IMG/VR virus record: IMGVR_UViG_3300042477_000802
Span: 62,001 to 121,933 of that record
Strand: one strand, 5' to 3'
DNA length: 59,933 bases
Origin: an uncultured virus (IMG/VR IMGVR_UViG_3300042477_000802)
Taxonomy: Duplodnaviria; Heunggongvirae; Uroviricota; Caudoviricetes
Under the pieces are notes generated by a model. It ran no database searches and was not told the origin of the DNA. It saw only the letters and a list, made by a program, of their open reading frames with translations. The first letter of the stretch is position 1. Every line of letters starts with the position of its first letter. The position numbers and the translations under genes were made by a program. Positions 1 through 59,933 of this stretch are shown here, piece by piece.

Positions 1-483
1 TTTAATGGTAGAGATTCCGTTAAAAAACGCACTCATCAACTTACAAGATTGACAGACAAAAGTTTTATTACTTTGATCCGGATGAGCATACTCATAATAT
101 TGACCACATGGTCCACGACAAGTAGCTCCCTCCTCCAACTCATACGAGGTATCTACCGTATATGGAAATCTAATCTTCTTAATTCTAAATGCTTTATGAA
201 TATCCTTTTCATAGACATGAAAAGAACGATGATGATTAATCATCCAATGATATTTAACATAATGATTGAATTTAGTTAATGCACTTTGATATTGTTTATT
301 ATCAAGCAGCTCATTAATTTCTTCCGCCACTTGTAATTCTTTAGCAATTTGAAAATCAAAATGATTGTTAATCACATCTACCATATCAGCACAAGCAGAT
401 TGTAAAGCTTCTTCCTTACTATTATAGATAGTAATATTTACTTCTTGCTCCATATGGTGAGCATATTCAACAATCCAGGGCAT
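1..483 (-). CDS. Hypothetical protein with C-terminal Cys-rich Zn-ribbon-like motif, truncated by window edge
   Basis: Not in ORF track. Manual translation from ATG 483 (AGGAG RBS) is open for 161 codons to base 1: MPWIVEYAHH...CRGPC...CQSC. Confidence 0.7.
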   Translation of the reverse strand, partial: MPWIVEYAHHMEQEVNITIYNSKEEALQSACADMVDVINNHFDFQIAKELQVAEEINELLDNKQYQSALTKFNHYVKYHWMINHHRSFHVYEKDIHKAFRIKKIRFPYTVDTSYELEEGATCRGPCGQYYEYAHPDQSNKTFVCQSCKLMSAFFNGISTIK

Positions 484-495
484 CTGTTCTCCTAA

Positions 496-972
496 TTAAT
501 ATTTGATAGTTTGACCATTCGGAGTTACTCTACCATAAGTAGAACCATTAGAATAAATATATTTATCTTCATGGCATTCATAATCCCTATGATCTTCAAA
601 GTTTTCTGGCTTGATATATTTACATAAATCGTAACAAACTGTATCTCCGCATGTTTTACGGATATGATTTAAATGGTCAATTACATCTTGCTTACTTTGA
701 TATTTTTTATCGACATTAGCCTGGTAGATGTCAGGGCCATCTTCTCGATATAGTTGACCATTAACATAATATTTTTTAGTCTCCCCTTTAACGGAGCTAT
801 TTGTTTGCTCATTAATTTTTACTGAAAAAGGCTCTGGTAGTGGAGGATTCAAGTTTAATTGATATTTATCAATCAAATTATTGACCGCAGTTAATGCAGC
901 GGCGGCCTCATGTTTATTATCGCTCTTAGCGAGCGATAATAATTTTTCTACTTTTTCAATTTTAGATTTCAT
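496..972 (-). CDS. DUF2786-like N-terminal helical domain protein with one degenerate HREDGP unit
   Basis: N-terminus KIEKVEKLLSLAKSDNKHEAAAALTAVNNLIDKY resembles the DUF2786 pattern; YREDGP remnant. Confidence 0.6.
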   Translation of the reverse strand: MKSKIEKVEKLLSLAKSDNKHEAAAALTAVNNLIDKYQLNLNPPLPEPFSVKINEQTNSSVKGETKKYYVNGQLYREDGPDIYQANVDKKYQSKQDVIDHLNHIRKTCGDTVCYDLCKYIKPENFEDHRDYECHEDKYIYSNGSTYGRVTPNGQTIKY

Positions 973-2462
973 TTTTTACTAGAAGCTAAATACAGCTCCC
1001 TCTTAGCACGAGTATAAGCGACATAAGTAAGATTGTCTTCTTCGATTCCGGTGCCAGGTCGATAAGTATCAGAGAGCATAAAAACCCTATCACGCTCCAA
1101 GCCCTTGGCTTTATGAGTAGTAGAGAGCATCACTCGATCCCTCCGATCATCTCCCTCATGGAATAACTTCTCAATATTAACCTTTACCTCTTCCAAAGAC
1201 CGAGTTCCCTCACATAGAGTACGAAGGCAATCCATCTTATCAGAGATGATATCCGTACTTCGCTTGGACTTGCTTAGTCGCTCCAATTCCGAATTCTCAT
1301 ATTCCTCTAACCAATTTAAGAAATTAATAACCGACTCAGCCTTAGAGCGGCGAATCAAGGCGATCATATTTTTGCCTAAATCCTTGCCCTGAATATTAGC
1401 CGGAATATGAGCTTTTAATAAATTGAGACACCATCGAATCAAAGGTGCATTCGTGCGCGAGAGAATGAAATCTCCAGGCTTTACCTTATCTAAGATTTGA
1501 TGGTCTGAAATCTCAGAGACCAAACCTTCTTCGGCTGAAGGGGCCGCCTGTAAATCAGGAACAAATTGTTGAGCCAAAGCCACAATTGCTTTAGCACAAC
1601 GATAAGTAACTGAGAGAGTTAATCTTTTAGATTGAAGACGATTAACAATGTTTTGAATAGCATTGCTATCGGCACCCATAAAGGAGTAAATAGCTTGTCG
1701 CTCATCTCCGACCGAGATAACTCGGCCATGACGACCTGCTGAACGAAGAGCCAATTCAATTTGAGCTTTGTTTAAGTCTTGAGCCTCATCGACAAAGACC
1801 ATGCCATAAGTTTCTAATGGAGCTTGATACACATTGGGAAACCAAATCATATCATCAAAATCCATGCGATGAGTATCATTCTTACAACCAGTCATGACTT
1901 TAATGACGCTCGTAATAAAAGACTCTCGAGTCGTATTGCAAGTATCAATATCATGACGGTCCATGATCTCATCGATATCTTCGTACCTGTCTGCCAGATA
2001 GCTTTTAGACAAAGAGACGCACTTAGCTAAGTTCTGACGAATATCTAAAGTTTCAGAATCATCACCTTTTTCTGCCTTGATAAAACCATACAGCTTTTCG
2101 TTACGGTCATCAATCTTAACCTTAGGAAACATCCTTTTGCTAGCTTGCAAGCCTAAAGAATGGATGGTAGAAACTGTTACTCCGGCCGGAGCCTTGCGCT
2201 CTAATTCTTTTTTAATGTCCTTAGCAAAGGCACACATTAAAGAGGGTTGCCGATTTAACGGCACATGATAGAAGCCTTCCACAATAGTAGTGGACTTACC
2301 CGTACCTGCATAGCTATCTACTTGTGTATGACCTTGCCCATTCGCAATATCATCAAAGACCGCTTGCTGATAAGCGGACCAAGAACGTTGGGTTCGAGGC
2401 TCCTTCACAACTTGAAGTGGAGTAAATTTAGAATAATTGGTACGACGGGCGCTGTAAGCCAT
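969..2462 (-). CDS. UvrD/Rep-like superfamily 1 helicase
   Basis: Motifs AGTGKST, VFVDEAQD, VGDERQAIYSF, TYRC, STTHKAKGLE, YVAYTRAK. Confidence 0.92.
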   Translation of the reverse strand: MAYSARRTNYSKFTPLQVVKEPRTQRSWSAYQQAVFDDIANGQGHTQVDSYAGTGKSTTIVEGFYHVPLNRQPSLMCAFAKDIKKELERKAPAGVTVSTIHSLGLQASKRMFPKVKIDDRNEKLYGFIKAEKGDDSETLDIRQNLAKCVSLSKSYLADRYEDIDEIMDRHDIDTCNTTRESFITSVIKVMTGCKNDTHRMDFDDMIWFPNVYQAPLETYGMVFVDEAQDLNKAQIELALRSAGRHGRVISVGDERQAIYSFMGADSNAIQNIVNRLQSKRLTLSVTYRCAKAIVALAQQFVPDLQAAPSAEEGLVSEISDHQILDKVKPGDFILSRTNAPLIRWCLNLLKAHIPANIQGKDLGKNMIALIRRSKAESVINFLNWLEEYENSELERLSKSKRSTDIISDKMDCLRTLCEGTRSLEEVKVNIEKLFHEGDDRRDRVMLSTTHKAKGLERDRVFMLSDTYRPGTGIEEDNLTYVAYTRAKRELYLASSKK

Positions 2463-2476
2463 ATATTAATTACAAT

Positions 2477-2725
2477 TCAAGAAGGATTGATATTTTCAAT
2501 GCTATTGAAATCAATAACATCAATTTCTAGAGAGTTAGTTTCTCCAGAATCCAAATAGACAATATTGACTGTTTCAGGAGTTTCGTCTCGAAAGAGACTA
2601 AATTCCACTGGACGATTAAGATAGGTACCAGTAAAGTATTCTAAACCTAGAGGCACATACCCAGAGCAATATTGGAAGAGCCCATGACGATTAACCATTT
2701 TTTCAGCAAATCTTTGACGAGACAT
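2477..2725 (-). CDS. Hypothetical protein
   Basis: ORF in operon, AAGGA RBS. Confidence 0.6.
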   Translation of the reverse strand: MSRQRFAEKMVNRHGLFQYCSGYVPLGLEYFTGTYLNRPVEFSLFRDETPETVNIVYLDSGETNSLEIDVIDFNSIENINPS

Positions 2726-2931
2726 AACTTCCTTTAAGTATAGATGTAACCATCTGTATCAATTCCGACATAAACATTATTATCGAAAAAATAATAATGA
2801 TCTACATTCCATTTTAATTCTTGGAGAATAATTTGATAATTATCCGGGAATGTTTTTTTGATAGCTTCGTTAATTAGATCTGGAATTAATAATTCAGAAT
2901 TATATTGCATTTTAATTTGCGGTAGAAAAAT

Positions 2932-3318
2932 TTACCATAAAGCTTTTAGCTTTACTAGTCTCCAATATTCTTCTTCTGAATATTCTTTTCCTTGAAGGTA
3001 CCACTCTTTAGATCCATCAGTATTTTCTACTGCGGGACCATCTTCTCGATGAAGTTGATCGTGAATCCACCATTCTTTAGATCCATTAGCCCATTCTACT
3101 GCCGGACCATCTCCTCGATGGTGTTGACCATGAAAAAACCAGTATTTATCTCCATTAGCATTATCTGCTGCCGGACCATCTTCTCGATGAAATTGGTCAT
3201 GAAAATACCAATGTTTATCTCCATTAGGCCATTCTACCGCTGGACCATCTTCTCGGTGAAGAAGATCATTCCAATAATAATATTTAATGCCTATTTGATC
3301 TATTTCAATTTTTTGCAT
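2932..3318 (-). CDS. HREDGPA-repeat protein with KLKALW tail
   Basis: 4 repeats of ~23 aa; ends RLVKLKALW. Confidence 0.88.
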   Translation of the reverse strand: MQKIEIDQIGIKYYYWNDLLHREDGPAVEWPNGDKHWYFHDQFHREDGPAADNANGDKYWFFHGQHHRGDGPAVEWANGSKEWWIHDQLHREDGPAVENTDGSKEWYLQGKEYSEEEYWRLVKLKALW

Positions 3319-3321
3319 ACT

Positions 3322-3636
3322 TTACCATAAAGCTTTTAGCTTTACCATTAGCCAATACTCTTTTTCTGCGTATTGTTTACCTTGAAGATACCACTCTTTA
3401 GTTCCATCAGGCCATTCTATAGTTGGACCATCTTCTCGATGACGTTGGCCATGAAAATACCAGACTGTAGTGCCATTAGCATATTCTACTGCTGGGCCAT
3501 CTTCTCGATGTAATTCGCCATGAAGCCACCATTGTTTATCTCCATTAGCCCACTCTATAGCTGGGCCATCTTCTCGATGTAGCTGACCATTCCAATAATA
3601 TTTTTTATTGTATTCATCTATTGTAATTTCTTGCAT
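3322..3636 (-). CDS. HREDGPA-repeat protein with KLKALW tail
   Basis: 3 repeats; tandem paralog. Confidence 0.88.
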   Translation of the reverse strand: MQEITIDEYNKKYYWNGQLHREDGPAIEWANGDKQWWLHGELHREDGPAVEYANGTTVWYFHGQRHREDGPTIEWPDGTKEWYLQGKQYAEKEYWLMVKLKALW

Positions 3637-3639
3637 ACT

Positions 3640-3954
3640 TTACCATAAAGCTTTTAGTTTTACTAAGCGCCAATATTCTTCTTCGGAATATTCTTTATTA
3701 CAAAGATAGTAGCGTTTATGCCCACCAGGATATTCACGAGCTGGACCATCTTCTCGATGTCTTTTGCCATGAATCCACCATTCTTTGCTTTCATGATATT
3801 CACGGGCTGGGCCATCTTCTCGATGCCATTTGCCATGAAGAAACCACTCTTTATGGCCATTAGCCCACTCTATTGCTGGACCATCTTCTCGATGGAAATG
3901 ACCATGAAAATAGTATTTTACTGTTCCATTAAAAGTAATTATCTTTTCTTGCAT
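3640..3954 (-). CDS. HREDGPA-repeat protein with KLKALW tail
   Basis: 3 repeats; start moved to MQEKII by analogy with paralogs. Confidence 0.85.
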   Translation of the reverse strand: MQEKIITFNGTVKYYFHGHFHREDGPAIEWANGHKEWFLHGKWHREDGPAREYHESKEWWIHGKRHREDGPAREYPGGHKRYYLCNKEYSEEEYWRLVKLKALW

Positions 3955-4059
3955 GTGGTTTTTAATCTTCCCACGAAGACCATAAGACCCAAACAATAAT
4001 AGATTGAACTATAAAACTAGCAGCCATTAATCCAATGATAATAAACATATATGTCATAG

Positions 4060-4134
4060 AGACTCTAATGGGAATCGAACCCATATTAGACGGTGTTAGA
4101 TGCCGTTGTCTTAACCTAGTTAGACGATAGAGTC
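4060..4134 (-). tRNA. tRNA with CUA anticodon (amber suppressor-like)
   Basis: GACTCTA/TAGAGTC acceptor, GTCT/AGAC D-stem, ACGGC-ATCTAAC-ACCGT anticodon arm (31-39 C.A mismatch), ATGGG-TTCGATT-CCCAT T-arm; no encoded CCA. Confidence 0.75.
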
Positions 4135-4419
4135 TTAGCTGCCCGTTTTTAGAATTTCTTATCTGATCACTTAGCTAGAGTGAACAAAAAGATTTTCACC
4201 TTCAGCGTAAAACGGAGCCGAAAATGCTGCCCAGTATTTATGGTATAATTGGCACCAGACAAGTTTTAGTTAAGGAATTAAAACCTGTCAAAAATTGACC
4301 CCTAAGTTATATTCGCTCGATGGACGAGCTAAGACTGAATTTTTCATAAATCAGACCTAAAAAGATAGGCATTCTTCGCTAGCCTATACCGCTAGTATAC
4401 ATCGCTGTATAAATAACTT

Positions 4420-4490
4420 TTTATTGTTAAGGTATCGAAGCCTTAATCTCCCATTTGTAGTGGGCGCTTTTACCATTAAGCTAACAATAA
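4420..4490 (-). pseudogene. Degenerate tRNA-like sequence
   Basis: TTATTGT/ACAATAA acceptor, GCTT-AATGGTAA-AAGC D-arm, 4-bp CCCA/TGGG stem with CTACAAA loop, T-arm with C before TTCGA; geometry non-canonical. Confidence 0.45.
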
Positions 4491-4588
4491 TTTTGTTATT
4501 TATTCAGCCTGGAATATACAACCAGTTTGCCTCCAGATGGAAATATTATTACCGGTAAATAATACCACCCAATTGCGTGGCGTCCCAC

Positions 4589-5110
4589 TTAATCAGATGA
4601 GCAAATCTTTTGATATTGATCCAAGGTGCCAGGATTCCAATCTCGAATCATGACCCCATATGAGTTAATTCTCTCGGACCAATCATATCTAACGCGAGCT
4701 TGTTGACCTCGCCTAATCCACATTCTACCTTTAACATCTGGCGGTAGACTCCAGACATTGGCATCGGCTTTAAATCTATTTAATACTTTATTAACTAGAT
4801 TATGAAACGACACCCAGTCATCCCATTCTAAATACTTAGACATTGGCTTAGGTTTCTGAGACACCAGACAGGGACCAGGATGATTGCCACAGTAAGGTTT
4901 AGCCGAAGCTAATCGAACCTTCTGCACTAAAATGCCCGGCGCATAATCTTTAGTCTCTCCAGCTTGACGACAATCTGAACGACTCATACGCAACGAAGTT
5001 GGAATTAATCGGCAGTTAAATCGGCCATCAGCATTTAAACGAGATTGTAAATAGTTCATAACTTTATCTCGTTTCTCGATGTCGCCACGCAAAAATTGAA
5101 TAGTGTACAT
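4589..5110 (-). CDS. Hypothetical protein
   Basis: Start moved to MYTIQF (AGAGGA RBS); lies downstream of a promoter-motif copy. Confidence 0.7.
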   Translation of the reverse strand: MYTIQFLRGDIEKRDKVMNYLQSRLNADGRFNCRLIPTSLRMSRSDCRQAGETKDYAPGILVQKVRLASAKPYCGNHPGPCLVSQKPKPMSKYLEWDDWVSFHNLVNKVLNRFKADANVWSLPPDVKGRMWIRRGQQARVRYDWSERINSYGVMIRDWNPGTLDQYQKICSSD

Positions 5111-5159
5111 GATCCTCTGACTGAGAAGAATGTTACGGTTTGGAGCGTTGCGCTCTTGC

Positions 5160-5196
5160 ACCCTTAGGGAGCAGCGAAAAAATTTAGTCGCTGGGA
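5160..5196 (-). promoter_or_regulatory. Isolated copy of bipartite CCCAGCGACTAA-N15-CCTA element
   Basis: Exact TTAGTCGCTGGG at 5184-5195 plus CCTAAGGGT at the conserved spacing. Confidence 0.7.
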
Positions 5197-5232
5197 TTCC
5201 AGCCTGACTAGAATCCAGCGATTAAAAACTAA

Positions 5233-6465
5233 TCAAACTGTTTGATGTTTGACTGCTGGCAGTTCAAGTAATTCTTCTTCTGCTGTGTTAGAAGATTCAG
5301 AAATCCTGATTGAAGGATGAGGAAGTTCTATTACTTGAGACATAATGGGTTTCAAAAACGAAATTACTTCTGATAACATTTCATTTCCAATGATAGCTAC
5401 ACTATCAATAGCCCATTCATTAGCTAATGCTTGAGCTCGAGGTTCATTTTGCAATGATGGCAGATATCTAAAAATCCAAGCTAGAATCTGTTGAATAAAA
5501 GCTAAACCCCATTCTGTCTCCATAATTTCTTTAGCTGTTTTAATCCAGCTCTTTTTTACTTGCTTGTTTTTCAGAAAAGCAAGTAACATTACTCTGGCGG
5601 TTTTAGAAATAGATTTAGCCGCTACTCTAAAGGCAGCTTGATTTACATCAGCAGTAAAATAATTCCATGCTGAAGGCAGGACATTTATCTCTCCATTAGA
5701 TGGAGAGACACATTTCTTATTTATATTAGCTGTTTTTTCTTTCCACTCGGTTTCAGTGTAGATTTTATCTTGAAGCCGCCATTCTTTATATCCATTAGGC
5801 ATTTCTAATGCTGGCCCATCTTCTCGATGGAGTTTACCATGAATACACCAACATTTAGCCCCATTATTATATTCTATAGCTGGACCATCTTCTCGATGGA
5901 GTTTTCCATGAAAACACCAGCATTTATTTCCATTAGGATATTCTACGGCTGGCCCATCTTCTCGATGTAAGAGACCATTCAACTTCCAAAACTTATTGCC
6001 ATCTTTATCTACTTCCATCACTGGCTGAGTAGAATCAATCTGTTGATGGGTTGGAGCGGCAGTTTTCTTTTTCATGGCAGCCACTTTTTTCATCCACTCG
6101 GTTTATGAATATTTTTCGCCTTGAAGATACCAGAATTTATCTCCATTAGAATATTCTAGTGCTGGGCCATCTTCTCGATGTAATTTGTCATGAAGACGCC
6201 ATTCTTTATATCCATTAAACAGCTCTACTGCTGGACCATCTTCTCGATGTAGTTGATCATGAAGATACCATTGTTTATTTCCATTAGACCATTCTATGGC
6301 CGGACCATCTTCTCGATGTCGCTGACCATTAAGCCACCATTCTTTATTTCCATTAACCCGTTCTATGGCTGGACCATCCTCTCGATGGAGATAATCCTCA
6401 TCAGGATTATAGTAACTTTTATTTCCATCAAGATCAACACACATTAAAAAAGAAGGGTTAGTCAT
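5233..6465 (-). pseudogene. HREDGPA-repeat + shared C-terminal domain gene split by an in-frame TAA
   Basis: ORFs 6103-6465 and 5233-6093 are in frame: YLQGEKYS-TAA-TEW-MKKVAAM, where paralogs read YTETEWKKKVAAM. Confidence 0.7.
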
Positions 6466-6862
6466 GTAATACCTCTAAATCTGGAGGGCATTCTGCAAAA
6501 GGTTCCCACTTAACTTCTACACCACGAGCTTTGATAATTTTTAACATAGCCAACGCCCCATCATCATTCACCGATTGAATGATAATCTGTTTAGGTAACA
6601 GATTATCTGTTAGTTGACAAATCTGCCAAGCCGCATGTTGACCATTAAACTCTTGCTGTTTACCAAAATCATCGACAAAAGTATCACCTTCCACCAAATC
6701 ACATAAATCATGGTCTAAGTGAATTAAATCCCAAGGAGAACCGGTGTGTAAATGATGCAAGAATTCAGAAAATTTATGCACACTAATTACTTCGTCTGCA
6801 ATAAAAGATTCTCGGAAAAAATTATGGCGAAATTGGTCGTCATCTAAAATTAGAATTCTCAT
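6458..6862 (-). CDS. Cyclic-phosphate-processing receiver-like domain protein
   Basis: MRILILDDD start, LIHLDHDL motif and IIIQSVN, typical of this phage-associated receiver-like family. Confidence 0.7.
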   Translation of the reverse strand: MRILILDDDQFRHNFFRESFIADEVISVHKFSEFLHHLHTGSPWDLIHLDHDLCDLVEGDTFVDDFGKQQEFNGQHAAWQICQLTDNLLPKQIIIQSVNDDGALAMLKIIKARGVEVKWEPFAECPPDLEVLHD

Positions 6863-6914
6863 TTAATTCTCCAGTCGAAAATCAGATAAACTATCTTTGG
6901 TGACCCATAAGATA

Positions 6915-7316
6915 TTAAAATTCATTTTTAATTAGAAGTTTTTGAGAATATTCTTCAGGTTCTAATTCTTTACCTTCTAGGTAAAATAATTCTACTCCAT
7001 TGGGATAGATAATGGCTGGCCCGCCTTCTCGATGGAGAAGACCGTGAAAATACCACATCTTAGTTCCATCAGCATATTCTACCGCTGGACCATCATCTCG
7101 GTGTAATTGATTATGACTCCACCATTCTTGGTCACCATTACGGTTAATAATGGCTGGACCATCTTCTCGATGAAGTTGGCCGAACAGGTAGTATTCTTTC
7201 GAGCCATTGTGTCTTTCAATGGCAGGACCATCTTGTCGATGATATAGTCCATTTAATTTCCAAATTTTTCCACCAGCAAAGGTAGTGGACATAATGGGCA
7301 TTTTCTTATTAATCAT
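6915..7316 (-). CDS. HREDGPA-repeat protein
   Basis: 4 repeats; start moved to MINKK to remove overlap. Confidence 0.85.
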   Translation of the reverse strand: MINKKMPIMSTTFAGGKIWKLNGLYHRQDGPAIERHNGSKEYYLFGQLHREDGPAIINRNGDQEWWSHNQLHRDDGPAVEYADGTKMWYFHGLLHREGGPAIIYPNGVELFYLEGKELEPEEYSQKLLIKNEF

Positions 7317-7317
7317 A

Positions 7318-9603
7318 TTAACTTGTTGCCTGTTGTTGGAGAGTTTCCATAGTCTCAATTTCCTCTTCTTCTAAAGAGCGATCTGTAGAAGTCAGAGGGG
7401 ATACTCTAATGTTAGAGGAAGGCAATTCCATAACTTGAGAAATAATTGGAGCAAAATATGCAGCTAATTCTTGAGTGACTTCATTTCCAATAATAGCTAC
7501 GCTATCAATCGCCCATTCATTAGCCAAAGCTGTTGCCCTGGGGTCTTCCTTCAGTTGAGGTAGAGACCTAAAACTCCAGGCTAAGACTTGCTGAATAAAG
7601 GCTAAACCCAACTCGGTGGACATCATCTCTTCGGCTGAAAGAAGCCAGCTCTTTTTAACTTTCTTAGTTTTGAGAAAAGCTAATAAGGCAGTACGAGCAG
7701 TTTTGGGAATAGTCTTAGCGGCTACTCGGAAAGTTCCGTGAGATAGATCAGAGGTTAAATGTTGCCAAGCAGAATCGGCTGGTTTTGCGATGGTATTGAC
7801 TGCTGGAAAAAGTTTTTTACCATACTCTTCTTCTGTATATTCTTTACCTTGAAGGAACCATTTTTTATCTCCATTACACCATTCGATAGCTGGCCCATCG
7901 TCTCGATGTAATTTCCCATGAAGATACCAATACTTATCTCCATCAGTCCACTCTATCGCCGGACCATCTACTCGATGGCATTGACCATGAAGATACCAAA
8001 ATTTACTACCATCAGTATATTCTAAAGCGGGTCCATCTTCTCGATGAAGTTTATCATGAAGATACCAATCTTTACGTCCATTAAACCATTCTATGGCCGG
8101 ACCATCTTCTCGATGTAATTGACCATTTAGTTTCCAGTACTTAGTGCCATCTTCAACTACTTCCATTACTTGTTGAGTAGGATCATTAGCTTCATGAGAC
8201 ACAGTTTTAGAGTTAACATCTCTCTTCTTCATCGAAGAAACTTGCTTCTTCCACCCAGCTTCAGTATATTTTTTACCTTTCAGGTACCACCATTTATCTC
8301 CATCATACCATTCTATGGCAGGACCATCTACTCGATGAAGTTGGCCATGACAATACCACTCTTTATTTCCATTAATAGATTCTACTGCTGGACCATCCTC
8401 TCGATGTAATCTACCATTTAATTTCCATCGCTTAATTCCATAGTTGTCTACTTCCATCACTGGTTGAGTAGAATCAGTAGCTTCATGAGACGCAGTTTTA
8501 GACTTAATATCTTTCTTCTTCATCGCAGAAACTTTCTTCTTCCACCCAGCTTCAGTATATTGGTTACCTTGCAGGTACCAAAATTTTAGACCCTCAGCAC
8601 TCTCTAACGCTGGCCCATCTTCTCGATGTAATTTATTATTAAGATACCATGATGTATCTCCATTAGCATATTCTATCGCCGGACCATCTTCTCGATGAAG
8701 ATCTCCATGACGATACCACCATTTAGCTCCATTAATATATTCTAACGCTGGACCATCTTCTCGATGGAGTTGGTCATTCAGTTTCCAGCACTTAGTGCCA
8801 GCTTCATCTATTGTCATCATCGGTTGAGTAGAATCAACTAACTTTTTATTATCAGCAGAATTTTTAGATGTTACACTTTTCTTTTTAATATTTGTCACTT
8901 TGACAGCCTTTGGCAAGCTAGAAGTTGTCTTCTTTTTATTAGACGATGCCTCAATAGATAATTTTTTCTTGGCGATATTCCAGTCTTGTTCTGAATAGTT
9001 TTCGCCATGAATCCACCATTGTTTGAATCCATCAGCCCAGTCTACCGCTGGACCATCTGCTCGATGTAATTCGTTATGAAGATACCATTTTTTATTTCCA
9101 TTAACACATTCGATAGCTGGACCACCTTCTCGATGCAATTTATAATTAACCCACCATTCTTTATGCCCATCAGTACCTTCTACTGCCGGTCCATCTTCTC
9201 GATGAAGCTCACCATGAAACCACCACTCTTTAGTTCCATTAGCATATTCTCTAGCTGGGCCATCTTCTCGGTGTAATTTCCCATTTAAAACATAACTGGT
9301 AATTCCATTTTGATACTCAACCGAAGAAGTTTCGGTATTGCCAGAAATAATAAATGGCTCTTTCTTGGCTAAAGAAGCCATTAATGATAAGTAATCTTCT
9401 TTATTAAAAGCATTACCATGCAAGTAATATTCTTGATTACCATTCGGCCACTCAATAGCCGGACCATGTAAACGATGCTTCTTACCATTCTGGTACCAGA
9501 ACTTGGTCCCGTCTACCCATTCAATAGCTGGGCCATCCTCTCGGTGATATTGACCCTTAACGGTCCATCGCTTATTTCCCTTCTCATCTTGTTGAAAACT
9601 CAA
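7318..9603 (-). CDS. Large HREDGPA-repeat protein with shared C-terminal domain
   Basis: Five repeat blocks separated by Lys/Ser/Thr linkers; C-terminus SDLSHGTFRVAAKTIPKTAR...ANEWAIDS. Confidence 0.88.
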   Translation of the reverse strand: MSFQQDEKGNKRWTVKGQYHREDGPAIEWVDGTKFWYQNGKKHRLHGPAIEWPNGNQEYYLHGNAFNKEDYLSLMASLAKKEPFIISGNTETSSVEYQNGITSYVLNGKLHREDGPAREYANGTKEWWFHGELHREDGPAVEGTDGHKEWWVNYKLHREGGPAIECVNGNKKWYLHNELHRADGPAVDWADGFKQWWIHGENYSEQDWNIAKKKLSIEASSNKKKTTSSLPKAVKVTNIKKKSVTSKNSADNKKLVDSTQPMMTIDEAGTKCWKLNDQLHREDGPALEYINGAKWWYRHGDLHREDGPAIEYANGDTSWYLNNKLHREDGPALESAEGLKFWYLQGNQYTEAGWKKKVSAMKKKDIKSKTASHEATDSTQPVMEVDNYGIKRWKLNGRLHREDGPAVESINGNKEWYCHGQLHRVDGPAIEWYDGDKWWYLKGKKYTEAGWKKQVSSMKKRDVNSKTVSHEANDPTQQVMEVVEDGTKYWKLNGQLHREDGPAIEWFNGRKDWYLHDKLHREDGPALEYTDGSKFWYLHGQCHRVDGPAIEWTDGDKYWYLHGKLHRDDGPAIEWCNGDKKWFLQGKEYTEEEYGKKLFPAVNTIAKPADSAWQHLTSDLSHGTFRVAAKTIPKTARTALLAFLKTKKVKKSWLLSAEEMMSTELGLAFIQQVLAWSFRSLPQLKEDPRATALANEWAIDSVAIIGNEVTQELAAYFAPIISQVMELPSSNIRVSPLTSTDRSLEEEEIETMETLQQQATS

Positions 9604-9606
9604 GAT

Positions 9607-10005
9607 TTATCTCCAAAAATATTTAAGTTTGACTAATCGCGAATGTTCTTCTTCGGTATATTTTTTACCTTGAAGGTACCATACTTTCAATCCATCAGCA
9701 TATTCTTTGGCCGGACCATCTTCTCGATGAAGTTGACCATGAAGCCACCATTCCTTATCTCCAGTCTGCCATTCTATGGCAGGACCATGCTCTCGATGAA
9801 GATAATTATTTAAGTACCAATGTTTACTACCTAAAGCAGTCTCTACCGCCGGACCATCTTCTCGATGTCGTTTGCCATGAAAAAACCATTCTTTATCTCC
9901 ATTAGCATATTCTTTAGCAGGGCCATCTGTTCGATGGTAACAAAATTTGGTTGGATGATAATATGTCTTCTCATCATCATAATATGAGATTAAATAGTCT
10001 GCCAT
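9607..10005 (-). CDS. HREDGPA-repeat protein
   Basis: 4 repeats; ends RLVKLKYFWR. Confidence 0.85.
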   Translation of the reverse strand: MADYLISYYDDEKTYYHPTKFCYHRTDGPAKEYANGDKEWFFHGKRHREDGPAVETALGSKHWYLNNYLHREHGPAIEWQTGDKEWWLHGQLHREDGPAKEYADGLKVWYLQGKKYTEEEHSRLVKLKYFWR

Positions 10006-10009
10006 TAGA

Positions 10010-10483
10010 TTACCATAAAGCTTTTAATTTAACTACTCGCCAATATTCTTCTTCTAAATATTGTTGACCATTAATCCACCATTCTTTATCGCCATTATCA
10101 TATTCTATGGCAGGGCCACCTTCTCGATGAAGGCGTCCATTCAGACACCATTCTTTATAGCCAGTAGTATCTTCTACTGCTGGACCATCTTCTCGATGTC
10201 GTTTGCCATGAAGATACCAATATTTAGTTCCATTAGAATATTCGATAGCTGGACCATCTTCTCGATGTCTTTTGCCATGAATAAACCATTCTTTATATCC
10301 ATTAATATATTCTATAGCGGGACCATTTTCTCGATGCCGTTGACCATTAAGCCACCACTCTTTATCTCCATTATAATCTTCTATTGCCGGACCATCTTCT
10401 CGATGGAATTGACCATTGAGTTTATAAATTTTACCATATAGATCTTCTTTTATTGTTGCAATAGATTTGTTTTCCTGTGTCAT
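10010..10483 (-). CDS. HREDGPA-repeat protein with KLKALW tail
   Basis: 5 repeats. Confidence 0.88.
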   Translation of the reverse strand: MTQENKSIATIKEDLYGKIYKLNGQFHREDGPAIEDYNGDKEWWLNGQRHRENGPAIEYINGYKEWFIHGKRHREDGPAIEYSNGTKYWYLHGKRHREDGPAVEDTTGYKEWCLNGRLHREGGPAIEYDNGDKEWWINGQQYLEEEYWRVVKLKALW

Positions 10484-10597
10484 GCAAAGATTCTCTTTAC
10501 ATACCTCTTCACCAAAAAAGAAGTCATGAGTCCCGCCAAAAATCCACCCAACGTACCCAGCACCAATAACATAAAAAATACCATTAATAACATATAT

Positions 10598-10816
10598 TTA
10601 TCCTTTATTTTGTTTAATAGTCGCTAACTCTTGAATTCGAGAATTTAATCTCGTGACAATCTTTTTAAGATCATTCTCACCAAGCCGTAAAGAAATAGAG
10701 GCTCCAGGATGATTAATCTTAATACTGGTAGTGTAATCATCATGATCAGTAATGCTCAGAATATCTTCACCATTGTCTTGAATAACAAATCTATTTTCAA
10801 TATTATATTGATGCAT
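10598..10816 (-). CDS. Hypothetical protein
   Basis: ORF in operon, GAGG RBS. Confidence 0.6.
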   Translation of the reverse strand: MHQYNIENRFVIQDNGEDILSITDHDDYTTSIKINHPGASISLRLGENDLKKIVTRLNSRIQELATIKQNKG

Positions 10817-10822
10817 TTTTCC

Positions 10823-11296
10823 TCAAGAAATGAGATTAATAATAGAAGAATGATCTTCCCCAATTACCACATGATCTAATAAAGTAATCTTTAGCACATG
10901 CGCAACCTTCATTAATTCCTGAGTAAAAAAAATATCTTCCGGACTAGGTCGAGAATTACCACTGGGATGGTTGTGAACCACAATTACTCCCCGAGCCCCC
11001 ACCACTAATGGCATCCGGAAAAAATCCGCCGCATAACAGGAAACTCCTCCCGGACCTCCCATCCCTACCTTAGTCGCATGCAAAATATGATTGCTCGCCG
11101 TCAAAGCTAAGACATGCAACTCCTCATGCAACAACTCTCTTAAAAAAGAGAAAGCTGCCGCCACATCTTCCGATCCCTGAATTGGATTGGACTTGACTGG
11201 TGACACAAACTTTTTGCTCCGCTTGACCTCTAACCAAGTCGGTAATTGCTGCTGCCAATAATCTGGAGAATTCTGAACCATCGATTGATATTGCAT
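10823..11296 (-). CDS. RadC-like JAB/MPN domain protein
   Basis: EELHVL, HNHPSG-x-SPED and LLDHVVIG motifs. Confidence 0.88.
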   Translation of the reverse strand: MQYQSMVQNSPDYWQQQLPTWLEVKRSKKFVSPVKSNPIQGSEDVAAAFSFLRELLHEELHVLALTASNHILHATKVGMGGPGGVSCYAADFFRMPLVVGARGVIVVHNHPSGNSRPSPEDIFFTQELMKVAHVLKITLLDHVVIGEDHSSIINLIS

Positions 11297-11325
11297 ATAT
11301 TTCCTAAGTAGATATATTATCGTTA

Positions 11326-11874
11326 ATGGCTTATTCTGAAATACAACTAAGACAAGCGATCCTAACTTCCACTTCTCGCAGAGAAGTATTACAAAAATTA
11401 GGACTAGTACCCGCCGGTGGCAATTACCAATCCCTTAATCGAGCCATTAAAAAATGGCACATCGATACCTCTCACCTAATCGGTCAAGCTTGGAGTCGAC
11501 ACCAAGCATTGGGATCAAAACGATCATTAAATGATTACCTCTCTAATCAACAAACAATTCAATCGTATAAATTGAAAAGGCGTCTGTTGTTAGAAGGAAT
11601 TTTCCCGCATCAATGCTCCAATTGCCAAAGAACAGAATGGCTAGACCAGCCCATTCCCTTGGAATTGGATCATATCAACGGCAATTCTCAAGATAATTCC
11701 TTGAGCAATTTGAGAATGCTATGCCCTAATTGTCATGCCTTAACGCCAACTTATCGGGGCAAGAATAAAAAAAGAGTGGCTCCACCCGGAGTCGAACCGG
11801 GACGCTCGTTAAGAGCGGCGGATTTTAAGTCCGCTCCGTCTGCCAATTCCGGCATGGAGCCATTGATTGAATAG
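11326..11874 (+). CDS. HNH homing endonuclease, opposite orientation to operon
   Basis: CSNC...LELDHING...DN...NLRMLCPNCH; 3' end overlaps tRNA-Leu antisense. Confidence 0.9.
   Translation: MAYSEIQLRQAILTSTSRREVLQKLGLVPAGGNYQSLNRAIKKWHIDTSHLIGQAWSRHQALGSKRSLNDYLSNQQTIQSYKLKRRLLLEGIFPHQCSNCQRTEWLDQPIPLELDHINGNSQDNSLSNLRMLCPNCHALTPTYRGKNKKRVAPPGVEPGRSLRAADFKSAPSANSGMEPLIE
11777..11861 (-). tRNA. tRNA-Leu(UAA), long variable arm
   Basis: GGCTCCA/TGGAGCC acceptor, GGAATTGGCAGAC D-region, GCGGA-CTTAAAA-TCCGC, variable arm CGCTC/GAGCG, GGTTCGACTCC. Confidence 0.93.
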
Positions 11875-12003
11875 ACTTATCGCCTATTCAATATCCCCCG
11901 AACATTAAGCTATCGGGGTCACTTAGCCGTTACTCTGCGGTCAAGCCCAGTTTTGGTAACCGTCACTGGGAGCATCTTCTTCTCCATATTGGAGAAAAAC
12001 TTG

Positions 12004-12201
12004 TTACTTCTGGTTCCAATCTTGAGGCAAGAAGCCTCCCTTAACCAGCCATTCATCCAATGCGATGACTCCTTCTACCAAGGCCAGAACATCTTCCTCG
12101 GAAAAGGAAGGAGACTGATCATTGGCTTGAGCCCGTTCTGAAGCACGTAACAAACGAAAAGCTTTGGAACGAAGATCTGTTAAAGTTTGATTAGGATCCA
12201 T
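12004..12201 (-). CDS. Hypothetical protein (MDPNQTL...ALDEWLVKGGFLP)
   Basis: Small ORF in operon; start moved to MDPN. Confidence 0.65.
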   Translation of the reverse strand: MDPNQTLTDLRSKAFRLLRASERAQANDQSPSFSEEDVLALVEGVIALDEWLVKGGFLPQDWNQK

Positions 12202-12247
12202 GTTTAAATCTCTTCTTTGAAGAGGCAAGTTAAACTTGCCTCAACAC

Positions 12248-12667
12248 TCACTTCTGAGGAATATCCGACCAGCGGCAGACTCCACCACCAGCACCCTTAC
12301 GAATGCCAAAAGTGCGAGTGCGAGGCGGCTCAGCTTCCTGAGTTACCTTCCCAGTCTGACGATCCTTCTTCTGCATCCGATCCGAGTTGTCATGAATATA
12401 TGCCTCAACCTTGGCCTTCAGGATGGCGAAATTGCCGTTCTGAGGATTGAGAGCCGACACGGCGGTGTTAACCAAGAATGGCATGCCAATATATCCAGTA
12501 TGCTGATCAAACACACGATGGACTTCGGCCGCAATAGTAGCCTCCTCCGTCTCTCGCTCAGCCTTATACTGAGCTAGAGTCGACTGGAATCCAGTCAGAG
12601 TAGCCTGGTCATCAACCTGACCGTCATTGTCAAACATCACCGGAACACTAATAGAAAAAGACGACAT
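12248..12667 (-). CDS. Hypothetical protein, paralog of 32258-32692
   Basis: Shared MSSFSI...YIHDN.DR..KKDR..G.V.Q.AEPPRTR.FGIR.G.GGG.CRWSD. Confidence 0.8.
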   Translation of the reverse strand: MSSFSISVPVMFDNDGQVDDQATLTGFQSTLAQYKAERETEEATIAAEVHRVFDQHTGYIGMPFLVNTAVSALNPQNGNFAILKAKVEAYIHDNSDRMQKKDRQTGKVTQEAEPPRTRTFGIRKGAGGGVCRWSDIPQK

Positions 12668-12839
12668 AATTATTTTGATTCTCCTGAAAAATTGAAACTC
12701 TCACTATCCCAGTCCCACGACATTGTGGAATCTGCTAGTTATCTAGATATTTAAGGATTCTAGCTTCCATGTAATAAGTTATAAGTTTAATGTTAAGTTA
12801 TAAGTTTAATTGCCCTCCGAGTCGTTGACGTCGGAGTCA

Positions 12840-12875
12840 CTACTAGGTGGCAGCGAAAAAATTTAGTCGCTGGGG
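12840..12875 (-). promoter_or_regulatory. Isolated copy of bipartite CCCAGCGACTAA-N15-CCTA element
   Basis: TTAGTCGCTGGG at 12863-12874, CCTAGTAGT at conserved spacing; sigma54-like TGGCACGGTTCGTGC on plus at 12884-12898. Confidence 0.7.
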
Positions 12876-12899
12876 CCGCCCTGTGGCACGGTTCGTGCT

Positions 12900-13301
12900 T
12901 TACATGCGTACTGTAACAGTTTCTTTATGTGGAACACGTACTGTAGGTATTAACGATTGATTAACTTCAATCATCTCAATGTTTGTAGGATTATTTACAG
13001 CCTTTAAACGACAATCAAAACAATGTTGATTGAAGATAAAGTTTTTTGTAAAATCGAGATCCCGCTCACGAGGATATTTATCAAATACTTTTTGGCACCA
13101 AGGACATCTTTGGTATCGATGTTTCCAAGTACCATGATAGAAAATTTGTATTTTCTGAAATGTTCGAGAAACAATTCGACGAAACTTATTCCAACCACTT
13201 AAGGTTGGAACAACCATAATCTTATGATCTCGATAAGGATGTATCGATTTTGGTACGATCTCTTTCACGATAAGCTTCGATCTGCGAACGTAATTCCGCA
13301 A
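12900..13301 (-). CDS. Hypothetical protein with CxxC pairs (start uncertain)
   Basis: CPWC...HCFDC; overlaps upstream ORF. Confidence 0.5.
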   Translation of the reverse strand: MRNYVRRSKLIVKEIVPKSIHPYRDHKIMVVPTLSGWNKFRRIVSRTFQKIQIFYHGTWKHRYQRCPWCQKVFDKYPRERDLDFTKNFIFNQHCFDCRLKAVNNPTNIEMIEVNQSLIPTVRVPHKETVTVRM

Positions 13302-14244
13302 TTACTTCAATAGCCTGAGTATGCAATGTTTTATAGCAGTGTAAATGCTCTTTATACACAGAAAGAGTTTTCGCCAATTCCTCACTTTGATGGCGATAAT
13401 GAGCCAATGAATTTTGTAAAGCGGAAATTAATTCACTTTGCTCGTTATTATCTGCCTTCTTAATGGAAGGTTGAGAAGAGGTTTTATTCTTCATCTCAGC
13501 GACTTTCTTTTTCCAATCGTTTTCAGAATATTCCTTATCTTCAAGGAACCATTGTTTATCTCCACTAGCAAATTCTACTGCTGGGCCATCTTCTCGATGT
13601 AGAAGATCATGAATCCACCACTCTTTACTTCCATCAGCCCATTCTATTGCTGGACCATCGTCTCGATGACGTTCACCATCAAGCCACCATTCTTTATCTC
13701 CATTATAAGCTTCTATTGCTGGGCCATCTTCTCGATGGAGACGATCATTCATCCTCCAATACTTACTGCCATTGGCATCTACTTCCATCACTGGTTGAAT
13801 ATGATTAGCTACTTTCTTATTAGAAAGTTTAGAGGTAGATTTCTTCTTCATAGCTTTGACTTTTTTCATCCAATCTGCCTGGGAATATTCTATACCTTCA
13901 AGGTACCAATATTTAGTTCCATCAGAAAATTCTAGAGCCGGGCCATCTTTTCGATGTAATTTACCATTAAGCCACCATTCTTTATATCTATTACCCCACT
14001 CTACGGCTGGACCATCTTCTCGATGTAATTTATCATGACGATACCATTCTTTATCTCCATTATCCCACTCTACAGCCGGACCATCTTCTCTATGGTACTT
14101 GTTATTCAGCTTCCAAATCTTGGTGCCATCCTTATCTACTTTCATCACAGGACGAGTAGAATTAGCTAACTTCTTCTTCAGAGAAGAAATCTTTTTAGTC
14201 GCTGGCTTTTTGATAGAGGATTTTTTGGTCGTTGTTTTTTTCAT
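13222..14244 (-). CDS. HREDGPA-repeat protein with Lys-rich N-terminus and C-terminal coiled coil
   Basis: Two repeat blocks; helical tail LISALQNSLAHYRHQ. Confidence 0.85.
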   Translation of the reverse strand: MKKTTTKKSSIKKPATKKISSLKKKLANSTRPVMKVDKDGTKIWKLNNKYHREDGPAVEWDNGDKEWYRHDKLHREDGPAVEWGNRYKEWWLNGKLHRKDGPALEFSDGTKYWYLEGIEYSQADWMKKVKAMKKKSTSKLSNKKVANHIQPVMEVDANGSKYWRMNDRLHREDGPAIEAYNGDKEWWLDGERHRDDGPAIEWADGSKEWWIHDLLHREDGPAVEFASGDKQWFLEDKEYSENDWKKKVAEMKNKTSSQPSIKKADNNEQSELISALQNSLAHYRHQSEELAKTLSVYKEHLHCYKTLHTQAIEVIAELRSQIEAYRERDRTKIDTSLSRS

Positions 14245-14290
14245 GTTTTATCTGGCGCCCAGAAAATTTGGATCCCCAAGATGATATATC

Positions 14291-14662
14291 TTATACTGCT
14301 TTGTGCTCTAATTCACCATACTCATAATATTCTTCACAAAAGACATGACCTTCGGCAGTTTGATACCACGCAGCAGGGCCATCCTCTCGATGTAATTGAC
14401 CATATACATGGTATTCATATGATCCCTCTGGCCACAAAACTGCCGGACCATCTAACCGATGCAATTGGCCGTATCGGAACCAAAATTGCGTTCCATCTTC
14501 AATAACCATAGCCGGACCATCTTCTCGATGATATTGGCCATTTAACTTCCAATGGGTAGTGCCATCCTGATCAGTATAGTTTTCTACCTGAGAGGTAGTC
14601 CAACATGGATCTGACCAAAACTCTAAATACTCTAAGTATTGAGGGTGGCTAGGATAAGTCAT
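14291..14662 (-). CDS. HREDGPA-repeat protein (divergent)
   Basis: 3 repeats. Confidence 0.8.
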   Translation of the reverse strand: MTYPSHPQYLEYLEFWSDPCWTTSQVENYTDQDGTTHWKLNGQYHREDGPAMVIEDGTQFWFRYGQLHRLDGPAVLWPEGSYEYHVYGQLHREDGPAAWYQTAEGHVFCEEYYEYGELEHKAV

Positions 14663-14834
14663 CTACTTCCTCCGGAAAATCATCTTCAAAATCTTCTGCC
14701 TTCAAATTGCGATGACTTTTAAGTCGTTTCTCTCGACGATCTCTCATCGGGCCAGCTTTGCGACCTTGATTAAGAAACATATCCTTAACTAGATGATTGC
14801 GAACCAAGTGACGCGGCTTAACCTTCTCACCCAC
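14649..14834 (-). CDS. Small basic/acidic hypothetical protein
   Basis: Translationally coupled ORF. Confidence 0.55.
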   Translation of the reverse strand: MGEKVKPRHLVRNHLVKDMFLNQGRKAGPMRDRREKRLKSHRNLKAEDFEDDFPEEVDDLS

Positions 14835-15075
14835 GAATTTCCTCCATTAGTTCCGGAATCCAATCCAAACATTTGGACATGGTCTCCGATTCAAACTTAA
14901 TCTCTCCACGAACCTTGATCACATAAGTCTTGTGAACAGGCTCCCAATGAATGGCGATATTCTTCCATCCCAAAGCTAATTGGCCTTGGTGAGTAAAATA
15001 TCCCCACTCAATGCCATGTAACACTAATGTACTAGGAATGCCTAGAGTATTAGTGCTAAATCTACGGACTAACAT
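14827..15075 (-). CDS. Hypothetical protein
   Basis: ORF in operon. Confidence 0.55.
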   Translation of the reverse strand: MLVRRFSTNTLGIPSTLVLHGIEWGYFTHQGQLALGWKNIAIHWEPVHKTYVIKVRGEIKFESETMSKCLDWIPELMEEIRG

Positions 15076-15082
15076 AGTTTAC

Positions 15083-16063
15083 CTACAGTTGACGGGCACG
15101 TTTAATATCACGCAACCGATCTAAAGTTCTCCAAGCATCAATAGTAGCCAAGGAAGTGTGCGGCATTCGATGCTCTAAATAAGGCAGAGCCGCTTCGACC
15201 TCTTGAAGTAAGAGGTTTAATTCTTCATCACTGAAAATATCAGCAGTTTCAAATTTTTTCCATACTTCCTGTCGATTAACAACAGCACCTAGCTGAGTCA
15301 TATCTGGTTTGTTTGTTTTCATAGCAGAGATTTTCTTTTGCCATTCTTCTTCCGAAAGCAACTGGCCATCAAGAAACCAGGATTTGGTTCCAAAACGAGT
15401 AACTATAGCTGGACCATCTTCTCGATGACGTTGACCATGACGATACCATTCTTGAGTTCCATCAGTAAATTCTCTTGCTGGACCATCTTCTCGATGGAGT
15501 TTACCATGAATCCACCACTCCTTATCTCCGTTAGGATTTTCCATTGAGGCGGGACCATCTTCTCGATGTAGTTTATCGTGAAGATACCAATATTGAGAAC
15601 CATCATCAAGTATGACGGCGGGACCATCTTCTCGATGGAGTTGGCCATTCAACTTCCATCGCTTAGTTCCATCTTTATCTACTTCCATTACGGGAAGTGA
15701 GGCAACAGGTAACTGAGTGTTAGTGTCAGAATTAATCTTATTCATAGCTTGAACTTTTTCTTTCCATTCTTCTTGAGTGTATTTTTGATCTCGAAGCCAC
15801 CACTCTTTATACCCACTAACCAATTCTACAGCGGGACCATCTTCTCGATGACATTTGCCATGAAGATACCATTCTTTAGATCCATTAGGCCATTCTATGG
15901 CAGGCCCACCTTCTCGATGTAATTTACCATGAATACACCATGATTTACTTCCATCAACATATTCTACCGCTGAGCCATCTTCTCGATGTAAGAGACCATT
16001 CCAATGCCACTCTTTATGAGTGGTAAAGAGTTTAACACGATATGCACGATATGACTTAGTCAT
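15083..16063 (-). CDS. HREDGPA-repeat protein with unrelated C-terminal helical domain
   Basis: Two repeat blocks plus unique tail. Confidence 0.85.
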   Translation of the reverse strand: MTKSYRAYRVKLFTTHKEWHWNGLLHREDGSAVEYVDGSKSWCIHGKLHREGGPAIEWPNGSKEWYLHGKCHREDGPAVELVSGYKEWWLRDQKYTQEEWKEKVQAMNKINSDTNTQLPVASLPVMEVDKDGTKRWKLNGQLHREDGPAVILDDGSQYWYLHDKLHREDGPASMENPNGDKEWWIHGKLHREDGPAREFTDGTQEWYRHGQRHREDGPAIVTRFGTKSWFLDGQLLSEEEWQKKISAMKTNKPDMTQLGAVVNRQEVWKKFETADIFSDEELNLLLQEVEAALPYLEHRMPHTSLATIDAWRTLDRLRDIKRARQL

Positions 16064-17844
16064 TAAGTAATTTCCTTAAACACTCGCGGCCATCCTCACA
16101 TAAAGAGGCTTCCGACAAATTCAATCTGGGCCGGAATCCGATTCGATTCAATCGAGCAAAAATGCGATATGGCTTCGACCATTGCCCAGTATGGTATAGA
16201 CTGGCATACACATAATAGGCTTCACAAATTGCTAATCGATTCATGATCGAATCTGAATTCCTTGAGCAAGTGCCCATTGATAATCAATGGATGAGATGTT
16301 CACCATTTAACTGGTTAAAATGCCGCTTATTAAATGTCGCGGGTTTGACATAAGATTCTACGGAATCTGCATATCGACTGATCCAATCTTGGATAGTATA
16401 TGTTCCTTCAGGAAACTGATATTTTTTCATCCATTACTCCGCAGGAGTGGCTTGCAATAAGCAAAGCCGATGTCTCTTAGGATGGACCATCAATCTAGTG
16501 AGTGGTCCATAATATCCACATTCGTACTCTGTGTCTTGGCCTTTAGATTTGATTTCTTTTAAGAATTGACATTTTGAAAGGCACTTGTCTTGATCTTCAA
16601 GATCAATTGGAATATGTACCACTGGTAAACGAAACATGATCATGTTAATTTCCTAATTAAAAAGGAATTCTGATGCCACTAACGGTATGCCTAACTGGCG
16701 GTCCCCATCCATGAGCCAAAGCGAGTAATACCCATTCCGGAGTTAATTTACGGAAAGCTTTCTCTCCCACTTTCTCAGCCTCTAAACATGCCTTCAAGGC
16801 AGATATTTGATTTCCAGTGCGATCAGTTACTTCTCCGCACCAATCACGAACCCTCATCTCCCAGTGAAACACGCCTTCCGACAAATTAACAGTTAACGTA
16901 ATATTCATCGGTATGATACGTACAGCCGATAGTTTCTTCTTAGCTGCTAAGTGATCTGATAGCTGACACACCCAAGGTGAATAATTCAAAGACTTAGGGT
17001 TCCAAGGATACTTGGTTCCCGAAGGCGCGGAATAATCTTGCTCTCGACTCATCTTTAATACTTTCCTTCACGACAAGTATGACCGCATTCACGATTACAC
17101 TCCGACTCATGACAATAATCATGACAGGTAGAATGACACCAAGTCTCAAACTGAACCGGAGCACTCAAACTCCTATCTTGAAAATAAACCTGTGATTGCT
17201 CTCGATTCATCCCTTCAAGAATATATTCAACTACCTTCCCATACACTATTCGATAGATCAACGGATCAGGAGAGGACTTTCCTTCTTGCCAATGAAGAAT
17301 TGGCCTCTGAGAGACTGACAATAAGTCAGACATTTCGGTCTGACTCATGTAATGTCCCAACACAACCATCATTTGCTGAAATTCAACCTCTGATTGAAGA
17401 GAGAAAAACTTCTCTTCCAACAAAGTTAGTAACTTAGTAGTGTCATTCACGGCTGGTTTTCCAAACGCTCACACAAATAGGTGAGATCCTGACTTCCTTT
17501 GCGAGTCGGAAACACACAGCCTTCTACCATGTGTTCCGGTGTAGGTCGCAAAGTAGACACCAAACATCCCGACAAGAACAAAAAAACACCAACTCCATTT
17601 CATGGAAGCTTTACTCCTTCAAAACGATCAGTTTGAATTCAAAACCTGGAGGAAAATCTGTCAAACGATTGTTTTCAGGATCTTCTAAATCACACACTAA
17701 CACCGACATCTGTCCATCTGAGACCATCATTCCATCTCGTAACTGACTGAGAGTGATGCCTAACTCTTCTGCTTTAGCACACAGTTCCTCAAACTTCAAG
17801 CGCAAAGGATGAGTCTCACTCAAACGTAACTTAGTTGCTTCCAT
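16056..17844 (-). CDS. Run of small hypothetical genes (16056-16244, 16434-16643, 16657-17052, 17055-17450, 17611-17844)
   Basis: Closely packed minus-strand ORFs; 17055-17450 has an HTH-like MSQTEMSDLLSVSQRPILHWQEG segment. Confidence 0.55.
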
Positions 17845-17852
17845 ATTTACCT

Positions 17853-19304
17853 CTAAACGTAAGCCCGTGGTTGCTGACTTGATTCTTCCATCTCCATCGC
17901 TTCAGAATCAGTAGTCTGAATCCGAATCTGAGAAGTAGGTAATTCCATCACCTGAGTCATCATCGGAGTTAACAACGCGGTCAACTCTTGAATGACTTCA
18001 TTTCCCATCACTGCCACACTATCAATCGCCCATTCATTAGCTAAAGCTGTGGCTCTCGGGTCTTCCTTCAGTTGAGGCAGAGACCTAAAACTCCAGGCTA
18101 ACACCTGTTGAATAAAGGCTAAACCCCACTCGGTGGACATCATCTCTTCGGCCGAAATGAGCCAACTCTTCTTCACTTTCTTAGCCTTCAAGAAGGCGAG
18201 CAAAGCGGTGCGAGCGGTTTTGGGAATAGTCTTAGCGGCGACTCGAAAAGTCCCTTGAGACAAATCTGATTTAAGATGGTCACTGACCGAGGTTGATTGG
18301 GCCAACATCTCAGTCCTTTTCATCTTGTTTACTTCTTTCTGCCAATCAGCCTCACTATATTTAGTACCATGAAGATACCAATATTTACGTCCATCAATAT
18401 ACTCTAATGCTGGCCCATCCTCTCGATGGAGTTTACCATGACGACACCACCATTTATTGCCCTCTGCATACTCTATTGCTGGGCCATCTTCTCGATGGAG
18501 CTTTCCATGAAGCCACCACTCTTTATATCCATCAGGCCATTCTACTGCTGGACCATCTTCTCGATGTCGTTTGCCATGCAGCTTCCATTCTTTAGTATCA
18601 TGTCGGCATTTGCCTACTTCCATCACCGGTTGAGTAGAGTCAACCTTAGTAGTAGGAGTAGAGGCAGTTTTCTTTTTCATGGCAGCTACTTCCCTCTTCC
18701 ACTCAGCCTCAGTATAAAAGATATCTTGTAGATACCACCTTTTATTTCCAGAAATAAATTCTATGGCCGGACCATCTTCTCGATGTCGTTGACCATGAAG
18801 CCACCACTCTTTAGTTCCATCAGTATATTCTAATGCTGGACCACCTTCTCGATGAAGTCGGCCATTAAACTTCCAGCTCTTAGTTCCATTAACATCTACT
18901 TCCATCACGGGTTGAGTAGAGTCAGACTTCGAGGAAGACACAGAGGTAGATGAAGCTTTCTTCATGGCCGCGACTTTCTTCTTCCACTCAGTCTCAGTGT
19001 ATTCTTTACCATGAAGGTACCACCATTTATCTCCATTAGCATATTCTACTGCCGGACCATCTTCTCGATGGCGTTGATCATGAAGATACCATTCTTTACT
19101 TCCATCAGCCCACTCTATGGCTGGACCATCTTCTCGATGAAATTTATTATGAAGATACCAATATTTAGTGCCATCAGTCAATTCTATGGCTGGACCATCT
19201 TCTCGATGAAATTGGAAATTCATGGTCCAGTACTTATGACCATCTTTATTTATGGTCATCTCTGGTTGAGTTGGAGCAGCAGCGTTTAAACAGTTAGTTG
19301 TCAT
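17853..19304 (-). CDS. HREDGPA-repeat protein with shared C-terminal domain
   Basis: Three repeat blocks plus SDLSQGTFRVAAKTIPKTAR domain; start moved to MTTNCL. Confidence 0.87.
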   Translation of the reverse strand: MTTNCLNAAAPTQPEMTINKDGHKYWTMNFQFHREDGPAIELTDGTKYWYLHNKFHREDGPAIEWADGSKEWYLHDQRHREDGPAVEYANGDKWWYLHGKEYTETEWKKKVAAMKKASSTSVSSSKSDSTQPVMEVDVNGTKSWKFNGRLHREGGPALEYTDGTKEWWLHGQRHREDGPAIEFISGNKRWYLQDIFYTEAEWKREVAAMKKKTASTPTTKVDSTQPVMEVGKCRHDTKEWKLHGKRHREDGPAVEWPDGYKEWWLHGKLHREDGPAIEYAEGNKWWCRHGKLHREDGPALEYIDGRKYWYLHGTKYSEADWQKEVNKMKRTEMLAQSTSVSDHLKSDLSQGTFRVAAKTIPKTARTALLAFLKAKKVKKSWLISAEEMMSTEWGLAFIQQVLAWSFRSLPQLKEDPRATALANEWAIDSVAVMGNEVIQELTALLTPMMTQVMELPTSQIRIQTTDSEAMEMEESSQQPRAYV

Positions 19305-19306
19305 GA

Positions 19307-19489
19307 TTAGCCTGGCGTCTGGGTTGGAACATTCAAACACGTTGATCCATATTGCTCGACCAATAAATCATAGGCCACTTCCCAGTCACTCTCGCTGACT
19401 GGATAAGCTCCCAAAGAACACAAAAACTCATCCACCCACACCAAGACAGACCCTCTCTTGAGCAGATCAATCTTGTCAGAAGATAACAT
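19307..19489 (-). CDS. Small hypothetical protein
   Basis: Resembles 28572-28760 (G.PVSE..W..AYD). Confidence 0.55.
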   Translation of the reverse strand: MLSSDKIDLLKRGSVLVWVDEFLCSLGAYPVSESDWEVAYDLLVEQYGSTCLNVPTQTPG

Positions 19490-19490
19490 C

Positions 19491-20219
19491 TTAAATCTCT
19501 AACACCTTAGACCAGTCAAACTTGGCGTTCTCCCCAAATCGGGCCACTCCAAATGGATTGCAAACTACCTCCGTCTCCCCAATCTGATAATGGAAAGACC
19601 CATGGGTATGTCCATGTAACCAGTATCGTGGCTTCCTCTCTCGAATCAATGGCTCTTGCTCACACACAAAAAACCGATTCAGAGGACTATTCTTGAATTC
19701 CTTCAACACCGAACGATGACTCGGTAAGTAATGCGTAATCACCACATCACCTTCCTTCATCTCTCGTTGAAAAAAATTCAACGCCTTCTCGTTCTCCTGA
19801 TAGACCCAGGAGGCTAACCCCGTAATGTGAAGAAAATCTCCCATGTTCGAGTAATACCTCGCATTGGTCGGATGATCCACATACCACATCGGAGTCCCAA
19901 GAAATCTCACTCTTTCTAGCTCGACCACCGAATTATCTAACCAGTGGAGATTGCTATGCAAATCTACCACTCGTTGAGTTTCATTCAGTAATTGCGCTCG
20001 GGTAGAACCATAAAACTCATGGTTTCCATGAACATACAGGACTTGCGAATATCGATCCGCAAAAAATCCTAACGTCTTCTCCATGATACTACGAGTCGTA
20101 ATATCTCCGGCTAACACACAGACGTCTACCTGGTCGCCCGTAGGTAAGGAAGAAACTAAGGAGGCCCCCTGATCTGCCTGGAATTCAGTATGTAAATCAC
20201 TCACTAATAACAGTTTCAT
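19491..20219 (-). CDS. Calcineurin-like metallophosphoesterase
   Basis: SDLH, LAGDI, GNHE, VITHY, HGHTH motifs. Confidence 0.9.
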   Translation of the reverse strand: MKLLLVSDLHTEFQADQGASLVSSLPTGDQVDVCVLAGDITTRSIMEKTLGFFADRYSQVLYVHGNHEFYGSTRAQLLNETQRVVDLHSNLHWLDNSVVELERVRFLGTPMWYVDHPTNARYYSNMGDFLHITGLASWVYQENEKALNFFQREMKEGDVVITHYLPSHRSVLKEFKNSPLNRFFVCEQEPLIRERKPRYWLHGHTHGSFHYQIGETEVVCNPFGVARFGENAKFDWSKVLEI

Positions 20220-20248
20220 AGCAGATCCTTATCTATTGGTTGATCCAC

Positions 20249-20321
20249 TGGTAGAATGAAGAAGATTCGCACTTCTTTCGCTCTCAAGCGAGCTTCTAGG
20301 CGGTGTCAAGACACCCATTCT
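20249..20321 (-). ncRNA. tRNA-like RNA, family B copy 1 (encoded CCA, no canonical anticodon arm)
   Basis: AGAATGG/TCATTCT-A-CCA, T-arm AGAAG-TGCGAAT-CTTCT, two internal hairpins. Confidence 0.65.
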
Positions 20322-20328
20322 ATTTATA

Positions 20329-20670
20329 TCAAGAATTAAGCCGATTGACTCTCAGTTCGGCCAAGGCCAACTCATCCCACTTTTCTGGACTGTTATTCTC
20401 TAACTCAAAGAGAGCTTCCATCCCCTCTTCATCAGATTCTGAACATTCCGCATACACTTCATAGTAAGTGGTAAAGTCATGCGGCGAACCCTTCACTTTG
20501 AGTCGAACACTCTGCGGCAAATCTTGCCCCATTTTCTCTCGGTAATGCCTCTTCAATTGAGAGGCAAATACCTGACACTCCTGTCGTGCACGAGAAGAGT
20601 AATCGGCCTCAATCGTTTGCACACACTCCTCTCCCCACGGAGAACTACCAATCGGAATCTGATACCTCAT
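20329..20670 (-). CDS. Hypothetical protein
   Basis: IGSSPWGEECVQ...PHDFTTYYEV; coupled ORF. Confidence 0.7.
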   Translation of the reverse strand: MRYQIPIGSSPWGEECVQTIEADYSSRARQECQVFASQLKRHYREKMGQDLPQSVRLKVKGSPHDFTTYYEVYAECSESDEEGMEALFELENNSPEKWDELALAELRVNRLNS

Positions 20671-21530
20671 ACGGTCGCCTCTCTCGCAAAATGATTGTCT
20701 TCCACGTGATCTCTCAGATCCTCTACCTGTTGACTCTCAAGCTGCCTAGCAGCAATCCTAACCGGAGTTTCTACTGTCAGCACTTGAGTCAGTATAGGAT
20801 TGATAAATGTCATAGCTTCTGATATTACTTCATTGCCAATGACCGCAATACTATCAATCGCCCATTCATCAGCTAAAGCTGTCGCTCTCGGGTCTTCCTT
20901 CAGTTGAGGCAAAGACCTAAAACTCCAAGCTAACACCTGTTGAATAAAGGCTAAACCCCATTCGGTGGACATCATCTCTTCAGCGGAAATGAGCCAGCTC
21001 TTCTTCACTTTCTTAGCCTTCAAGAAGGCGAGCAAAGCGGTGCGAGCGGTTTTGGGAATAGTTTTGGCAGCGACTCGGAAAGTCCCTTGAGACAAATCTG
21101 ATTTAAGATGGTCACTAACCGAGGTTGATTGGGCCACTGCTGGCTCATCTTCTCGATGAAGTTTACCATTCAAGAATTTGGGGTCGTACATCACTGGTTG
21201 AGTAGCATCAACCTTCGGAGTAGAGGCAGAGGTAGACGCAGCTTTCTTTTTCATGGCAGCTACTTTCTTCTTCCACTCAGCTTCAGTATAAGAGATATCT
21301 TGTAGATACCACCTTTTAGTTCCAGAAATAAATTCTATGGCCGGACCATCTATTCGATGCAATTTTCTATTTAAAATCCAATACTTATTACCAGCTGTAT
21401 CTACTTCCATCACAGGAACAGTAGACTCAACCTTCTTTTTAGAAGAAGAGGTTAAGCCTTTTTTCAACGGCCTCTGGTTAGCAATCGGCTTCTTAAGAGA
21501 AGATTTTTTGGCGGCGATGGTTTTCTTCAT
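20667..21530 (-). CDS. Reduced HREDGPA-repeat protein with shared C-terminal domain
   Basis: One intact and one truncated repeat plus shared domain; start moved to MKKTIAAKK to avoid tRNA overlap. Confidence 0.82.
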   Translation of the reverse strand: MKKTIAAKKSSLKKPIANQRPLKKGLTSSSKKKVESTVPVMEVDTAGNKYWILNRKLHRIDGPAIEFISGTKRWYLQDISYTEAEWKKKVAAMKKKAASTSASTPKVDATQPVMYDPKFLNGKLHREDEPAVAQSTSVSDHLKSDLSQGTFRVAAKTIPKTARTALLAFLKAKKVKKSWLISAEEMMSTEWGLAFIQQVLAWSFRSLPQLKEDPRATALADEWAIDSIAVIGNEVISEAMTFINPILTQVLTVETPVRIAARQLESQQVEDLRDHVEDNHFAREATV

Positions 21531-21551
21531 ATTATTCGACACATGTTTAGG

Positions 21552-21624
21552 TGGGTCCAGAGAGAATCGAACTCTCAACCGACAGATTAAAAGTCTGCTG
21601 CTCTACCAATTAAGCTATGGACCC
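21552..21624 (-). tRNA. tRNA-Lys(UUU)
   Basis: GGGTCCA/TGGACCC, TAGCTTAATTGGTAGAGC, GCAGA-CTTTTAA-TCTGT, GAGAG-TTCGATT-CTCTC. Confidence 0.93.
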
Positions 21625-21798
21625 AAAACTTAAGGCTCATCTGCAAGTATGAGCCTTAAGCCATTCCTTAATGAGTCTTTTCACCCGGATCATTAAGGAA
21701 CTATCAGAATGCTACTGACTACCCTGGGTCACCTACGTTCCCACTAACAAGATAGTCACCCCCGATTAAGAATATAACATTCTGATGTAAGTTTCTAG

Positions 21799-22038
21799 TT
21801 ACGAGACCTTGGCTTCACCCACATAAGGCACGAAACCAATGTGCCCCAATCGCCCCTGGAACTTGGGATCCTCCTCCAAAGAAAAGAGATGGGCCGGAAT
21901 CTCTGCCTCCCCTCCATAAACCAATCCTCCCTTCTCCTTCCAGAAAATCCCACACACCTTCACCCGCCCGACATCCTGTCGAGGCTGAACCACCCGAGTG
22001 CTATCCATGCTGTCCTGATACATCTTACCCTTGTTCAT
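21799..22038 (-). CDS. Hypothetical protein
   Basis: CAGGAG RBS. Confidence 0.6.
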   Translation of the reverse strand: MNKGKMYQDSMDSTRVVQPRQDVGRVKVCGIFWKEKGGLVYGGEAEIPAHLFSLEEDPKFQGRLGHIGFVPYVGEAKVS

Positions 22039-22059
22039 ATTTGCTCCTGTGAATGATGG

Positions 22060-22365
22060 TTAAAGATTGAGTTCCTCGTTGATTGCTGCCCAATAGTCTG
22101 ACTCTGAATATTCTTCGTCCCTAATGAAAAATTCTCTAGTTCCATTAGGCAATTCGATGGCCGGACCATCGAATCTGTGTTTTTGACCATAATAGTACCA
22201 AATCTTGGTCCCATTAGGACATTCCATAGCCGGACCATCCAGTCTGTGAAGAAGTCCACGGCCATTACAGAGTTTATACTCGATAACTCCATCAGGCTGA
22301 ACGACACGAAAAATATCATCCGTTCCTGGCTGACTCTGAATCATAGTCAGTGAATAAATAGACAT
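22060..22365 (-). CDS. Divergent HRxDGPA-repeat protein
   Basis: HRLDGPAME and HRFDGPAIE units. Confidence 0.8.
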   Translation of the reverse strand: MSIYSLTMIQSQPGTDDIFRVVQPDGVIEYKLCNGRGLLHRLDGPAMECPNGTKIWYYYGQKHRFDGPAIELPNGTREFFIRDEEYSESDYWAAINEELNL

Positions 22366-22376
22366 CTGCTTTTTCC

Positions 22377-22793
22377 CTATGAAACCGTGGTTGGCTCCTC
22401 TTCGTCTTCGTCTTCCTCTTCGTCTTCGTCTTCATCAGCCCTGAATTCTTCTTCAAACTCGGGAAGCCATTCCAACTCTGGAAAATAGATGATGGTATCC
22501 ATCCCCATCGAATCTTGTCGAACCCGGATCTCGCAGAGATCGCTCATCAAACACTTCGTCTGATAAGAGGAGAGACCCATCGTGAATCCCAGCTGGACCA
22601 ATTGAGAGCCCAACATCACCCCCAATTCAAAAGGTCCCTCATTCGACAATACCACCCCAATGCAGTTTTTGCCATACATGCAGCGCCCAGAATAGGAACG
22701 AAGTTGAGAATACTTGCCATTCTCTTCTTCATATCCCCAATATTCCAACGCTCCATGTAACAACTGCATCATCAGTTTTGAGTTTAATCTCAT
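22377..22793 (-). CDS. Hypothetical protein with acidic tail
   Basis: RSYSGRCMYGKNCIGV...DSMG...IIYFP; poly-D/E C-terminus. Confidence 0.7.
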   Translation of the reverse strand: MRLNSKLMMQLLHGALEYWGYEEENGKYSQLRSYSGRCMYGKNCIGVVLSNEGPFELGVMLGSQLVQLGFTMGLSSYQTKCLMSDLCEIRVRQDSMGMDTIIYFPELEWLPEFEEEFRADEDEDEEEDEDEEEPTTVS

Positions 22794-22999
22794 CGGTGTC
22801 GAGTCCGAAACTTGTAAGTAAAGTGGGGCGAATCAGATAGATTCAAACGTGTCCGAAATCGGCTCTTCGGAAAAGAAGTATTATCCAATTGATAATACAG
22901 ATCATCAGAGAATTCACTGATAACCCCATCATCAGAAAATACCGTGTTGATCACTGACTCGAGAAAATTCGATTCACTCATGACACAATCCTTTTTACA

Positions 23000-23371
23000 C
23001 TAAATTTTGAATCCAGAAGACTCAAAACAATAGCCAAACACATGGTCCACCGGAACTTCCACAAAACCTTCCGAAATCAACTTATAACGCATCGCGTTGA
23101 CACCCGTTGTCAGACCCAGATGCTTCCACCCATAAGAATGAAAACAAGTCTCTTCCGGAGGATTGATCTTCAACTCCTCACTCACGTTACTGTAAAACTT
23201 GCGATGGAGCCGATACTGAACCTCTCTCCTTCGAGACACCGTCTCGTCTGACCAACAGAGATAAGCAATTCGCTCACTCATGTACTCATCTTCCGCCACA
23301 TCCTCCAGATCAGTGGTCCGAGGTATGATTCGTGATCTAACAAAGAGCGCCACCACCGTTCGCTGACTCAT
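23000..23371 (-). CDS. Hypothetical protein, paralog of 23368-23646
   Basis: Shared HSYGWK...L..GF.EV; ATGA overlap with upstream gene. Confidence 0.65.
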   Translation of the reverse strand: MSQRTVVALFVRSRIIPRTTDLEDVAEDEYMSERIAYLCWSDETVSRRREVQYRLHRKFYSNVSEELKINPPEETCFHSYGWKHLGLTTGVNAMRYKLISEGFVEVPVDHVFGYCFESSGFKI

Positions 23372-23646
23372 ACTTCCGTAAAACCTTGCGCCAGCAACTC
23401 CGTTCTCACTGCCTCCAAACTGACTCCCACCCGATCCTCTTTCCACCCATAACTGTGACTCACCGGTTCCTTTTCCCCCAAATTCTCATTCGGCGCAAAT
23501 CGGACATCTCGCTTCCGTAGTAAACGATTATCCGACATGTAGGCGTAAGTGGTCCGAGCCCAGACCACTTGGTTATTGAGACCAGAATGGTATTCTTTGG
23601 AAAAGCGAGCCAGTTCTTGGCGATTCCGAGCGGAAAGCTTAGCCAT
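23368..23646 (-). CDS. Hypothetical protein
   Basis: HSYGWK motif; coupled start/stop. Confidence 0.65.
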   Translation of the reverse strand: MAKLSARNRQELARFSKEYHSGLNNQVVWARTTYAYMSDNRLLRKRDVRFAPNENLGEKEPVSHSYGWKEDRVGVSLEAVRTELLAQGFTEV

Positions 23647-23826
23647 TACTCACACCTGGGTCCGGGTCGATGCTTGCCTCGACCATAACAAGTGCAGTAC
23701 TCTTCGGGACGAATGACCAGATTCTTGGGCTCCCAGTCGGAATCCCAATCCTCCGATTGACGACGCTTTCGCTTCTCGAAACGTTGACGACGAAATTCTT
23801 TCTCGGAAAACTCTTCTCGAAATGAC

Positions 23827-24036
23827 TTACCCATGATGACCCGTATCTGGTCGCACATCCGCTAACGGATAGCGCACCTCTTGAAATTGATAGGTTCCAG
23901 TTTGAGGCGAGACAATGGCACAATTGCCATCTTGGCGCACCCATTGGTAACCTGACACCCAACTGCGATACACACCACTTTCACTACTAGCCCAGACTTT
24001 ATTAACCTGAACTGGATCCCCAGGAAATATATTCAT
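23827..24036 (-). CDS. Small hypothetical protein
   Basis: AAGGAG RBS immediately after hammerhead. Confidence 0.65.
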   Translation of the reverse strand: MNIFPGDPVQVNKVWASSESGVYRSWVSGYQWVRQDGNCAIVSPQTGTYQFQEVRYPLADVRPDTGHHG

Positions 24037-24048
24037 CCCTTACTCCTT

Positions 24049-24123
24049 GGACTCATCAGCAACCGCTTCACGGTTGGACCCGCTCTGACCAGGAATGGTG
24101 GCCAGTCAGAACGGGTTTCGTCC
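24049..24123 (-). ncRNA. Type II hammerhead ribozyme 1
   Basis: GGAC-GAAA-CCCG..CGGG-TC/CAACCG-TGAAG-CGGTTG-CTGATGA-GTCC; predicted GUC cleavage between 24077 and 24076. Confidence 0.9.
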
Positions 24124-24159
24124 TGGTATATGGTAACCTACCAGACCGAACCGGGCAGA

Positions 24160-25575
24160 TTATGCAACTGCCCGCTTGGCGCTTGTTTCTTCTTCCGTCT
24201 CCTCCAGATTCTCCTGAGAAACAGAAACTACTCGAATGTTTTGAGGAGCAGGAAGCTCCATCACTTGAGCGATAATAGGAGACAAAACTGCCATCCCCTC
24301 ATTAATCACTTCATTTCCTACCACTGCCAAAGAATCAATCGCCCATTCATTGGCTAACGCTTGCGCACGTACATCTTCCCGCAATGAGGGAAGATAACGA
24401 AAAGCCCACGCCAAAGCTTGTTGAATCATGGCTAACCCATACTCGGTGGCCATCACTTCCTGAGCCGTCACCAACCAATGCTTGGGTGCCTTCTTGGCTT
24501 TCAAGAAAGCCAACAGGGCCGTGCGAGCGGTTTTGGGAATGGTCTTAGCCGCGACTCGGAAAGTCCCTTGAGACAGATCCGACTTGATATGATCCATCAT
24601 CGAGGGAGATGTCGTCACCTTGGGAGGAGAAGTAGATTCGGCTTTCTTCTTCATGGCCGCAACTTTTTGTTGCCACTCGGTTTGAGTGAGTATCTCTCCG
24701 TGAATCCACCAAACTTTAGTTCCATTAGCATATTCTAATGCTGGACCATCTTCTCGATGACATTTGTCATGTAAATACCAAAATTTATCTCCATTAGTAT
24801 ATTCTACTGCTGGACCATCTTCTCGATGGAACTGACCATTCAACTTCCAGATCTTAGTTCCATATTTATCTACTTCCATCACCGGTTGAGTAGACTCAAC
24901 CTTGGGAGCAGGAGTTGAAGTAGAGGCTGCTTTCTTCTTCATGGCCGCAACTTTTTGTTGCCACTCGGTTGGAGTGAGTATTTCTCCGTGAAGAACCCAA
25001 TCTTTACGACCATGAGGCCATTCTACCGCTGGTCCATCTTCTCGATGGTTTTTTCCATGAAGCCACCACTCTTTACTTCCATCAGCCCTTTCTATTGCTG
25101 GACCATCCGGTCGATGGAGTTGACCGTGAAGATACCACCATTTATCTCCATTAGGCCATTCTATGGCCGGGCCATCTTCTCGATGCCGTTGGCCATGAAC
25201 CCACCATTCTTTGTGGCCATCAGCATAAACTACTGCTGGTCCATCTTCTCGATGGAATTGACCGTTCAACTTCCATCGCTTAGTTCCATCTTTATCTACT
25301 TCCATCACGGGTTGAGTAGCATCAACCTTCGGAGTTGAAACAGAAGTAGAGACGGCTTTCTTCTTCATGGCAGCGACTTTCTTCTTCCACCCGGCTTGAG
25401 TGTATTTTTTATCATGAAGCCACCATTGTTTATCTCCATCAGCATATTCTACCGCTGGACCATCTTCTCGATGCCATTGACCATTCAACTTCCAAAATTT
25501 ATTACCATCTGTATCTACTTCCATCACTGGCTGAGTAGAGACAGCTTTTTTCTTCCGCTGGATGTCGTTGGTCAT
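24160..25575 (-). CDS. HREDGPA-repeat protein with shared C-terminal domain
   Basis: Three repeat blocks plus shared domain; likely start MTNDIQ (track start 25677). Confidence 0.85.
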   Translation of the reverse strand: MTNDIQRKKKAVSTQPVMEVDTDGNKFWKLNGQWHREDGPAVEYADGDKQWWLHDKKYTQAGWKKKVAAMKKKAVSTSVSTPKVDATQPVMEVDKDGTKRWKLNGQFHREDGPAVVYADGHKEWWVHGQRHREDGPAIEWPNGDKWWYLHGQLHRPDGPAIERADGSKEWWLHGKNHREDGPAVEWPHGRKDWVLHGEILTPTEWQQKVAAMKKKAASTSTPAPKVESTQPVMEVDKYGTKIWKLNGQFHREDGPAVEYTNGDKFWYLHDKCHREDGPALEYANGTKVWWIHGEILTQTEWQQKVAAMKKKAESTSPPKVTTSPSMMDHIKSDLSQGTFRVAAKTIPKTARTALLAFLKAKKAPKHWLVTAQEVMATEYGLAMIQQALAWAFRYLPSLREDVRAQALANEWAIDSLAVVGNEVINEGMAVLSPIIAQVMELPAPQNIRVVSVSQENLEETEEETSAKRAVA

Positions 25576-25899
25576 GATCACACCAAAAGTTTGGAACCTA
25601 GTGCAGCCGGGGATCTGCGTCTCCTGGCCAAGAGCATAGGATAGAGAGGTGAAGAGAAATAAATGATATCCAATCAAATCATGTCACCATGATTTAATAC
25701 TATCACTCATGATCGTAAGTGTAACTAAATAGTTTCCCATTAAATTACACCCTCGATCATAGCTTTAGCTTCTTCCAGAGGGAGTCAGACGTGTGCCCAC
25801 GCTGAATTCTCTCCACACCAGAATAACCAAAGTATCTCGCTTCAACCTGGTGCACGGATCTGCACCAGGTTCCAAAATGGCGGCTCGTTGCCAAGCCAG

Positions 25900-25967
25900 T
25901 GGAATGAAGAAGATTCGCACTTCTTTCGCTAAATAGCTTCTCAGTGGCGCAGTAACACGCCCATTCC
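25900..25967 (-). ncRNA. tRNA-like RNA, family B copy 2
   Basis: GGAATGG/TCATTCC-A, same T-arm as 20249-20321, compensatory changes. Confidence 0.6.
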
Positions 25968-25981
25968 ATGGACCCAACTGT

Positions 25982-26266
25982 CTAACACAGTGTGGCTCGA
26001 AAAGTCAAACGAAACTGAAAGATTCCAGAAAAGACCACTTTCCCCTCGAGATAGCGGAACACATGCATCTCCACCGGAGAATCTGTCGACAACTTCTCCA
26101 CCAACACCGATCGACAATGACCACTGCGTAACAGCTTATGCATGGCATGATCTGCCAATGTCTCCGCTCCACAATCCCAGATGGCAAAAAAGTCAGCATG
26201 CGTTACTTGGTAACTCCACAATAACGCATTGCCTTCTAGATGACACTTCCAGACATCATCCTGCAT
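25982..26266 (-). CDS. Hypothetical protein
   Basis: GGAG RBS, in operon. Confidence 0.55.
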   Translation of the reverse strand: MQDDVWKCHLEGNALLWSYQVTHADFFAIWDCGAETLADHAMHKLLRSGHCRSVLVEKLSTDSPVEMHVFRYLEGKVVFSGIFQFRLTFRATLC

Positions 26267-26286
26267 GTGCTCGCTCCCATAAGTTT

Positions 26287-26616
26287 TTACCCAGGCCCTG
26301 ATAGGTGTCTCTCGGACAGATTCTTATGCTGTCGTGCATAATCCAACAGATCCGCCATATCCATCAAGACACCAGCGATCAGCCGAAGTTGACGAGTAGT
26401 GTACCACCCATATTGACCGAAATAAATTTTCAGTCCAACCTTATCTGGATCCACCTCCATCAGTTTTGGATCTAGATAAAAATCCTCAATGGCTGGTTTA
26501 TCTTTGTTCGATAAAACTCCCACTTCTTGTAGACCCGAGATCATGCCTCTCAGTCGGCGAACTAACTCTTCGTATTTTGCTTCCCCAGAAAAACTCTGAC
26601 GCTTCCGCTTATTCAC
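26287..26616 (-). CDS. Hypothetical protein
   Basis: GTG start overlapping upstream TGA. Confidence 0.55.
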   Translation of the reverse strand: MNKRKRQSFSGEAKYEELVRRLRGMISGLQEVGVLSNKDKPAIEDFYLDPKLMEVDPDKVGLKIYFGQYGWYTTRQLRLIAGVLMDMADLLDYARQHKNLSERHLSGPG

Positions 26617-26870
26617 AGATCCTCCGGCATCGGAATGCCATGCTCTTCCAAGAGGTTCTTGAGTTTGATGAAACGCATCTGCCATTCATAGGCATTGTGC
26701 CGCCATTCATTCCGATTGACAATCGCTTCATTCCTCTCCTGACGATAGGTATCAGCAATATTTTGCAGCGCCTCGATTAATCGAGCATTATCCTCCGCCA
26801 GCTTCTGCGCCGACTTCTTGACGTTTGCCTTCTTCTTAGCTGCCGGTTTTCGTGTCGACTTGATTTTCAT
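26613..26870 (-). CDS. Coiled-coil protein, paralog of 27097-27387
   Basis: IADTYRQERNEAI...EWQ...LEEHGIPMPED vs IAETYRHERDAAI...DWQ...LEKHGLPIPED. Confidence 0.75.
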   Translation of the reverse strand: MKIKSTRKPAAKKKANVKKSAQKLAEDNARLIEALQNIADTYRQERNEAIVNRNEWRHNAYEWQMRFIKLKNLLEEHGIPMPEDL

Positions 26871-26877
26871 GATTTTT

Positions 26878-26920
26878 AGGCAAGGACACCCACAGCCTCG
26901 TGCTGCGGGAGGAATTGCCT
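26878..26920. mobile_element. IS200/IS605-like end hairpin remnant
   Basis: AGGCAAGGACACCCACAGC..GCTGCGGGAGGAATTGCCT resembles GGCAAGGAA.CCC..GGGAGGAATTGCC end palindromes recalled for this family; no transposase nearby. Confidence 0.4.
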
Positions 26921-27096
26921 CTCCTTTTTAAGTGAAACTTCTATATTAGGTGATATAAATATTATCACAAGTCATATCGATTAATACTCGATACTAGACT
27001 TAGTAGATTCAACCTAATCTTAGAGTTGAATGTTAACTTAACTATATGTTAGTTAACAGGGCTGAAGTCAATCAGCCTATTGTAGGAGTAGAGATA

Positions 27097-27387
27097 CTAC
27101 TTACAAGCCGCCAGCCTTGTGCTGGTGGTAATTGACACATCTTCTGGGATTGGAAGTCCATGTTTCTCTAACTCTGTCTGGAGTCGAAGACAACGCGACT
27201 GCCAGTCCAAAGCTGACGCATTCCAAGCATCTCGACTGGCTCGCAGAGTTTCCCGCTCTCGAATCGCCGCATCGCGCTCGTGTCGATAGGTCTCCGCAAT
27301 CTGTTGCCAAGTCTTAGACATATCACTCTTCTCCGTGGCAGCACTCACCTGAGACTGGAGTCGATGGAGAATCGAATGGATCAACAT
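27097..27387 (-). CDS. Coiled-coil protein, paralog of 26613-26870
   Basis: Shared motif as above. Confidence 0.72.
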   Translation of the reverse strand: MLIHSILHRLQSQVSAATEKSDMSKTWQQIAETYRHERDAAIRERETLRASRDAWNASALDWQSRCLRLQTELEKHGLPIPEDVSITTSTRLAACK

Positions 27388-27801
27388 TTACACTCGCTCG
27401 ATTCGTTGGTAATCGACATCTAATGAATAATTTCCATTACCCTCCCCCAACCAACGAACCGTCACACTCCCCTTCTCCGTCCCAAACTTGTAGAAAGTCC
27501 AATTACTGCCATTATCAGGATCCGACAGCTCTACTTCCAACTCATTCTCATCTACATCTGATGAGACCTCTTCTGCTTGCAGCAGCGGAGATCCAACTAA
27601 ATCAGACAAGTCTCCACAGATGTCTTGAATCCACACCCCCTCACAACAATCTTGTTCATGGTAGAAACGATATTGTGTTCCATTTTCGTCCACAAAGTTC
27701 ATCTCGAGATGATACTCCTTTCCATCCATGCCGATGGCACGGACGGTCTCCACCGAGACCATCACTTGACCCAACATGTCAGAAAACTGTCGCAGACTCA
27801 T
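27388..27801 (-). CDS. Conserved phage protein (HxQDCCE / WTFYK family)
   Basis: YHEQDCCEGVWIQDICGDLSDLVGSPL...WTFYKFGT..G.VTVRWLG.GNGNYS. Confidence 0.75.
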   Translation of the reverse strand: MSLRQFSDMLGQVMVSVETVRAIGMDGKEYHLEMNFVDENGTQYRFYHEQDCCEGVWIQDICGDLSDLVGSPLLQAEEVSSDVDENELEVELSDPDNGSNWTFYKFGTEKGSVTVRWLGEGNGNYSLDVDYQRIERV

Positions 27802-27821
27802 GCGTCTCTCCTTCAGAAGTT

Positions 27822-28015
27822 AGACACTTAAATGATGAGGTGAAGAATCATGGTGAGCTGGCTCTTAATTAGGTTTTGATTGATTCGGTAGTATGAATGG
27901 ACGCTACTTCCTAGATTACTCTAGGGCTCACCCGTAGCACCAAGCAACCTACTAGACAACCACGGTCTCTACTAAGCTAGAGATGCCTGACCTTCACCCC
28001 ATCATTTAAGTGTCT
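27822..28015 (-). ncRNA. Candidate ~194-nt structured RNA
   Basis: 24-bp closing stem (27822-27845 with 27992-28015, one G.U on minus strand), internal hairpins, GGTGAGC/GCTCACC complement. Confidence 0.55.
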
Positions 28016-28116
28016 TAATCCAGACACCACAAGAACACACGCGTCAGTACCAGACTGACCAGGACCAATACCAGCGGTACCACTACTACTTCCACCCGTG
28101 AGAGCTTCTCTTTCAT
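28015..28116 (-). CDS. 33-aa hydrophobic peptide
   Basis: MKEKLSRVEVVVVPLVLVLVSLVLTRVFLWCLD, GAGG RBS; similar to 35268-35369. Confidence 0.6.
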   Translation of the reverse strand: MKEKLSRVEVVVVPLVLVLVSLVLTRVFLWCLD

Positions 28117-28126
28117 CGAGCGCCTC

Positions 28127-28438
28127 TTACCTCTTTTTATTCCGAGCAGAAAAGCCCGATGCAAAAGTCATTGACAGCAAATGATCTTTTCCAGCCACAT
28201 TCAACACCACTCCAGTCTGTCGATTCACCTTCGAGGTTTCCAGTTGCTGAGTCAGGAAATCTAACAACTCACCCACCGTCAAGTGGGGATGCAATGGCCT
28301 CTTAACAAGAGTTGTGGAGAGCGGATACTCTGTTCCATCCACATTCAACACCATCCTTGTCTGTCGATCCACTTGAGAAGATTCCAGCAACTGAGTCAGG
28401 AAATCTAACAACTGACCCACTTTTAATTCTAAAGACAT
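28127..28438 (-). CDS. Protein with internal tandem duplication
   Basis: L.VG.LLDFLTQ.LE.S.V.RQT..VLNV.G twice; start MSLELK after AGAGGT RBS (the longer track ORF spans the ribozyme). Confidence 0.7.
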   Translation of the reverse strand: MSLELKVGQLLDFLTQLLESSQVDRQTRMVLNVDGTEYPLSTTLVKRPLHPHLTVGELLDFLTQQLETSKVNRQTGVVLNVAGKDHLLSMTFASGFSARNKKR

Positions 28439-28453
28439 CTTATTACCTCTTTT

Positions 28454-28528
28454 GGACTCATCAGCAACCGTCTCACGGTTGGACCTGCCTCCACGGGGAA
28501 TGGTGGACCCAGAAGACAGGTTTCGTCC
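28454..28528 (-). ncRNA. Type II hammerhead ribozyme 2
   Basis: Same core; stem III CCTG/CAGG covaries with copy 1; cleavage between 28482 and 28481. Confidence 0.9.
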
Positions 28529-28571
28529 TGGTATATGGTCACCTACCAAGTCGAACAGGTAAGCTTTACTC

Positions 28572-29375
28572 CTACAGGTAGGTGCAAGTAGGAGGAGTAT
28601 CTTTATGAGGATCGGCAAAGAAGAAGTCATAAGCTCGCGCCCATTCCTCTTCGGAAACCGGCCAACCCACGGTGGATTCCAACCAATATTGGATGTAACC
28701 CAAAGAAGCATACAGCTTCATGTGACACGCTTTGTCATGCACAGTTAGGTGTGAATTCATGTCGAAACCTCCGGAGCATCAAGATAGATGCACCAAGATT
28801 TATTGTCTGGAGTCAATCCCGCAAATCGCAGTGGTTGCGAACCCACCGCACACGGCTTGCGCATCATGGGAGGAGAGGCCACCAGAGATTGAGACCGAAG
28901 TTCTGATTCAATCTCGTGAGACCAGGAACATCGTTGAGGGAAACCCGTCAGAAGAGACTGACTAATGAGTCTCTCTACTTGAGATTTGACTTCCATCTCA
29001 CACGCGCCTCCGTCAGGTTTTACGTCTGAACAAGTGTTTCCAATGAATGCGCAAAGTGCACTCCTCTTCAGGGAGACGATCTACTCTGAAACCTTGTTTT
29101 CGTAGCTCTTCCACCACCAAATTCACTGCCATGTCAGTGGGAACTTCGAGGGAAGTTACCTTGAAGAAATTCGTGTTAACTTCGAGGAAATCGAGCACGA
29201 AGAAATTCAACAGTGCGTCTTCGCTCGTCACCATGTCAAAAATTCCAACATCAGTGGCAGGCTTCAAAAACTTAAGAATTCGCTCTGGAGTCATGCCTGC
29301 GTTCACCTGTTGCTGAAGATTGTGTCGATTGTTAATCGACAGACTAAAAGCCCGTTCTGCTGCCGTTTGCGTCAT
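28572..29375 (-). CDS. Three small hypothetical genes (28572-28760, 28757-28996, 29013-29375)
   Basis: Packed minus-strand ORFs between two hammerheads. Confidence 0.55.
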
Positions 29376-29398
29376 ACTTGGTGACCCTCTGAAACTTT

Positions 29399-29474
29399 GG
29401 ACTCATCAGCAACCGTCTCACGGTTGGACTTACCTCCACGGGGAATGGTGAACCCATGAAGGTAAGTTTCGTCC
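29399..29474 (-). ncRNA. Type II hammerhead ribozyme 3
   Basis: Same core; stem III CTTACC/GGTAAG; cleavage between 29427 and 29426. Confidence 0.9.
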
Positions 29475-29510
29475 TGGCATATGGTAACCTACCAGTCCGA
29501 ACCGAGCAGA

Positions 29511-31400
29511 CTATGCAACTGCTCGCTTGGCGTCTTTCACCTCTTCCTTCATCAAATCCGGAACTCCCTTGATCATCGGCTCCACTCGAGATTCCGCTCT
29601 CGGCTCCACCCGAATCTTCTCCGGCATCGGCAACTCCATCACTTGCGCCACAATTGGCGCCAAGAAGGCCATGGCCTCATTGACCACTTCATTGCCCACC
29701 ATGGCAATGGAATCAATGGCCCATTCATTGGCCAAAGCTTGCGCACGGACATCCTCTCGCATCATCGGAAAGTAACGGAAACTCCAGGCCAATCCCTGCT
29801 GAATCATGGCCAACCCATAATCCGTGGCCATCACTTCCTTGGCCGTGACAATCCAATGCTTGGGCGCCTTCTTGGCCTTCAAGAAAGCCAGCAAAGCCGT
29901 GCGGGCGGTCTTGGGAATGGTCTTGGCTGCCACTCGAAAGGTCCCCTGAGACAGATCCGACTTGACATGATCCATGAAACTGTTGCTCATAACAAACTCC
30001 TGTGATTCCGATGCTGATTGATTCTGATCCCCCGATGTCGGGGGGACAAACTGATGTGTCTGTGTGGCGGGTTTAGCGACCTGGTCTGAACCGTGATGAT
30101 ACCAATGATCGTCTTCTTTCTTGAATTCGATCGCTGGTCCATCTACCTGCTTCCAGCCACGTGCCATCAACTTCTTGGCTTTTTCTTGTCTCTTCTCCGT
30201 CAAATTAGTCAAGACAGAGAAAGTCTTCTTACGACAGGATGCCAGAATGTCTGAGATAGAAGACTTCACTCGCTCCGCGAAAACAAAGCAGTGTCGATCT
30301 GGATGATAGGCCAGACAATTGACGTCTAGGTCTTCCTGACCCTCGGAAGGATATTGGGCACGATCGGATCCAAACACCACATCCATTGGTAAACTGGCAC
30401 CCGTCTTGGTGTCAGTTAAAACATAGGTGTTGGTGTAAAACCCACCTTCGTATCCCAACCCTTTCATTTTTTCACACCTCCAACCCGATGGAAGATTCGC
30501 CTCCATCTGTTTGATGAACGCCACCGAGTAATCGACGGTGGCATGAGGGTGGAAAGGGAAAAAGAGATCCAGGTCTTGGGGGAGGAAGCGGGTTCCTCCC
30601 CCAATTGTATATGACCACGCAATGCGATCTCGCACCGCACCACCAAATAAATAACCACGAATCGGGTGATTACCCACTTGGGGACAGACGTTTTGCAAAC
30701 ACCTGGTCACCAATCCCCAGGCCTGATGATTGAATTCAGACTGAACCTGTTCACTGACATGAGTGCCCATGGTCACATCTTTCCAGCCATTAGCTGTCAA
30801 CTTCTCCACTTTGGCTTGACGTTCCTTCGACAAAGGAGAGACCACTTTGAATTCTTTCCGCCGGATGGCCTCCTGCAGTTGTTCTACTGTGGTGGTTTTC
30901 TCTACCACCTTCGAGTAGAGAAAGAAATCATCATCTGGATGATAGGCCAGACAATTGATATCCAAATCTTCTTGGAAGAGACAAGGTTGTTGACGAACGG
31001 TTGAGATCACTACATCTAGTGGAATCTGCGCGCCTGTCTGCCTATTACGCAGACAGTAGGTATTAGTCTCGTAGGTTCCACCATACGACTCAGAACGCCC
31101 CTCTAACCAAAACTCCCACTCCTTCGGGAGTTTCCCTTGCAATTCTGTAAGGAACAAGAAACTATGATCCACACTGGAGCGTGGATCTACCTGGAAAAAG
31201 AGATCGATGTCTCGGGGAAGGAAATAGCTCTTTTTGCTCCCATACCAACAGAGACGCTCTCGGACCGCACCCCCAAAGATGTATCCAGGAGGATCTTCTC
31301 CTCGTGGAAGAGTCTCCAAACACTTGGAGATGAGAGACCAGACTTTGAGATTAAATTCTTGCTGTTTCTTGACCGGAATGACAGAAGGAGGTGTCGACAT
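29511..31400 (-). CDS. Tandem CCA-adding/poly(A)-polymerase-like nucleotidyltransferase domains fused to shared C-terminal domain
   Basis: Two copies of FGGAVR...D[IL]DLFF...EDLD[IV]NCLAY; C-terminus SDLSQGTFRVAAKTIPKTAR. Confidence 0.8.
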   Translation of the reverse strand: MSTPPSVIPVKKQQEFNLKVWSLISKCLETLPRGEDPPGYIFGGAVRERLCWYGSKKSYFLPRDIDLFFQVDPRSSVDHSFLFLTELQGKLPKEWEFWLEGRSESYGGTYETNTYCLRNRQTGAQIPLDVVISTVRQQPCLFQEDLDINCLAYHPDDDFFLYSKVVEKTTTVEQLQEAIRRKEFKVVSPLSKERQAKVEKLTANGWKDVTMGTHVSEQVQSEFNHQAWGLVTRCLQNVCPQVGNHPIRGYLFGGAVRDRIAWSYTIGGGTRFLPQDLDLFFPFHPHATVDYSVAFIKQMEANLPSGWRCEKMKGLGYEGGFYTNTYVLTDTKTGASLPMDVVFGSDRAQYPSEGQEDLDVNCLAYHPDRHCFVFAERVKSSISDILASCRKKTFSVLTNLTEKRQEKAKKLMARGWKQVDGPAIEFKKEDDHWYHHGSDQVAKPATQTHQFVPPTSGDQNQSASESQEFVMSNSFMDHVKSDLSQGTFRVAAKTIPKTARTALLAFLKAKKAPKHWIVTAKEVMATDYGLAMIQQGLAWSFRYFPMMREDVRAQALANEWAIDSIAMVGNEVVNEAMAFLAPIVAQVMELPMPEKIRVEPRAESRVEPMIKGVPDLMKEEVKDAKRAVA

Positions 31401-31512
31401 GGGTATCTCCGACCCGGCTCTCTGGAGTTATTAAGCGCACTTACAGGTTGGAAAGAAAGTGAGGAGTGCTCATCTGATTCCTTCTCTTGCTTTAGTGACT
31501 ACTGACTTCTCG

Positions 31513-31713
31513 TCAATAGCGACACTGACACACCTGGCACCGATTCCACTGCAGATTGGAATAGTTGGTCACTTGATACAAGGCCAACTTTTTCCCGGTC
31601 GGGATTCCTCCCAAACACTGCAGACAGGTCGGAACCGTCTCGCCTGGACGAAAGTACAAGGGATTCTTGGACAGACGAACCCGCAATTGATCCAACCACT
31701 TGGCTCGGGCCAT
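31513..31713 (-). CDS. Small Zn-finger-like protein
   Basis: CLQC...CQVC; AGGAG RBS downstream of motif copy 31746. Confidence 0.65.
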   Translation of the reverse strand: MARAKWLDQLRVRLSKNPLYFRPGETVPTCLQCLGGIPTGKKLALYQVTNYSNLQWNRCQVCQCRY

Positions 31714-31757
31714 GAGAGTTGCTCCTAGGTTGATGAGACGAGTGTTTAGTCGCTGGG

Positions 31758-31927
31758 TGACTCAGGTAGGAATCGAACCTACACTCAGCTAGATGCTGGC
31801 AAACGTGTACCTTTTAACCAGAACCTAACTGAGTCGGCAAACACTGAGGGTACACCTGAGTGTTCACTTCCTGTGTGAACTAATGTGAACTAATTACAGG
31901 AAACAGAAACCATTCTGTCATTGAGTC
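31758..31927 (-). ncRNA. Expanded tRNA-like RNA, family A copy 1 (170 nt)
   Basis: GACTCA/TGAGTC acceptor, ACAG-AATGGTTT-CTGT D-arm, three long stems, GTAGG-TTCGATT-CCTAC T-arm. Confidence 0.7.
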
Positions 31928-31933
31928 AAAAAA

Positions 31934-32053
31934 AAGCCCGAGTAGGAATCGAACCTACACCAAGACTTAACTCTGAGTCGTGTCGACCCGTACCTCAGAA
32001 TCAAGCTCAGCGAACCTGTAGATAAACAGCAGAAACCATTCTGTCGGGGGGGA
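31934..32053 (-). ncRNA. Expanded tRNA-like RNA, family A copy 2 (degenerate acceptor)
   Basis: Same D-loop and T-arm; two internal stems; poor acceptor pairing. Confidence 0.55.
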
Positions 32054-32202
32054 GACTCAGGTAGGAATCGAACCTACACTCATAGATATGCTGACCATCG
32101 TATCGATCCTTTGGCCAACATACTGAGTCGGTGAACACTCACCCTGAGTATTCACTTCCAATCAGTACTAATTGGAAACAGAAACCATTCTGTCATTGAG
32201 TC
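32053..32202 (-). ncRNA. Expanded tRNA-like RNA, family A copy 3 (150 nt)
   Basis: Same acceptor, D and T arms; TTCCAAT/ATTGGAA replaces TTCCTGT/ACAGGAA. Confidence 0.7.
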
Positions 32203-32257
32203 AGAAAACCCACCAGGTTCACCAGAGTGAACCTAGGAACCTGGTGGATGTGTCACT

Positions 32258-32692
32258 TCACTTCTCCGCCTTCTCCTTCACGTCGGACCACCGACAGATC
32301 CCACCACCCTTGCCCCTGCGAATCCCGAAAGCTCGGGTGCGAGGAGGCTCAGCCAGCTGGATGACCTCACCCGACTTGCGATCCTTCTTCTCCTGACGGT
32401 CGGCGTTGTCGTGGATGTAGGCCGTCACCTTCTCCTTCAGCACCGAGAAGTTCTCCGGAGTCGGATTGAGAGCCTGGACCACCCCACTGATCAGACTCTC
32501 CATCGGCAGAAACACACCGGGATACTGATCGAAAGCCGCATGGACATTCGATCCGATGGTGGTGTCCTCCAGCTCACGCTGGGCCTTGTAGCGGCTCAGT
32601 GCCATCTGGAATGCCTGCGTGGTCGCAGCCTCATCCACCTCACCCGTCACCTCATCACGAACCAGAACCACGTTGATCGAAAAACTGGACAT
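32258..32692 (-). CDS. Hypothetical protein, paralog of 12248-12667
   Basis: See paralog; GAGGAG RBS. Confidence 0.8.
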   Translation of the reverse strand: MSSFSINVVLVRDEVTGEVDEAATTQAFQMALSRYKAQRELEDTTIGSNVHAAFDQYPGVFLPMESLISGVVQALNPTPENFSVLKEKVTAYIHDNADRQEKKDRKSGEVIQLAEPPRTRAFGIRRGKGGGICRWSDVKEKAEK

Positions 32693-32739
32693 ATGCGTAT
32701 CTCCTCTGAAACCTGAAACCGTTGTTGTTGTTGTTGTTG

Positions 32740-32928
32740 TTAAGAGAGATTAAGAACTTGAGAAGCTTCCTCCTCGGAGAGGATCAGGTCGGTGGAGCAG
32801 TCGAGATAGGCATGGCGCCCAGTGCTCGGTTGCCAACAATAGAGCAGCCTTCTGCCCGTCCGGGTAACGAATTCCTCTTCCGTCCCACCATTGGCTGGAT
32901 ACCAGTTGCCTTGTTCCCGGGTTTGCAT
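32740..32928 (-). CDS. Small hypothetical protein
   Basis: MQTREQGNWYPANGGTEEEF...; directly after promoter-motif copy. Confidence 0.65.
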   Translation of the reverse strand: MQTREQGNWYPANGGTEEEFVTRTGRRLLYCWQPSTGRHAYLDCSTDLILSEEEASQVLNLS

Positions 32929-33035
32929 GTTCCACCTGTAGGGAAGTGTAACCAAACTTAGTCGCTGGGAAACCGTGTCACTACCTGTCGTCTCGTGTCA
33001 GACAGGAAAGTGCGACCAAATTTAGTCGCTGGGAC

Positions 33036-33650
33036 TCAGCCCGCCGAAAACTTGCTGACACTGGGTTTCGACTTGACGCCCCATCCCAACCGACCCGACG
33101 ACTTGGCTTGACCCTTGATCACGGGTCCAGGCTTGGATGCCAAGACTCGTGCCATGGCATCCTGACGAGTGATGGTAGAGGAGAGCAGTTGACCATGCTT
33201 GTTGAGTTGCGTGGCATGAGACACCACGGCAAACCAATCGTGCTCACCCTCGAACAATCGTCGGTCCGCCCAACGATCGGCCTCTTGGGGCTGGTCGAAT
33301 TCGGCCACCAGATCCACCCATTCCTGGTCCTCGGTCTTGAAACGTTGCGCCACCTTGCCTTCGGAGGTATAGATGGTGACTTGCCAGTTTTTGGGCGTGC
33401 GCTCCGTCACTTCGTGCGCTCGCTCCAACTTGGACACTTCGGAGGCAATCATGTGATTGAGAATCACTTGACGCAATTCCGACAAGGCCGGAGTCGGCAT
33501 CAGCTCTTTGGCATCCAACTTGGCCAGAATCGGGCCGGTGACCGGATAGAGCTCTCCCGTTTCCAGAAAGGTCCGGTGAGCCGCCAGGAAGGCACTGGCC
33601 GAAGCCGCCGCTTTGGTTCCCGACTTGTGCAAAAACATCTTGGGCGTCAT
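33036..33650 (-). CDS. Hypothetical protein
   Basis: Start MTPKMF after AAAGGA RBS; stop 2 nt before the next motif copy. Confidence 0.75.
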   Translation of the reverse strand: MTPKMFLHKSGTKAAASASAFLAAHRTFLETGELYPVTGPILAKLDAKELMPTPALSELRQVILNHMIASEVSKLERAHEVTERTPKNWQVTIYTSEGKVAQRFKTEDQEWVDLVAEFDQPQEADRWADRRLFEGEHDWFAVVSHATQLNKHGQLLSSTITRQDAMARVLASKPGPVIKGQAKSSGRLGWGVKSKPSVSKFSAG

Positions 33651-33714
33651 ACTGGTATCCTTTCTGTAGGGAAGTCTCACACCATGTCAGACTTCGAGAT
33701 CACAATTTAGTCGC

Positions 33715-33780
33715 TGGGGTCTTCTCCAGGTATCGAACCTGGCTTGGTTACCACACCAAGGCTCCGTCATGCCAGAAGAC
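33715..33780 (-). ncRNA. 66-nt mini tRNA-like RNA
   Basis: GTCTTCT/AGAAGAC-C-CCA, CCAGG-TTCGATA-CCTGG T-arm, CTTGG/CCAAG hairpin with GTG in loop. Confidence 0.6.
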
Positions 33781-33872
33781 TGGCCAAGTAGTATCACCAC
33801 TGCCGAGGGTATGATCCCTCCTAGTGACCAACACGACACTTAAGACTAGTGCTGGTGTTTCGTAGACTAGTT

Positions 33873-33924
33873 AGGCTCGTCAGTAATGGTTCCTACCATT
33901 AGACCATCTCAGATGGTTTCGCCT
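33873..33924 (-). ncRNA. Type II hammerhead ribozyme 4 (compact, unrelated stems)
   Basis: AGGC-GAAA-CCAT..ATGG-TC/TAATGG-TAGGAA-CCATTA-CTGACGA-GCCT; cleavage between 33902 and 33901. Confidence 0.85.
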
Positions 33925-33985
33925 TAGTTACCGTCTCGCATCATGAGGGAAGAGCGACAAAACTTAGTCGCTGGGAAGTTGACTT

Positions 33986-34172
33986 AGCAACCTGCGTGCC
34001 ATCCGCTCGCGTCTTGCATCCTTAGGGGAGAGTGACAAAACTTAGTCGCTGGGAAACCGTGTCAGCCAGTAGCGTGCCAGTAGCGCGTTCATCCTTTCGC
34101 ATCGTCTCGCACCCTTAGGAGAGTGTGACAAAACTTAGTCGCTGGGAAGTTGACTTAGCAACCTGCGTGCCA
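33986..34172 (-). promoter_or_regulatory. Single sigma54 -24/-12 boxes interleaved with the phage motif
   Basis: TGGCACGCAGGTTGCT at 33986-34001 and 34157-34172 (consensus TGGCACG-N4-TTGC); variant at 34064-34079. Confidence 0.75.
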
Positions 34173-34262
34173 TCGTATCGTGTCGCATCGGCAACCATAG
34201 GGGTAGGTGACAAAATTTAGTCGCTGGGAATTCCCTTTACGCGTATTAGGTGAGTGACTCCG

Positions 34263-34434
34263 TGGCTCACTTTATGCTAATTGCAATTAAGATGCCATTA
34301 AGTGCATTCCTGGTAAAACTTTACTGGTCTACTTCCTGTTATTAGCAATAGGTATGCCAAGGTAAGAGTATGTGTGATAGATGAGAGGAATCAAGTAAGT
34401 GGTCTACAGATTGCAGAATGCAAAGACAAGGCCA
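34263..34434. promoter_or_regulatory. Three inverted pairs of sigma54-type boxes
   Basis: TGG-N10-GC-N5-GC-N10-CCA at 34263-34297, 34325-34359 (one GT variant), 34400-34434. Confidence 0.7.
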
Positions 34435-34445
34435 AGGTAGAAACG

Positions 34446-34478
34446 AAAAAAGCCTCGCTCTCCGAAGAGAAGCGAGGC
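34446..34478 (-). terminator. Intrinsic terminator
   Basis: GCCTCGCT..TTCG..AGCGAGGC hairpin followed by T6. Confidence 0.85.
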
Positions 34479-34479
34479 C

Positions 34480-34860
34480 CACCCGTTTTAGGGTTAATGG
34501 ATTAGGGGCTGTCACGACAATGACCCAGATATGTCCGGCGTCTCATGGGACAGAAGGGGATTAACACCTAGAGCTACCTGAGACTGTCAGCGTAGCGGAT
34601 GCTTCCCGAGGATGCAACTATGTAATGTGAACTTCACATATCGATAACCCTATTATTATCTGTGATAGAGTTTTACACCAAAACACACACTTTTTTGATT
34701 GTTCACATCTGGACCAGGTAAACTATCAGGGTTATCGTTTCGTCAGCCACCGCAGCCTACTTTACGAGCTGGTGGTCCGGAGGGATGACGAAACTATCCT
34801 AGCGCGGTGGCATCACTTATTCCTATACGTAGGAGGTTGAGTCAACGCCAGTAGTAGGTT
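34480..34860 (-). ncRNA. Candidate large (~380 nt) structured RNA
   Basis: No track ORF; many complementary segments (GTTTCGTCA/TGACGAAAC, CGATAACCCT/AGGGTTATCG, GCTAC/GTAGC, TGTCC/GGACA), ends in terminator. Confidence 0.55.
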
Positions 34861-34863
34861 TGA

Positions 34864-35229
34864 CTACTTGGACTTACACAGCTCTCGAAAAACGTAGTCT
34901 GGACCCAGATCTTGCACCCGCTGGACAGCCAGGTGGAATTCGATCTGTTGATCGATCTTCAGACATTCGATGATGAAGAACTTGGGAGGACTCATGTGAG
35001 GAGCCGCAAAGAGATTGACCATCGCTTCTCGTTGCTGCCACACACACAAGCCTTCCGCACGTTCCACCAAAAGAACGGTTTCGTCATCGCCCAAGGGTCG
35101 GATGTGATCTGGATCGATGCCATGAGACATCTTCCGAATCTGTTGCGAGGCTTGATACCAAGCTTGTGCCAGATGTCGGGTCTCACGAGGACATTCGTCC
35201 AAGAGTTGATTCAACTGGAGTGCATTCAT
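34864..35229 (-). CDS. Hypothetical protein
   Basis: GGAGG RBS directly after motif copy 35254. Confidence 0.75.
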   Translation of the reverse strand: MNALQLNQLLDECPRETRHLAQAWYQASQQIRKMSHGIDPDHIRPLGDDETVLLVERAEGLCVWQQREAMVNLFAAPHMSPPKFFIIECLKIDQQIEFHLAVQRVQDLGPDYVFRELCKSK

Positions 35230-35267
35230 CTTTTAACCTCCGGGAGAAAAAACTTAGTCGCTGGGAG

Positions 35268-35369
35268 TCATCCGCCAAGGGACCACAGAAAGGCGTTCCC
35301 CAAACACCAGCCCACCAGCAAAGACAGCAGGACCGCCACCAACACCAGCACCGCACCCTCACGCATCAT
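35268..35369 (-). CDS. 33-aa hydrophobic peptide
   Basis: MMREGAVLVLVAVLLSLLVGWCLGNAFLWSLGG; GAGGA RBS. Confidence 0.6.
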   Translation of the reverse strand: MMREGAVLVLVAVLLSLLVGWCLGNAFLWSLGG

Positions 35370-35508
35370 GACTTCCTCTGTGGAATGGGTTGAATCCAAC
35401 CCTCCCAGTGGTCCCGTTGGAAACGGGACAGCTCTTGTTGGGCAGCTGACAGAGAGGAGTAGTCTAGACGGAGTACTCCCGTGGGATGTTTGATTACCAA
35501 GCGATAGA

Positions 35509-35682
35509 TCACTTGGTCCACACCAGATAGAAGAACCCTCCCAGGATGACCAGCGCCCAGGGGAACTGAATCCCACTGCCGATCGGAATGGTGAACCCTG
35601 CGACCCAGGCCGCAGGAGCAAACATCTTGATCGCCATCACCACCCCAAACATGGCCGCTACCACCACCAACAACTTGCTCAT
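35509..35682 (-). CDS. 57-aa two-helix membrane protein
   Basis: Not in track: MSKLLVVVAAMFGVVMAIKMFAP...WALVILGGFFYLVWTK; AAGGAG RBS after motif copy 35705. Confidence 0.7.
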   Translation of the reverse strand: MSKLLVVVAAMFGVVMAIKMFAPAAWVAGFTIPIGSGIQFPWALVILGGFFYLVWTK

Positions 35683-35716
35683 CTGTAGTCTCCTTTGACA
35701 AAACTTAGTCGCTGGG

Positions 35717-35790
35717 TGGCCCGGGTGGGAGTCGAACCCACAAGAAAGCGGTTTTTAAAACCGCCACGTCTGCCATTCCGTCACCGGGCC
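35717..35790 (-). tRNA. tRNA-Leu(UAA) with short variable region
   Basis: GGCCCGG/CCGGGCC-A, GGAATGGCAGAC, GCGGT-TTTAAAA-ACCGC, GTGGG-TTCGACT-CCCAC; 74 nt. Confidence 0.88.
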
Positions 35791-36006
35791 TCAATCATAG
35801 GCATGTGAAACAAAACTTAGTCGCTGGGAACCTAACGCATCGTGTTACATCGTTAGGTGTAGGTGACAAAACTTAGTCGCTGGGAGATTGCCCCAATCCG
35901 CGTACCATCCTTTCGTTCATCCGTACCGCATCAGCAACCTTAGGGGTGTGCGAAAAAATTTAGTCGCTGGGAAAACCTGAGCTCCCTCTTAAGGTGACTG
36001 GGAGTC

Positions 36007-36112
36007 TGGCATGAGCCTTGCTAGGCTGCAATTTGTGTGCCAACAAGTACATCCCAGGTAAAAAGTCAGAACTCAATTGGCATCTATTATGCAGACTGCA
36101 ATTAATAGACCA
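36007..36112. promoter_or_regulatory. Two inverted pairs of sigma54-type boxes
   Basis: 36007-36042 (6-nt spacer) and 36078-36112 (5-nt spacer); all four halves GG-N10-GC. Confidence 0.72.
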
Positions 36113-36118
36113 AGACAG

Positions 36119-36147
36119 AAAAACAAGAAAGCCGGCTAACCGGCTCT
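36119..36147 (-). terminator. Intrinsic terminator
   Basis: AGCCGG-TTAG-CCGGCT followed by TTCTTGTTTTT. Confidence 0.7.
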
Positions 36148-36152
36148 CCTTT

Positions 36153-36440
36153 TTACTTCCAGAGGTTTCTCTTACGGGCAACTTCCGCGAGCGCCATTGT
36201 TTCCCTCTGGACACGAGATTCCTCGAATATCCAACGCTCTGCTTCCTCTTCCTCTCTCTCTTCCTCTGAGCGTCTATTTTCCTCCCAAGCTTGAAACGGA
36301 TCCAGTTTCTGGATCTGGCGCATCATCACTTGGTTGGCCATTCGATGATTGGGAAGAATCCACTTTTTCCGCTCCACCGTCGGCAGCAACGGATCCCACT
36401 TCGGAAACAGAGGATTGATGACCAAATATTCCATCTTCAT
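36153..36440 (-). CDS. Hypothetical protein
   Basis: GAGGT RBS after motif copy 36471; Glu-rich. Confidence 0.7.
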   Translation of the reverse strand: MKMEYLVINPLFPKWDPLLPTVERKKWILPNHRMANQVMMRQIQKLDPFQAWEENRRSEEEREEEEAERWIFEESRVQRETMALAEVARKRNLWK

Positions 36441-36484
36441 GAGACACCTCTCAGGCTGCGAGAAAAAAACTTAGTCGCTGGGAG

Positions 36485-36724
36485 TCAGAACGGAATCGGA
36501 TGCTCCTCTTGACACACCGGCTCCCAAGGTCCCCAGGCTCGACACACCGCTCTCCACGGATCTCGTTGCTGCGCCTGGAACCGCTCTTCTTCTTCCGCTT
36601 CCTCTTGCAGCCGCTCTTGTTTGGCGAACTGGTGCGCCATACGCCGCTCTTCCTCCCAAGTATCATTGGGAAAGGAAGTTTCCTCCAACCAATCGTAGTA
36701 GTCTTCCTCATTCAGGAACAACAT
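36485..36724 (-). CDS. Acidic hypothetical protein
   Basis: Start moved to MLFLNEE (AAGGA RBS); the longer track ORF runs through regulatory DNA. Confidence 0.7.
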   Translation of the reverse strand: MLFLNEEDYYDWLEETSFPNDTWEEERRMAHQFAKQERLQEEAEEEERFQAQQRDPWRAVCRAWGPWEPVCQEEHPIPF

Positions 36725-36909
36725 GTGAATCCTTCTGAGCGCTAGGCTCACTACTAGGACTGCGAGAAAAAACTTAGTCGCTGGGAGATTGCCCGAGCAA
36801 TCTGCAAACCATCCTTTCGTTCCGTGCCACATCGGCAACCTTAGGGGTGTGTGAAAAAATTTAGTCGCTGGGAAGCTCGCTTCGAGCTCTCTCATGCACT
36901 CATGTTTCC

Positions 36910-37022
36910 TGGCTTGCTTCCTGCTCTTAGCAATGAATAGGCCAACCTTAAACATCCAACCACATGAGTTTAGAATGAAGTCTTAACTGGCACCAGAATT
37001 GAGATTAGCAATTCTTAGGCCA
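36910..37022. promoter_or_regulatory. Two inverted pairs of sigma54-type boxes
   Basis: 36910-36944 and 36988-37022 (one GA variant), 5-nt spacers. Confidence 0.7.
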
Positions 37023-37031
37023 ATCAACAAC

Positions 37032-37077
37032 AAAAAGCCAAACAGGAGATCCTGGTGATCAGCCAGGGCTCCTGTTC
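37032..37077 (-). terminator. Probable intrinsic terminator
   Basis: AACAGGAG.CCTGG..CCAGG.CTCCTGTT hairpin then GGCTTTTT. Confidence 0.6.
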
Positions 37078-37180
37078 TTGTCTGCAACAGCTGAGTCGGC
37101 CACCGCTGACGCTCAAGAAGTTGAGCACCAGCGTAATGGTTAGTCAGGCATGGGAGATAACTTTCCTGTTCTGGCTCGTC

Positions 37181-37822
37181 TCAGTACAGATCCTTGCGGA
37201 TCTCCACCAGACGTTCCCGCTCCAACTGCGCCAGGGCAGTTGCCTTGGCGCGCGCTTCCGAGAAGAGCGGAGCCGCTTCCGCCTCTCGCTCGTGCTGAAT
37301 GATGGCCGCCACTGCCAGCCGCTCTCTCGCTTCCAGGTTGTTCCGATGCGTGCTGACCGTGTCAGGCACTCCCGAAACGTACCCCTGGATCGAAGCCTGG
37401 AGTCGAGCCGCTTCCTGCTTCTCAGTTTTAGAGACCGCCGGAAGATGCTCCCCTCGCTCTTGGCGAGCCTGACGAGCAGCCAGGCTGCGAGCCTGGAATT
37501 CCTGAGAGCCGAAGTCTTTGCTGACATCGTAGCCGATGAAAGCGTTGATCGCTGCGATCATGTCGCTGCGATGAGCATCTTGGTTGAAGTGACGAACCTC
37601 AGCAGGATCTGTCATGTAGCCTGCGACCTTGGTTCGCGCCAAGTACTCGCGATGGTCGATCTGCTCCGCACGAGGTAGCAGGCTGGAAGTGGGAGCTTCC
37701 TTATTGGCCTTGCGGAAGGCTGGAGTCTTGGGAGGCTTGACTTCCACCAGCTGCTTCGTGGGTTCGGGCGAAGCGTAGGCCGAGACGAAACCGGAGAGTA
37801 GACGATCGATGGCATCGGACAT
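37181..37822 (-). CDS. Hypothetical helical protein, first gene of the leftward arm
   Basis: Start MSDAID after GAGGT RBS; GC-rich codons. Confidence 0.78.
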   Translation of the reverse strand: MSDAIDRLLSGFVSAYASPEPTKQLVEVKPPKTPAFRKANKEAPTSSLLPRAEQIDHREYLARTKVAGYMTDPAEVRHFNQDAHRSDMIAAINAFIGYDVSKDFGSQEFQARSLAARQARQERGEHLPAVSKTEKQEAARLQASIQGYVSGVPDTVSTHRNNLEARERLAVAAIIQHEREAEAAPLFSEARAKATALAQLERERLVEIRKDLY

Positions 37823-38024
37823 GAGACACCTCACTGTGAGAGGGGAAGGAACTGGGGCTCACCACTAGGACCGAGCGACAAAACTTAGTCGCTGGGAGCT
37901 TTCCAGCGAGGAGCAGGGCGCCCTTTTCGGGCGAGAGAGACACGGCTCGTCCCTAGGGAGCAGTGACAAAACTTAGTCGCTGGGAAAAGAGCGAAGCGAG
38001 CTCTCTTAAGGTCGCTTCGTCCTA

Positions 38025-38231
38025 GGGTCCGTCCCTTGCTAGTCAGCAAAACCAATGCCAACTAAGACTAGATTACTTAGTCTTGGCAAGCTTCTTGCTA
38101 AAAAACAATTAATATGCCAAGCAATTAATTAATAATAAGTTAATACTTCTTAATAAAGTTATTAATTAATAGTTAGTTATTCTTTGATTAGTTGTTGGTT
38201 TGATTCTTGCTAAGAATCAAGAAGAATGCCT
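38025..38231. promoter_or_regulatory. Three inverted pairs of sigma54-type boxes
   Basis: 38025-38060, 38084-38119, 38196-38231, 6-nt spacers; two minus halves have a -12 variant. Confidence 0.65.
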
Positions 38232-38282
38232 AATGGGTTCCCGGGCTGGAAAAAGGTGGGGGATTCGGGGGACAGGCTGGTT

Positions 38283-38530
38283 TGGGGCCTCCCAAATAAG
38301 CAAATAGTTAAATAAGCAAATAAGTAAATATGTAAACTTAGAACTCTTAAACTTAGAACTCTTAAAATAAGAACAGAGTTAAAGAGTTAACTAAGCAACT
38401 AAAAATAAGTAAAAAGTGAAAGAGTTAACTAAGGAAACTTAAGATTCTCAACTGGAGCAGTAAATTAACTTACTACTCTCAACTAAGTACATAGTTAAAC
38501 TTAGGACTCCCCAATAGATTGACTAAATAA
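38283..38530. repeat. AT-rich short-repeat tract at the strand switch (candidate origin or terminus)
   Basis: 8-bp periodic AAATAAGC-like units, TAAACTTAGAACTCT x2, AAAGAGTTAACTAAG x2. Confidence 0.6.
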
Positions 38531-38743
38531 TTTCAAAAGAGGTGTTTTGAAAATTCAAAATGGGCCAATTGAACTTTTTGGGTCTCAAAACGCCTCAAAA
38601 AAGAGGTAATCATCCACTAAAAATGGTAAAAAGTGGGACAAAGTGGTAGAAAAAAAAACGTTAAAAACGATAAAGTATCTTATCACGTTTCAAAATTGTA
38701 AATAACGAGGCATATTTTTATAGCGCGTCCGAAGGAGTAAAAA

Positions 38744-38977
38744 ATGCTTATTTTGCTGAGGATTAGTTTAATTTTGTTAGTCGGATGTATTAATACAAGT
38801 TATTCTGTTAATTTTGGTGAAGCTAGTAAAGCTAGTAAAGCTAGTGAAGCTAGTAAAGCTAGTGAAGCTAGTAATTGGAGACCAGAAGAACTGAGGAGAG
38901 AGGAGAGATTGGGTTTATGTCTACGTGATGGGAGACGGGTGGTAGATTTATTATGTCGAGCCGGAGGTTCTAGATGA
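38744..38977 (+). CDS. Small lipoprotein with 9-bp tandem repeat
   Basis: LLVGC lipobox; (A/G)AAGCTAGT x5 encoding [EK]AS repeats; AAGGAG RBS. Confidence 0.6.
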   Translation: MLILLRISLILLVGCINTSYSVNFGEASKASKASEASKASEASNWRPEELRREERLGLCLRDGRRVVDLLCRAGGSR

Positions 38978-39633
38978 AGAAGATGATGTTAATGTTATGG
39001 ATGCTAATGATGATGGGATGTCAACGAGGAGGGGAAGTAGTGATTAAGAGTGGGGAGGAGATTTATCAAGGAGGGAGTGATCAGACGGTGGCGTTAGTGC
39101 AGTGGATGGGCGGGAAGTTACGAATTAACTGTGCTGGGGTCTGGATTAGTGATTATGAGATAGTGACAGCGGCGCATTGCGTTCGAGACCAGAAGAAGAA
39201 GGTCTTATACATTAAGAATAATGAGATTAAGGGGTTAGAGGTTCAAGGGAGAGGGAGAGAGGCGGAGGTGGTGTATTATGATGTCTTGCGGGACGTGAGT
39301 ATTTTGAGGAGTTATGGGGATAAGAGTCATGGAGTGGCGGAGATTCGGCCGGGGTTGCCTCGGATTGGGGAGGAGGTGCACATAGTGGGGCATCCGGCCC
39401 GAATGCCTTGGAGTTACACTCATGGACTAGTGAGTGGGTATCGTGTGGACTGGGAGCGATTTATCCAAGTGGATGGGGCGGTGTGGTATGGCAATAGTGG
39501 AGGTGGGGCTTTTGATCGGGAGGGTCGATTAGTGGGGATTGCGGTCCAATTGACGGAGGCGCCCGGGATGGCGTATTTTACTATCAGTCAAGATATTAAC
39601 TTAGCTTGGGAGAGAAGTAGAGGGATAAAATGA
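38974..39633 (+). CDS. Trypsin-like serine protease, putative lipoprotein
   Basis: TAAHC, RDVSIL, GNSGG triad motifs; MMMGC lipobox. Confidence 0.88.
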   Translation: MKKMMLMLWMLMMMGCQRGGEVVIKSGEEIYQGGSDQTVALVQWMGGKLRINCAGVWISDYEIVTAAHCVRDQKKKVLYIKNNEIKGLEVQGRGREAEVVYYDVLRDVSILRSYGDKSHGVAEIRPGLPRIGEEVHIVGHPARMPWSYTHGLVSGYRVDWERFIQVDGAVWYGNSGGGAFDREGRLVGIAVQLTEAPGMAYFTISQDINLAWERSRGIK

Positions 39634-40151
39634 GACTTGGGATATTGATGATATTAATGATTTGTTTAGGATGTGGGAAGAGATATTATCCGATGGGAGG
39701 ACAAAATATAGAGCGGGAGGTACATTTAATGTATGTGGATACGCGATTTAATGAAGTAGAGCGAGAGGGGATACGATTAGCTATTAAGGATTGGGAGGAA
39801 GCATTGAATGGGGTAATAAGGTTAACGGTCGTGGATTGGGACTTTGATATGGAGGTGGAGAAGATTGTTAGGAAAGGTGAGGGAGATTGGTTAATTTTGA
39901 AGCTTCGAGAGGAAGATGAGATGAGTGGGGATCGGAGGGTGTTAGGGTTTGTGAATAAGGTTGGAGGGGATACGATGTGGGTGGTTGGAGAGCGAGCGAA
40001 GGGACGGATTCGGGAGGTGATTCGGCATGAGATAGGGCATTTATTGGGGGTGATGCATCCGGAGATGGAGTTAGAGGATGGATGTCTGGGTTGGGAGACG
40101 ATGGAGGAGATTAGGAAGCGAGGGTATGGCGGGATGAGGTATTGTGATTAA
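39630..40151 (+). CDS. Metzincin-like zinc metalloprotease, putative lipoprotein
   Basis: HEIGHLLGVMH (HExxHxxGxxH); CLGC lipobox. Confidence 0.82.
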   Translation: MRLGILMILMICLGCGKRYYPMGGQNIEREVHLMYVDTRFNEVEREGIRLAIKDWEEALNGVIRLTVVDWDFDMEVEKIVRKGEGDWLILKLREEDEMSGDRRVLGFVNKVGGDTMWVVGERAKGRIREVIRHEIGHLLGVMHPEMELEDGCLGWETMEEIRKRGYGGMRYCD

Positions 40152-42409
40152 TGGAGGAGAGAGAGCAGGTCAATTTTTTGATTAAGTTGGGAGAGGGAGG
40201 GGAAGTCTGGGGACAGGAGATAAGGAATTTGGATGGTGGACGGGGGTTGTTGTGGGTGATGGAGGATAATTTTGGAAGATTGTTGGAGGAAGTCGAGTTC
40301 GAGAAATTTGGAGTATTGGGAATTGAGGGACATGGTTAGTTTATGGAGTTGGTTATTATGGGAGAGGAGTTGGAGGTAATGGTGGTAGTAGGCGCAAGTT
40401 TTAGTGGTAGAGGAGAAGTGGAGGACATTTTTAAATTTTCTATAACAGATGGGACAATAGAGGGGATTGATCATGTGGTCCTTAGGCGAGGAGGGTAGCG
40501 AGTTGTAATTTTTTAATAGTTTGGGGAAGATTTTGGAGATCTGGTTGGAAGAAGGGGAGGATTTGGGCGCCCTGGACATGGTGAATGATTAAGGAGTGGT
40601 GGAGAGGGTAGAAGTAGGCGATGGAGGAGAGTTTGGGACAGATAGAGATGGCGAGGGTTTCCAATTCTCCTTCTTGGGAGGAGTTGAGGGGGAGGATAAA
40701 TTGGAAGGAGAGCAGGTGATTGATATGGGAGCAAGATTTGATGACAATTTGAGGGGCGGAGAGGGGGAATTCATTTTTGAGGGGATGGAAACATAAGGGG
40801 CAATCGGAGGGGATGATCATCGAAGGGCCATGAGGGTATAGATTTTGGATCTTAGTTTATTGAGGTCAGAAAAATCTGGGGAGAAGGTAGCCTGGATCTG
40901 GATGGGGGAGATTTCGCCTGGAGTGGTCCAGAACTGGGAGAATTGGAGTAGGAAATCAATTTTGACGAACAGGTGAGGAGGGGAGAGGCGAAATTTGATG
41001 ATGGAGGGAGGAGAATTGGGATCTAGGATTTGGGCGGAGAAGTGGTGATTCTGATGGAAGCAGGAGAATTCTGTTTTGGAGGAGGACAATTTATTGGTGA
41101 GAGGGAGGTGACAGATGGGGCAATTCATAGGAGGGCCAGGTAGGTGGAGATTTTTTGGATCATTTTTTCTTTTGATTTGAGATCCGAGAGAAGGAGGAGG
41201 GAGGATTGGAAGGAGACGGGAGGGAGATGGGGTTGGAGGACGGAGATGTGGGAGGATTGGTCAAAGACATTGGAGCGAATGATAAAGGAGGTAGAATTAT
41301 CTTTGGTGAACAGGAATTCGTGGCTAATGGAGGCCGGGAGGAGGAGGGATCGTTTGAGATCGAAGGACAGGAAGGAGGATTGGATATTAGATTTGCAGGA
41401 TTGGCAGAAGGAGTTGAGGAACAAGGAATTTTGTTGGAGGAAGGATTGGAATTCTAGGGGATGGGAGGGAGAGATCTGGTTAGAGGGCAGGGCGATTTGG
41501 AGGGAGAGGGTATGGAAATATTTGGTTTGCAGATTAAACGAGAGGTTTGAATGAGAGGTGATGGGGTAATGAATGATATTGGGGTGCCAATTGGGGGATA
41601 ATTTGGCGGAGACCAATTGGATAGAAATTGGGGATTGGCAGGAGAAGCAGGGATTATTGTAGTAAATAAAGTCTTGGAGGGTAAATTTCTCCATGGAGGT
41701 CTCTGGGTAAAAAGGTAAAGCTTACGAGTGGGTAGGTCAAGAGGGGGATAATTTTTTAAGATAGCAGGACATAGGTGTGTAATTTTTTTAATAATTGGGG
41801 GCGAGGGAGTTGGAGTAATTCGGAGATATTGGTAGTATCTGGGAGAGAAATTTTCAAGGGGGAGATAGTTTCGGGGACTTGGGAGAAGAGCAATTGATAT
41901 TTAGTTTTACTATTTTCTCTCCACATTTGGATGACGAAGACATTATTTTCTTGGGGATTGGGGATGGAGTAATATTCTTCCAGGACGGCGTTCCAATGTG
42001 GAGGAGTTTTATGAGAATACCATGGGGTTAAGAATTTATTTTTTCTTAAAAAGAAGAATGATTCTTGGAGGAAGCAGCCTTGATTCATATTAATTTCCAG
42101 GGAAGAATTTTGTTGTTCGGCGATGATGGCGGAGGGATTACAGAGGTAATAAAAATAAATTTCTTCCATATTATGGAGCGTGGTGTCATGGGGACTAATT
42201 TTGATAGTATCTTTATGGAGGTCTAATTGAAAGGGAAGACCTTTATGTTCCAGCGGTTGGAGGGTAAGGATATTATTACGGGGCGGTAAATTTTGGACAT
42301 ATACATTAAGATAATTAAAGATGGAGATGGTGGGTTGGGCGTACAGGGTTAATTTATTGTGGCAGATGGGGCAATATTTAATGGGCTGGATAAATTTTTT
42401 GAGATACAT
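40148..42409 (-). CDS. Five related CxxC Zn-ribbon proteins (40148-40474, 40482-40820, 40817-41128, 41125-41694, 41756-42409)
   Basis: N-terminal CPIC/CPLC/CFSC and C-terminal PD..L..L..KI..L tails; coupled starts/stops. Confidence 0.7.
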
Positions 42410-42439
42410 ATCTCATATATATAGCGGTAGGAGCACATT

Positions 42440-42850
42440 TTGAGAAGTAGAAAATATTTAGATTGGCCAAAGAATCATCGAGAGCAAATGGAGAAAATAA
42501 AGCGCAGTCATCTAGTCATTGACTTAAGTGAGATGACAGAAGATCAAATTTTAGCCGAGTTACAATTGGGCGGACAATTTATTATTGGGGCCTTCTTATT
42601 AAGATGTCGTTGGGTAGGAGAGACTCGGGAATTAGATGTTAATCTCTGGGAACAGACACGAGTTTGTTTAATGGGTAAAGAAAGTACCTTACATATTAAA
42701 TTTCGGGTTCAGGAAGACTTTCGGTTTAAGAATCAAGACTGGTTAACATATTTTAATATGTCTGGGCAAGGGGAGAAGATCCCGGAGCAGGTAGTAGTAG
42801 AGATCATTCGGTGGATTCAAGGGATCCAGAAGATGGCTTATTTACTGTAG
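42440..42850 (+). CDS. Hypothetical protein
   Basis: AGGAG RBS before TTG start. Confidence 0.65.
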   Translation: MRSRKYLDWPKNHREQMEKIKRSHLVIDLSEMTEDQILAELQLGGQFIIGAFLLRCRWVGETRELDVNLWEQTRVCLMGKESTLHIKFRVQEDFRFKNQDWLTYFNMSGQGEKIPEQVVVEIIRWIQGIQKMAYLL

Positions 42851-42921
42851 AGATCGACCTAAGCACCTTTCCCTATGATATATCCCGATCAAGTGTCGAG
42901 AGACGGTTGGAGAATGAGAAA

Positions 42922-42953
42922 AAATAGCGATAATTTTTAGGTTATCGCTATTT
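42922..42953. terminator. Hairpin between convergent genes
   Basis: AAATAGCGATAA / TTATCGCTATTT inverted repeat. Confidence 0.6.
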
Positions 42954-43043
42954 AAGATAATTATTTAGTTGTAATGAGTGTACTATCGAACTAACGGACC
43001 TGATAGTGAGTCCTAACTAATCTACTCTTGACACTAAGAGTTT

Positions 43044-43670
43044 TTACAGCACATCTTCTTCAAACATGGGGCTATTTTTATATTGTGGAAGTTCCATTAA
43101 CATTTCGGCCCAATGCAAAGCTTCGGCATCGGTATAATTTTGGTAGTTATCTAATACTTTTTCTTTAAATAATTTCAAGGCTTGTTGAGTTTCGGGGCCG
43201 AAGATACCATCCGTTTTGATGGGGACGCCAAAACCTTTTAAGGTTAAGATTTTACCGAGGGCTCGTTGTTGGTCGGGGGTGACTTGAAAGGTAGGAGATT
43301 TAGTGGATGGACTGACAGTCGCCGGCATTTCTCTGGGAGCCGTCATTAATTGTTGAGCTAATTGTTGTGCTTTTTTCAAGGCATCATCAGCGGTCGTATT
43401 AGTATTACGATATGTTAAATTATTAAGAGCAGTGATAATCTCTTGGGCTTTTAAGCCTTGTGATGGAAACATAATTCCATTATTTAATAGATTGAATAGT
43501 TTTTCATTTTTAACATTAGCTTGTAATAAGGTATCTTTTATTTGTTGTAAGACTTGTTGGGTCTCACTATCTACTGATTGGGCTAATGCTTTTAAAAAGC
43601 TAGAACGGTCGCCATACAGGGCTAATTTTTCAAAGACTTCTACTTTTTTGATCAGCTGATTATGTTTCAT
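43044..43670 (-). CDS. Protein with C-terminal peptidoglycan-binding-like domain
   Basis: QRAL...GFG...DGIFGPETQQALKLF. Confidence 0.72.
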   Translation of the reverse strand: MKHNQLIKKVEVFEKLALYGDRSSFLKALAQSVDSETQQVLQQIKDTLLQANVKNEKLFNLLNNGIMFPSQGLKAQEIITALNNLTYRNTNTTADDALKKAQQLAQQLMTAPREMPATVSPSTKSPTFQVTPDQQRALGKILTLKGFGVPIKTDGIFGPETQQALKLFKEKVLDNYQNYTDAEALHWAEMLMELPQYKNSPMFEEDVL

Positions 43671-43723
43671 ATTTTCTCACATGATGAAAAAGACTACTCC
43701 AAAGATATGTCGATATGCCCTGG

Positions 43724-44215
43724 TTATTTTCGATTAATGAAGGCGGGATTATTATAGATATTATCTGGATTAGCGTCATGCACACCACTTGAATCGGCCA
43801 ATTGATCCACCACGATACCACCTAATTTAGTTGGTTTAGAGAAGGTTTGGGGCAAAACAATCACATTTGGAGAATTGACACTTCTTAAGAGATCATAGAT
43901 ATTGATGCGTTGCAGGTCATACGAATTACCTGGCGGACCAAACTTATTCGTTTCTACTGTCACTAAACCTTGTTTATAGAACAGGACAATATCGGATAAG
44001 GATCTATTAGTAGTATCTTGTAAGGTCGGGAGCGTGACTAACAGTCTTAGATTATTGAATTGGAGAGAGGCAGGATAATTGGGATCAGCGGTGATTCGGG
44101 CATCAAATTCAGTTTTGGTGATAATTTCTGACAATTTGAGTTGGGAGTGGAGGGTAGTTTGGGTAATGGAATTAAAATCGAAATTGATAAAAATAATGGC
44201 GGCGGGTATATGCAT
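43724..44215 (-). CDS. Hypothetical protein
   Basis: 163-aa ORF divergent from dut operon. Confidence 0.65.
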   Translation of the reverse strand: MHIPAAIIFINFDFNSITQTTLHSQLKLSEIITKTEFDARITADPNYPASLQFNNLRLLVTLPTLQDTTNRSLSDIVLFYKQGLVTVETNKFGPPGNSYDLQRINIYDLLRSVNSPNVIVLPQTFSKPTKLGGIVVDQLADSSGVHDANPDNIYNNPAFINRK

Positions 44216-44274
44216 GGTGACTCTCTTGTTTAATATTCCAAAATAGCCCGATAAATTTTTAACTTAATCGAGTC

Positions 44275-44302
44275 TTGACAACAAAATTTTAACATTTATC
44301 AT
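44275..44302 (+). promoter_or_regulatory. Sigma70-type promoter
   Basis: TTGACA-N16-TATCAT upstream of dut. Confidence 0.55.
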
Positions 44303-44309
44303 AAGGAAC

Positions 44310-44861
44310 ATGATGGAACAACCAATTTTTAAATTCGCTTTACGAGAAGATTTACAATCTGACAAACAATTTCTACCAACTCGGGCCGAGCCTCAAGCTT
44401 CGGGGTGGGATGTGAGAGCTGCTTTGATGGATCGCCAATCTGTAACATTATTGCCTTTTGACCATATTAAAATTCCATTAGGCTTTCGGTCTTTTTGTCC
44501 GGAGGGATGGTGGTATGAATTGAAGCCTCGTTCTTCTACCTTTGCCAAGAAGCATTTACATAGTTTATATGGCACCATTGATCAGAACTTTGAAGGAGAA
44601 TTAGTTTTTGCATGTCAGTACCTCCCTCCCTTAAGGAAAGGTCAACTACTGATTGGTAGTAATTATCTGTTCTCTGATTTTATGATGAAAAATCAATTGG
44701 AAATAAAATTTGGAGAAGCGATTGGGCAATTAATCCCTAAGCGTCGAGAAGAGATGCAGGTAATAGAAGTTAGCAATCAAGAATATGAACAATTATGTCA
44801 ACAACGAGCTGGGATTCGAGGCTCTGGTGGCTTTGGATCTACCGATCAAGGAAAAATATGA
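44310..44861 (+). CDS. dut: Trimeric dUTPase
   Basis: SGWDV, PRSS, GTIDQNFEGE, IGQL, RGSGGFGST motifs. Confidence 0.92.
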   Translation: MMEQPIFKFALREDLQSDKQFLPTRAEPQASGWDVRAALMDRQSVTLLPFDHIKIPLGFRSFCPEGWWYELKPRSSTFAKKHLHSLYGTIDQNFEGELVFACQYLPPLRKGQLLIGSNYLFSDFMMKNQLEIKFGEAIGQLIPKRREEMQVIEVSNQEYEQLCQQRAGIRGSGGFGSTDQGKI

Positions 44862-46015
44862 AAGAGACAACTAATCAGTTAGCAGAAAATTTACGAGTAG
44901 ATGACGCGGCTTCTCTCGAAAATAATACTTCGAGATTTGGGGGACCATTTCGAAGAACTCCAACTCTCTCGGTCGAAAGTTTGAATCGGCCAATTTTTTG
45001 TGAGATGGAATTTAAAGTCCCATCAGTTGGAGATGGATATTCTCAGTTAGGTTTTAACCCGGAGACATTATCTATGGAAGAGGTATTTGATGAATATCAA
45101 AAAATTCTGAATAAAGAAACTTTTGCTCAAGTAAAAGGTGAATTCTTACAAGAAATAAGTGATACATTGAGAAAGTATTCTAAATATTTAAGAAGCCCCA
45201 CTTCTAATAAATTTACTGGATCTTTTTGGAGAGAAGATAATGCTTCCGTGCCTAAAGCATCTGAATTGCCAGCTCAGCCAATAACTAGTGATTCTTTACC
45301 GGAGCCTCCAGAACCGTTGCTGTCTCAGGAGCAACAGCAAGAAATAAATAATTTGTACCAAAAATACGAAGAATATACTCTTAATAAATTTAAGACTCTC
45401 AGTCCAGAGATAGCTAATAACTATACTGAGGGAAAAGATTATTATGACCGGGATGAGGCTTGGATTCAAACTTTTTCTGGATATCGGTTTAATCCTACCA
45501 ATCCTAATGTCAATGCTATTGTTATTCAAGACATTGCGCATGCCTTATCGATGCAATGTCGATTTAGCGGACATATTAAGAAATTCTATTCAGTGGCGCA
45601 GCATTCGGTGTTAGTGAGCTACCTATGTGATCGGTCAGATGCATTATGGGGCTTATTACACGATGGATCTGAAGCATATTTGGTTGATGTTCCGCGACCC
45701 TTGAAAAGGTCCGGGAAATTTGAAGGATATTTATCATTTGAGAAGAAGGTTCAAGCCGCCATTTGTCAAAGATTTGGGTTAGAAGGAGAAGAGCCGGAGT
45801 CAGTTAAGTTAGCTGATAAGTTATTATTAGTGACGGAGGCTCGTGATTTGATGCCCTCTTTACGACCAGATTGGATCCAAGAAATGGAACCATTACCTGT
45901 TCAGATTATAGCTTTAAGTCCGGAAGAGTCTAAGCAATTGTTTTTAAAGAGATTTTTTGAATTAACCTCTGGAATAGAGGCTTATGATCAGTATTTAGAT
46001 ACTGTTAAGGGCTAA
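44858..46015 (+). CDS. HD-domain 5'-deoxynucleotidase (YfbR-like) with N-terminal extension
   Basis: DIAHALSMQCRFSGH..FYSVAQHS..LLHDGSEAYLVDVP; ATGA overlap with dut. Confidence 0.85.
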   Translation: MKETTNQLAENLRVDDAASLENNTSRFGGPFRRTPTLSVESLNRPIFCEMEFKVPSVGDGYSQLGFNPETLSMEEVFDEYQKILNKETFAQVKGEFLQEISDTLRKYSKYLRSPTSNKFTGSFWREDNASVPKASELPAQPITSDSLPEPPEPLLSQEQQQEINNLYQKYEEYTLNKFKTLSPEIANNYTEGKDYYDRDEAWIQTFSGYRFNPTNPNVNAIVIQDIAHALSMQCRFSGHIKKFYSVAQHSVLVSYLCDRSDALWGLLHDGSEAYLVDVPRPLKRSGKFEGYLSFEKKVQAAICQRFGLEGEEPESVKLADKLLLVTEARDLMPSLRPDWIQEMEPLPVQIIALSPEESKQLFLKRFFELTSGIEAYDQYLDTVKG

Positions 46016-46018
46016 AAT

Positions 46019-46252
46019 ATGAAGAAACCAGAAAATAAGCCTAAATTTATGTTTGACGTAAAGGTGGAGTGTCTGTTGCCGGCGACTTTAACTTATCAAG
46101 TGTTAGCAGAAACAGCGGAAGAGGCAGCGACTTTGATTAAGGGGAAATCTCCAATTTCTGTCAAGCATAAATTAGCGGGCCGAAAAGAATTAAAATTGAT
46201 AGTGTATCAAACTGGCAGTTTGATGATTAAATTTATTAAAAATTTTTGGTAA
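46019..46252 (+). CDS. Hypothetical protein
   Basis: ORF in operon. Confidence 0.6.
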   Translation: MKKPENKPKFMFDVKVECLLPATLTYQVLAETAEEAATLIKGKSPISVKHKLAGRKELKLIVYQTGSLMIKFIKNFW

Positions 46253-46262
46253 GAGGTTAATT

Positions 46263-47843
46263 GTGAAAGAAGTTAAGGTAGATATTGATGATGATCCGGC
46301 TATAGCATATGCTAATCTAGCAGATAGTCCGGCTTGTGGTAAATTTATTCAAGAAGTTAAGGTAGATATTTATGGAAATAAAGAATACTATTGGAATGGT
46401 CAACTCCATCGAGAAGACGGTCCAGCAGTAGAATATATTAATGGAACCAAAAAATGGTATCGTCATGGACAACTTCATCGAGAAGATAGTCCCGCTATAG
46501 AATGGGGTGGCGGGCACAAACATTGGTACCTTCAAGGTAAACAATATGCAGAAGAAGAATATTGGCGATTAGTTAAGTTAAAAACTTTATGGTAAGTTTA
46601 TACAAGAAATAACTTTATTGAAAGATTAAATGACTATCAAGAAAAAGAAAATTAAAAAGCGGTCTAAATCTGCACAGCCTGTAGTAAAGATAGATATAAT
46701 TGGCAATAAGTATTGGATGTTAAATGGAAAATTACATCGAACAGATGGTCCAGCAGCAGAATATGCTGATGGAACTAAAGAGTGGTACATTCATGACGAA
46801 TTACATCGAACAGATGGTCCAGCAGTAGAAGATTCTAATGGTAAAAAAGAATGGTGGATTCGTGATAAATTACATCGAGAAGATGGTCCAGCCATAGAAT
46901 GTGCTAATGGAAATAAAGAGTGGTGTATTTATGGTCAACTACATCGAGTTGATGGTCCAGCATTAGAATATACTAATGGAGAAAAACAGTGGTTTCTGAA
47001 TGGTCAATACCATCGAGAAAATGGACCAGCTATAGAATGGGGTGATGGAACTAAAGAATGGTATCTTCAAGATACAGAATATACAGAAGAAGAATATTGG
47101 AGAATGGTTAAGTTAAAAGCTTTGTGGTAAAAGTTATGCAAGAAATAAAGATAGATAAATTAGGCACTAAAGAATACTATTGGAATGGTCGATTACATCG
47201 AGAAAGTGGGCCAGCAGTAGAATATGCTAATGGAGATAAATGGTGGCTTCTTCATGGCAAATGTCATCGAGAAGATGGTCCAGCGAGAGAATATGCTGAT
47301 GGATCTAAAGAGTGGTATTATCATGGAAAAATCCATCGAGAAGATGGACCTGCGGTAGAACGTGCTAATGGAGATAAAGTTTGGTATCTTCATGGTAAAC
47401 TACATCGAGAAGATGGACCTGCCATAGAATGGGCTTCTGGACCTAAATGTTGGTTTCTTCAAAGTAAACAATATACCGAAGAAGAGTATTGGCGAATGGT
47501 TAAATTAAAAGCTTTGTGGTGAAATATGCAAGAAATTATAAAACATAAAGATGGAACTAAAAAACACTATTGGAATGGTCGATTACATCGAGAAGATGGT
47601 CCAGCAGTAGACCGGCTTAATGGAGATAAAGAGTGGTATTCTTATGGTCAACATCATCGAGAAGATGGCCCAGCTATTGAATGGGCTAATGGAGATAAAG
47701 AATGGTGGATTAATGGCAAAATTCATCGAGAAGATGGCCCAGCAATAGAAAATGTTGATGGTCGTAAATCTTGGTGGCTTCAAGGTAAAGAATATTCTGA
47801 AGAAGAATATTTAAGAGCAGTTAAGTTAAAAGCTTTATGGTAA
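46263..47843 (+). CDS. Four tandem HREDGPA-repeat genes (46263-46595, 46630-47130, 47136-47522, 47526-47843)
   Basis: 2-5 repeats each; all end KLK[AT]LW. Confidence 0.88.
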
Positions 47844-47865
47844 AGCAATATTTTAGGATACAAGA

Positions 47866-48363
47866 ATGATAAATTATAAATATTTAGAAGTTAAACCCAG
47901 TAAAAATGGACAAGGAGTTTTCACTAAACTTCCTATTGCAGCTAATGCTTGCATTTTAGAATTTAAAGGGGATATTATCCCGAGAGAAAAATTATATTAC
48001 GATATGTCAGAAGTGCTCCAAATTGGAAATAATAGTTTTTTAGGACCCTCTGGAGAATTAGATGATTATGTAAATCATAGTTGCAATCCTAATTGTTTAG
48101 TTCATGTAGTGGGTAATAGGGCTTTCTTATATTCAATATATATGATTCCATCCAATACTGAAATAACTTTTGATTACTCTACTTGTTCTACTGATAGTTT
48201 AGATACTTGGAAAATGAATTGTAATTGCGGATCTTACCATTGTCGTAAAACAATTAGTGGATATCAATACTTATCAAATAAGTTACAACAAGAATATAAA
48301 GATAAAGGTATATTACCGATTTTTATTACTAAGCCTGGATTTTACCAAATGAAATGGAAGTGA
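47866..48363 (+). CDS. SET-domain protein lysine methyltransferase with post-SET motif
   Basis: GQGVF, YVNHSCNPN, EITFDY, CNCGSYHCR. Confidence 0.9.
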   Translation: MINYKYLEVKPSKNGQGVFTKLPIAANACILEFKGDIIPREKLYYDMSEVLQIGNNSFLGPSGELDDYVNHSCNPNCLVHVVGNRAFLYSIYMIPSNTEITFDYSTCSTDSLDTWKMNCNCGSYHCRKTISGYQYLSNKLQQEYKDKGILPIFITKPGFYQMKWK

Positions 48364-48365
48364 AA

Positions 48366-49025
48366 ATGTCATTAGTATATTACGTAATAGATACGGAAAC
48401 CACTGGATTAAAATCTAATTTTCATGAAATGACCGAAATTGGAATTGTTAGAGTTGTAGATCGAGTCCAATTATGGAGACAAATTAGATGTGAATACCCA
48501 GAAAGAGCCAATTTTGATGCATTAGCTATTACTAAAAAAAGTATGGCTGATCTAGAAAAAGGTTTTAATAAAGAAAAAGTAGTAGAAGAGTCTGATAAGT
48601 TCTTTAATGAAGATGGTTTAACTCCGCATCATCGATGTATTGTGGCTCATAATGCAGCTTTTGATAGAAAATTTTTACATGCACTATGGGAACAATGTGG
48701 GAAACAATTTCCGGCTAACTTGTGGTTAGATACCATTTCCTTAACTAAAGAGTTTTTAAGAAAAACAGATAATAGTCAATTAAAGATTGTCAAAACTGCT
48801 TCTGGGCGTGTTAGTACCCAATTACACGCGTGCTGTGATATGATGGGAATTAAAAAATTATCCGAGGCCCATAATGCTAAAGTAGATAGTCGAAATACTT
48901 ATCTCTTATATAGAAACTTAATTGAAGAAAAAAAAGTAGATTATTTACCCTTTATTAAAACAGAAATTCATAATTTAATAGCTTCTTCTGAAGAAGGTTT
49001 AGATCCGTCATTATTGGATTTATGA
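48366..49025 (+). CDS. DEDDh 3'-5' exonuclease (DnaQ-like)
   Basis: IDTETTG, VAHNAAFD, AHNAKVD. Confidence 0.9.
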   Translation: MSLVYYVIDTETTGLKSNFHEMTEIGIVRVVDRVQLWRQIRCEYPERANFDALAITKKSMADLEKGFNKEKVVEESDKFFNEDGLTPHHRCIVAHNAAFDRKFLHALWEQCGKQFPANLWLDTISLTKEFLRKTDNSQLKIVKTASGRVSTQLHACCDMMGIKKLSEAHNAKVDSRNTYLLYRNLIEEKKVDYLPFIKTEIHNLIASSEEGLDPSLLDL

Positions 49026-49681
49026 AGATTATTAGTGCAGATAACTTATATTTTCAATTAGAAAAGCATTTACTATTCATGGAAAAATTTACAGAAATTG
49101 ATGACTTAGCTTTTTTATTAAAAGCTTGTCGACTGAAACCATTAGAATATTTGCTAAATAAAAAAAATAAGTTAGAACTTTTTCAACATTGGATAGATGA
49201 ATATCATAACTCTTTACTTCTAAAAAAGAAGAAAAAGAAAGTGGCAATCATTTTTAATGATTTACAAATTCCAAAAACAGAAAATACAGACTTATATTAT
49301 GGTTTATCTTTAAATAAAATTGCTAAAATGAGTAATCTTTTCTACCTATTATTAGGTAAAGAGGAAGATACTCAACAAGATATGATCTGGATTACCTTTC
49401 TAGGAATAGATAATTACTTTAGAAGTTATTTGTATTATAATCAACAATGGACACAGATGTCTTCCTTGTGGTTAGGTGTGCCCCGGTTATTATTTATGAT
49501 CCAACATCGTCATTTGCGGTATTTTAAAAATTTATCAATTAAAGAAAAAACGGACCTCCCTTGTCTCGTGGCAGGCGAGTGGTTAAGTTATCATCCAGTT
49601 AATCAGGTATTACTATCTATGTTAGATCGTAAATACCCAGAAATATTTAACTTTTTGACGAAAGAAAAAACGACTTCATGA
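49022..49681 (+). CDS. Hypothetical protein
   Basis: Coupled ORF. Confidence 0.65.
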   Translation: MKIISADNLYFQLEKHLLFMEKFTEIDDLAFLLKACRLKPLEYLLNKKNKLELFQHWIDEYHNSLLLKKKKKKVAIIFNDLQIPKTENTDLYYGLSLNKIAKMSNLFYLLLGKEEDTQQDMIWITFLGIDNYFRSYLYYNQQWTQMSSLWLGVPRLLFMIQHRHLRYFKNLSIKEKTDLPCLVAGEWLSYHPVNQVLLSMLDRKYPEIFNFLTKEKTTS

Positions 49682-49905
49682 ACAACACAACAGAACGTGC
49701 ACGATTAGAATTTGATGGAACAGTAATTGACGCCAATAAAGGTAAATTTAAAGTAGCAGTAAATGACAATTTAACTGTGTTATGTACTCTTAGCGGTAAA
49801 ATTCGAATGAATTCTGTCAAAATCTTAGTCGGAGATCAAGTTAAAGTAGAGGTCAGTGAATATGACACTACTCAAGGAAGAATTATTTATCGATATAAAA
49901 GCTAA
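49678..49905 (+). CDS. infA: Translation initiation factor IF-1
   Basis: LEFDGTV..FKV..LSGKIRMNSVKILVGDQVKVEVSEYDTTQGRIIYRYK. Confidence 0.92.
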   Translation: MNNTTERARLEFDGTVIDANKGKFKVAVNDNLTVLCTLSGKIRMNSVKILVGDQVKVEVSEYDTTQGRIIYRYKS

Positions 49906-50762
49906 GCTAAATCCTTATATTGACTGAGAATAGCATCAATTCTATTTAATAATTGCATTCTTCCAGTTTGTTGTTTACTAGGTTGATAATTTACTATTTT
50001 TTCATTAGAACTAGGTTTAGATGCTACTGGAGCAGATGGCGTTAAAGGTTCATTGTATCTAGATATTTGATACACATCTTTTAATGGTTTTTTTTCTGTT
50101 CTGCCATCTGGATAAGTAATAACTGCATCTGGTGAAACCAGTCTCACAAAGGATCCATATTCTGTATGGATCGAAGTATCATGTGGAGTGGAGCCTGTTC
50201 CACCTTGAATGGGCTTTCCTTTACTATCAAATAGTCCGTACAATCCTAATTGTCCTGGTTTAACTGGAGCAATAATATCTTTAGCAAAGCCGGAAACAAT
50301 TTCATCTCCTTTGACACCTTTTTCTTTTAATTGATTATTGATTTTGTCATTATAATTAACAGCAAAAGGAGCATAACCTACACCTTTGGTGGTAACACCT
50401 CGGCCAGAATATTGTTTGCCCTCTACTTCTACGCCAGAACCGCTTAATGGTTTGGCCTCGACTTTGACATCAGCATTTTGATAAATTTCTTTAGCAATAG
50501 CGGCTGTAGGTAAACTTAATCCAAAATGGTCGGCTACTTTTTGAGCCGTTGCTCCTGACATAGGCACTCGCATACCTTCTATCATCACATAGTCCGGCAT
50601 AACTTTATACGTAATTTTAACGCCATCAGGACGAGTAATAGTAATAGGCTTCATGCTACGTACAATTTGCTCTTTTGGCAAAGACTTGATGAATTTTAGA
50701 ACGAATTGCTCTCGCTCTGGGCTAGGCTGTTTAAATTTAGCATATTCTTCTTTAAAACTCAT
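49902..50762 (-). CDS. Uncharacterised protein, paralog of 50788-51579
   Basis: Shared VMPDY...R.PM...AQ..A..F...LPT, G..KDI, YG, GKPIQ, VRL. Confidence 0.75.
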   Translation of the reverse strand: MSFKEEYAKFKQPSPEREQFVLKFIKSLPKEQIVRSMKPITITRPDGVKITYKVMPDYVMIEGMRVPMSGATAQKVADHFGLSLPTAAIAKEIYQNADVKVEAKPLSGSGVEVEGKQYSGRGVTTKGVGYAPFAVNYNDKINNQLKEKGVKGDEIVSGFAKDIIAPVKPGQLGLYGLFDSKGKPIQGGTGSTPHDTSIHTEYGSFVRLVSPDAVITYPDGRTEKKPLKDVYQISRYNEPLTPSAPVASKPSSNEKIVNYQPSKQQTGRMQLLNRIDAILSQYKDLA

Positions 50763-50787
50763 ATCATCATATTAAAATATCGATAGG

Positions 50788-51579
50788 TTAATATCGAGTG
50801 AAATTTAAAGGAGTATCATCTGATACTAAATAAGAAAGATTTTTATCTTGTAAAATTTGTTCTAATCGAGCTGGTTTTCCATTTAACACCACATCTTGAG
50901 CGATTAATCTAACACCATGAGAATAATCCTTATAAGTAATTTCATGGTCTTTGGGATTTAATGGTTGAATTGGCTTGCCATTTAATTGAATCCAGCCATA
51001 AATAGCTACTTTTTGCATAATGTTTTTAGGAGATAATCTATTGGTTAAGACAATATCTTTTTTATGACCGGAAGTTAATTGAAAAGGATCCTTATCTTTT
51101 AATTGTTGTTGGATTCTTAAATTATGAGTAATAATTCGATGTGTTTTTAACATATCGGAATTATAAGGTGGTCCCCAAGGTAAAGGAACTAATTTGTTGA
51201 CAGACTGTTCCCAAATTTGATATACCATTTTGGGAGTGGGTAATAAACAATCAAATTTATTAGCAATTTGTTGAGCAGTTAATGGGTTCATTGGCATTCT
51301 AATATAATTATCATTAGTCCCAATAGATAAGTAATCTGGCATGACTAAATAGGTTAAAGTATTTTTACTATCTTTAACATTAATAGTTGAGAAGTTTCTT
51401 AGAAACTCTGGTAAATTTCCATTGATTAATTCATTTAGAATATCTAATTCTCGATTAGGTTCTACAGAATTGATATGTTTTTCGGAAAATTCAGATCCAG
51501 TAGGAGAGAGCGGATCTCGAGTAGGAATTAAATTTTTCTGTTCGTTGTTACCTAACATGTTAAAAATATTAAATCCCAT
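50788..51579 (-). CDS. Uncharacterised protein, paralog of 49902-50762
   Basis: As above; GHKKD and DYSHGVRL motifs. Confidence 0.75.
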   Translation of the reverse strand: MGFNIFNMLGNNEQKNLIPTRDPLSPTGSEFSEKHINSVEPNRELDILNELINGNLPEFLRNFSTINVKDSKNTLTYLVMPDYLSIGTNDNYIRMPMNPLTAQQIANKFDCLLPTPKMVYQIWEQSVNKLVPLPWGPPYNSDMLKTHRIITHNLRIQQQLKDKDPFQLTSGHKKDIVLTNRLSPKNIMQKVAIYGWIQLNGKPIQPLNPKDHEITYKDYSHGVRLIAQDVVLNGKPARLEQILQDKNLSYLVSDDTPLNFTRY

Positions 51580-51645
51580 AAGTGCTCCTCAAGAAAAATA
51601 TTTAAATATGCCCGATTCAGAAAAATTACCGCCAATTTATTAAAT

Positions 51646-51673
51646 TTGACAACACTTGGTAAGTGGTTATAGT
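51646..51673 (+). promoter_or_regulatory. Sigma70-type promoter
   Basis: TTGACA-N16-TATAGT. Confidence 0.55.
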
Positions 51674-51707
51674 TATTTTGGTTAAAATACTTGGAGAAAA
51701 ATATTAT

Positions 51708-52784
51708 ATGACAATTAGAGAAGGTCTATGTTTTGATGATGTGCTGTTAGTACCACAACATAATAAAAAGATTAACAGTAGAAGTGAAGTATCTTTACAG
51801 GTAAAGATTAATAATAGAGTATTTAATCACCCTATCATTCCTGCTAATATGAAGACTATTATGAGCCATCATATGGCTCGAGAAATAATTCATAGTGGCG
51901 GATTAGCTATCTTACATAGATTTCTTCCATTAGAAGAACAACTAAGTTTAGTTAAAGAGTTATCAAAAATAACTCCGAGTTATCTTCCATTAGAAAACCA
52001 GTTAATGTCTTCTAAAGATAAATTTAATGGTGCCGTTTCTTTAGGAGTAAAAGAAGAAGATTTTCAAAATGCCAAAAAATTTATTGATCTAAATGTTGAT
52101 ATGTTTTGCATTGACATTGCTCACGGAGATTCCTCTCAATGTACTGAAATGGTAATGAAATTAAAAGAATATCATTCTGGATTATTAGTTATTGCTGGAA
52201 ATGTAGCGACAGGTTCTGGCGCTCGGCGATTATGGGAAGCTGGAGCCGATGTAGTCAAAGTAGGAGTAGGTCCTGGCTCTTTATGTACTACTAGAATTGA
52301 AACAGGTAATGGCGTTCCACAATTAACTGCCTTAATGGATGTCTACGAAACTCAGCAAGAACTAAGAAATTTGTATGCAAATAAGTCTCCCATGAATAAA
52401 TTCAAATTTATTTCCGATGGTGGCATTAAAAATGCTGGAGATATAGTTAAGGCATTATGTTTTGCTGATATGGTGATGGCGGGCAATTTATTTGCTGGTT
52501 GCCAAGAAACTCCTGGACAAGTTATTTCTATTGATGGTCGTCAATTTAAGGAATATGTTGGTAGTTCTACTCATAAAGTCAATCATATTGAGGGAGTAGC
52601 TGCATTAGTTCCGGTGAAAGATAAATATCAGGATATCCTATCTAAACTATTAGAGGGGGTTCGTTCTGGATGTTCTTATCAAGGAGTTAGCAATTTGCAA
52701 GAATTAAAAGAGCGGCCAGAATTCATTAGAATGACTCAAGCCGGATTACGAGAATCACATCCTCATGATGTAGTATTAAAATAA
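51708..52784 (+). CDS. GMP reductase / IMP dehydrogenase family enzyme lacking CBS domains
   Basis: [37 protein letters not shown]; guaB versus guaC not resolvable by eye. Confidence 0.9.
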
Positions 52785-52792
52785 AGGAAGTT

Positions 52793-52996
52793 ATGGAAAT
52801 TAAGTCTGTATTAAAAATAATTTGGTTTGTATTAACAGTAATTATCATAATTGGCATGTTAGGTTTAGCTGTGTTATCTTTAACCATGCCTCATTGGGGT
52901 TTATTTTTAGTGGCGGTATCTATTGCTGCTATTTTTGGATTATTTTTCTTTTTTGATGTTAAGGCAATGATAGATAAAGAGGATCAAGATGACTGA
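52793..52996 (+). CDS. Small two-helix membrane protein
   Basis: Two hydrophobic segments. Confidence 0.65.
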   Translation: MEIKSVLKIIWFVLTVIIIIGMLGLAVLSLTMPHWGLFLVAVSIAAIFGLFFFFDVKAMIDKEDQDD

Positions 52997-54734
52997 TTTT
53001 AGTAATAAAGTAGAATTAATTGGAACTTATGGCTCGGATGAGACGCATGCTTTGTCGGCTTGGACCTCTACTTCTAGAGATTTAACGGAAGAAAAACGAG
53101 GACGTATGGGGAAGCTGCTAACTATGTTAGCATCAGAAGGGCATCATACTCCTTTTGAAAAATCCACACAACATTTTTTAGTAACTTGTGATATGGCCTC
53201 ACATATTCATTTATTGAAACATCGGATAGGAACTTCTTGTGTAACTGGAGATACAGAAATTTGGACTCCTTTACCAGGAGGAGGTATCAAGAAAAGAAAA
53301 ATAGAAGATTTATATGATTCTTATACTAATGGAATTAACTCTTATTCTTCTAAAAATAAACCATATAAAAGAATTTATGGCAGAAAAGTCCCAGTTAGAA
53401 CTAAAGAACAAGATACTAATTTTATTAGTAAATCTTATATTTCTAATGTTTTCTTTAATGGAATTAAAGAAGTATATGAGTTTGAAACGAGTTCTGGTAA
53501 AAAAATTAAAACAACTTTAGATCATTTATTTTTTACCCCAGAAGGCTGGATAAAAATTGGTGACTTATGTCAAGTAGAATTAAGTAACAATTTAATAGCT
53601 ACTATGCAAAATAATGATGCTTGGGTGGCCACTAATGGTATTAAAATAAATGATTATAAAAGACCGTACACATTTAGAAATTGGTGGAATGATAAAGAAA
53701 ATATAAAAACACGACATGAAGTTGCTTTAGAAAACGGATTAAAATATGAATTAATTAAAAAATGGGGTTATATCTTTAATATTCCTTTTAAGGAAGATTT
53801 AAATAAAGATTTTAAAAAAGGTAATATTCCTTGGAACCATAAAAAATATGGTTATTCGATTAATAGAAAGGTTAATGGAATTAACCCTAATATTAATAAA
53901 AATTTATCACATAAAATATGGAGAGCGACTGTAGGGAATTGGACTACAGAACAACTCCCAAAATTATTGGTAAAATTTAATTATGTTTGTCAAGCTCAAA
54001 ATGGAATATGTTCAAGAAATTTTGTCGGACATCACATAATACCAGTTTCTGTAAATAAAGAATTAGCCACTAATTTTGATAATTTAACTTTAGTCTGTCA
54101 AGATTGTCATAGAAGAATTCATTCTAATCACGAATCTGAATTGGTGTTTGCTGAAAATTATCAAAAAATGGATTTAAAAAAGGAATTTTCTCAAAGACTG
54201 CCCAGAAAAGTGAGAAGAAAAGTTTTTAACTATGAAAAAATAGTTAAAGTGACCTATATGGGAGCTCAAAAAGTTTATGATTTAGAAGTAGATTCTACTC
54301 ATTGTTATGTGGCAAATGGTTTCTTAATTCATAATTGCAATGCAGAATCGGCCAGATATAAAGAATTAAAAGACGATAAATTTTATATTCCTAAAGACTG
54401 GGAACAAGATGAACAAGTAAAATTAATTTCACATTGTGAAGATTCGATTAAAAAATATCATGAATGTCTAGCTAGATTGGTAGCTCAAGGTGTTCCTAGA
54501 AAACGAGCAAAAGAAAGTGCACGTTTTTACTTACCATATTCTAATCAAATAACAGCAGATATTATGTTTAATTTTAGGTCCTTTATGCATTTTATCAATC
54601 TACGATTTTCTGAACATGCTCAGAAAGAAATTAAAGATATTGCGCAGCAAATGTTATTCCAAGTTTGGAACACACAACAATTTAATTTGTCTTTATCAGC
54701 TTTTGGTTGGACAGAAGATAAAATTATAAAATGA
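52989..54734 (+). CDS. thyX: Flavin-dependent thymidylate synthase with intein
   Basis: GHHTPFE, KHRIGTS|CNAESARY signature after splicing, KESARFYLP, NFRS, HAQKEI. Confidence 0.92.
   Translation: MTDFSNKVELIGTYGSDETHALSAWTSTSRDLTEEKRGRMGKLLTMLASEGHHTPFEKSTQHFLVTCDMASHIHLLKHRIGTSCVTGDTEIWTPLPGGGIKKRKIEDLYDSYTNGINSYSSKNKPYKRIYGRKVPVRTKEQDTNFISKSYISNVFFNGIKEVYEFETSSGKKIKTTLDHLFFTPEGWIKIGDLCQVELSNNLIATMQNNDAWVATNGIKINDYKRPYTFRNWWNDKENIKTRHEVALENGLKYELIKKWGYIFNIPFKEDLNKDFKKGNIPWNHKKYGYSINRKVNGINPNINKNLSHKIWRATVGNWTTEQLPKLLVKFNYVCQAQNGICSRNFVGHHIIPVSVNKELATNFDNLTLVCQDCHRRIHSNHESELVFAENYQKMDLKKEFSQRLPRKVRRKVFNYEKIVKVTYMGAQKVYDLEVDSTHCYVANGFLIHNCNAESARYKELKDDKFYIPKDWEQDEQVKLISHCEDSIKKYHECLARLVAQGVPRKRAKESARFYLPYSNQITADIMFNFRSFMHFINLRFSEHAQKEIKDIAQQMLFQVWNTQQFNLSLSAFGWTEDKIIK
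53238..54335 (+). mobile_element. 366-aa intein with HNH endonuclease
   Basis: CVTGDTEI start, TTLDHLF block B, VYDLEV...ANGFLIHN/C end; GHHIIP...NLTLVCQDCHRRIH. Confidence 0.9.
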
Positions 54735-57461
54735 CAACAAAAGCATTTGTTTTTATCGGAAAGGATGAGGGTAAAATTTACCATTTAAATGTTTTCTATC
54801 ATCGAGAAGATGGTCCAGCGGTAGAATATCCTAATGGGGCTAAATATTGGTATCGTCATGGAAAACTTCATCGAGAAGATGGTCCCGCAGCCAAATATGC
54901 TTGCGGGACTAAATATTGGTATCTTCAAGATAAACAATATACCGAAGAAGAGTATTGGAGAATGATTAAATTAAAAACTTTGTGGTAAAATATGCAAGAA
55001 ATTAAAATAGATAAATTTGGTACTAAATTTTATTATTGGAATAATCGGTTACATCGAGAAGATGGTCCAGCATTAGAATATGCTGATGGTCATAAAGAGT
55101 GGTTTCTTCATGGTCAATGGCATCGAGAAGATGGTCCCGCCATAGAATGGGCTAATGGAAAGAAAATTTGGTATCTTCATGGTGAACTTCATCGAGAAGG
55201 TGGGCCAGCTATAGAGTATACTGATGCATATAAAGAATGGTGGATTCATGATAAATGTCATCGAGAAGATGGTCCAGCCGTTGAATATGCTAGTGGATCT
55301 AAAGAGTGGTTTCTTCAGGGTAAAAAATATACAGAAAAAGAATATTGGCGATTAGTTAAGTTAAAAAGTTTATGGTAAAGTATGCAAGAAATTAAAACAT
55401 ATAAAGATGGGTCTATAAGATTCTATTGGAATGATCAGCTCCATCGAAAAGGTGGTCCAGCAGTAGTTTATGCTGATGGCCACAAAGAATGGTATCATCA
55501 TGGTAAATTTCATCGAGAAGAAGGTCCAGCTAGATTATTACCTAATGGACATAAAGAGTGGTATTGTTATGACAAATTACATCGAGAAGGTGGTCCAGCT
55601 ATTGAGTATGCTAATGGAGATACATCATGGTATCTTCATCATCAGCGACATCGAGAAGGCGGTCCGGCCATAGAAAATACTGATGGAACTAAAGAATGGT
55701 GGCTTCAAGGTAAAGAATATACCGAAGAAGAATATTGGAGAATACTTAAATTAAAAGCTTTATGGTAAAATATGCAAAAAATTAAAAAAGATCAATGGGG
55801 AAAATATTATTATTGGAGTGATTGTCTCCATCGAGAAGATGGACCAGCCATAGAACTTGTTAATGGAGATAAATTTTGGTGGTTTAATGGTCAGCGACAT
55901 CGAGAAGATGGTCCTGCTAAAGAATATGCTTATGGAACTAAAGAGTGGTATTTTCATGGTCAACTCCATCGAGAAGATGGTCCGGCCGTAGAGTATCCTA
56001 ATGGGAGTAAAGAATGGTGGATTGATGATCGACTCCATCGAGAAGATGGCCCGGCAGTAGAATTTGCTGATGGAGATAAAAAATGGTTTGTTCATGGCCA
56101 ACTCCATCGAGAAGATGGTCCAGCTATCGAATGTGTTAATGGAGATAAAGTTTGGTCTCTTCAAGATAAAGAATACTGTGAAGAAGAATATTGGCGAATA
56201 GTTAAGCTAAAAGCTTTATGGTAAAATATGCAAGAAATTAAAGAAGATAATTGGGGTAAATCTTATTATTGGAATGGTTTGCTTCATCGAGAAGATGGAC
56301 CAGCCATAGAACTTGTTAATGGAGATAAATTTTGGTATTTTCATGATATTCTTCATCGAGAAGATGGGCCTGCTAAAGAATATGCTCATGGAACTAAAGA
56401 ATGGTATCTTCATGGAAAATGTCATCGAGAAGATGGTCCGGCCATAGAACGTGCTAATGGTAATAAATTTTGGTATCTTCATGGTCAACTACATCGAGAA
56501 GATGGCCCGGCAGTAGATTTTGCTGATGGATATAAAGAATGGTGTATTCTTGGTCAACTCCATCGAGAAGATGGTCCAGCGGCAGAATATGTTAGTGGAG
56601 ATAAAGCCTGGTACCTTCAAGGTAAAGAGTACTGTGAAGAAGAATATTGGAGAGTTGTTAAACTGAAAGCTTTATGGTAAAAATAAAACCACATTCAAAT
56701 TATGTAAAAAATACAAAAATAGTTAATGACTCAGGAATCATTTCTTTAGATGATTATGGTGTTAAAACTTATTATTTTAATAATAAACTTCATCGAGAAG
56801 ATGGTCCAGCTGTAGAATGGCCTAATGGAACTAAATGGTGGTATTTAAATGGAAAGAGACATCGAACAGATGGTCCTGCTATCAAATGTGCTAATGGAGA
56901 TAAATATTGGTATCTTAATGATCAGCGACATCGAGAAGATGGTCCTGCCGTAGAATGGTCTAATGGTTACCAAGAATGGTGGCATGAAGGTATTAGAGTG
57001 AATGCTTCTTCTTTAGAAGAATTCACTAGATTAATTAAACTTAAACTATTATGGTAACAATGGAAATAAATTGCTTTTATTCCATTAACGAATATGGAAC
57101 TAAAATTTACTATTTAAATGGCAAAATCCATCGAGAAGATGGACCGGCCGTCGAATGGGATAATGGAGATAAATGGTGGTATTCTCACGGAGAATATCAT
57201 CGAATAAACGGTCCAGCCATGGAAAATATAGATGGAAGTGAAGAATGGTGGTATCGTAATAAACGACATCGAGCTAATGGACCGGCAGTTATTATTGATA
57301 ACCAATATAAAGAATGGTGGTTTCACGGCCAACTTCATCGAATTGATGGGCCAGCAATAGATTTTCCAAAAACTAAACAATGGTTTTATTTTGGTAAACA
57401 AATTATAGTTAGTTCTCAAACAGAATTTGAGAGATTAATCAAATTAAAAAGTTTGTGGTAG
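54731..57461 (+). CDS. Seven tandem HREDGPA-repeat genes (54731, 54992, 55382, 55772, 56228, 56674, 57051)
   Basis: 2-5 repeats each; all end KLKxLW. Confidence 0.88.
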
Positions 57462-57463
57462 TG

Positions 57464-57958
57464 TTACCACAAAAACTGGAGTTTAATAAACCTATTAAAA
57501 TCTTCTAAAGAATTAACAGGTATTTTTTTGCCATGGTAATACCAAATTTTTAATCCATTATTATATTCAATAGCGGCCCCATTCTCTCGATGCAGCTTAT
57601 CTTCATAATACCAAATATTCATATTTTCTAATTGAATGGCCGGGCCATCTTCTCGATGAAGCTTGCCATGGATCCACCATTCCTTTCCACCATCTTTATA
57701 TTCAATAGCCGGACCATTTTCTCGGTGTCGACGACCAGCATAGTACCACTCTTTAGTTTTTTCTACAAAAATATTTTCAATAGCTGGCCCATAGTTTCGA
57801 TGTCGTTGACCATGAAAATACCAATAAGTATCTCCATTAGCAAATTCTACCGCCGGACCATCTTCTCGATGAAGCTGATTATTTAATGTCCAGCGTTTCA
57901 CCTTTGTTTTACTAATTTTTAAAATAGGCTGGTTATTCACAGCAATTAACCAATCCAA
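57464..57958 (-). CDS. HREDGPA-repeat protein, convergent with the array
   Basis: 5 repeats; ends RFIKLQFLW. Confidence 0.82.
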   Translation of the reverse strand: MDWLIAVNNQPILKISKTKVKRWTLNNQLHREDGPAVEFANGDTYWYFHGQRHRNYGPAIENIFVEKTKEWYYAGRRHRENGPAIEYKDGGKEWWIHGKLHREDGPAIQLENMNIWYYEDKLHRENGAAIEYNNGLKIWYYHGKKIPVNSLEDFNRFIKLQFLW

Positions 57959-58254
57959 GTAGCCATAATTACTGCAGTTCCTGCCACAATAGGTTCTGGG
58001 GCCTCATCTCCATTGGGATCTGGATTGTTAATTACTGTCCAACTCACAAAGCCACTACCCAATGGATCTTTAAACGCCCGCATTTTAAAATAAAATATAC
58101 TTCCTATTTCTCCAAATGGAATATAAGCCAATCCTCCTACAGCACTAGCGGTAATAGTTGTATAAGTTTGTGCCCCAACTACTGTTCCACCTGGAGCGAT
58201 ACCAGATTGGTTATTATTATCATAATTGCTTATAAATCCAGAAAAATCAGCCAT
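57946..58254 (-). CDS. Hypothetical protein, possibly virion-associated
   Basis: Gly/Ala/Thr-rich, co-oriented with duplicated genes. Confidence 0.55.
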   Translation of the reverse strand: MADFSGFISNYDNNNQSGIAPGGTVVGAQTYTTITASAVGGLAYIPFGEIGSIFYFKMRAFKDPLGSGFVSWTVINNPDPNGDEAPEPIVAGTAVIMATWIG

Positions 58255-58264
58255 AATTTATATT

Positions 58265-59221
58265 TTAAAGTGCCGGGACGCTACCATCCCAGGGTAAACT
58301 AACTTGTCCATAAATGATTCTATCTCGTGTTGTAGTTACTGTTAAAGTGCTGCCTGTTACTCTATTTGTTCCGGTCCATCGCATTACAGTAGAAACTCCT
58401 TTATATCCAGGGGTTGCAATGGCTGCTCGACGCAAAAATATTAATGGGAAAGCTTCATCCTTAGTAGTAATAGCATTTGTAGGTAAAGCATTAGGAACTA
58501 CAACACCAGATGGTAAATTTAATGTAACAGTCGGAAATTCTGCATAATTACTTCCTGGAGTACTCGAAATAATTTGAGAAAATGTTCTAAAGGTGGTGCT
58601 GCTCCCACTTTCATTTGTTAAAAGTGTTTGTGTAAAAGGACTTTGACCAGCTACGCCCATATGAAAAACAAATTGGTCGGCATCAGTTGGCTCTGTACTA
58701 ATTAGAGGGTCTAAACAAAGGCCAGCATTAGGTGTACCTCCGCCAATTGGGAAAGCTCCCGCCCAAAATCCAAAAGGAGCAGTATTATCAGCTCCGACGT
58801 TCCAGCGGTAAGAACCATCGGCGGCAAAAAAAGTAGCAAAAGTTGGAGAGGCATCTGTACCACCTCCCATGAATACAAATTCGTCAGTAGCTAATGGTGT
58901 TTGAGTGGCTCCGGGAGTGCCTCCAGTAAAACCAGAAGTACGAGACCTCTTCATTCTCCAAACAAGATTAATAGTTCCTCGTTGAATAGTAAATTCTTGA
59001 GAACCTACTCCTACCGGAGACCTTATTCTAAACCAAGCGCTATTATTAGCCATTCCATTAGCCCCGGAGGCGCCAGTACTAATCTGGTCTCCAGCAGCAT
59101 TATAAGTAGTGCCATCAGATGACGATAAAACTGTCCAACCAGCAGTCTTTAACAGCTCTTTAAATTCAAAGATAGCTATTGCTCCAGTATTAGGAGTACT
59201 TTTACTAAAAACAAACGGCAT
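58265..59221 (-). CDS. Gly/Thr/Ala-rich probable virion (tail/decoration) protein
   Basis: FKELLKTAGWTVLSSSDG N-terminus, beta-rich composition; function inferred only. Confidence 0.6.
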   Translation of the reverse strand: MPFVFSKSTPNTGAIAIFEFKELLKTAGWTVLSSSDGTTYNAAGDQISTGASGANGMANNSAWFRIRSPVGVGSQEFTIQRGTINLVWRMKRSRTSGFTGGTPGATQTPLATDEFVFMGGGTDASPTFATFFAADGSYRWNVGADNTAPFGFWAGAFPIGGGTPNAGLCLDPLISTEPTDADQFVFHMGVAGQSPFTQTLLTNESGSSTTFRTFSQIISSTPGSNYAEFPTVTLNLPSGVVVPNALPTNAITTKDEAFPLIFLRRAAIATPGYKGVSTVMRWTGTNRVTGSTLTVTTTRDRIIYGQVSLPWDGSVPAL

Positions 59222-59268
59222 GTTAACCTCTTATAATATATATCATTTTTATGTGTTAATTTTAGTAT

Positions 59269-59298
59269 AAACTAAACTACTAACAGTAGTTTAGTTAA
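59269..59298. terminator. Hairpin between duplicated genes
   Basis: AACTAAACTACT-AAC-AGTAGTTTAGTT. Confidence 0.6.
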
Positions 59299-59300
59299 AA

Positions 59301-59933
59301 TTATACTGTAGGAACCGTTCCGTCCCATGGCAAACTAATGGCTCCATAAATGATTCTGTCTCGTGTACCAGAAACAGATAATGTGTCTCCAGCAGCCCTA
59401 CTAATTCCAGTCCATCGCATTACGGTAGAAATTCCTTTATATCCAGGGTTTGCAATAGCTGCTCGACGCAAAAATATTAATGGGAAAGCTTGGTCTCTAC
59501 TTGTAATAGCATTTGTAGGTAAAGCATTAGGAACTACAACACCAGATGGTAAATTTAATGTAACAGTCGGAAATTCTGCATAATTACTTCCTGGAGTACT
59601 CGAAATAATTTGAGAAAATGTTCTAAAGGTGGTGCTGCTCCCACTTTCATTTGTTAAAGGTGTTTGTGTAAAAGGACTTTGACCAGCTACGCCCATATGA
59701 AAAACAAATTGGTCGGCATCAGTTGGTTCTGTACTAATTAGAGGGTCTAAACAAAGGCCAGCATTAGGTGTACCGCCGCCAGTTGGGAAAGCACCAGCCC
59801 AAAATCCAAAAGGTAAAGCATTATCAGCTCCGACGTTCCAACGGTAAGAACCATCGGCGGCAAAAAAAGTAGCAAAAGTGGGAGAGGCATCTGTACCACC
59901 TCCCATGAATATAAATTCGTCAGTAGCTAATGG
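59301..59933 (-). CDS. Near-identical tandem duplicate of 58265-59221 (5' part outside window)
   Basis: Long identical protein and DNA stretches. Confidence 0.8.
   Translation of the reverse strand, partial: PLATDEFIFMGGGTDASPTFATFFAADGSYRWNVGADNALPFGFWAGAFPTGGGTPNAGLCLDPLISTEPTDADQFVFHMGVAGQSPFTQTPLTNESGSSTTFRTFSQIISSTPGSNYAEFPTVTLNLPSGVVVPNALPTNAITSRDQAFPLIFLRRAAIANPGYKGISTVMRWTGISRAAGDTLSVSGTRDRIIYGAISLPWDGTVPTV

Follow-up and report, generated by a model that had tools for sequence, protein, structure and literature searches.

A tandem trio of putative non-decoding tRNA-like RNAs with hairpins in place of the anticodon arm in a very large freshwater phage

Non-decoding tRNA-like RNAs of phages have been known since RNA C and RNA D of T4 (species 1 and 2; rnaC and rnaD), which the passages of PMC3014915 cited here describe as small stable RNAs encoded in line with the phage tRNA genes and with roles unknown. 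Bacterial Y RNAs are likewise tRNA mimics with conserved D- and T-arms; in the sections of PMC4201824 used here, YrlA (Rfam RF02553) is a non-decoding mimic of Ro60-encoding bacteria and phages, the published YrlA genes are found no further than 4 kb from the gene for Ro60, and a putative Ro60 contact near the 5′ end is defined by the motif GNCGAAN0-1G. Oversized tRNA-like genes missed by standard bacterial finders also occur in very large phages, where those of the Lak megaphages were published as intron-bearing ('enigmatic introns') and, as far as the cited part of PMC6784885 extends, resolved to an anticodon plus one excisable insert. Class II tRNAs (tRNA-Tyr, tRNA-Leu and tRNA-Sec) combine an acceptor stem, a GG-containing D-arm and a T-arm with a long arm directly 5′ of the T-stem. 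In the recombinant 'tRNA scaffold' of E. coli, a structured RNA replaces the anticodon stem, tRNA processing is used and nuclease resistance is gained.

The locus described here lies in a 59,933-nt window (the whole stretch of DNA analysed), which is part of a 121,933-bp record that itself covers a fragment of a lake phage of roughly the 440-kb class. Three tandem units (A, 150 nt; B, about 113 nt; C, 170 nt) follow one another head to tail at 31758-32202 on the minus strand, and their spacing is operon-like, with gaps of about 4 nt (A-B) and 9 nt (B-C). All features of the trio given below are on this strand. Unit A (32053..32202) is a tRNA-shaped RNA whose acceptor-type stem (5′ strand 32196-32202, 3′ strand 32054-32060, then a discriminator U at 32053) encloses a D-arm (32179-32193), the hairpins S1 (32156-32177), S2 (32131-32155) and S3 (32078-32128), and a T-arm (32061-32077). 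Its paralogue, unit C (31758..31927), has acceptor strands at 31921-31927 and 31759-31765, a discriminator A at 31758, a D-arm at 31904-31918, a T-arm at 31766-31782, and hairpins S1 (31868-31902, with a 10-nt tandem duplication in its loop), S2 (31837-31867) and S3 (31783-31834). Unit B (31936..32048) has a 5-bp acceptor, CCCGA/TCGGG (32044-32048 with 31937-31941), a D-arm (32030-32044) without the linker nucleotides of positions 8-9, a mini-hairpin of 4 bp with a 6-nt loop (32016-32029), a long hairpin S3 (31959-32011) and a T-arm (31942-31958). Directly 3′ of it stands a U8 run (31928..31935), separated from the acceptor strand by a single C (31936). The acceptor-type stem is separate for each unit, with 6 bp and one mismatch in A and C, and a CCA is encoded in none of the three. 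Two or three long stems were originally described in place of the anticodon and variable arms; as a refinement, A and C have three hairpins each, and B has its 4-bp mini-hairpin and one long hairpin. The counterpart of the variable arm measures 51-53 nt, with two further hairpins in A and C, and the topology of unit B is that of a class II tRNA.

The sequence elements of a tRNA elbow are nearly invariant across the trio. The D-loop reads AATGGTT(T) three times, GG included, and the T-arm GTAGG-TTCGATT-CCTAC three times, and the strings originally quoted for both were all recovered on the minus strand. An intact elbow, judged by sequence, follows from the D-loop GG and the canonical TTCGATT T-loop; a 5-bp T-arm with a TTCRANY loop, a GG D-arm and an end-to-end acceptor stem are all present. 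The T-arm is also that of the tRNA-Tyr(GUA) genes of related phages, which carry an AAUGG D-loop. Three exact copies of the D-arm 15-mer ACAGAATGGTTTCTG occur in the window (32179-32193, 32030-32044 and 31904-31918), together with one extra match at 2 mismatches against a chance expectation of 0.22, and 4 matches were reached in 0 of 100 shuffles. The T-arm 17-mer GTAGGTTCGATTCCTAC has three exact copies in the 121,933-bp record, all on the reverse strand, and its backwards-read control has 0. Minimum free energy folding lays out each unit as acceptor stem, D-arm, hairpins and T-arm, with a six-way junction in A and C and a five-way junction in B. The predicted energies are -64.1 kcal/mol for A (z -6.45), -43.8 kcal/mol for B (z -2.82) and -63.5 kcal/mol for C (z -5.22), with equally good shuffles in 0 of 200 cases for each unit. 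A 511-nt precursor fold retains the local hairpins (z -9.74; equally good shuffles 0/100).

Standard searches do not assign these units to any known tRNA or RNA family. ARAGORN finds 5 tRNA genes in the window and 12 in the whole record but places none at 31758-32202, and the outcome is the same with the -i and -m options; no tmRNA was found by ARAGORN -m or, for the trio, by Rfam at E≤10. No Rfam family matches the trio at the gathering score, and RF00005 is absent even at E≤10. At that threshold the 4227 families gave four weak matches only, with skipping-rope, DUF2693-FD, salivarius-1, viral TLS and mascRNA unmatched where models exist in the release. The single match from the tRNA clan was to tRNA-Sec, at 16.6-19.4 bits where the cut-off is 47; the trio shares the acceptor, GG D-arm, T-arm and long arm of class II tRNAs but differs from them in having no anticodon loop. 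A listing of every 5-bp/7-nt hairpin in the region shows a U at the second loop position only in the three T-arms, and the hairpins other than T-arms all clash with stable stems. Exhaustive single deletions across the D-to-T-arm region gave 0 solutions (5-bp stem, 7-nt loop, U33, R37) for A and C, and 2 for B, both cutting inside a stem. Hence the original prediction that these are not decoding tRNAs is supported by ARAGORN, Rfam, the hairpin listing and, for A and C, the excision search, and the tRNA and Rfam checks proposed with it returned no strong match to an intron-containing tRNA or a Y RNA. With extra hairpins in place of the codon-reading arm, the units cannot decode.

We regard it as somewhat better than an even bet that the trio represents three paralogous genes for non-decoding tRNA-derived RNAs, which a very large freshwater phage carries head to tail as in a tRNA operon. 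In each of them the L-shaped top half of tRNA would be kept, namely the acceptor-type stem, the GG D-arm and the canonical T-arm. Because these parts are kept, the units should be recognised and trimmed like a pre-tRNA, with RNase P acting at the 5′ end, 3′ trimming and CCA addition, and the resulting tRNA look-alikes are probably stable. Two or three hairpins that differ from copy to copy replace the anticodon and variable region, and the last of them may occupy the site of the long variable arm of an ancestral class II tRNA. The tRNA body would then provide for processing and stability and for docking to tRNA-binding factors, with the hairpins as its payload; the most likely role is to mimic a tRNA or serve as an adaptor for an RNA-handling protein, be it from the phage or from the host. 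The recombinant tRNA scaffold has the same architecture but is an engineered tool, and by analogy the trio may work likewise. Antisense pairing was examined as well, and 4 complementary 11-mers occur elsewhere in the 121,933-bp record versus about 12.6 expected by chance.

Differences among the three copies bear on whether the RNA structures are maintained. The D-arm is identical at 18 of 18 positions between A and C and at 17 of 18 between either of these and B, and the T-arm at 17 of 17 for every pair. Between A and C the inserted stems are identical at 13/20 (S1), 21/26 (S2) and 34/49 (S3) positions, and the acceptor of unit B is identical at 2 of 7, its pairing nonetheless kept. Stem S1 reads TTCCAAT/ATTGGAA in A and TTCCTGT/ACAGGAA in C, so that 2 pairs are altered on both sides, and the compensatory changes originally proposed are real. 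Equally confirmed is the related loop on the last stem, where the apical strings GGATCGATACGA (A), GGGTCGACACGA (B) and GGTACACGT (C) share the conserved string GG..AYACG. Over the three paralogues 94% of cells are paired and both-sided changes occur in 5 of 45 pairs, compared with 0-2 in slid controls, while 14 of 500 shuffles do as well; this gives only moderate support, from three paralogues only, to the proposal that the RNAs are selected. This support is limited to the three paralogues because no orthologue was found beyond the single phage, and population covariation is absent because the one DNA run over the trio has no variant letters. Selection need not be the cause of the invariance of the elbow arms, which recent duplication or gene conversion could also explain.

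Expression evidence for the trio is weak. One RNA library contains two 151-nt contigs (31717-31867 and 31963-32113, depth 2), both of which bridge unit boundaries, a pattern expected from DNA carry-over or from a precursor left unprocessed; contigs of two other RNA libraries lie on the upstream open reading frame (ORF) only. Such contigs reveal neither strand, ends nor level, DNA carry-over is possible, and uncovered parts carry no meaning. Many lake metagenomes contain the phage in abundance.

Among described phage RNAs, T4 rnaC (139 nt) comes closest in design. It places a 3′-terminal canonical T-arm, CCGGGUUCGAAUCCCGG, after long hairpins (fold z -4.57) and shares with the trio an upper tRNA half with hairpins and no anticodon arm. 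The covariance-type comparison nonetheless separates them: neither rnaC nor rnaD has homology to the trio, and our model R1, which scores units A, B and C at 178.5, 88.4 and 153 bits, has no match in them at E≤1. The fold of rnaC has no clear D-arm and rnaD has no T-arm and a z of only -0.83, whereas the trio has three paralogues, a full D-arm and a six-way junction.

The position of the trio between transcription signals raises the possibility that it acts in cis. A terminator-like hairpin followed by GUUUUCU (32210..32247, minus strand) lies between a 144-aa upstream ORF (32258-32692) and unit A, and is still present in the 511-nt precursor fold. No recognised promoter was found directly upstream of the trio, and given this hairpin either transcription reads through into the trio or the trio lacks a recognised promoter of its own. 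At the other end, one copy of the promoter-like motif CCCAGCGACTAA (31740..31757, minus strand) abuts the 3′ end of unit C and precedes a 66-aa ORF with a ribosome-binding site and ATG (31513-31713, minus strand). The 121,933-bp record has 26 copies of CAGCGACTAA on the minus strand and 0 on the plus strand, usually just upstream of genes. A T7-type RNA polymerase (PF00940) that might read the motif was found in 0 of 5 records, a search in which control genomes were also silent. These features would suit operon-end punctuation. Cutting of the tRNA-shaped structures by RNase P or 3′ nucleases would free the upstream mRNA and stabilise it, the structures would also end or insulate transcription ahead of the next promoter-like motif, and the RNAs cut out would have no function in trans. 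The trio is placed as such an element would be, between the hairpin after the 144-aa ORF and the motif; unit B with its U8 run scores as a terminator-like site (31956-31934, the T-arm/acceptor stack plus the run); the strand-specific motif likewise abuts the 3′ ends of tRNA-Leu (35717) and of a fourth T-arm element (33722-33790); and the RNA contigs span unit boundaries. A single tRNA-like unit or a terminator would be enough for this purpose, however, and three elaborate junctions, conserved apical strings and compensatory changes exceed the need. Moreover, the upstream gene is kept in 4 of 5 relative records with no such element downstream. We consider the cis-acting explanation unlikely, although we rate it slightly above the other alternatives.

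The gene content of the phage offers a second possibility, modelled on YrlA in bacteria and mycobacteriophages, that the trio provides Y-RNA-type partners of the phage Ro60, a tRNA-like module recruiting a tRNA-binding effector and one hairpin binding the Ro60 ring. The phage encodes a Ro60 orthologue (record positions 27589-29142; PF25045 vWA_Ro60, 8.6e-18; TROVE, 2.1e-9) as part of a heavy investment in tRNA and RNA-repair functions that also includes LysRS, an RNA ligase and 12 tRNAs. One of these tRNAs has a CTA anticodon, and TAG recoding was considered and rejected, as reading TAG as Q opens no convincingly longer frames. Searches of the Ro60 neighbourhood, the rest of the record and three complete relatives found no canonical YrlA (15-28 bits versus a cut-off of 69, with sub-threshold matches of comparable score in 13 of 14 control genomes), which counts in favour of this possibility. 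One such weak match, of 19.4 bits at record positions 24059-24121, is an AT-rich hairpin ahead of an HNH endonuclease gene and was discarded. The Ro60 gene and the trio are on the same strand, and the conserved D- and T-arms that PMC4201824 reports, in the part drawn on here, for bacterial Y RNAs are matched by the trio. The two loci are, however, 64,616 bp apart, far from the published 4 kb, and the trio is absent from relatives with Ro60. The relatives compared show only about 70% identity in Ro60. RF02553 has no match at E≤10 in 31500-32500, although in mycobacteriophage Willis, the positive control, it scores 36.1 bits (E 1.1e-4) just upstream of the Ro gene. The architecture also differs. 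YrlA carries a circularly permuted tRNA module, which runs from the T-arm through a closed acceptor-like hairpin to the D-arm, and its Ro-binding stem, with GNCGAAN0-1G, is built from the two RNA ends, whereas the trio is not permuted, its ends pair as an acceptor stem, and a regular-expression search for the motif over 31740-32260 gave 0 matches on both strands. A Ro60 partnership of this type therefore seems distinctly unlikely.

A protein partner closer to hand is possible. The next large gene downstream (29511..31400, minus strand) encodes a 629-aa protein with two tandem nucleotidyltransferase-like domains of ~200 aa each, 41% identical to one another (E 2e-55) and each with GGAVR(E/D)R...D(I/L)DLFF. 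It matches the PF01743 PolyA_pol head at E 0.023 and the phrog_1614 nucleotidyltransferase at E 1.2e-4, its atlas neighbours are Gad2/PolyA_pol clusters (0.93-0.94), and a homologue scores 22.5 bits with PolyA_pol. An AlphaFold2 model of the first domain has a mean pLDDT of 52.5, and PDB sequence searches for the nucleotidyltransferase returned nothing useful. This CCA-enzyme-like protein is context and a possible candidate partner of the trio. The trio and the nucleotidyltransferase gene are both missing in five related phages, four of which have the upstream gene. It is conceivable, though doubtful, that the trio, the 66-aa ORF and the nucleotidyltransferase gene form one lineage-specific module, in which the tRNA-scaffold RNAs are substrates or adaptors for the nucleotidyltransferase or for Ro60. 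If true, Y-RNA-like or anti-defence tRNA mimics would gain a new, non-permuted class, and the trio would exemplify a more general, undescribed tendency of large phages to mount payload RNAs on tRNA bodies.

The same neighbourhood bears on whether the RNAs are decoys or sponges for host factors that sense the acceptor/T-arm half or the elbow, for example acceptor-end toxins or tRNA-sensing defence proteins. An intact elbow and acceptor in three copies with the anticodon absent would suit a decoy, and the phage has other typical counter-measures to tRNA attack (tRNA-Lys(UUU), LysRS and the RNA ligase). As a lead only, the clusters that the 629-aa protein resembles carry the anti-defence name Gad2 on 12-30% of their members. 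PADLOC, however, finds 0 defence or counter-defence families for four neighbouring proteins, which also have nothing in NCBIfam; elaborate and divergent hairpins would be superfluous in a decoy. We think a decoy function improbable.

Just as improbable, in our judgement, is that the units are decaying tRNA duplicates with insertions, that is, functionless pseudogenes. Such a view draws on their distribution. No orthologue of the trio was found outside the single phage, and blastn against GenBank phages gave no match to it. The exact D-arm occurs in 86 stretches of IMG/VR, in one only of which the trio is present, 100% identical, in the other record of the same phage; a gapped D-loop/T-loop pattern in the viral scan also reached only that record. 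Elsewhere such gapped patterns picked out 7 stretches on metagenome contigs and 4 in GTDB genomes, and each of these is an ordinary tRNA behind a 10-mer matched by chance. Used as IMG/VR anchors, the 629-aa and the 144-aa proteins each led to the same phage only, and in a search of 5.8 billion proteins the former had 3 matches, itself and its window paralogue included. In relatives, model R1 found tRNAs and unrelated oversized tRNA-like genes only; a 148-nt match in Myxococcus phage Mx1 corresponds to two small tRNA-Arg genes lying side by side. Relatives and T4 have other oversized tRNA-like RNAs with a canonical T-arm, and each related phage has different ones, without counterpart elsewhere, as fast turnover would predict. 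Unit B, with its 5-bp acceptor and 6-nt loop, also looks degenerate. Yet decay would strike the D- and T-arms as much as the inserts, and here it is the arms that are identical (17-18 of 18 and 17 of 17) and the inserts that have diverged; the insert hairpins are stable and maintained by compensatory changes, with fold z-scores down to -6.45.

That the units are true tRNA genes interrupted by introns and spliced to decoding tRNAs, perhaps aided by the phage RNA ligase, is very improbable: the oversized, intron-bearing megaphage genes described in the cited part of PMC6784885 are a precedent, and the ligase is at hand, but units A and C have no solution of an anticodon plus one excisable insert, both of those for B cut inside a stem, the intron mode of ARAGORN is negative at the trio, and only the T-arm hairpins carry a U at the second loop position.

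The trio is an unusually clean case of non-decoding tRNA-like RNAs in a phage, with three paralogues, invariant elbow arms and variable hairpin payloads, and interest is added by a Ro60 in a phage with no recognisable Y RNA and by a CCA-enzyme-like nucleotidyltransferase next door. Together with the relatives' own versions, this suggests that large phages repeatedly convert tRNA genes to carriers of other structured RNAs. A partner, if found, would provide a function for the class and make the old T4 question testable.

Read on the minus strand from 32202 to 31758, the locus consists of three tRNA-like units arranged head-to-tail. Unit A, of 150 nt, spans 32202-32053; unit B, of about 113 nt, spans 32048-31936; and unit C, of 170 nt, spans 31927-31758. 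The gaps are tRNA-operon-like, at about 4 nt between A and B and 9 nt between B and C. Units A and C follow one common plan, in which a 5′ strand GACUCAA and a two-base linker (UG) lead into a D-arm (ACAG-AAUGGUUU-CUGU), followed by three hairpins, S1, S2 and S3, and by a canonical T-arm (GUAGG-UUCGAUU-CCUAC) 3′ of S3; the 3′ strand CUGAGUC pairs with the 5′ strand, and one discriminator-like base ends the unit. Unit B has the same D- and T-arms, a different acceptor of 5 bp (CCCGA/UCGGG), two inserted hairpins, a short one of 4 bp that closes a 6-nt loop and a long one, and a C followed by eight U on its 3′ side. The original prediction of two to three long stems in place of the anticodon and variable arms thus describes A and C, while in B one long stem is accompanied by the 4-bp hairpin.

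The prediction that all three units share D- and T-arms is borne out exactly by a D-arm 15-mer and a T-arm 17-mer, each present in three exact copies. At up to two mismatches the D-arm 15-mer gives four matches versus 0.22 expected (0 of 100 shuffles reach four), and the T-arm copies, the only three in the 121,933-bp record, all lie on the minus strand, with zero in a backwards-read control. Comparison of minimum-free-energy structures with 200 shuffles per unit gave -64.1 kcal/mol for A (z -6.45), -63.5 kcal/mol for C (z -5.22) and -43.8 kcal/mol for B (z -2.82), with no shuffle equaling any unit, and the minimum-energy structure of every unit is the junction described. Every local hairpin is kept in the fold of a 511-nt precursor (z -9.74, 0 of 100 shuffles); the acceptor and T-arm strands, identical in A and C, can cross-pair, which is a trivial degeneracy. 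The trio is a real observation, well beyond chance.

Several tests bear on whether the units belong to a known RNA class. Of the 12 tRNAs that ARAGORN identifies in the record, 5 lie in the window, and it makes no call within the trio, intron and tmRNA modes included. At gathering score, Rfam returns only four ordinary tRNAs in the window, none in the trio; at E≤10 the trio region matches tRNA-Sec at 16.6-19.4 bits (cut-off 47), besides three chance-level matches to unrelated families. A scan of every single deletion between the D- and T-arms for restoration of a 5-bp/7-nt arm with U33 and R37 gave no solution in A or C, and two in B that each cut inside a stem. Apart from the T-arms, no 5-bp/7-nt hairpin that can be drawn in the trio has U at the second loop position. 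Decoding tRNAs, intron-bearing tRNAs and tmRNAs are ruled out by these scans, in agreement with the earlier claim that the units do not decode; a strong match to an intron-containing tRNA or Y RNA, named at the outset as the result that would count against the claim, was sought and none was found.

The three units were aligned and pairs counted on the structure used for the covariance model. Standard pairs occupy 94% of 117 cells versus 34-45% when the 3′ partner is slid, and 5 of 45 pairs are changed on both sides versus 0-2 when slid, a count reached in 14 of 500 shuffles; the covariation score of 0.185 is reached in 7 of 500. The T-arm is identical at 17/17 positions in all unit pairs, and the D-arm at 18/18 between A and C and 17/18 between either and B. 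Identity between A and C is 13/20 in S1, 21/26 in S2 and 34/49 in S3, with indels in each, and the acceptor of B matches that of A at 2 of 7 positions with pairing kept. From these identities and pair counts, the elbow arms appear frozen while the remainder changes yet stays paired. Recent duplication or gene conversion is a possible explanation for the invariance of the arms. The pattern of frozen elbow and moving insert, and with it the original claim that these tRNA mimics are under selection, draws on three related sequences and is suggestive.

The only Rfam relative that aligns, tRNA-Sec, is a long-arm model. S3 lies directly 5′ of the T-stem, the site of a class II variable arm, and the topology of B is fully class II, with acceptor, D-arm, small hairpin at the anticodon position, long arm and T-arm in order. 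Genes for tRNA-Tyr(GUA) in two related phages have an identical T-arm and an AAUGG-type D-loop. We infer that the units come from a class II phage tRNA gene, which would have been duplicated, lost its anticodon loop and grown hairpins. The nearest natural precedent, in design only, is T4 rnaC, listed in NC_000866 as 'small, stable RNA; species 1 RNA', which is not homologous to the trio and has a canonical T-arm at its end and long hairpins before the T-arm; its role is given as unknown (PMC3014915). Literature searches covering main texts yielded no account of phage tRNA-like genes built in this way, in tandem, expanded and without an anticodon.

In stretches L110 and L111 of the record, genes on the minus strand encode a Ro60 orthologue (L110:7589-9142; vWA_Ro60 8.6e-18, TROVE 2.1e-9), a full lysyl-tRNA synthetase (L111:620-2164; TIGR00499 500.8 bits, cut-off 427.6) and an Rnl-type RNA ligase (L111:11753-12835). 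Together with tRNA-Lys(UUU) at window positions 21550-21624, these look like a counter-kit to tRNA-Lys attack; a D12-class methyltransferase is also encoded. Bacterial YrlA RNAs are described in PMC4201824 as tRNA mimics and Ro60 partners. In their definition the tRNA-like module is permuted, the RNA carries a GNCGAAN0-1G motif, and its gene lies no more than about 4 kb from that for Ro60; the trio differs in lacking all three of these testable features. The Rfam YrlA model finds a mycobacteriophage control (36.1 bits), and no canonical YrlA was found near the Ro60 gene in this phage or its relatives, so the Ro60 of this clade is without a known RNA partner. That the trio fills this place is possible but unsupported.

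Other tRNA-like genes were seen near Ro60. About 2 kb downstream of the gene, at L110:5620-5712 on the minus strand (record 25620-25712), one without an ARAGORN call has a 9-bp acceptor stem, a CUGUAAA anticodon loop (GUA), a short T-stem, an encoded CCA and a tRNA-Sec score of 33.3 bits; a second uncalled sequence, with a UGG anticodon loop, adjoins it. In Myxococcus phage Mx1 (Ro60 50.5% identical), a tRNA-Sec-like match of 33.9 bits on which ARAGORN is silent lies some 3 kb upstream of the Ro60 gene, while another match of this type there is called as tRNA-Ser by ARAGORN. The window also has minus-strand tRNAs with anticodons CUA (4059-4134; amber suppressor type, labeled Pyl by ARAGORN) and ACA (4420-4490). 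Reading TAG as sense did not make ORFs convincingly longer. An intein that contains an HNH endonuclease domain splits a ThyX thymidylate synthase (52989-54734, plus strand).

Downstream of the trio, beyond a 66-aa ORF, lies a minus-strand gene (29511-31400) for a 629-aa protein of two tandem domains, about 200 aa each and 41% identical to one another (E 2e-55). In each, GGAVR(E/D)R precedes D(I/L)DLFF, a pattern resembling the head-domain signature of CCA-adding/poly(A) polymerases, GGxVRD...DxD. Profile matches (PF01743, E 0.023, residues 40-158; phrog_1614 'nucleotidyltransferase', E 1.2e-4) agree with Atlas neighbors at 0.93-0.94, in whose clusters 12-30% of members carry Gad2 and 13% PolyA_pol, and one of five distant homologues matches PolyA_pol (22.5 bits). 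These weak but consistent signals suggest a nucleotidyltransferase-like protein; its structure model is poor (pLDDT 52.5). Its C-terminal third resembles one of six paralogous proteins (286-761 aa, 5233-25677, minus strand) with weak DUF6745 matches, at 51% identity over 29% of the query. Because the 629-aa protein is absent from all five related records, and the 144-aa protein encoded upstream of the trio is present in four of the five with no trio-like RNA 3′ of its gene, trio and nucleotidyltransferase may be a single lineage-specific insertion, linked by adjacency only.

A terminator-like hairpin (32210-32247) separates the 144-aa ORF (32258-32692) from the trio, and a strand-specific motif, YCCCAGCGACTAARTTTT, has one of its copies directly 3′ of the trio (31744-31757). 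The record has 26 minus-strand copies of the motif core, CAGCGACTAA, and none on the plus strand, and they usually lie just 5′ of genes or tRNAs; other examples are at 32965, 33029, 33714, 33971-34224, 35261, 35712-35967, 36478-36868 and 37892-37980. Several copies are arrayed in tandem at intervals of ~56-93 nt, with a conserved CCUAAGG-like leader after them, and the motif also abuts the 3′ end of tRNA-Leu(UAA), at 35717, and that of a fourth T-arm element (33722-33790). It is probably a phage-specific promoter or similar signal. Between 31000 and 36500 no sigma-70-like promoter was found (4.1 expected), and no T7-type RNA polymerase was matched in a search equally silent on control genomes. 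The fourth element (minus strand, ARAGORN silent) lies within a ~240-nt unit starting at motif 33971 and has a T-arm CCAGG-TTCGATA-CCTGG, a 7-bp acceptor (GTCTTCT/AGAAGAC) followed by CCCA, and a 6-bp hairpin with a 6-nt loop, without a D-arm; a D-arm-like hairpin, TAATGGTAGGA, is ~130 nt upstream. The surrounding 'RNA island' (~31700-38100; 50-54% GC versus 30-46% elsewhere in the record) is dense with the promoter-like motif, small ORFs, the trio, the fourth element and tRNA-Leu(UAA) (35715-35790).

CheckV puts the 121,933-bp IMG/VR record, of which the window forms positions 62001-121933, at 28% completeness, and the complete genomes among relatives found through Ro60 (about 70% identity) measure 433-448 kb; the record is therefore one piece of a very large phage genome. 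The stretch is present in many metagenome runs from lake water and freshwater: among the 20 listed (17 studies), 16 have at least half of the sampled words, and 8 of those are possible sources of the DNA. One further IMG/VR record has the trio, with 100% identity across an alignment of 555 nt; this phage also has a third record, which does not extend to the trio, and no orthologue was found beyond this phage. Three of the four RNA libraries containing part of a 1301-nt stretch were examined. Two cover the upstream ORF only, and one rRNA-depleted metatranscriptome has two 151-nt contigs at depth 2 (31717-31867 and 31963-32113), both spanning unit boundaries. Since these carry no strand or end information and DNA carry-over is possible, they hint at transcription only weakly, if at all, and are mute on processing.

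On balance, we lean toward predicting that the trio encodes functional, tRNA-derived and tRNA-scaffolded RNAs without a decoding role. A covariance model built from the three units (R1) was applied to nine further records, related or identical, and found ordinary tRNAs and a few oversized tRNA-like genes of different build, in three related large phages: G001:81995-82163 (stretch L141, 169 nt), G004:39666-39784 (L126, 119 nt) and G008:53265-53390 (L175:1266-1391, 126 nt, ARAGORN silent). BLAST of the G001 and G008 elements, each against five other records, gave no counterpart, with only T-arm or acceptor plus D-arm fragments matching. All three elements share the T-arm GUAGGUUCGA(A/U)UCCUAC with the trio and lack a usable anticodon arm, and their payloads include a three-hairpin domain, a large D-loop insert and a hairpin in the anticodon loop. 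Oversized, anticodon-less tRNA-like genes seem to be a recurrent and fast-evolving feature of this clade.

Follow-up and report, generated by a model that had tools for sequence, protein, structure and literature searches.

In phage T7, the tandem promoters A1 to A3 are strong early promoters of the host type that stand before small early genes, as do the elements described here, but they are sigma-70 promoters and non-palindromic. Bacterial sigma-54 (RpoN) promoters, which the present elements resemble, follow the form TGGCAY-N5-TTGCW, in which ten bases separate GG from GC, and lie in sense direction upstream of genes (PMC7057263; PMC4591121). Opening of such promoters is described as impossible without an enhancer-binding ATPase (PMC7057263), and the start site is placed 19 bp downstream of the motif centre (PMC4591121). 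Sigma-54 boxes on opposite strands that serve both sides of one control region through a shared enhancer are known from E. coli hycA/hypA and zraP/zraS (PMC4591121, Table 1). For sigma-70, symmetric bidirectional promoters have been reported whose core elements coincide on opposite strands and to which polymerase binds either way (Warman et al., bioRxiv 10.1101/2020.01.31.928960). A phage system with head-to-head sigma-54 pairs was not found in a literature search, in line with the original prediction, whose author knew of none.

Such pairs occur in a stretch of 59,933 nucleotides (the window) from a contig that represents ~28% of a lake phage of ~450 kb. The phage derives from lake-water metagenomes, which lend no support to the myxobacterial or deltaproteobacterial host that had been suggested for it. 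Its ten paired units are read here, with a probability of roughly 0.55, as symmetric, host-type sigma-54 (RpoN) promoters at the head of early operons in a very large phage.

Geometry and sequence of the units

All ten head-to-head units of the original prediction were located at their given coordinates between 34263 and 38231, each 35-36 bp long, with a 5-nt centre in six units and a 6-nt centre in four (Table 1). A recount of the half-sites gave the same numbers as before: the GG-N10-GC spacing is exact in 16 of 20, and each of the other four carries one -12 change, namely GT in the plus half at 34325 and the minus half at 38084, and GA in the plus half at 36988 and the minus half at 38196. 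The T of TGG is missing in two halves, the plus half at 38025 (GGG) and the minus half at 38196 (AGG). The minus half of unit 10 was called the weakest of all halves. The sequence separating the blocks in one half of a unit is not the complement of that in the other half; hence, the symmetry is one of four blocks and not that of a hairpin.

Judged by their sequence, the half-sites are sigma-54-type boxes, as had been proposed, and they also agree with the extended consensus yTGGCAc(g/a)-N4-tTGC(a/t), that is, TGGCAY, then a purine, then TTGCW. Among the minus halves of the ten units, TGGCAY is found in 6/10 and TTGCW in 8/10. E. coli sigma-54 ChIP-seq sites share the half-site form when compared by eye (PMC4591121, Table 1).

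Enrichment over shuffled sequence, proposed as a check of the prediction, was likewise recovered. The strict pattern TGG-N10-GC-N5,6-GC-N10-CCA yields 10 strand-hits, corresponding to 5 units, in the 121,933-bp contig against a mean of 0.08 in 25 dinucleotide shuffles; for the interval 29000-38300, the mean is 0.01 and the maximum 2 over 200 shuffles. In the contig, TGGCAC-N5-TTGC occurs 6 times versus 0.20 in shuffles and TGGYNY-N5-TTGC 20 times versus 2.8. Five of the six exact TGGCAC-N5-TTGC sites read TGGCACG, the sixth being the minus half of unit 4 with TGGCACA. The geometry is fixed as well: of the 120 boxes that reach a score of 14/15 or more in the contig and in five regions from relatives, 66 belong to head-to-head pairs, with an offset of 19 in 28 cases, of 20 in four, and every other offset at most twice. 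Gaps of 4, 5, 6 and 7 bp between the facing -12 elements are all found, those of 5 and 6 bp both within the source phage.

Table 1 Paired units and neighbouring features in the window; half-site scores are out of 15 (sigma-54 box match)
Feature	Coordinates	Strand	Description
Unit 1	34263..34297	both	5-nt centre; minus half full consensus; plus 13, minus 15
Unit 2	34325..34359	both	5-nt centre; minus half full consensus; plus half CTGTT at -12; plus 11, minus 15
Unit 3	34400..34434	both	5-nt centre; immediately past terminator; 14 and 14
Unit 4	36007..36042	both	6-nt centre; full consensus twice: minus TGGCAC-N5-TTGCA, plus TGGCAT-N5-TTGCT; 15 and 15
Unit 5	36078..36112	both	5-nt centre; immediately past two-way terminator; plus 14, minus 14
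Unit 6	36910..36944	both	5-nt centre; plus 13, minus 14
Unit 7	36988..37022	both	5-nt centre; adjoins terminator tail; plus 12, minus 14
Unit 8	38025..38060	both	6-nt centre; minus TGGCAT-N5-TTGCT (full consensus), plus GGGTCC-N5-TTGCT; plus 13, minus 15
Unit 9	38084..38119	both	6-nt centre; plus TGGCAA-N5-TTGCT, minus TGGCAT-N5-TTGTT; plus 14, minus 13
Unit 10	38196..38231	both	6-nt centre; plus TGGTTT-N5-TTGCT, minus AGGCAT-N5-TTGAT; plus 14, minus 12
Intrinsic terminator	34443..34475	minus	9 nt between tail and unit 3
Two-way intrinsic terminator	36117..36153	both	5 nt from unit 5; called on both strands in scans
Imperfect hairpin and T-run	37023..37076	minus	ends transcription unit of the 217-aa gene; unit 7 at next base; seen by eye, not called by terminator scans
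Single consensus box	33986..34001	minus	12-nt spacing to next CCCAGCG motif, as box 34157..34172
Single box TGGCACG-N4-CTGGCT	34064..34079	minus	12-nt spacing to next CCCAGCG motif, as box 34157..34172
Single consensus box TGGCACG-N4-TTGCT	34157..34172	minus	C of GC 12 nt ahead of first C of next CCCAGCG motif
Single box TGGTTT-N5-TTGCT	36796..36811	minus	12-nt spacing to CCCAGCG motif; decayed paralogue at 35892-35907
Second motif, eight copies	31738..34228	minus	starts 34228, 34146, 34053, 33975, 33718, 33033, 32969, 31757; behind units 1-3
Second motif, five copies	35246..35971	minus	starts 35971, 35884, 35828, 35716, 35265; behind units 4-5; one before, one directly after tRNA
Second motif, three copies	36463..36872	minus	starts 36872, 36785, 36482; behind units 6-7
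Second motif TCCCAGCGACTAAGTTTTGTC, two copies	37877..37984	minus	starts 37984, 37896; behind units 8-10
tRNA-Leu(TAA)	35715..35790	minus	discriminator base 35717 adjoins first C of second-motif copy
First gene behind units 8-10	37181..37834	minus	217 aa, no family

Surroundings and occurrence in other phages

In the clade of the source phage, a terminator is followed by the pairs and these by an operon; in the window, the arrays start 5-18 nt past terminators. Minus halves of units 1-8 and the single boxes stand where a transcription unit begins and point in sense direction into its genes; downstream of the mirrored halves in units 1-7 there is no gene. Within units 1-7, the minus, gene-facing half scores higher in four, equal in three and lower in none, and at the divergent junction the minus half is favoured at unit 8 and the plus half at units 9 and 10. 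Behind the pairs, four single boxes follow in tandem in gene direction, and in 4/4 the predicted start is the first C of the second motif. Two single boxes elsewhere (contig positions 42926 and 48581) are oriented against the genes. Additionally, the second motif occurs twice more, at 12874 and 5195, and its first C also directly follows two tRNA-like 3' ends, besides the tRNA-Leu discriminator. Sigma-70-like promoters show no excess between 31500 and 38800 (3 versus 4.6 in shuffles). An AT-rich, repeat-filled stretch at 38100-38700 beside units 8-10 coincides with the strand switch and the minimum of the cumulative GC skew.

A search of relatives, proposed along with the prediction, also returned pairs. 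The IMG/VR record of the source phage (G001, 100% identical) contains 5 relaxed pairs, and four other huge phages, G002 to G005, contain 4, 10, 9 and 7, clustered in a small-gene region, while a reversed control pattern gave 0 in all five records. Three of these four relatives (G002-G004) encode a ~60% identical homologue of a source-phage protein. Units 1-7, like almost every pair in the relatives, stand one per operon head, spread over 4-18 kb. A terminator-like site is present within 120 nt of 13/26 arrays in the relatives (background 0.4-0.5 sites per kb), and in 10 of those 13 it is on the gene strand with its T-tail ending 3-24 nt ahead of the pair. By crude ORF calls, one G005 array lies between converging ORFs. 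Where all surrounding genes run the same way, as around 13 pairs of the relatives, the half facing the genes has the higher score in 10 pairs, the same score in 1 and the lower one in 2. All four related phages carry a CCCA-type motif 14-45 nt past each pair. This second per-gene motif (CCCAGCGACTAA...) varies among lineages while the pairs are constant, which fits a conserved host factor.

Beyond the clade, a scan of IMG/VR yielded 117 distinct viral units. Although the search pattern put no constraint on positions 5, 6, 7 and 16, TGGCAY is present on both halves in 86 units, compared to the ~2/117 that random bases at positions 5 and 6 would produce. Among the 234 halves, 197 have A at position 5, 211 a pyrimidine at position 6, 197 a purine at position 7 and 197 A or T at position 16. 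The pair motif is unchanged across contigs of 32-68% G+C, and 126/141 loci, examined over limited flanks, have no detectable protein link to the source clade. Five cultured large phages (1.17 Mb), whose hosts we take to generally have rpoN, contain 0 pairs, and in 596 Gb of cellular genomes only 18 stretches match a stricter pattern.

Factors that could act on the pairs were also sought in the five phage records with pairs, of which three are 97-100% complete. Sigma54_activat (PF00158) is absent from 5/5, the control being matched in 14/14 genomes, and Sigma54_DBD (PF04552) is absent from all five. No T7-type or Rpb1-type RNA polymerase was detected in the three 97-100% complete relatives, in a search whose T7 control matched nowhere. 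One Sigma70_r2 protein of ~214 aa is found in G002-G005. Only 9/96 ORFs flanking the pairs belong to a Pfam family and none is a DNA-binding regulator; neither a regulator gene nor a replication or partition gene recurs beside the pairs. As no PF00158 ATPase was found in the phages, early expression would depend on the host or on an unknown activator.

Possible functions of the facing boxes

If the units are promoters, each half would constitute a complete -24/-12 box, and host sigma-54 RNA polymerase could dock in either orientation, the two being mutually exclusive. By the 19-bp rule (PMC4591121), predicted starts fall on unit positions 27 and 9, divergent and 18 bp apart. The gene-facing half, on the minus strand in units 1-8, would drive the operon behind it, assisted by the single boxes in tandem. 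From the mirrored half, transcription would begin 18 bp away and proceed the other way, where it would at once meet the hairpin that terminates the operon before; at the divergent units 8-10, it would instead head for the plus-strand genes. The boxes, their geometry, their placement and their recurrence are observed, and from these we infer sigma-54 holoenzyme as the binder, as well as the start sites, productive transcription and its mode of activation. This reading is also favoured by the conservation of the pairs in relatives, by T7-type and Rpb1-type polymerases not being detected in the three 97-100% complete relatives, by the lack of an excess of sigma-70-like promoters and by the scarcity of pairs in cultured large phages and cellular genomes. 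The original prediction had regarded facing -12 elements as poor promoters, which is not supported: by that rule (PMC4591121) the predicted starts diverge without collision, and the arrays are placed between terminator and operon, with the better half facing the gene and four single boxes in tandem in gene direction. Counting against promoters, no enhancer-binding ATPase was found in the phages, RNA contigs aligned to the region do not extend over the units, the mirrored half of units 1-7 serves no gene, one G005 array sits between converging ORFs and two single boxes point the contrary way. Furthermore, a gap kept at 4-7 bp is left unexplained if the halves are independent promoters of which either one or the other is used.

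Strict two-fold symmetry and sharp spacing would also suit operators. In that case a dimer or tetramer, encoded by the phage or carried in its virion, would recognize the four T(G/T)GC blocks, spaced by one helical turn, and so control the promoter that follows, of the CCCA-type motif; any resemblance to sigma-54 boxes would be convergent or incidental. With that motif 14-45 nt past the pairs in the four relatives, a pair would occupy roughly positions -40 to -80 relative to a promoter there; the relatives encode a sigma-70-family factor of their own, and many flanking genes are without known function. Should the phage's own sigma factor use the second motif as its promoter, the pairs might serve as control sites upstream of it instead of as promoters. 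We nevertheless consider operators unlikely, because the sigma-54 consensus is matched at positions left free in the search and the motif persists across widely differing base composition and in loci with no detectable link to the clade. The lineage-specific second motif drifts while the pairs stay constant, and the co-variation with a neighbouring regulator gene expected of an operator is not seen among flanking ORFs devoid of recurrent or DNA-binding regulators. Gaps of four different lengths are hard to reconcile with a rigid dimer, and non-palindromic single boxes occur.

The original prediction favoured units that titrate or park host sigma-54 polymerase. With such unproductive binding, the units would form a sink or decoy, a parking place, a roadblock or a boundary between transcription units. 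Sigma-54 closed complexes are indeed stable and silent without the ATPase (PMC7057263). None of the five phage records yielded an enhancer-binding ATPase, no gene lies ahead of the mirrored half, and arrays stand at operon boundaries next to terminators, in G005 once between converging ORFs, with 20 paired and 4-5 single boxes inside 4.5 kb. A sink, however, needs neither fixed orientation nor a gap of 4-7 bp nor a place at the operon head. The better half is the gene-facing one, context and orientation bias favour promoters, and the predicted start of the single boxes falls exactly on a recurrent RNA 5' end. The lack of pairs in the five cultured large phages speaks against a general phage need, and this reading appears quite improbable. 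Replication-origin, partition or packaging sites are very improbable: the palindromes are clustered and units 8-10 adjoin the AT-rich repeat stretch at the strand switch and GC skew minimum, but units 1-7 and nearly all pairs in relatives mark single operon heads over 4-18 kb, unrelated contigs share the motif, and replication or partition genes are not recurrent neighbours.

Recurrence of the pairs in relatives and other uncultured phages points to an undescribed way to use or hold host sigma-54 polymerase. As a more tentative proposal, which we hold to be doubtful, huge phages from lakes and other habitats might run their early programme on this polymerase via a dedicated symmetric element, at which the enzyme is opened or locked without a canonical enhancer-binding ATPase. 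If so, this would imply a new type of activator, which the phage either brings along or encodes, or opening that is activator-independent and promoted by the mirrored box.

Comparison with known promoters

The phage units share with bacterial sigma-54 promoters one consensus across contigs of very different base composition. They differ from these in that two boxes point at one another across 4-7 bp between their -12 elements, that they form arrays of 2-3 and that they occur in a phage, with no gene for an enhancer-binding ATPase and no obvious upstream activator site. Symmetric bidirectional promoters are expected to have divergent starts 7-25 bp apart; in those of sigma-70 the distance is most often 18 bp, as predicted for units with a 5-nt centre (Warman et al., bioRxiv 10.1101/2020.01.31.928960). 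There, however, the -10 hexamer is itself symmetric and opening is spontaneous, whereas starts of the phage units are only predicted. A sigma-54 box is not symmetric in itself, so that selection must maintain the mirror half. In the E. coli pairs hycA/hypA and zraP/zraS, finally, the boxes are arranged back to back; their motif centres are 128 and 154 bp from each other, and activator sites occupy the space in between (PMC4591121, Table 1), whereas the phage boxes interlock within 35 bp.

Sequence and geometry of the paired boxes

When both strands of window 34100-38400 are read, all ten units of the original prediction are seen at the positions assigned to them. Within each unit, the blocks follow one another in the order TGG(C), T(T)GC, GCA(A) and (G)CCA, with ten bases from GG to GC in each half; the centre measures 5 nt in six of the units and 6 nt in the other four. 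The half-site count of the prediction likewise holds, as GG-N10-GC is intact in 16 half-sites out of 20 and the remaining four carry one -12 change. Bases between the blocks vary among units and the two halves are not complementary to each other there; hence, the symmetry of a unit is that of two bipartite sites and not of a hairpin. The comparison with shuffled sequence proposed along with the prediction gives enrichment for palindrome and box patterns alike: the strict palindrome yields 10 strand-hits (5 units) in the whole contig vs 0.08 in 25 dinucleotide shuffles, and 10 in window 29000-38300 vs 0.01 (maximum 2) in 200 such shuffles, and the single-box patterns TGGCAC-N5-TTGC and TGGYNY-N5-TTGC are observed 6 and 20 times vs 0.20 and 2.8, respectively.

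The fit to sigma-54 was assessed by scanning IMG/VR with the pattern TGGC-N7-TTGC-N5,6-GCAA-N7-GCCA, which leaves half-site positions 5-7 and 16 free and retrieves at least 124 loci with at least 117 distinct units (234 halves). Among the halves of the matches listed, position 5 is A in 197/234, position 6 is C or T in 211/234, position 7 is G or A in 197/234 and position 16 is A or T in 197/234. TGGCAY is present on both halves in 86 of the 117 units listed, on one half in 18 and on neither in 13, and about 2 of these 117 would be expected to carry it on both halves by chance. Compared by eye, the viral half-site profile appears to match the E. coli sigma-54 ChIP-seq sites as far as these are contained in Table 1 of PMC4591121. 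A scan for the back-to-back arrangement, planned as negative control, gave TGGCAY on both halves in 48 of 94 distinct matches, which derive in part from head-to-head arrays and in part from a second real arrangement. As this control is not clean, weight is placed on the internal TGGCAY signature and on reversed-pattern controls. Back-to-back pairs with -24 elements 5-6 bp apart are present in viral contigs (IMG/VR loci L171-L276), and tandem arrays fitting the same pattern occur in some giant-virus-labelled contigs.

The half of a pair that faces the genes tends to fit the consensus better. In relatives, the gene-facing half is closer to the consensus in 10 of 13 pairs, equal in one and lower in two; for window units 1-7, it is higher in four, equal in three and lower in none. 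At the divergent junction, the minus half is better in unit 8 and the plus half in units 9 and 10. According to PMC4591121, the distance from the motif centre to the sigma-54 start site downstream is 19 bp. On this basis, the starts of the two halves are predicted at unit positions 27 and 9, hence diverging and 18 bp apart, which speaks against the idea of two colliding promoters.

Genome context, unit region and second motif

One contig of 121,933 bp contains the window as its right half and matches, with 100% identity, a 128,541-bp IMG/VR record that is 28% complete by CheckV; the phage genome should thus measure about 450 kb. The phage is found in lake-water metagenomes. Pfam and PHROG scans of the 210 contig ORFs revealed no RNA polymerase, sigma-54, enhancer-binding ATPase, capsid or terminase. 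Annotated are a Ro60/TROVE protein, an RNA ligase, an aminoacyl-tRNA synthetase, IF-1, a SET domain and an intein-bearing ThyX, besides the very large family of "HREDGPA" repeat proteins. The 23-aa repeats of the latter (HREDGPA...G.K.W) build dozens of paralogous small genes throughout the contig, making up perhaps a third of it, with about 70% DNA identity and weak partial matches to DUF6745. Genes are encoded by the minus strand as far as about 38000, and plus-strand genes begin at 38744. The AT-rich stretch at this switch, which coincides with the cumulative GC skew minimum, is a possible replication origin. Long minus-strand ORFs in the adjacent C-poor stretch are probably artefacts because G-containing stop codons are missing there. 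The contig ORFs read well under the standard code; TAG might be a sense codon in late genes located off the contig.

Features of the phage (window positions unless marked as contig)
Feature	Position	Strand	Remark
Units 1-10 (starts)	34263, 34325, 34400, 36007, 36078, 36910, 36988, 38025, 38084, 38196		35-36 bp each
Single sigma-54 boxes	34172, 34079, 34001, 36811		three unrelated sequence contexts
Second-motif copies	31738-37984 (18), 12855-12874, 5176-5195, five left of window	minus	
Terminator	36117-36153		two-way
tRNA-Leu (Rfam end)	35717		
Gene-free stretch	34483-34893	minus	about 400 nt, from a 121-aa gene to a terminator
tRNA-like elements	31760-32250, 33720-33960	minus	several
AT-rich stretch	38240-38740		short direct repeats
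C-poor stretch	39000-42500	plus	C 6-11%, G 33-41%, GC skew up to 0.69
Trypsin-like protease gene	38974-39633		inside C-poor stretch
tRNA, anticodon CTA	4059-4134	minus	suppressor type; tRNA-Pyl per ARAGORN
ThyX gene	52989-54734		split by intein with HNH endonuclease
HREDGPA repeat genes (example)	54992-57461		
Ro60/TROVE gene	contig 27589-29142		
Two consensus sigma-54 boxes	contig 42926, 48581	against gene direction	left of window; second-motif copy 9 and 14 nt downstream; one box just past AAA ATPase gene

Along the minus strand, in 5' to 3' direction, the unit region comprises four modules with a common order of parts: a terminator, which the first module, situated at the divergent junction, lacks; then two or three units; next, 35-41 nt past these, the first occurrence of a second motif, TCCCAGCGACTAA(A/G)TTTT; one to three short cassettes, each with a terminal single sigma-54 box followed by another second-motif copy; and finally genes, tRNA-Leu or tRNA-like elements with the second motif ahead of each. 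This 20-nt motif is far better conserved than the units, occurs in 25 copies in the contig and stands upstream of all early genes, one tRNA and short non-coding cassettes. The C of GC lies 12 nt before the motif's first C in all four single boxes, which puts the predicted start on this C. Directly ahead of the first C of other copies lie the discriminator base of tRNA-Leu and the 3' ends of two tRNA-like elements. Together, these independent routes place the second motif at an RNA 5' end; it may be a promoter read by the sigma factor of the phage itself, or a 5'-terminal or processing element. A role as RNA hairpin was rejected since the 25 copies share no consistent fold. Sigma-70-like promoters are not enriched around the units (3 vs 4.6 in shuffles), nor is the Bacteroidota-type TAnnTTTG motif upstream of genes. 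The predicted mirrored start of units 1-7 would meet the preceding terminator hairpin at once.

Contigs from three metatranscriptome runs and one DNA run were compared with window 31500-38800. Metatranscriptome coverage stops short of every unit, and the contigs do not reveal starts; the DNA-run contigs carry no variant letters in this region and hence offer no natural variation to read. Rfam identifies only tRNAs in the window and nothing further in 31500-38800 at E up to 1. RNA contigs from three metatranscriptome runs of two studies cover the gene-free stretch, which has no Rfam match and is a candidate stable non-coding RNA. The tRNA-like elements share a GGTTCGAT(T/A)CC T-arm and adjoin the second motif with their 3' ends, and they are not recognised as tRNAs by ARAGORN or Rfam. 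Given the Ro60/TROVE protein of the contig, Y-RNA-like partners are worth considering among them.

Pairs in other phages

Relaxed pairs number 5 in the IMG/VR record of the same phage and 4, 10, 9 and 7 in four other huge phage records, G002-G005 (354-481 kb), and are confined in each of the five to one 4-18 kb stretch of small ORFs; the reversed pattern occurs in none of them. A homologue of one protein of this phage with about 60% identity is encoded in each of G002, G003 and G004. As its family is common in cultured myoviruses at about 42-45% identity, kinship of these three is likely, not proven. Searches for relatives with single proteins or DNA matched the same phage only, and a homologue search with a 628-aa protein gave 5 proteins. 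Across 72 further viral loci (328 kb), 284 high-scoring boxes were found beyond the selected pair, which make up 60 more head-to-head pairs, with offsets of 18-21, and about 12 pairs in back-to-back orientation. A protein in common with this clade is present at 15 of 141 loci, seven of which are the same records; with short flanks and fast-evolving genes, this does not prove independence of the loci. A stricter pattern yielded 18 stretches in 596 Gb of cellular genomes, several on short MAG contigs, and no pairs were found in five cultured large phages (1.17 Mb).

The setting of the pairs recurs in relatives. A terminator-like site lies within 120 nt of 13 of 26 arrays, at a background of 0.4-0.5 per kb, and in 10 of these 13 it is on the gene strand with its T-tail ending 3-24 nt before the pair. 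Past each pair, at 14-45 nt, follows a lineage-specific CCCA-type motif, namely (T/A)CCCATC-N3-TAACGG in G003, ACCCATC in G004, GCTCCCATTCAC in G002 and TCCCAGCGAC in this phage, whose exact second motif is absent from G002-G005 with 2 mismatches allowed. Plus-strand copies of the G003 motif number 41 and 19 in two regions vs 0.4 and 0.1 in shuffles, and 19 of 37 copies lie 30 nt ahead of an ATG. Hence, the pairs are invariant across lineages and the neighbouring motif drifts, as expected if a conserved host protein reads the former and a phage protein the latter. One protein of about 214 aa with a Sigma70_r2 match is encoded in each of G002-G005. A T7-type or Rpb1-type polymerase was not found in the relatives, which for the T7 type is weak evidence as the T7 control gave no signal anywhere. 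A crude hand count of flanking ORFs of at least 80 aa at 43 loci gave 16 divergent, 20 tandem and 7 convergent settings. Intragenic placement of most units was rejected, as spurious ORFs of at least 60 aa cover intergenic DNA, including a unit of this phage.

Interpretation, host and activator

Sigma-54 is the sole bacterial sigma factor unable to initiate transcription alone. We read the pairs as symmetric sigma-54-type promoters, with a probability of roughly 0.55. It is rather unlikely that they are bound by another protein, an alternative that has to accommodate the TGGCAY signature of both halves; should the CCCA-type motif serve the phage's own sigma factor as promoter, the position of the pairs would be that of an upstream control site. 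The narrow gap of 4-7 bp requires more reason than either/or binding alone supplies. Somewhat less probable still is non-productive sigma-54 binding, that is, silent holding or a roadblock, as in the decoy or parking role first proposed. This alternative gains from PMC7057263, by which closed complexes do not open without an enhancer-binding ATPase: neither this ATPase (PF00158) nor the sigma-54 DNA-binding domain (PF04552) was found in the five pair-bearing records, and firing of the pairs would thus depend on a host activator or one of another kind. An origin, partition or packaging site is very improbable.

For the preferred reading as sigma-54-type promoters, a conserved 272-aa AAA protein with homologues of 30-36% identity in G002-G005 is a speculative candidate activator; it has no Sigma54_activat domain match and no GAFTGA motif by eye. 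Host inference via the DNA polymerase of another pair-bearing contig, the DNA of IMG/VR locus L052, GMP reductase in a protein atlas and a DUF7275 protein, found across many myoviruses, gave no host. Two pairs and a neighbouring protein of 52% identity are present on a 3.6-kb contig that is binned in a Sediminibacterium MAG; this is a weak lead.

A conserved, interlocked double box at the head of every early operon would allow early regions of uncultured huge phages to be recognised by sequence and would constrain their hosts to bacteria with rpoN. The 35-bp element would also serve as a defined substrate on which to study how an enhancer-dependent polymerase is fired or immobilised by a virus and, if it works bidirectionally or activator-free, would be useful as a compact, orthogonal promoter part. 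We know of no description of sigma-54 as polymerase of phage early genes. A full-text search of literature outside subscription journals returned neither a description of sigma-54 boxes in the early regions of phages nor one of interlocked sigma-54 pairs, in line with the earlier remark that no such phage system had been described. A likeness is found in symmetric sigma-70 promoters, whose commonest start spacing, according to bioRxiv 10.1101/2020.01.31.928960, is 18 bp and thus the same as the start spacing predicted for the pairs described here.
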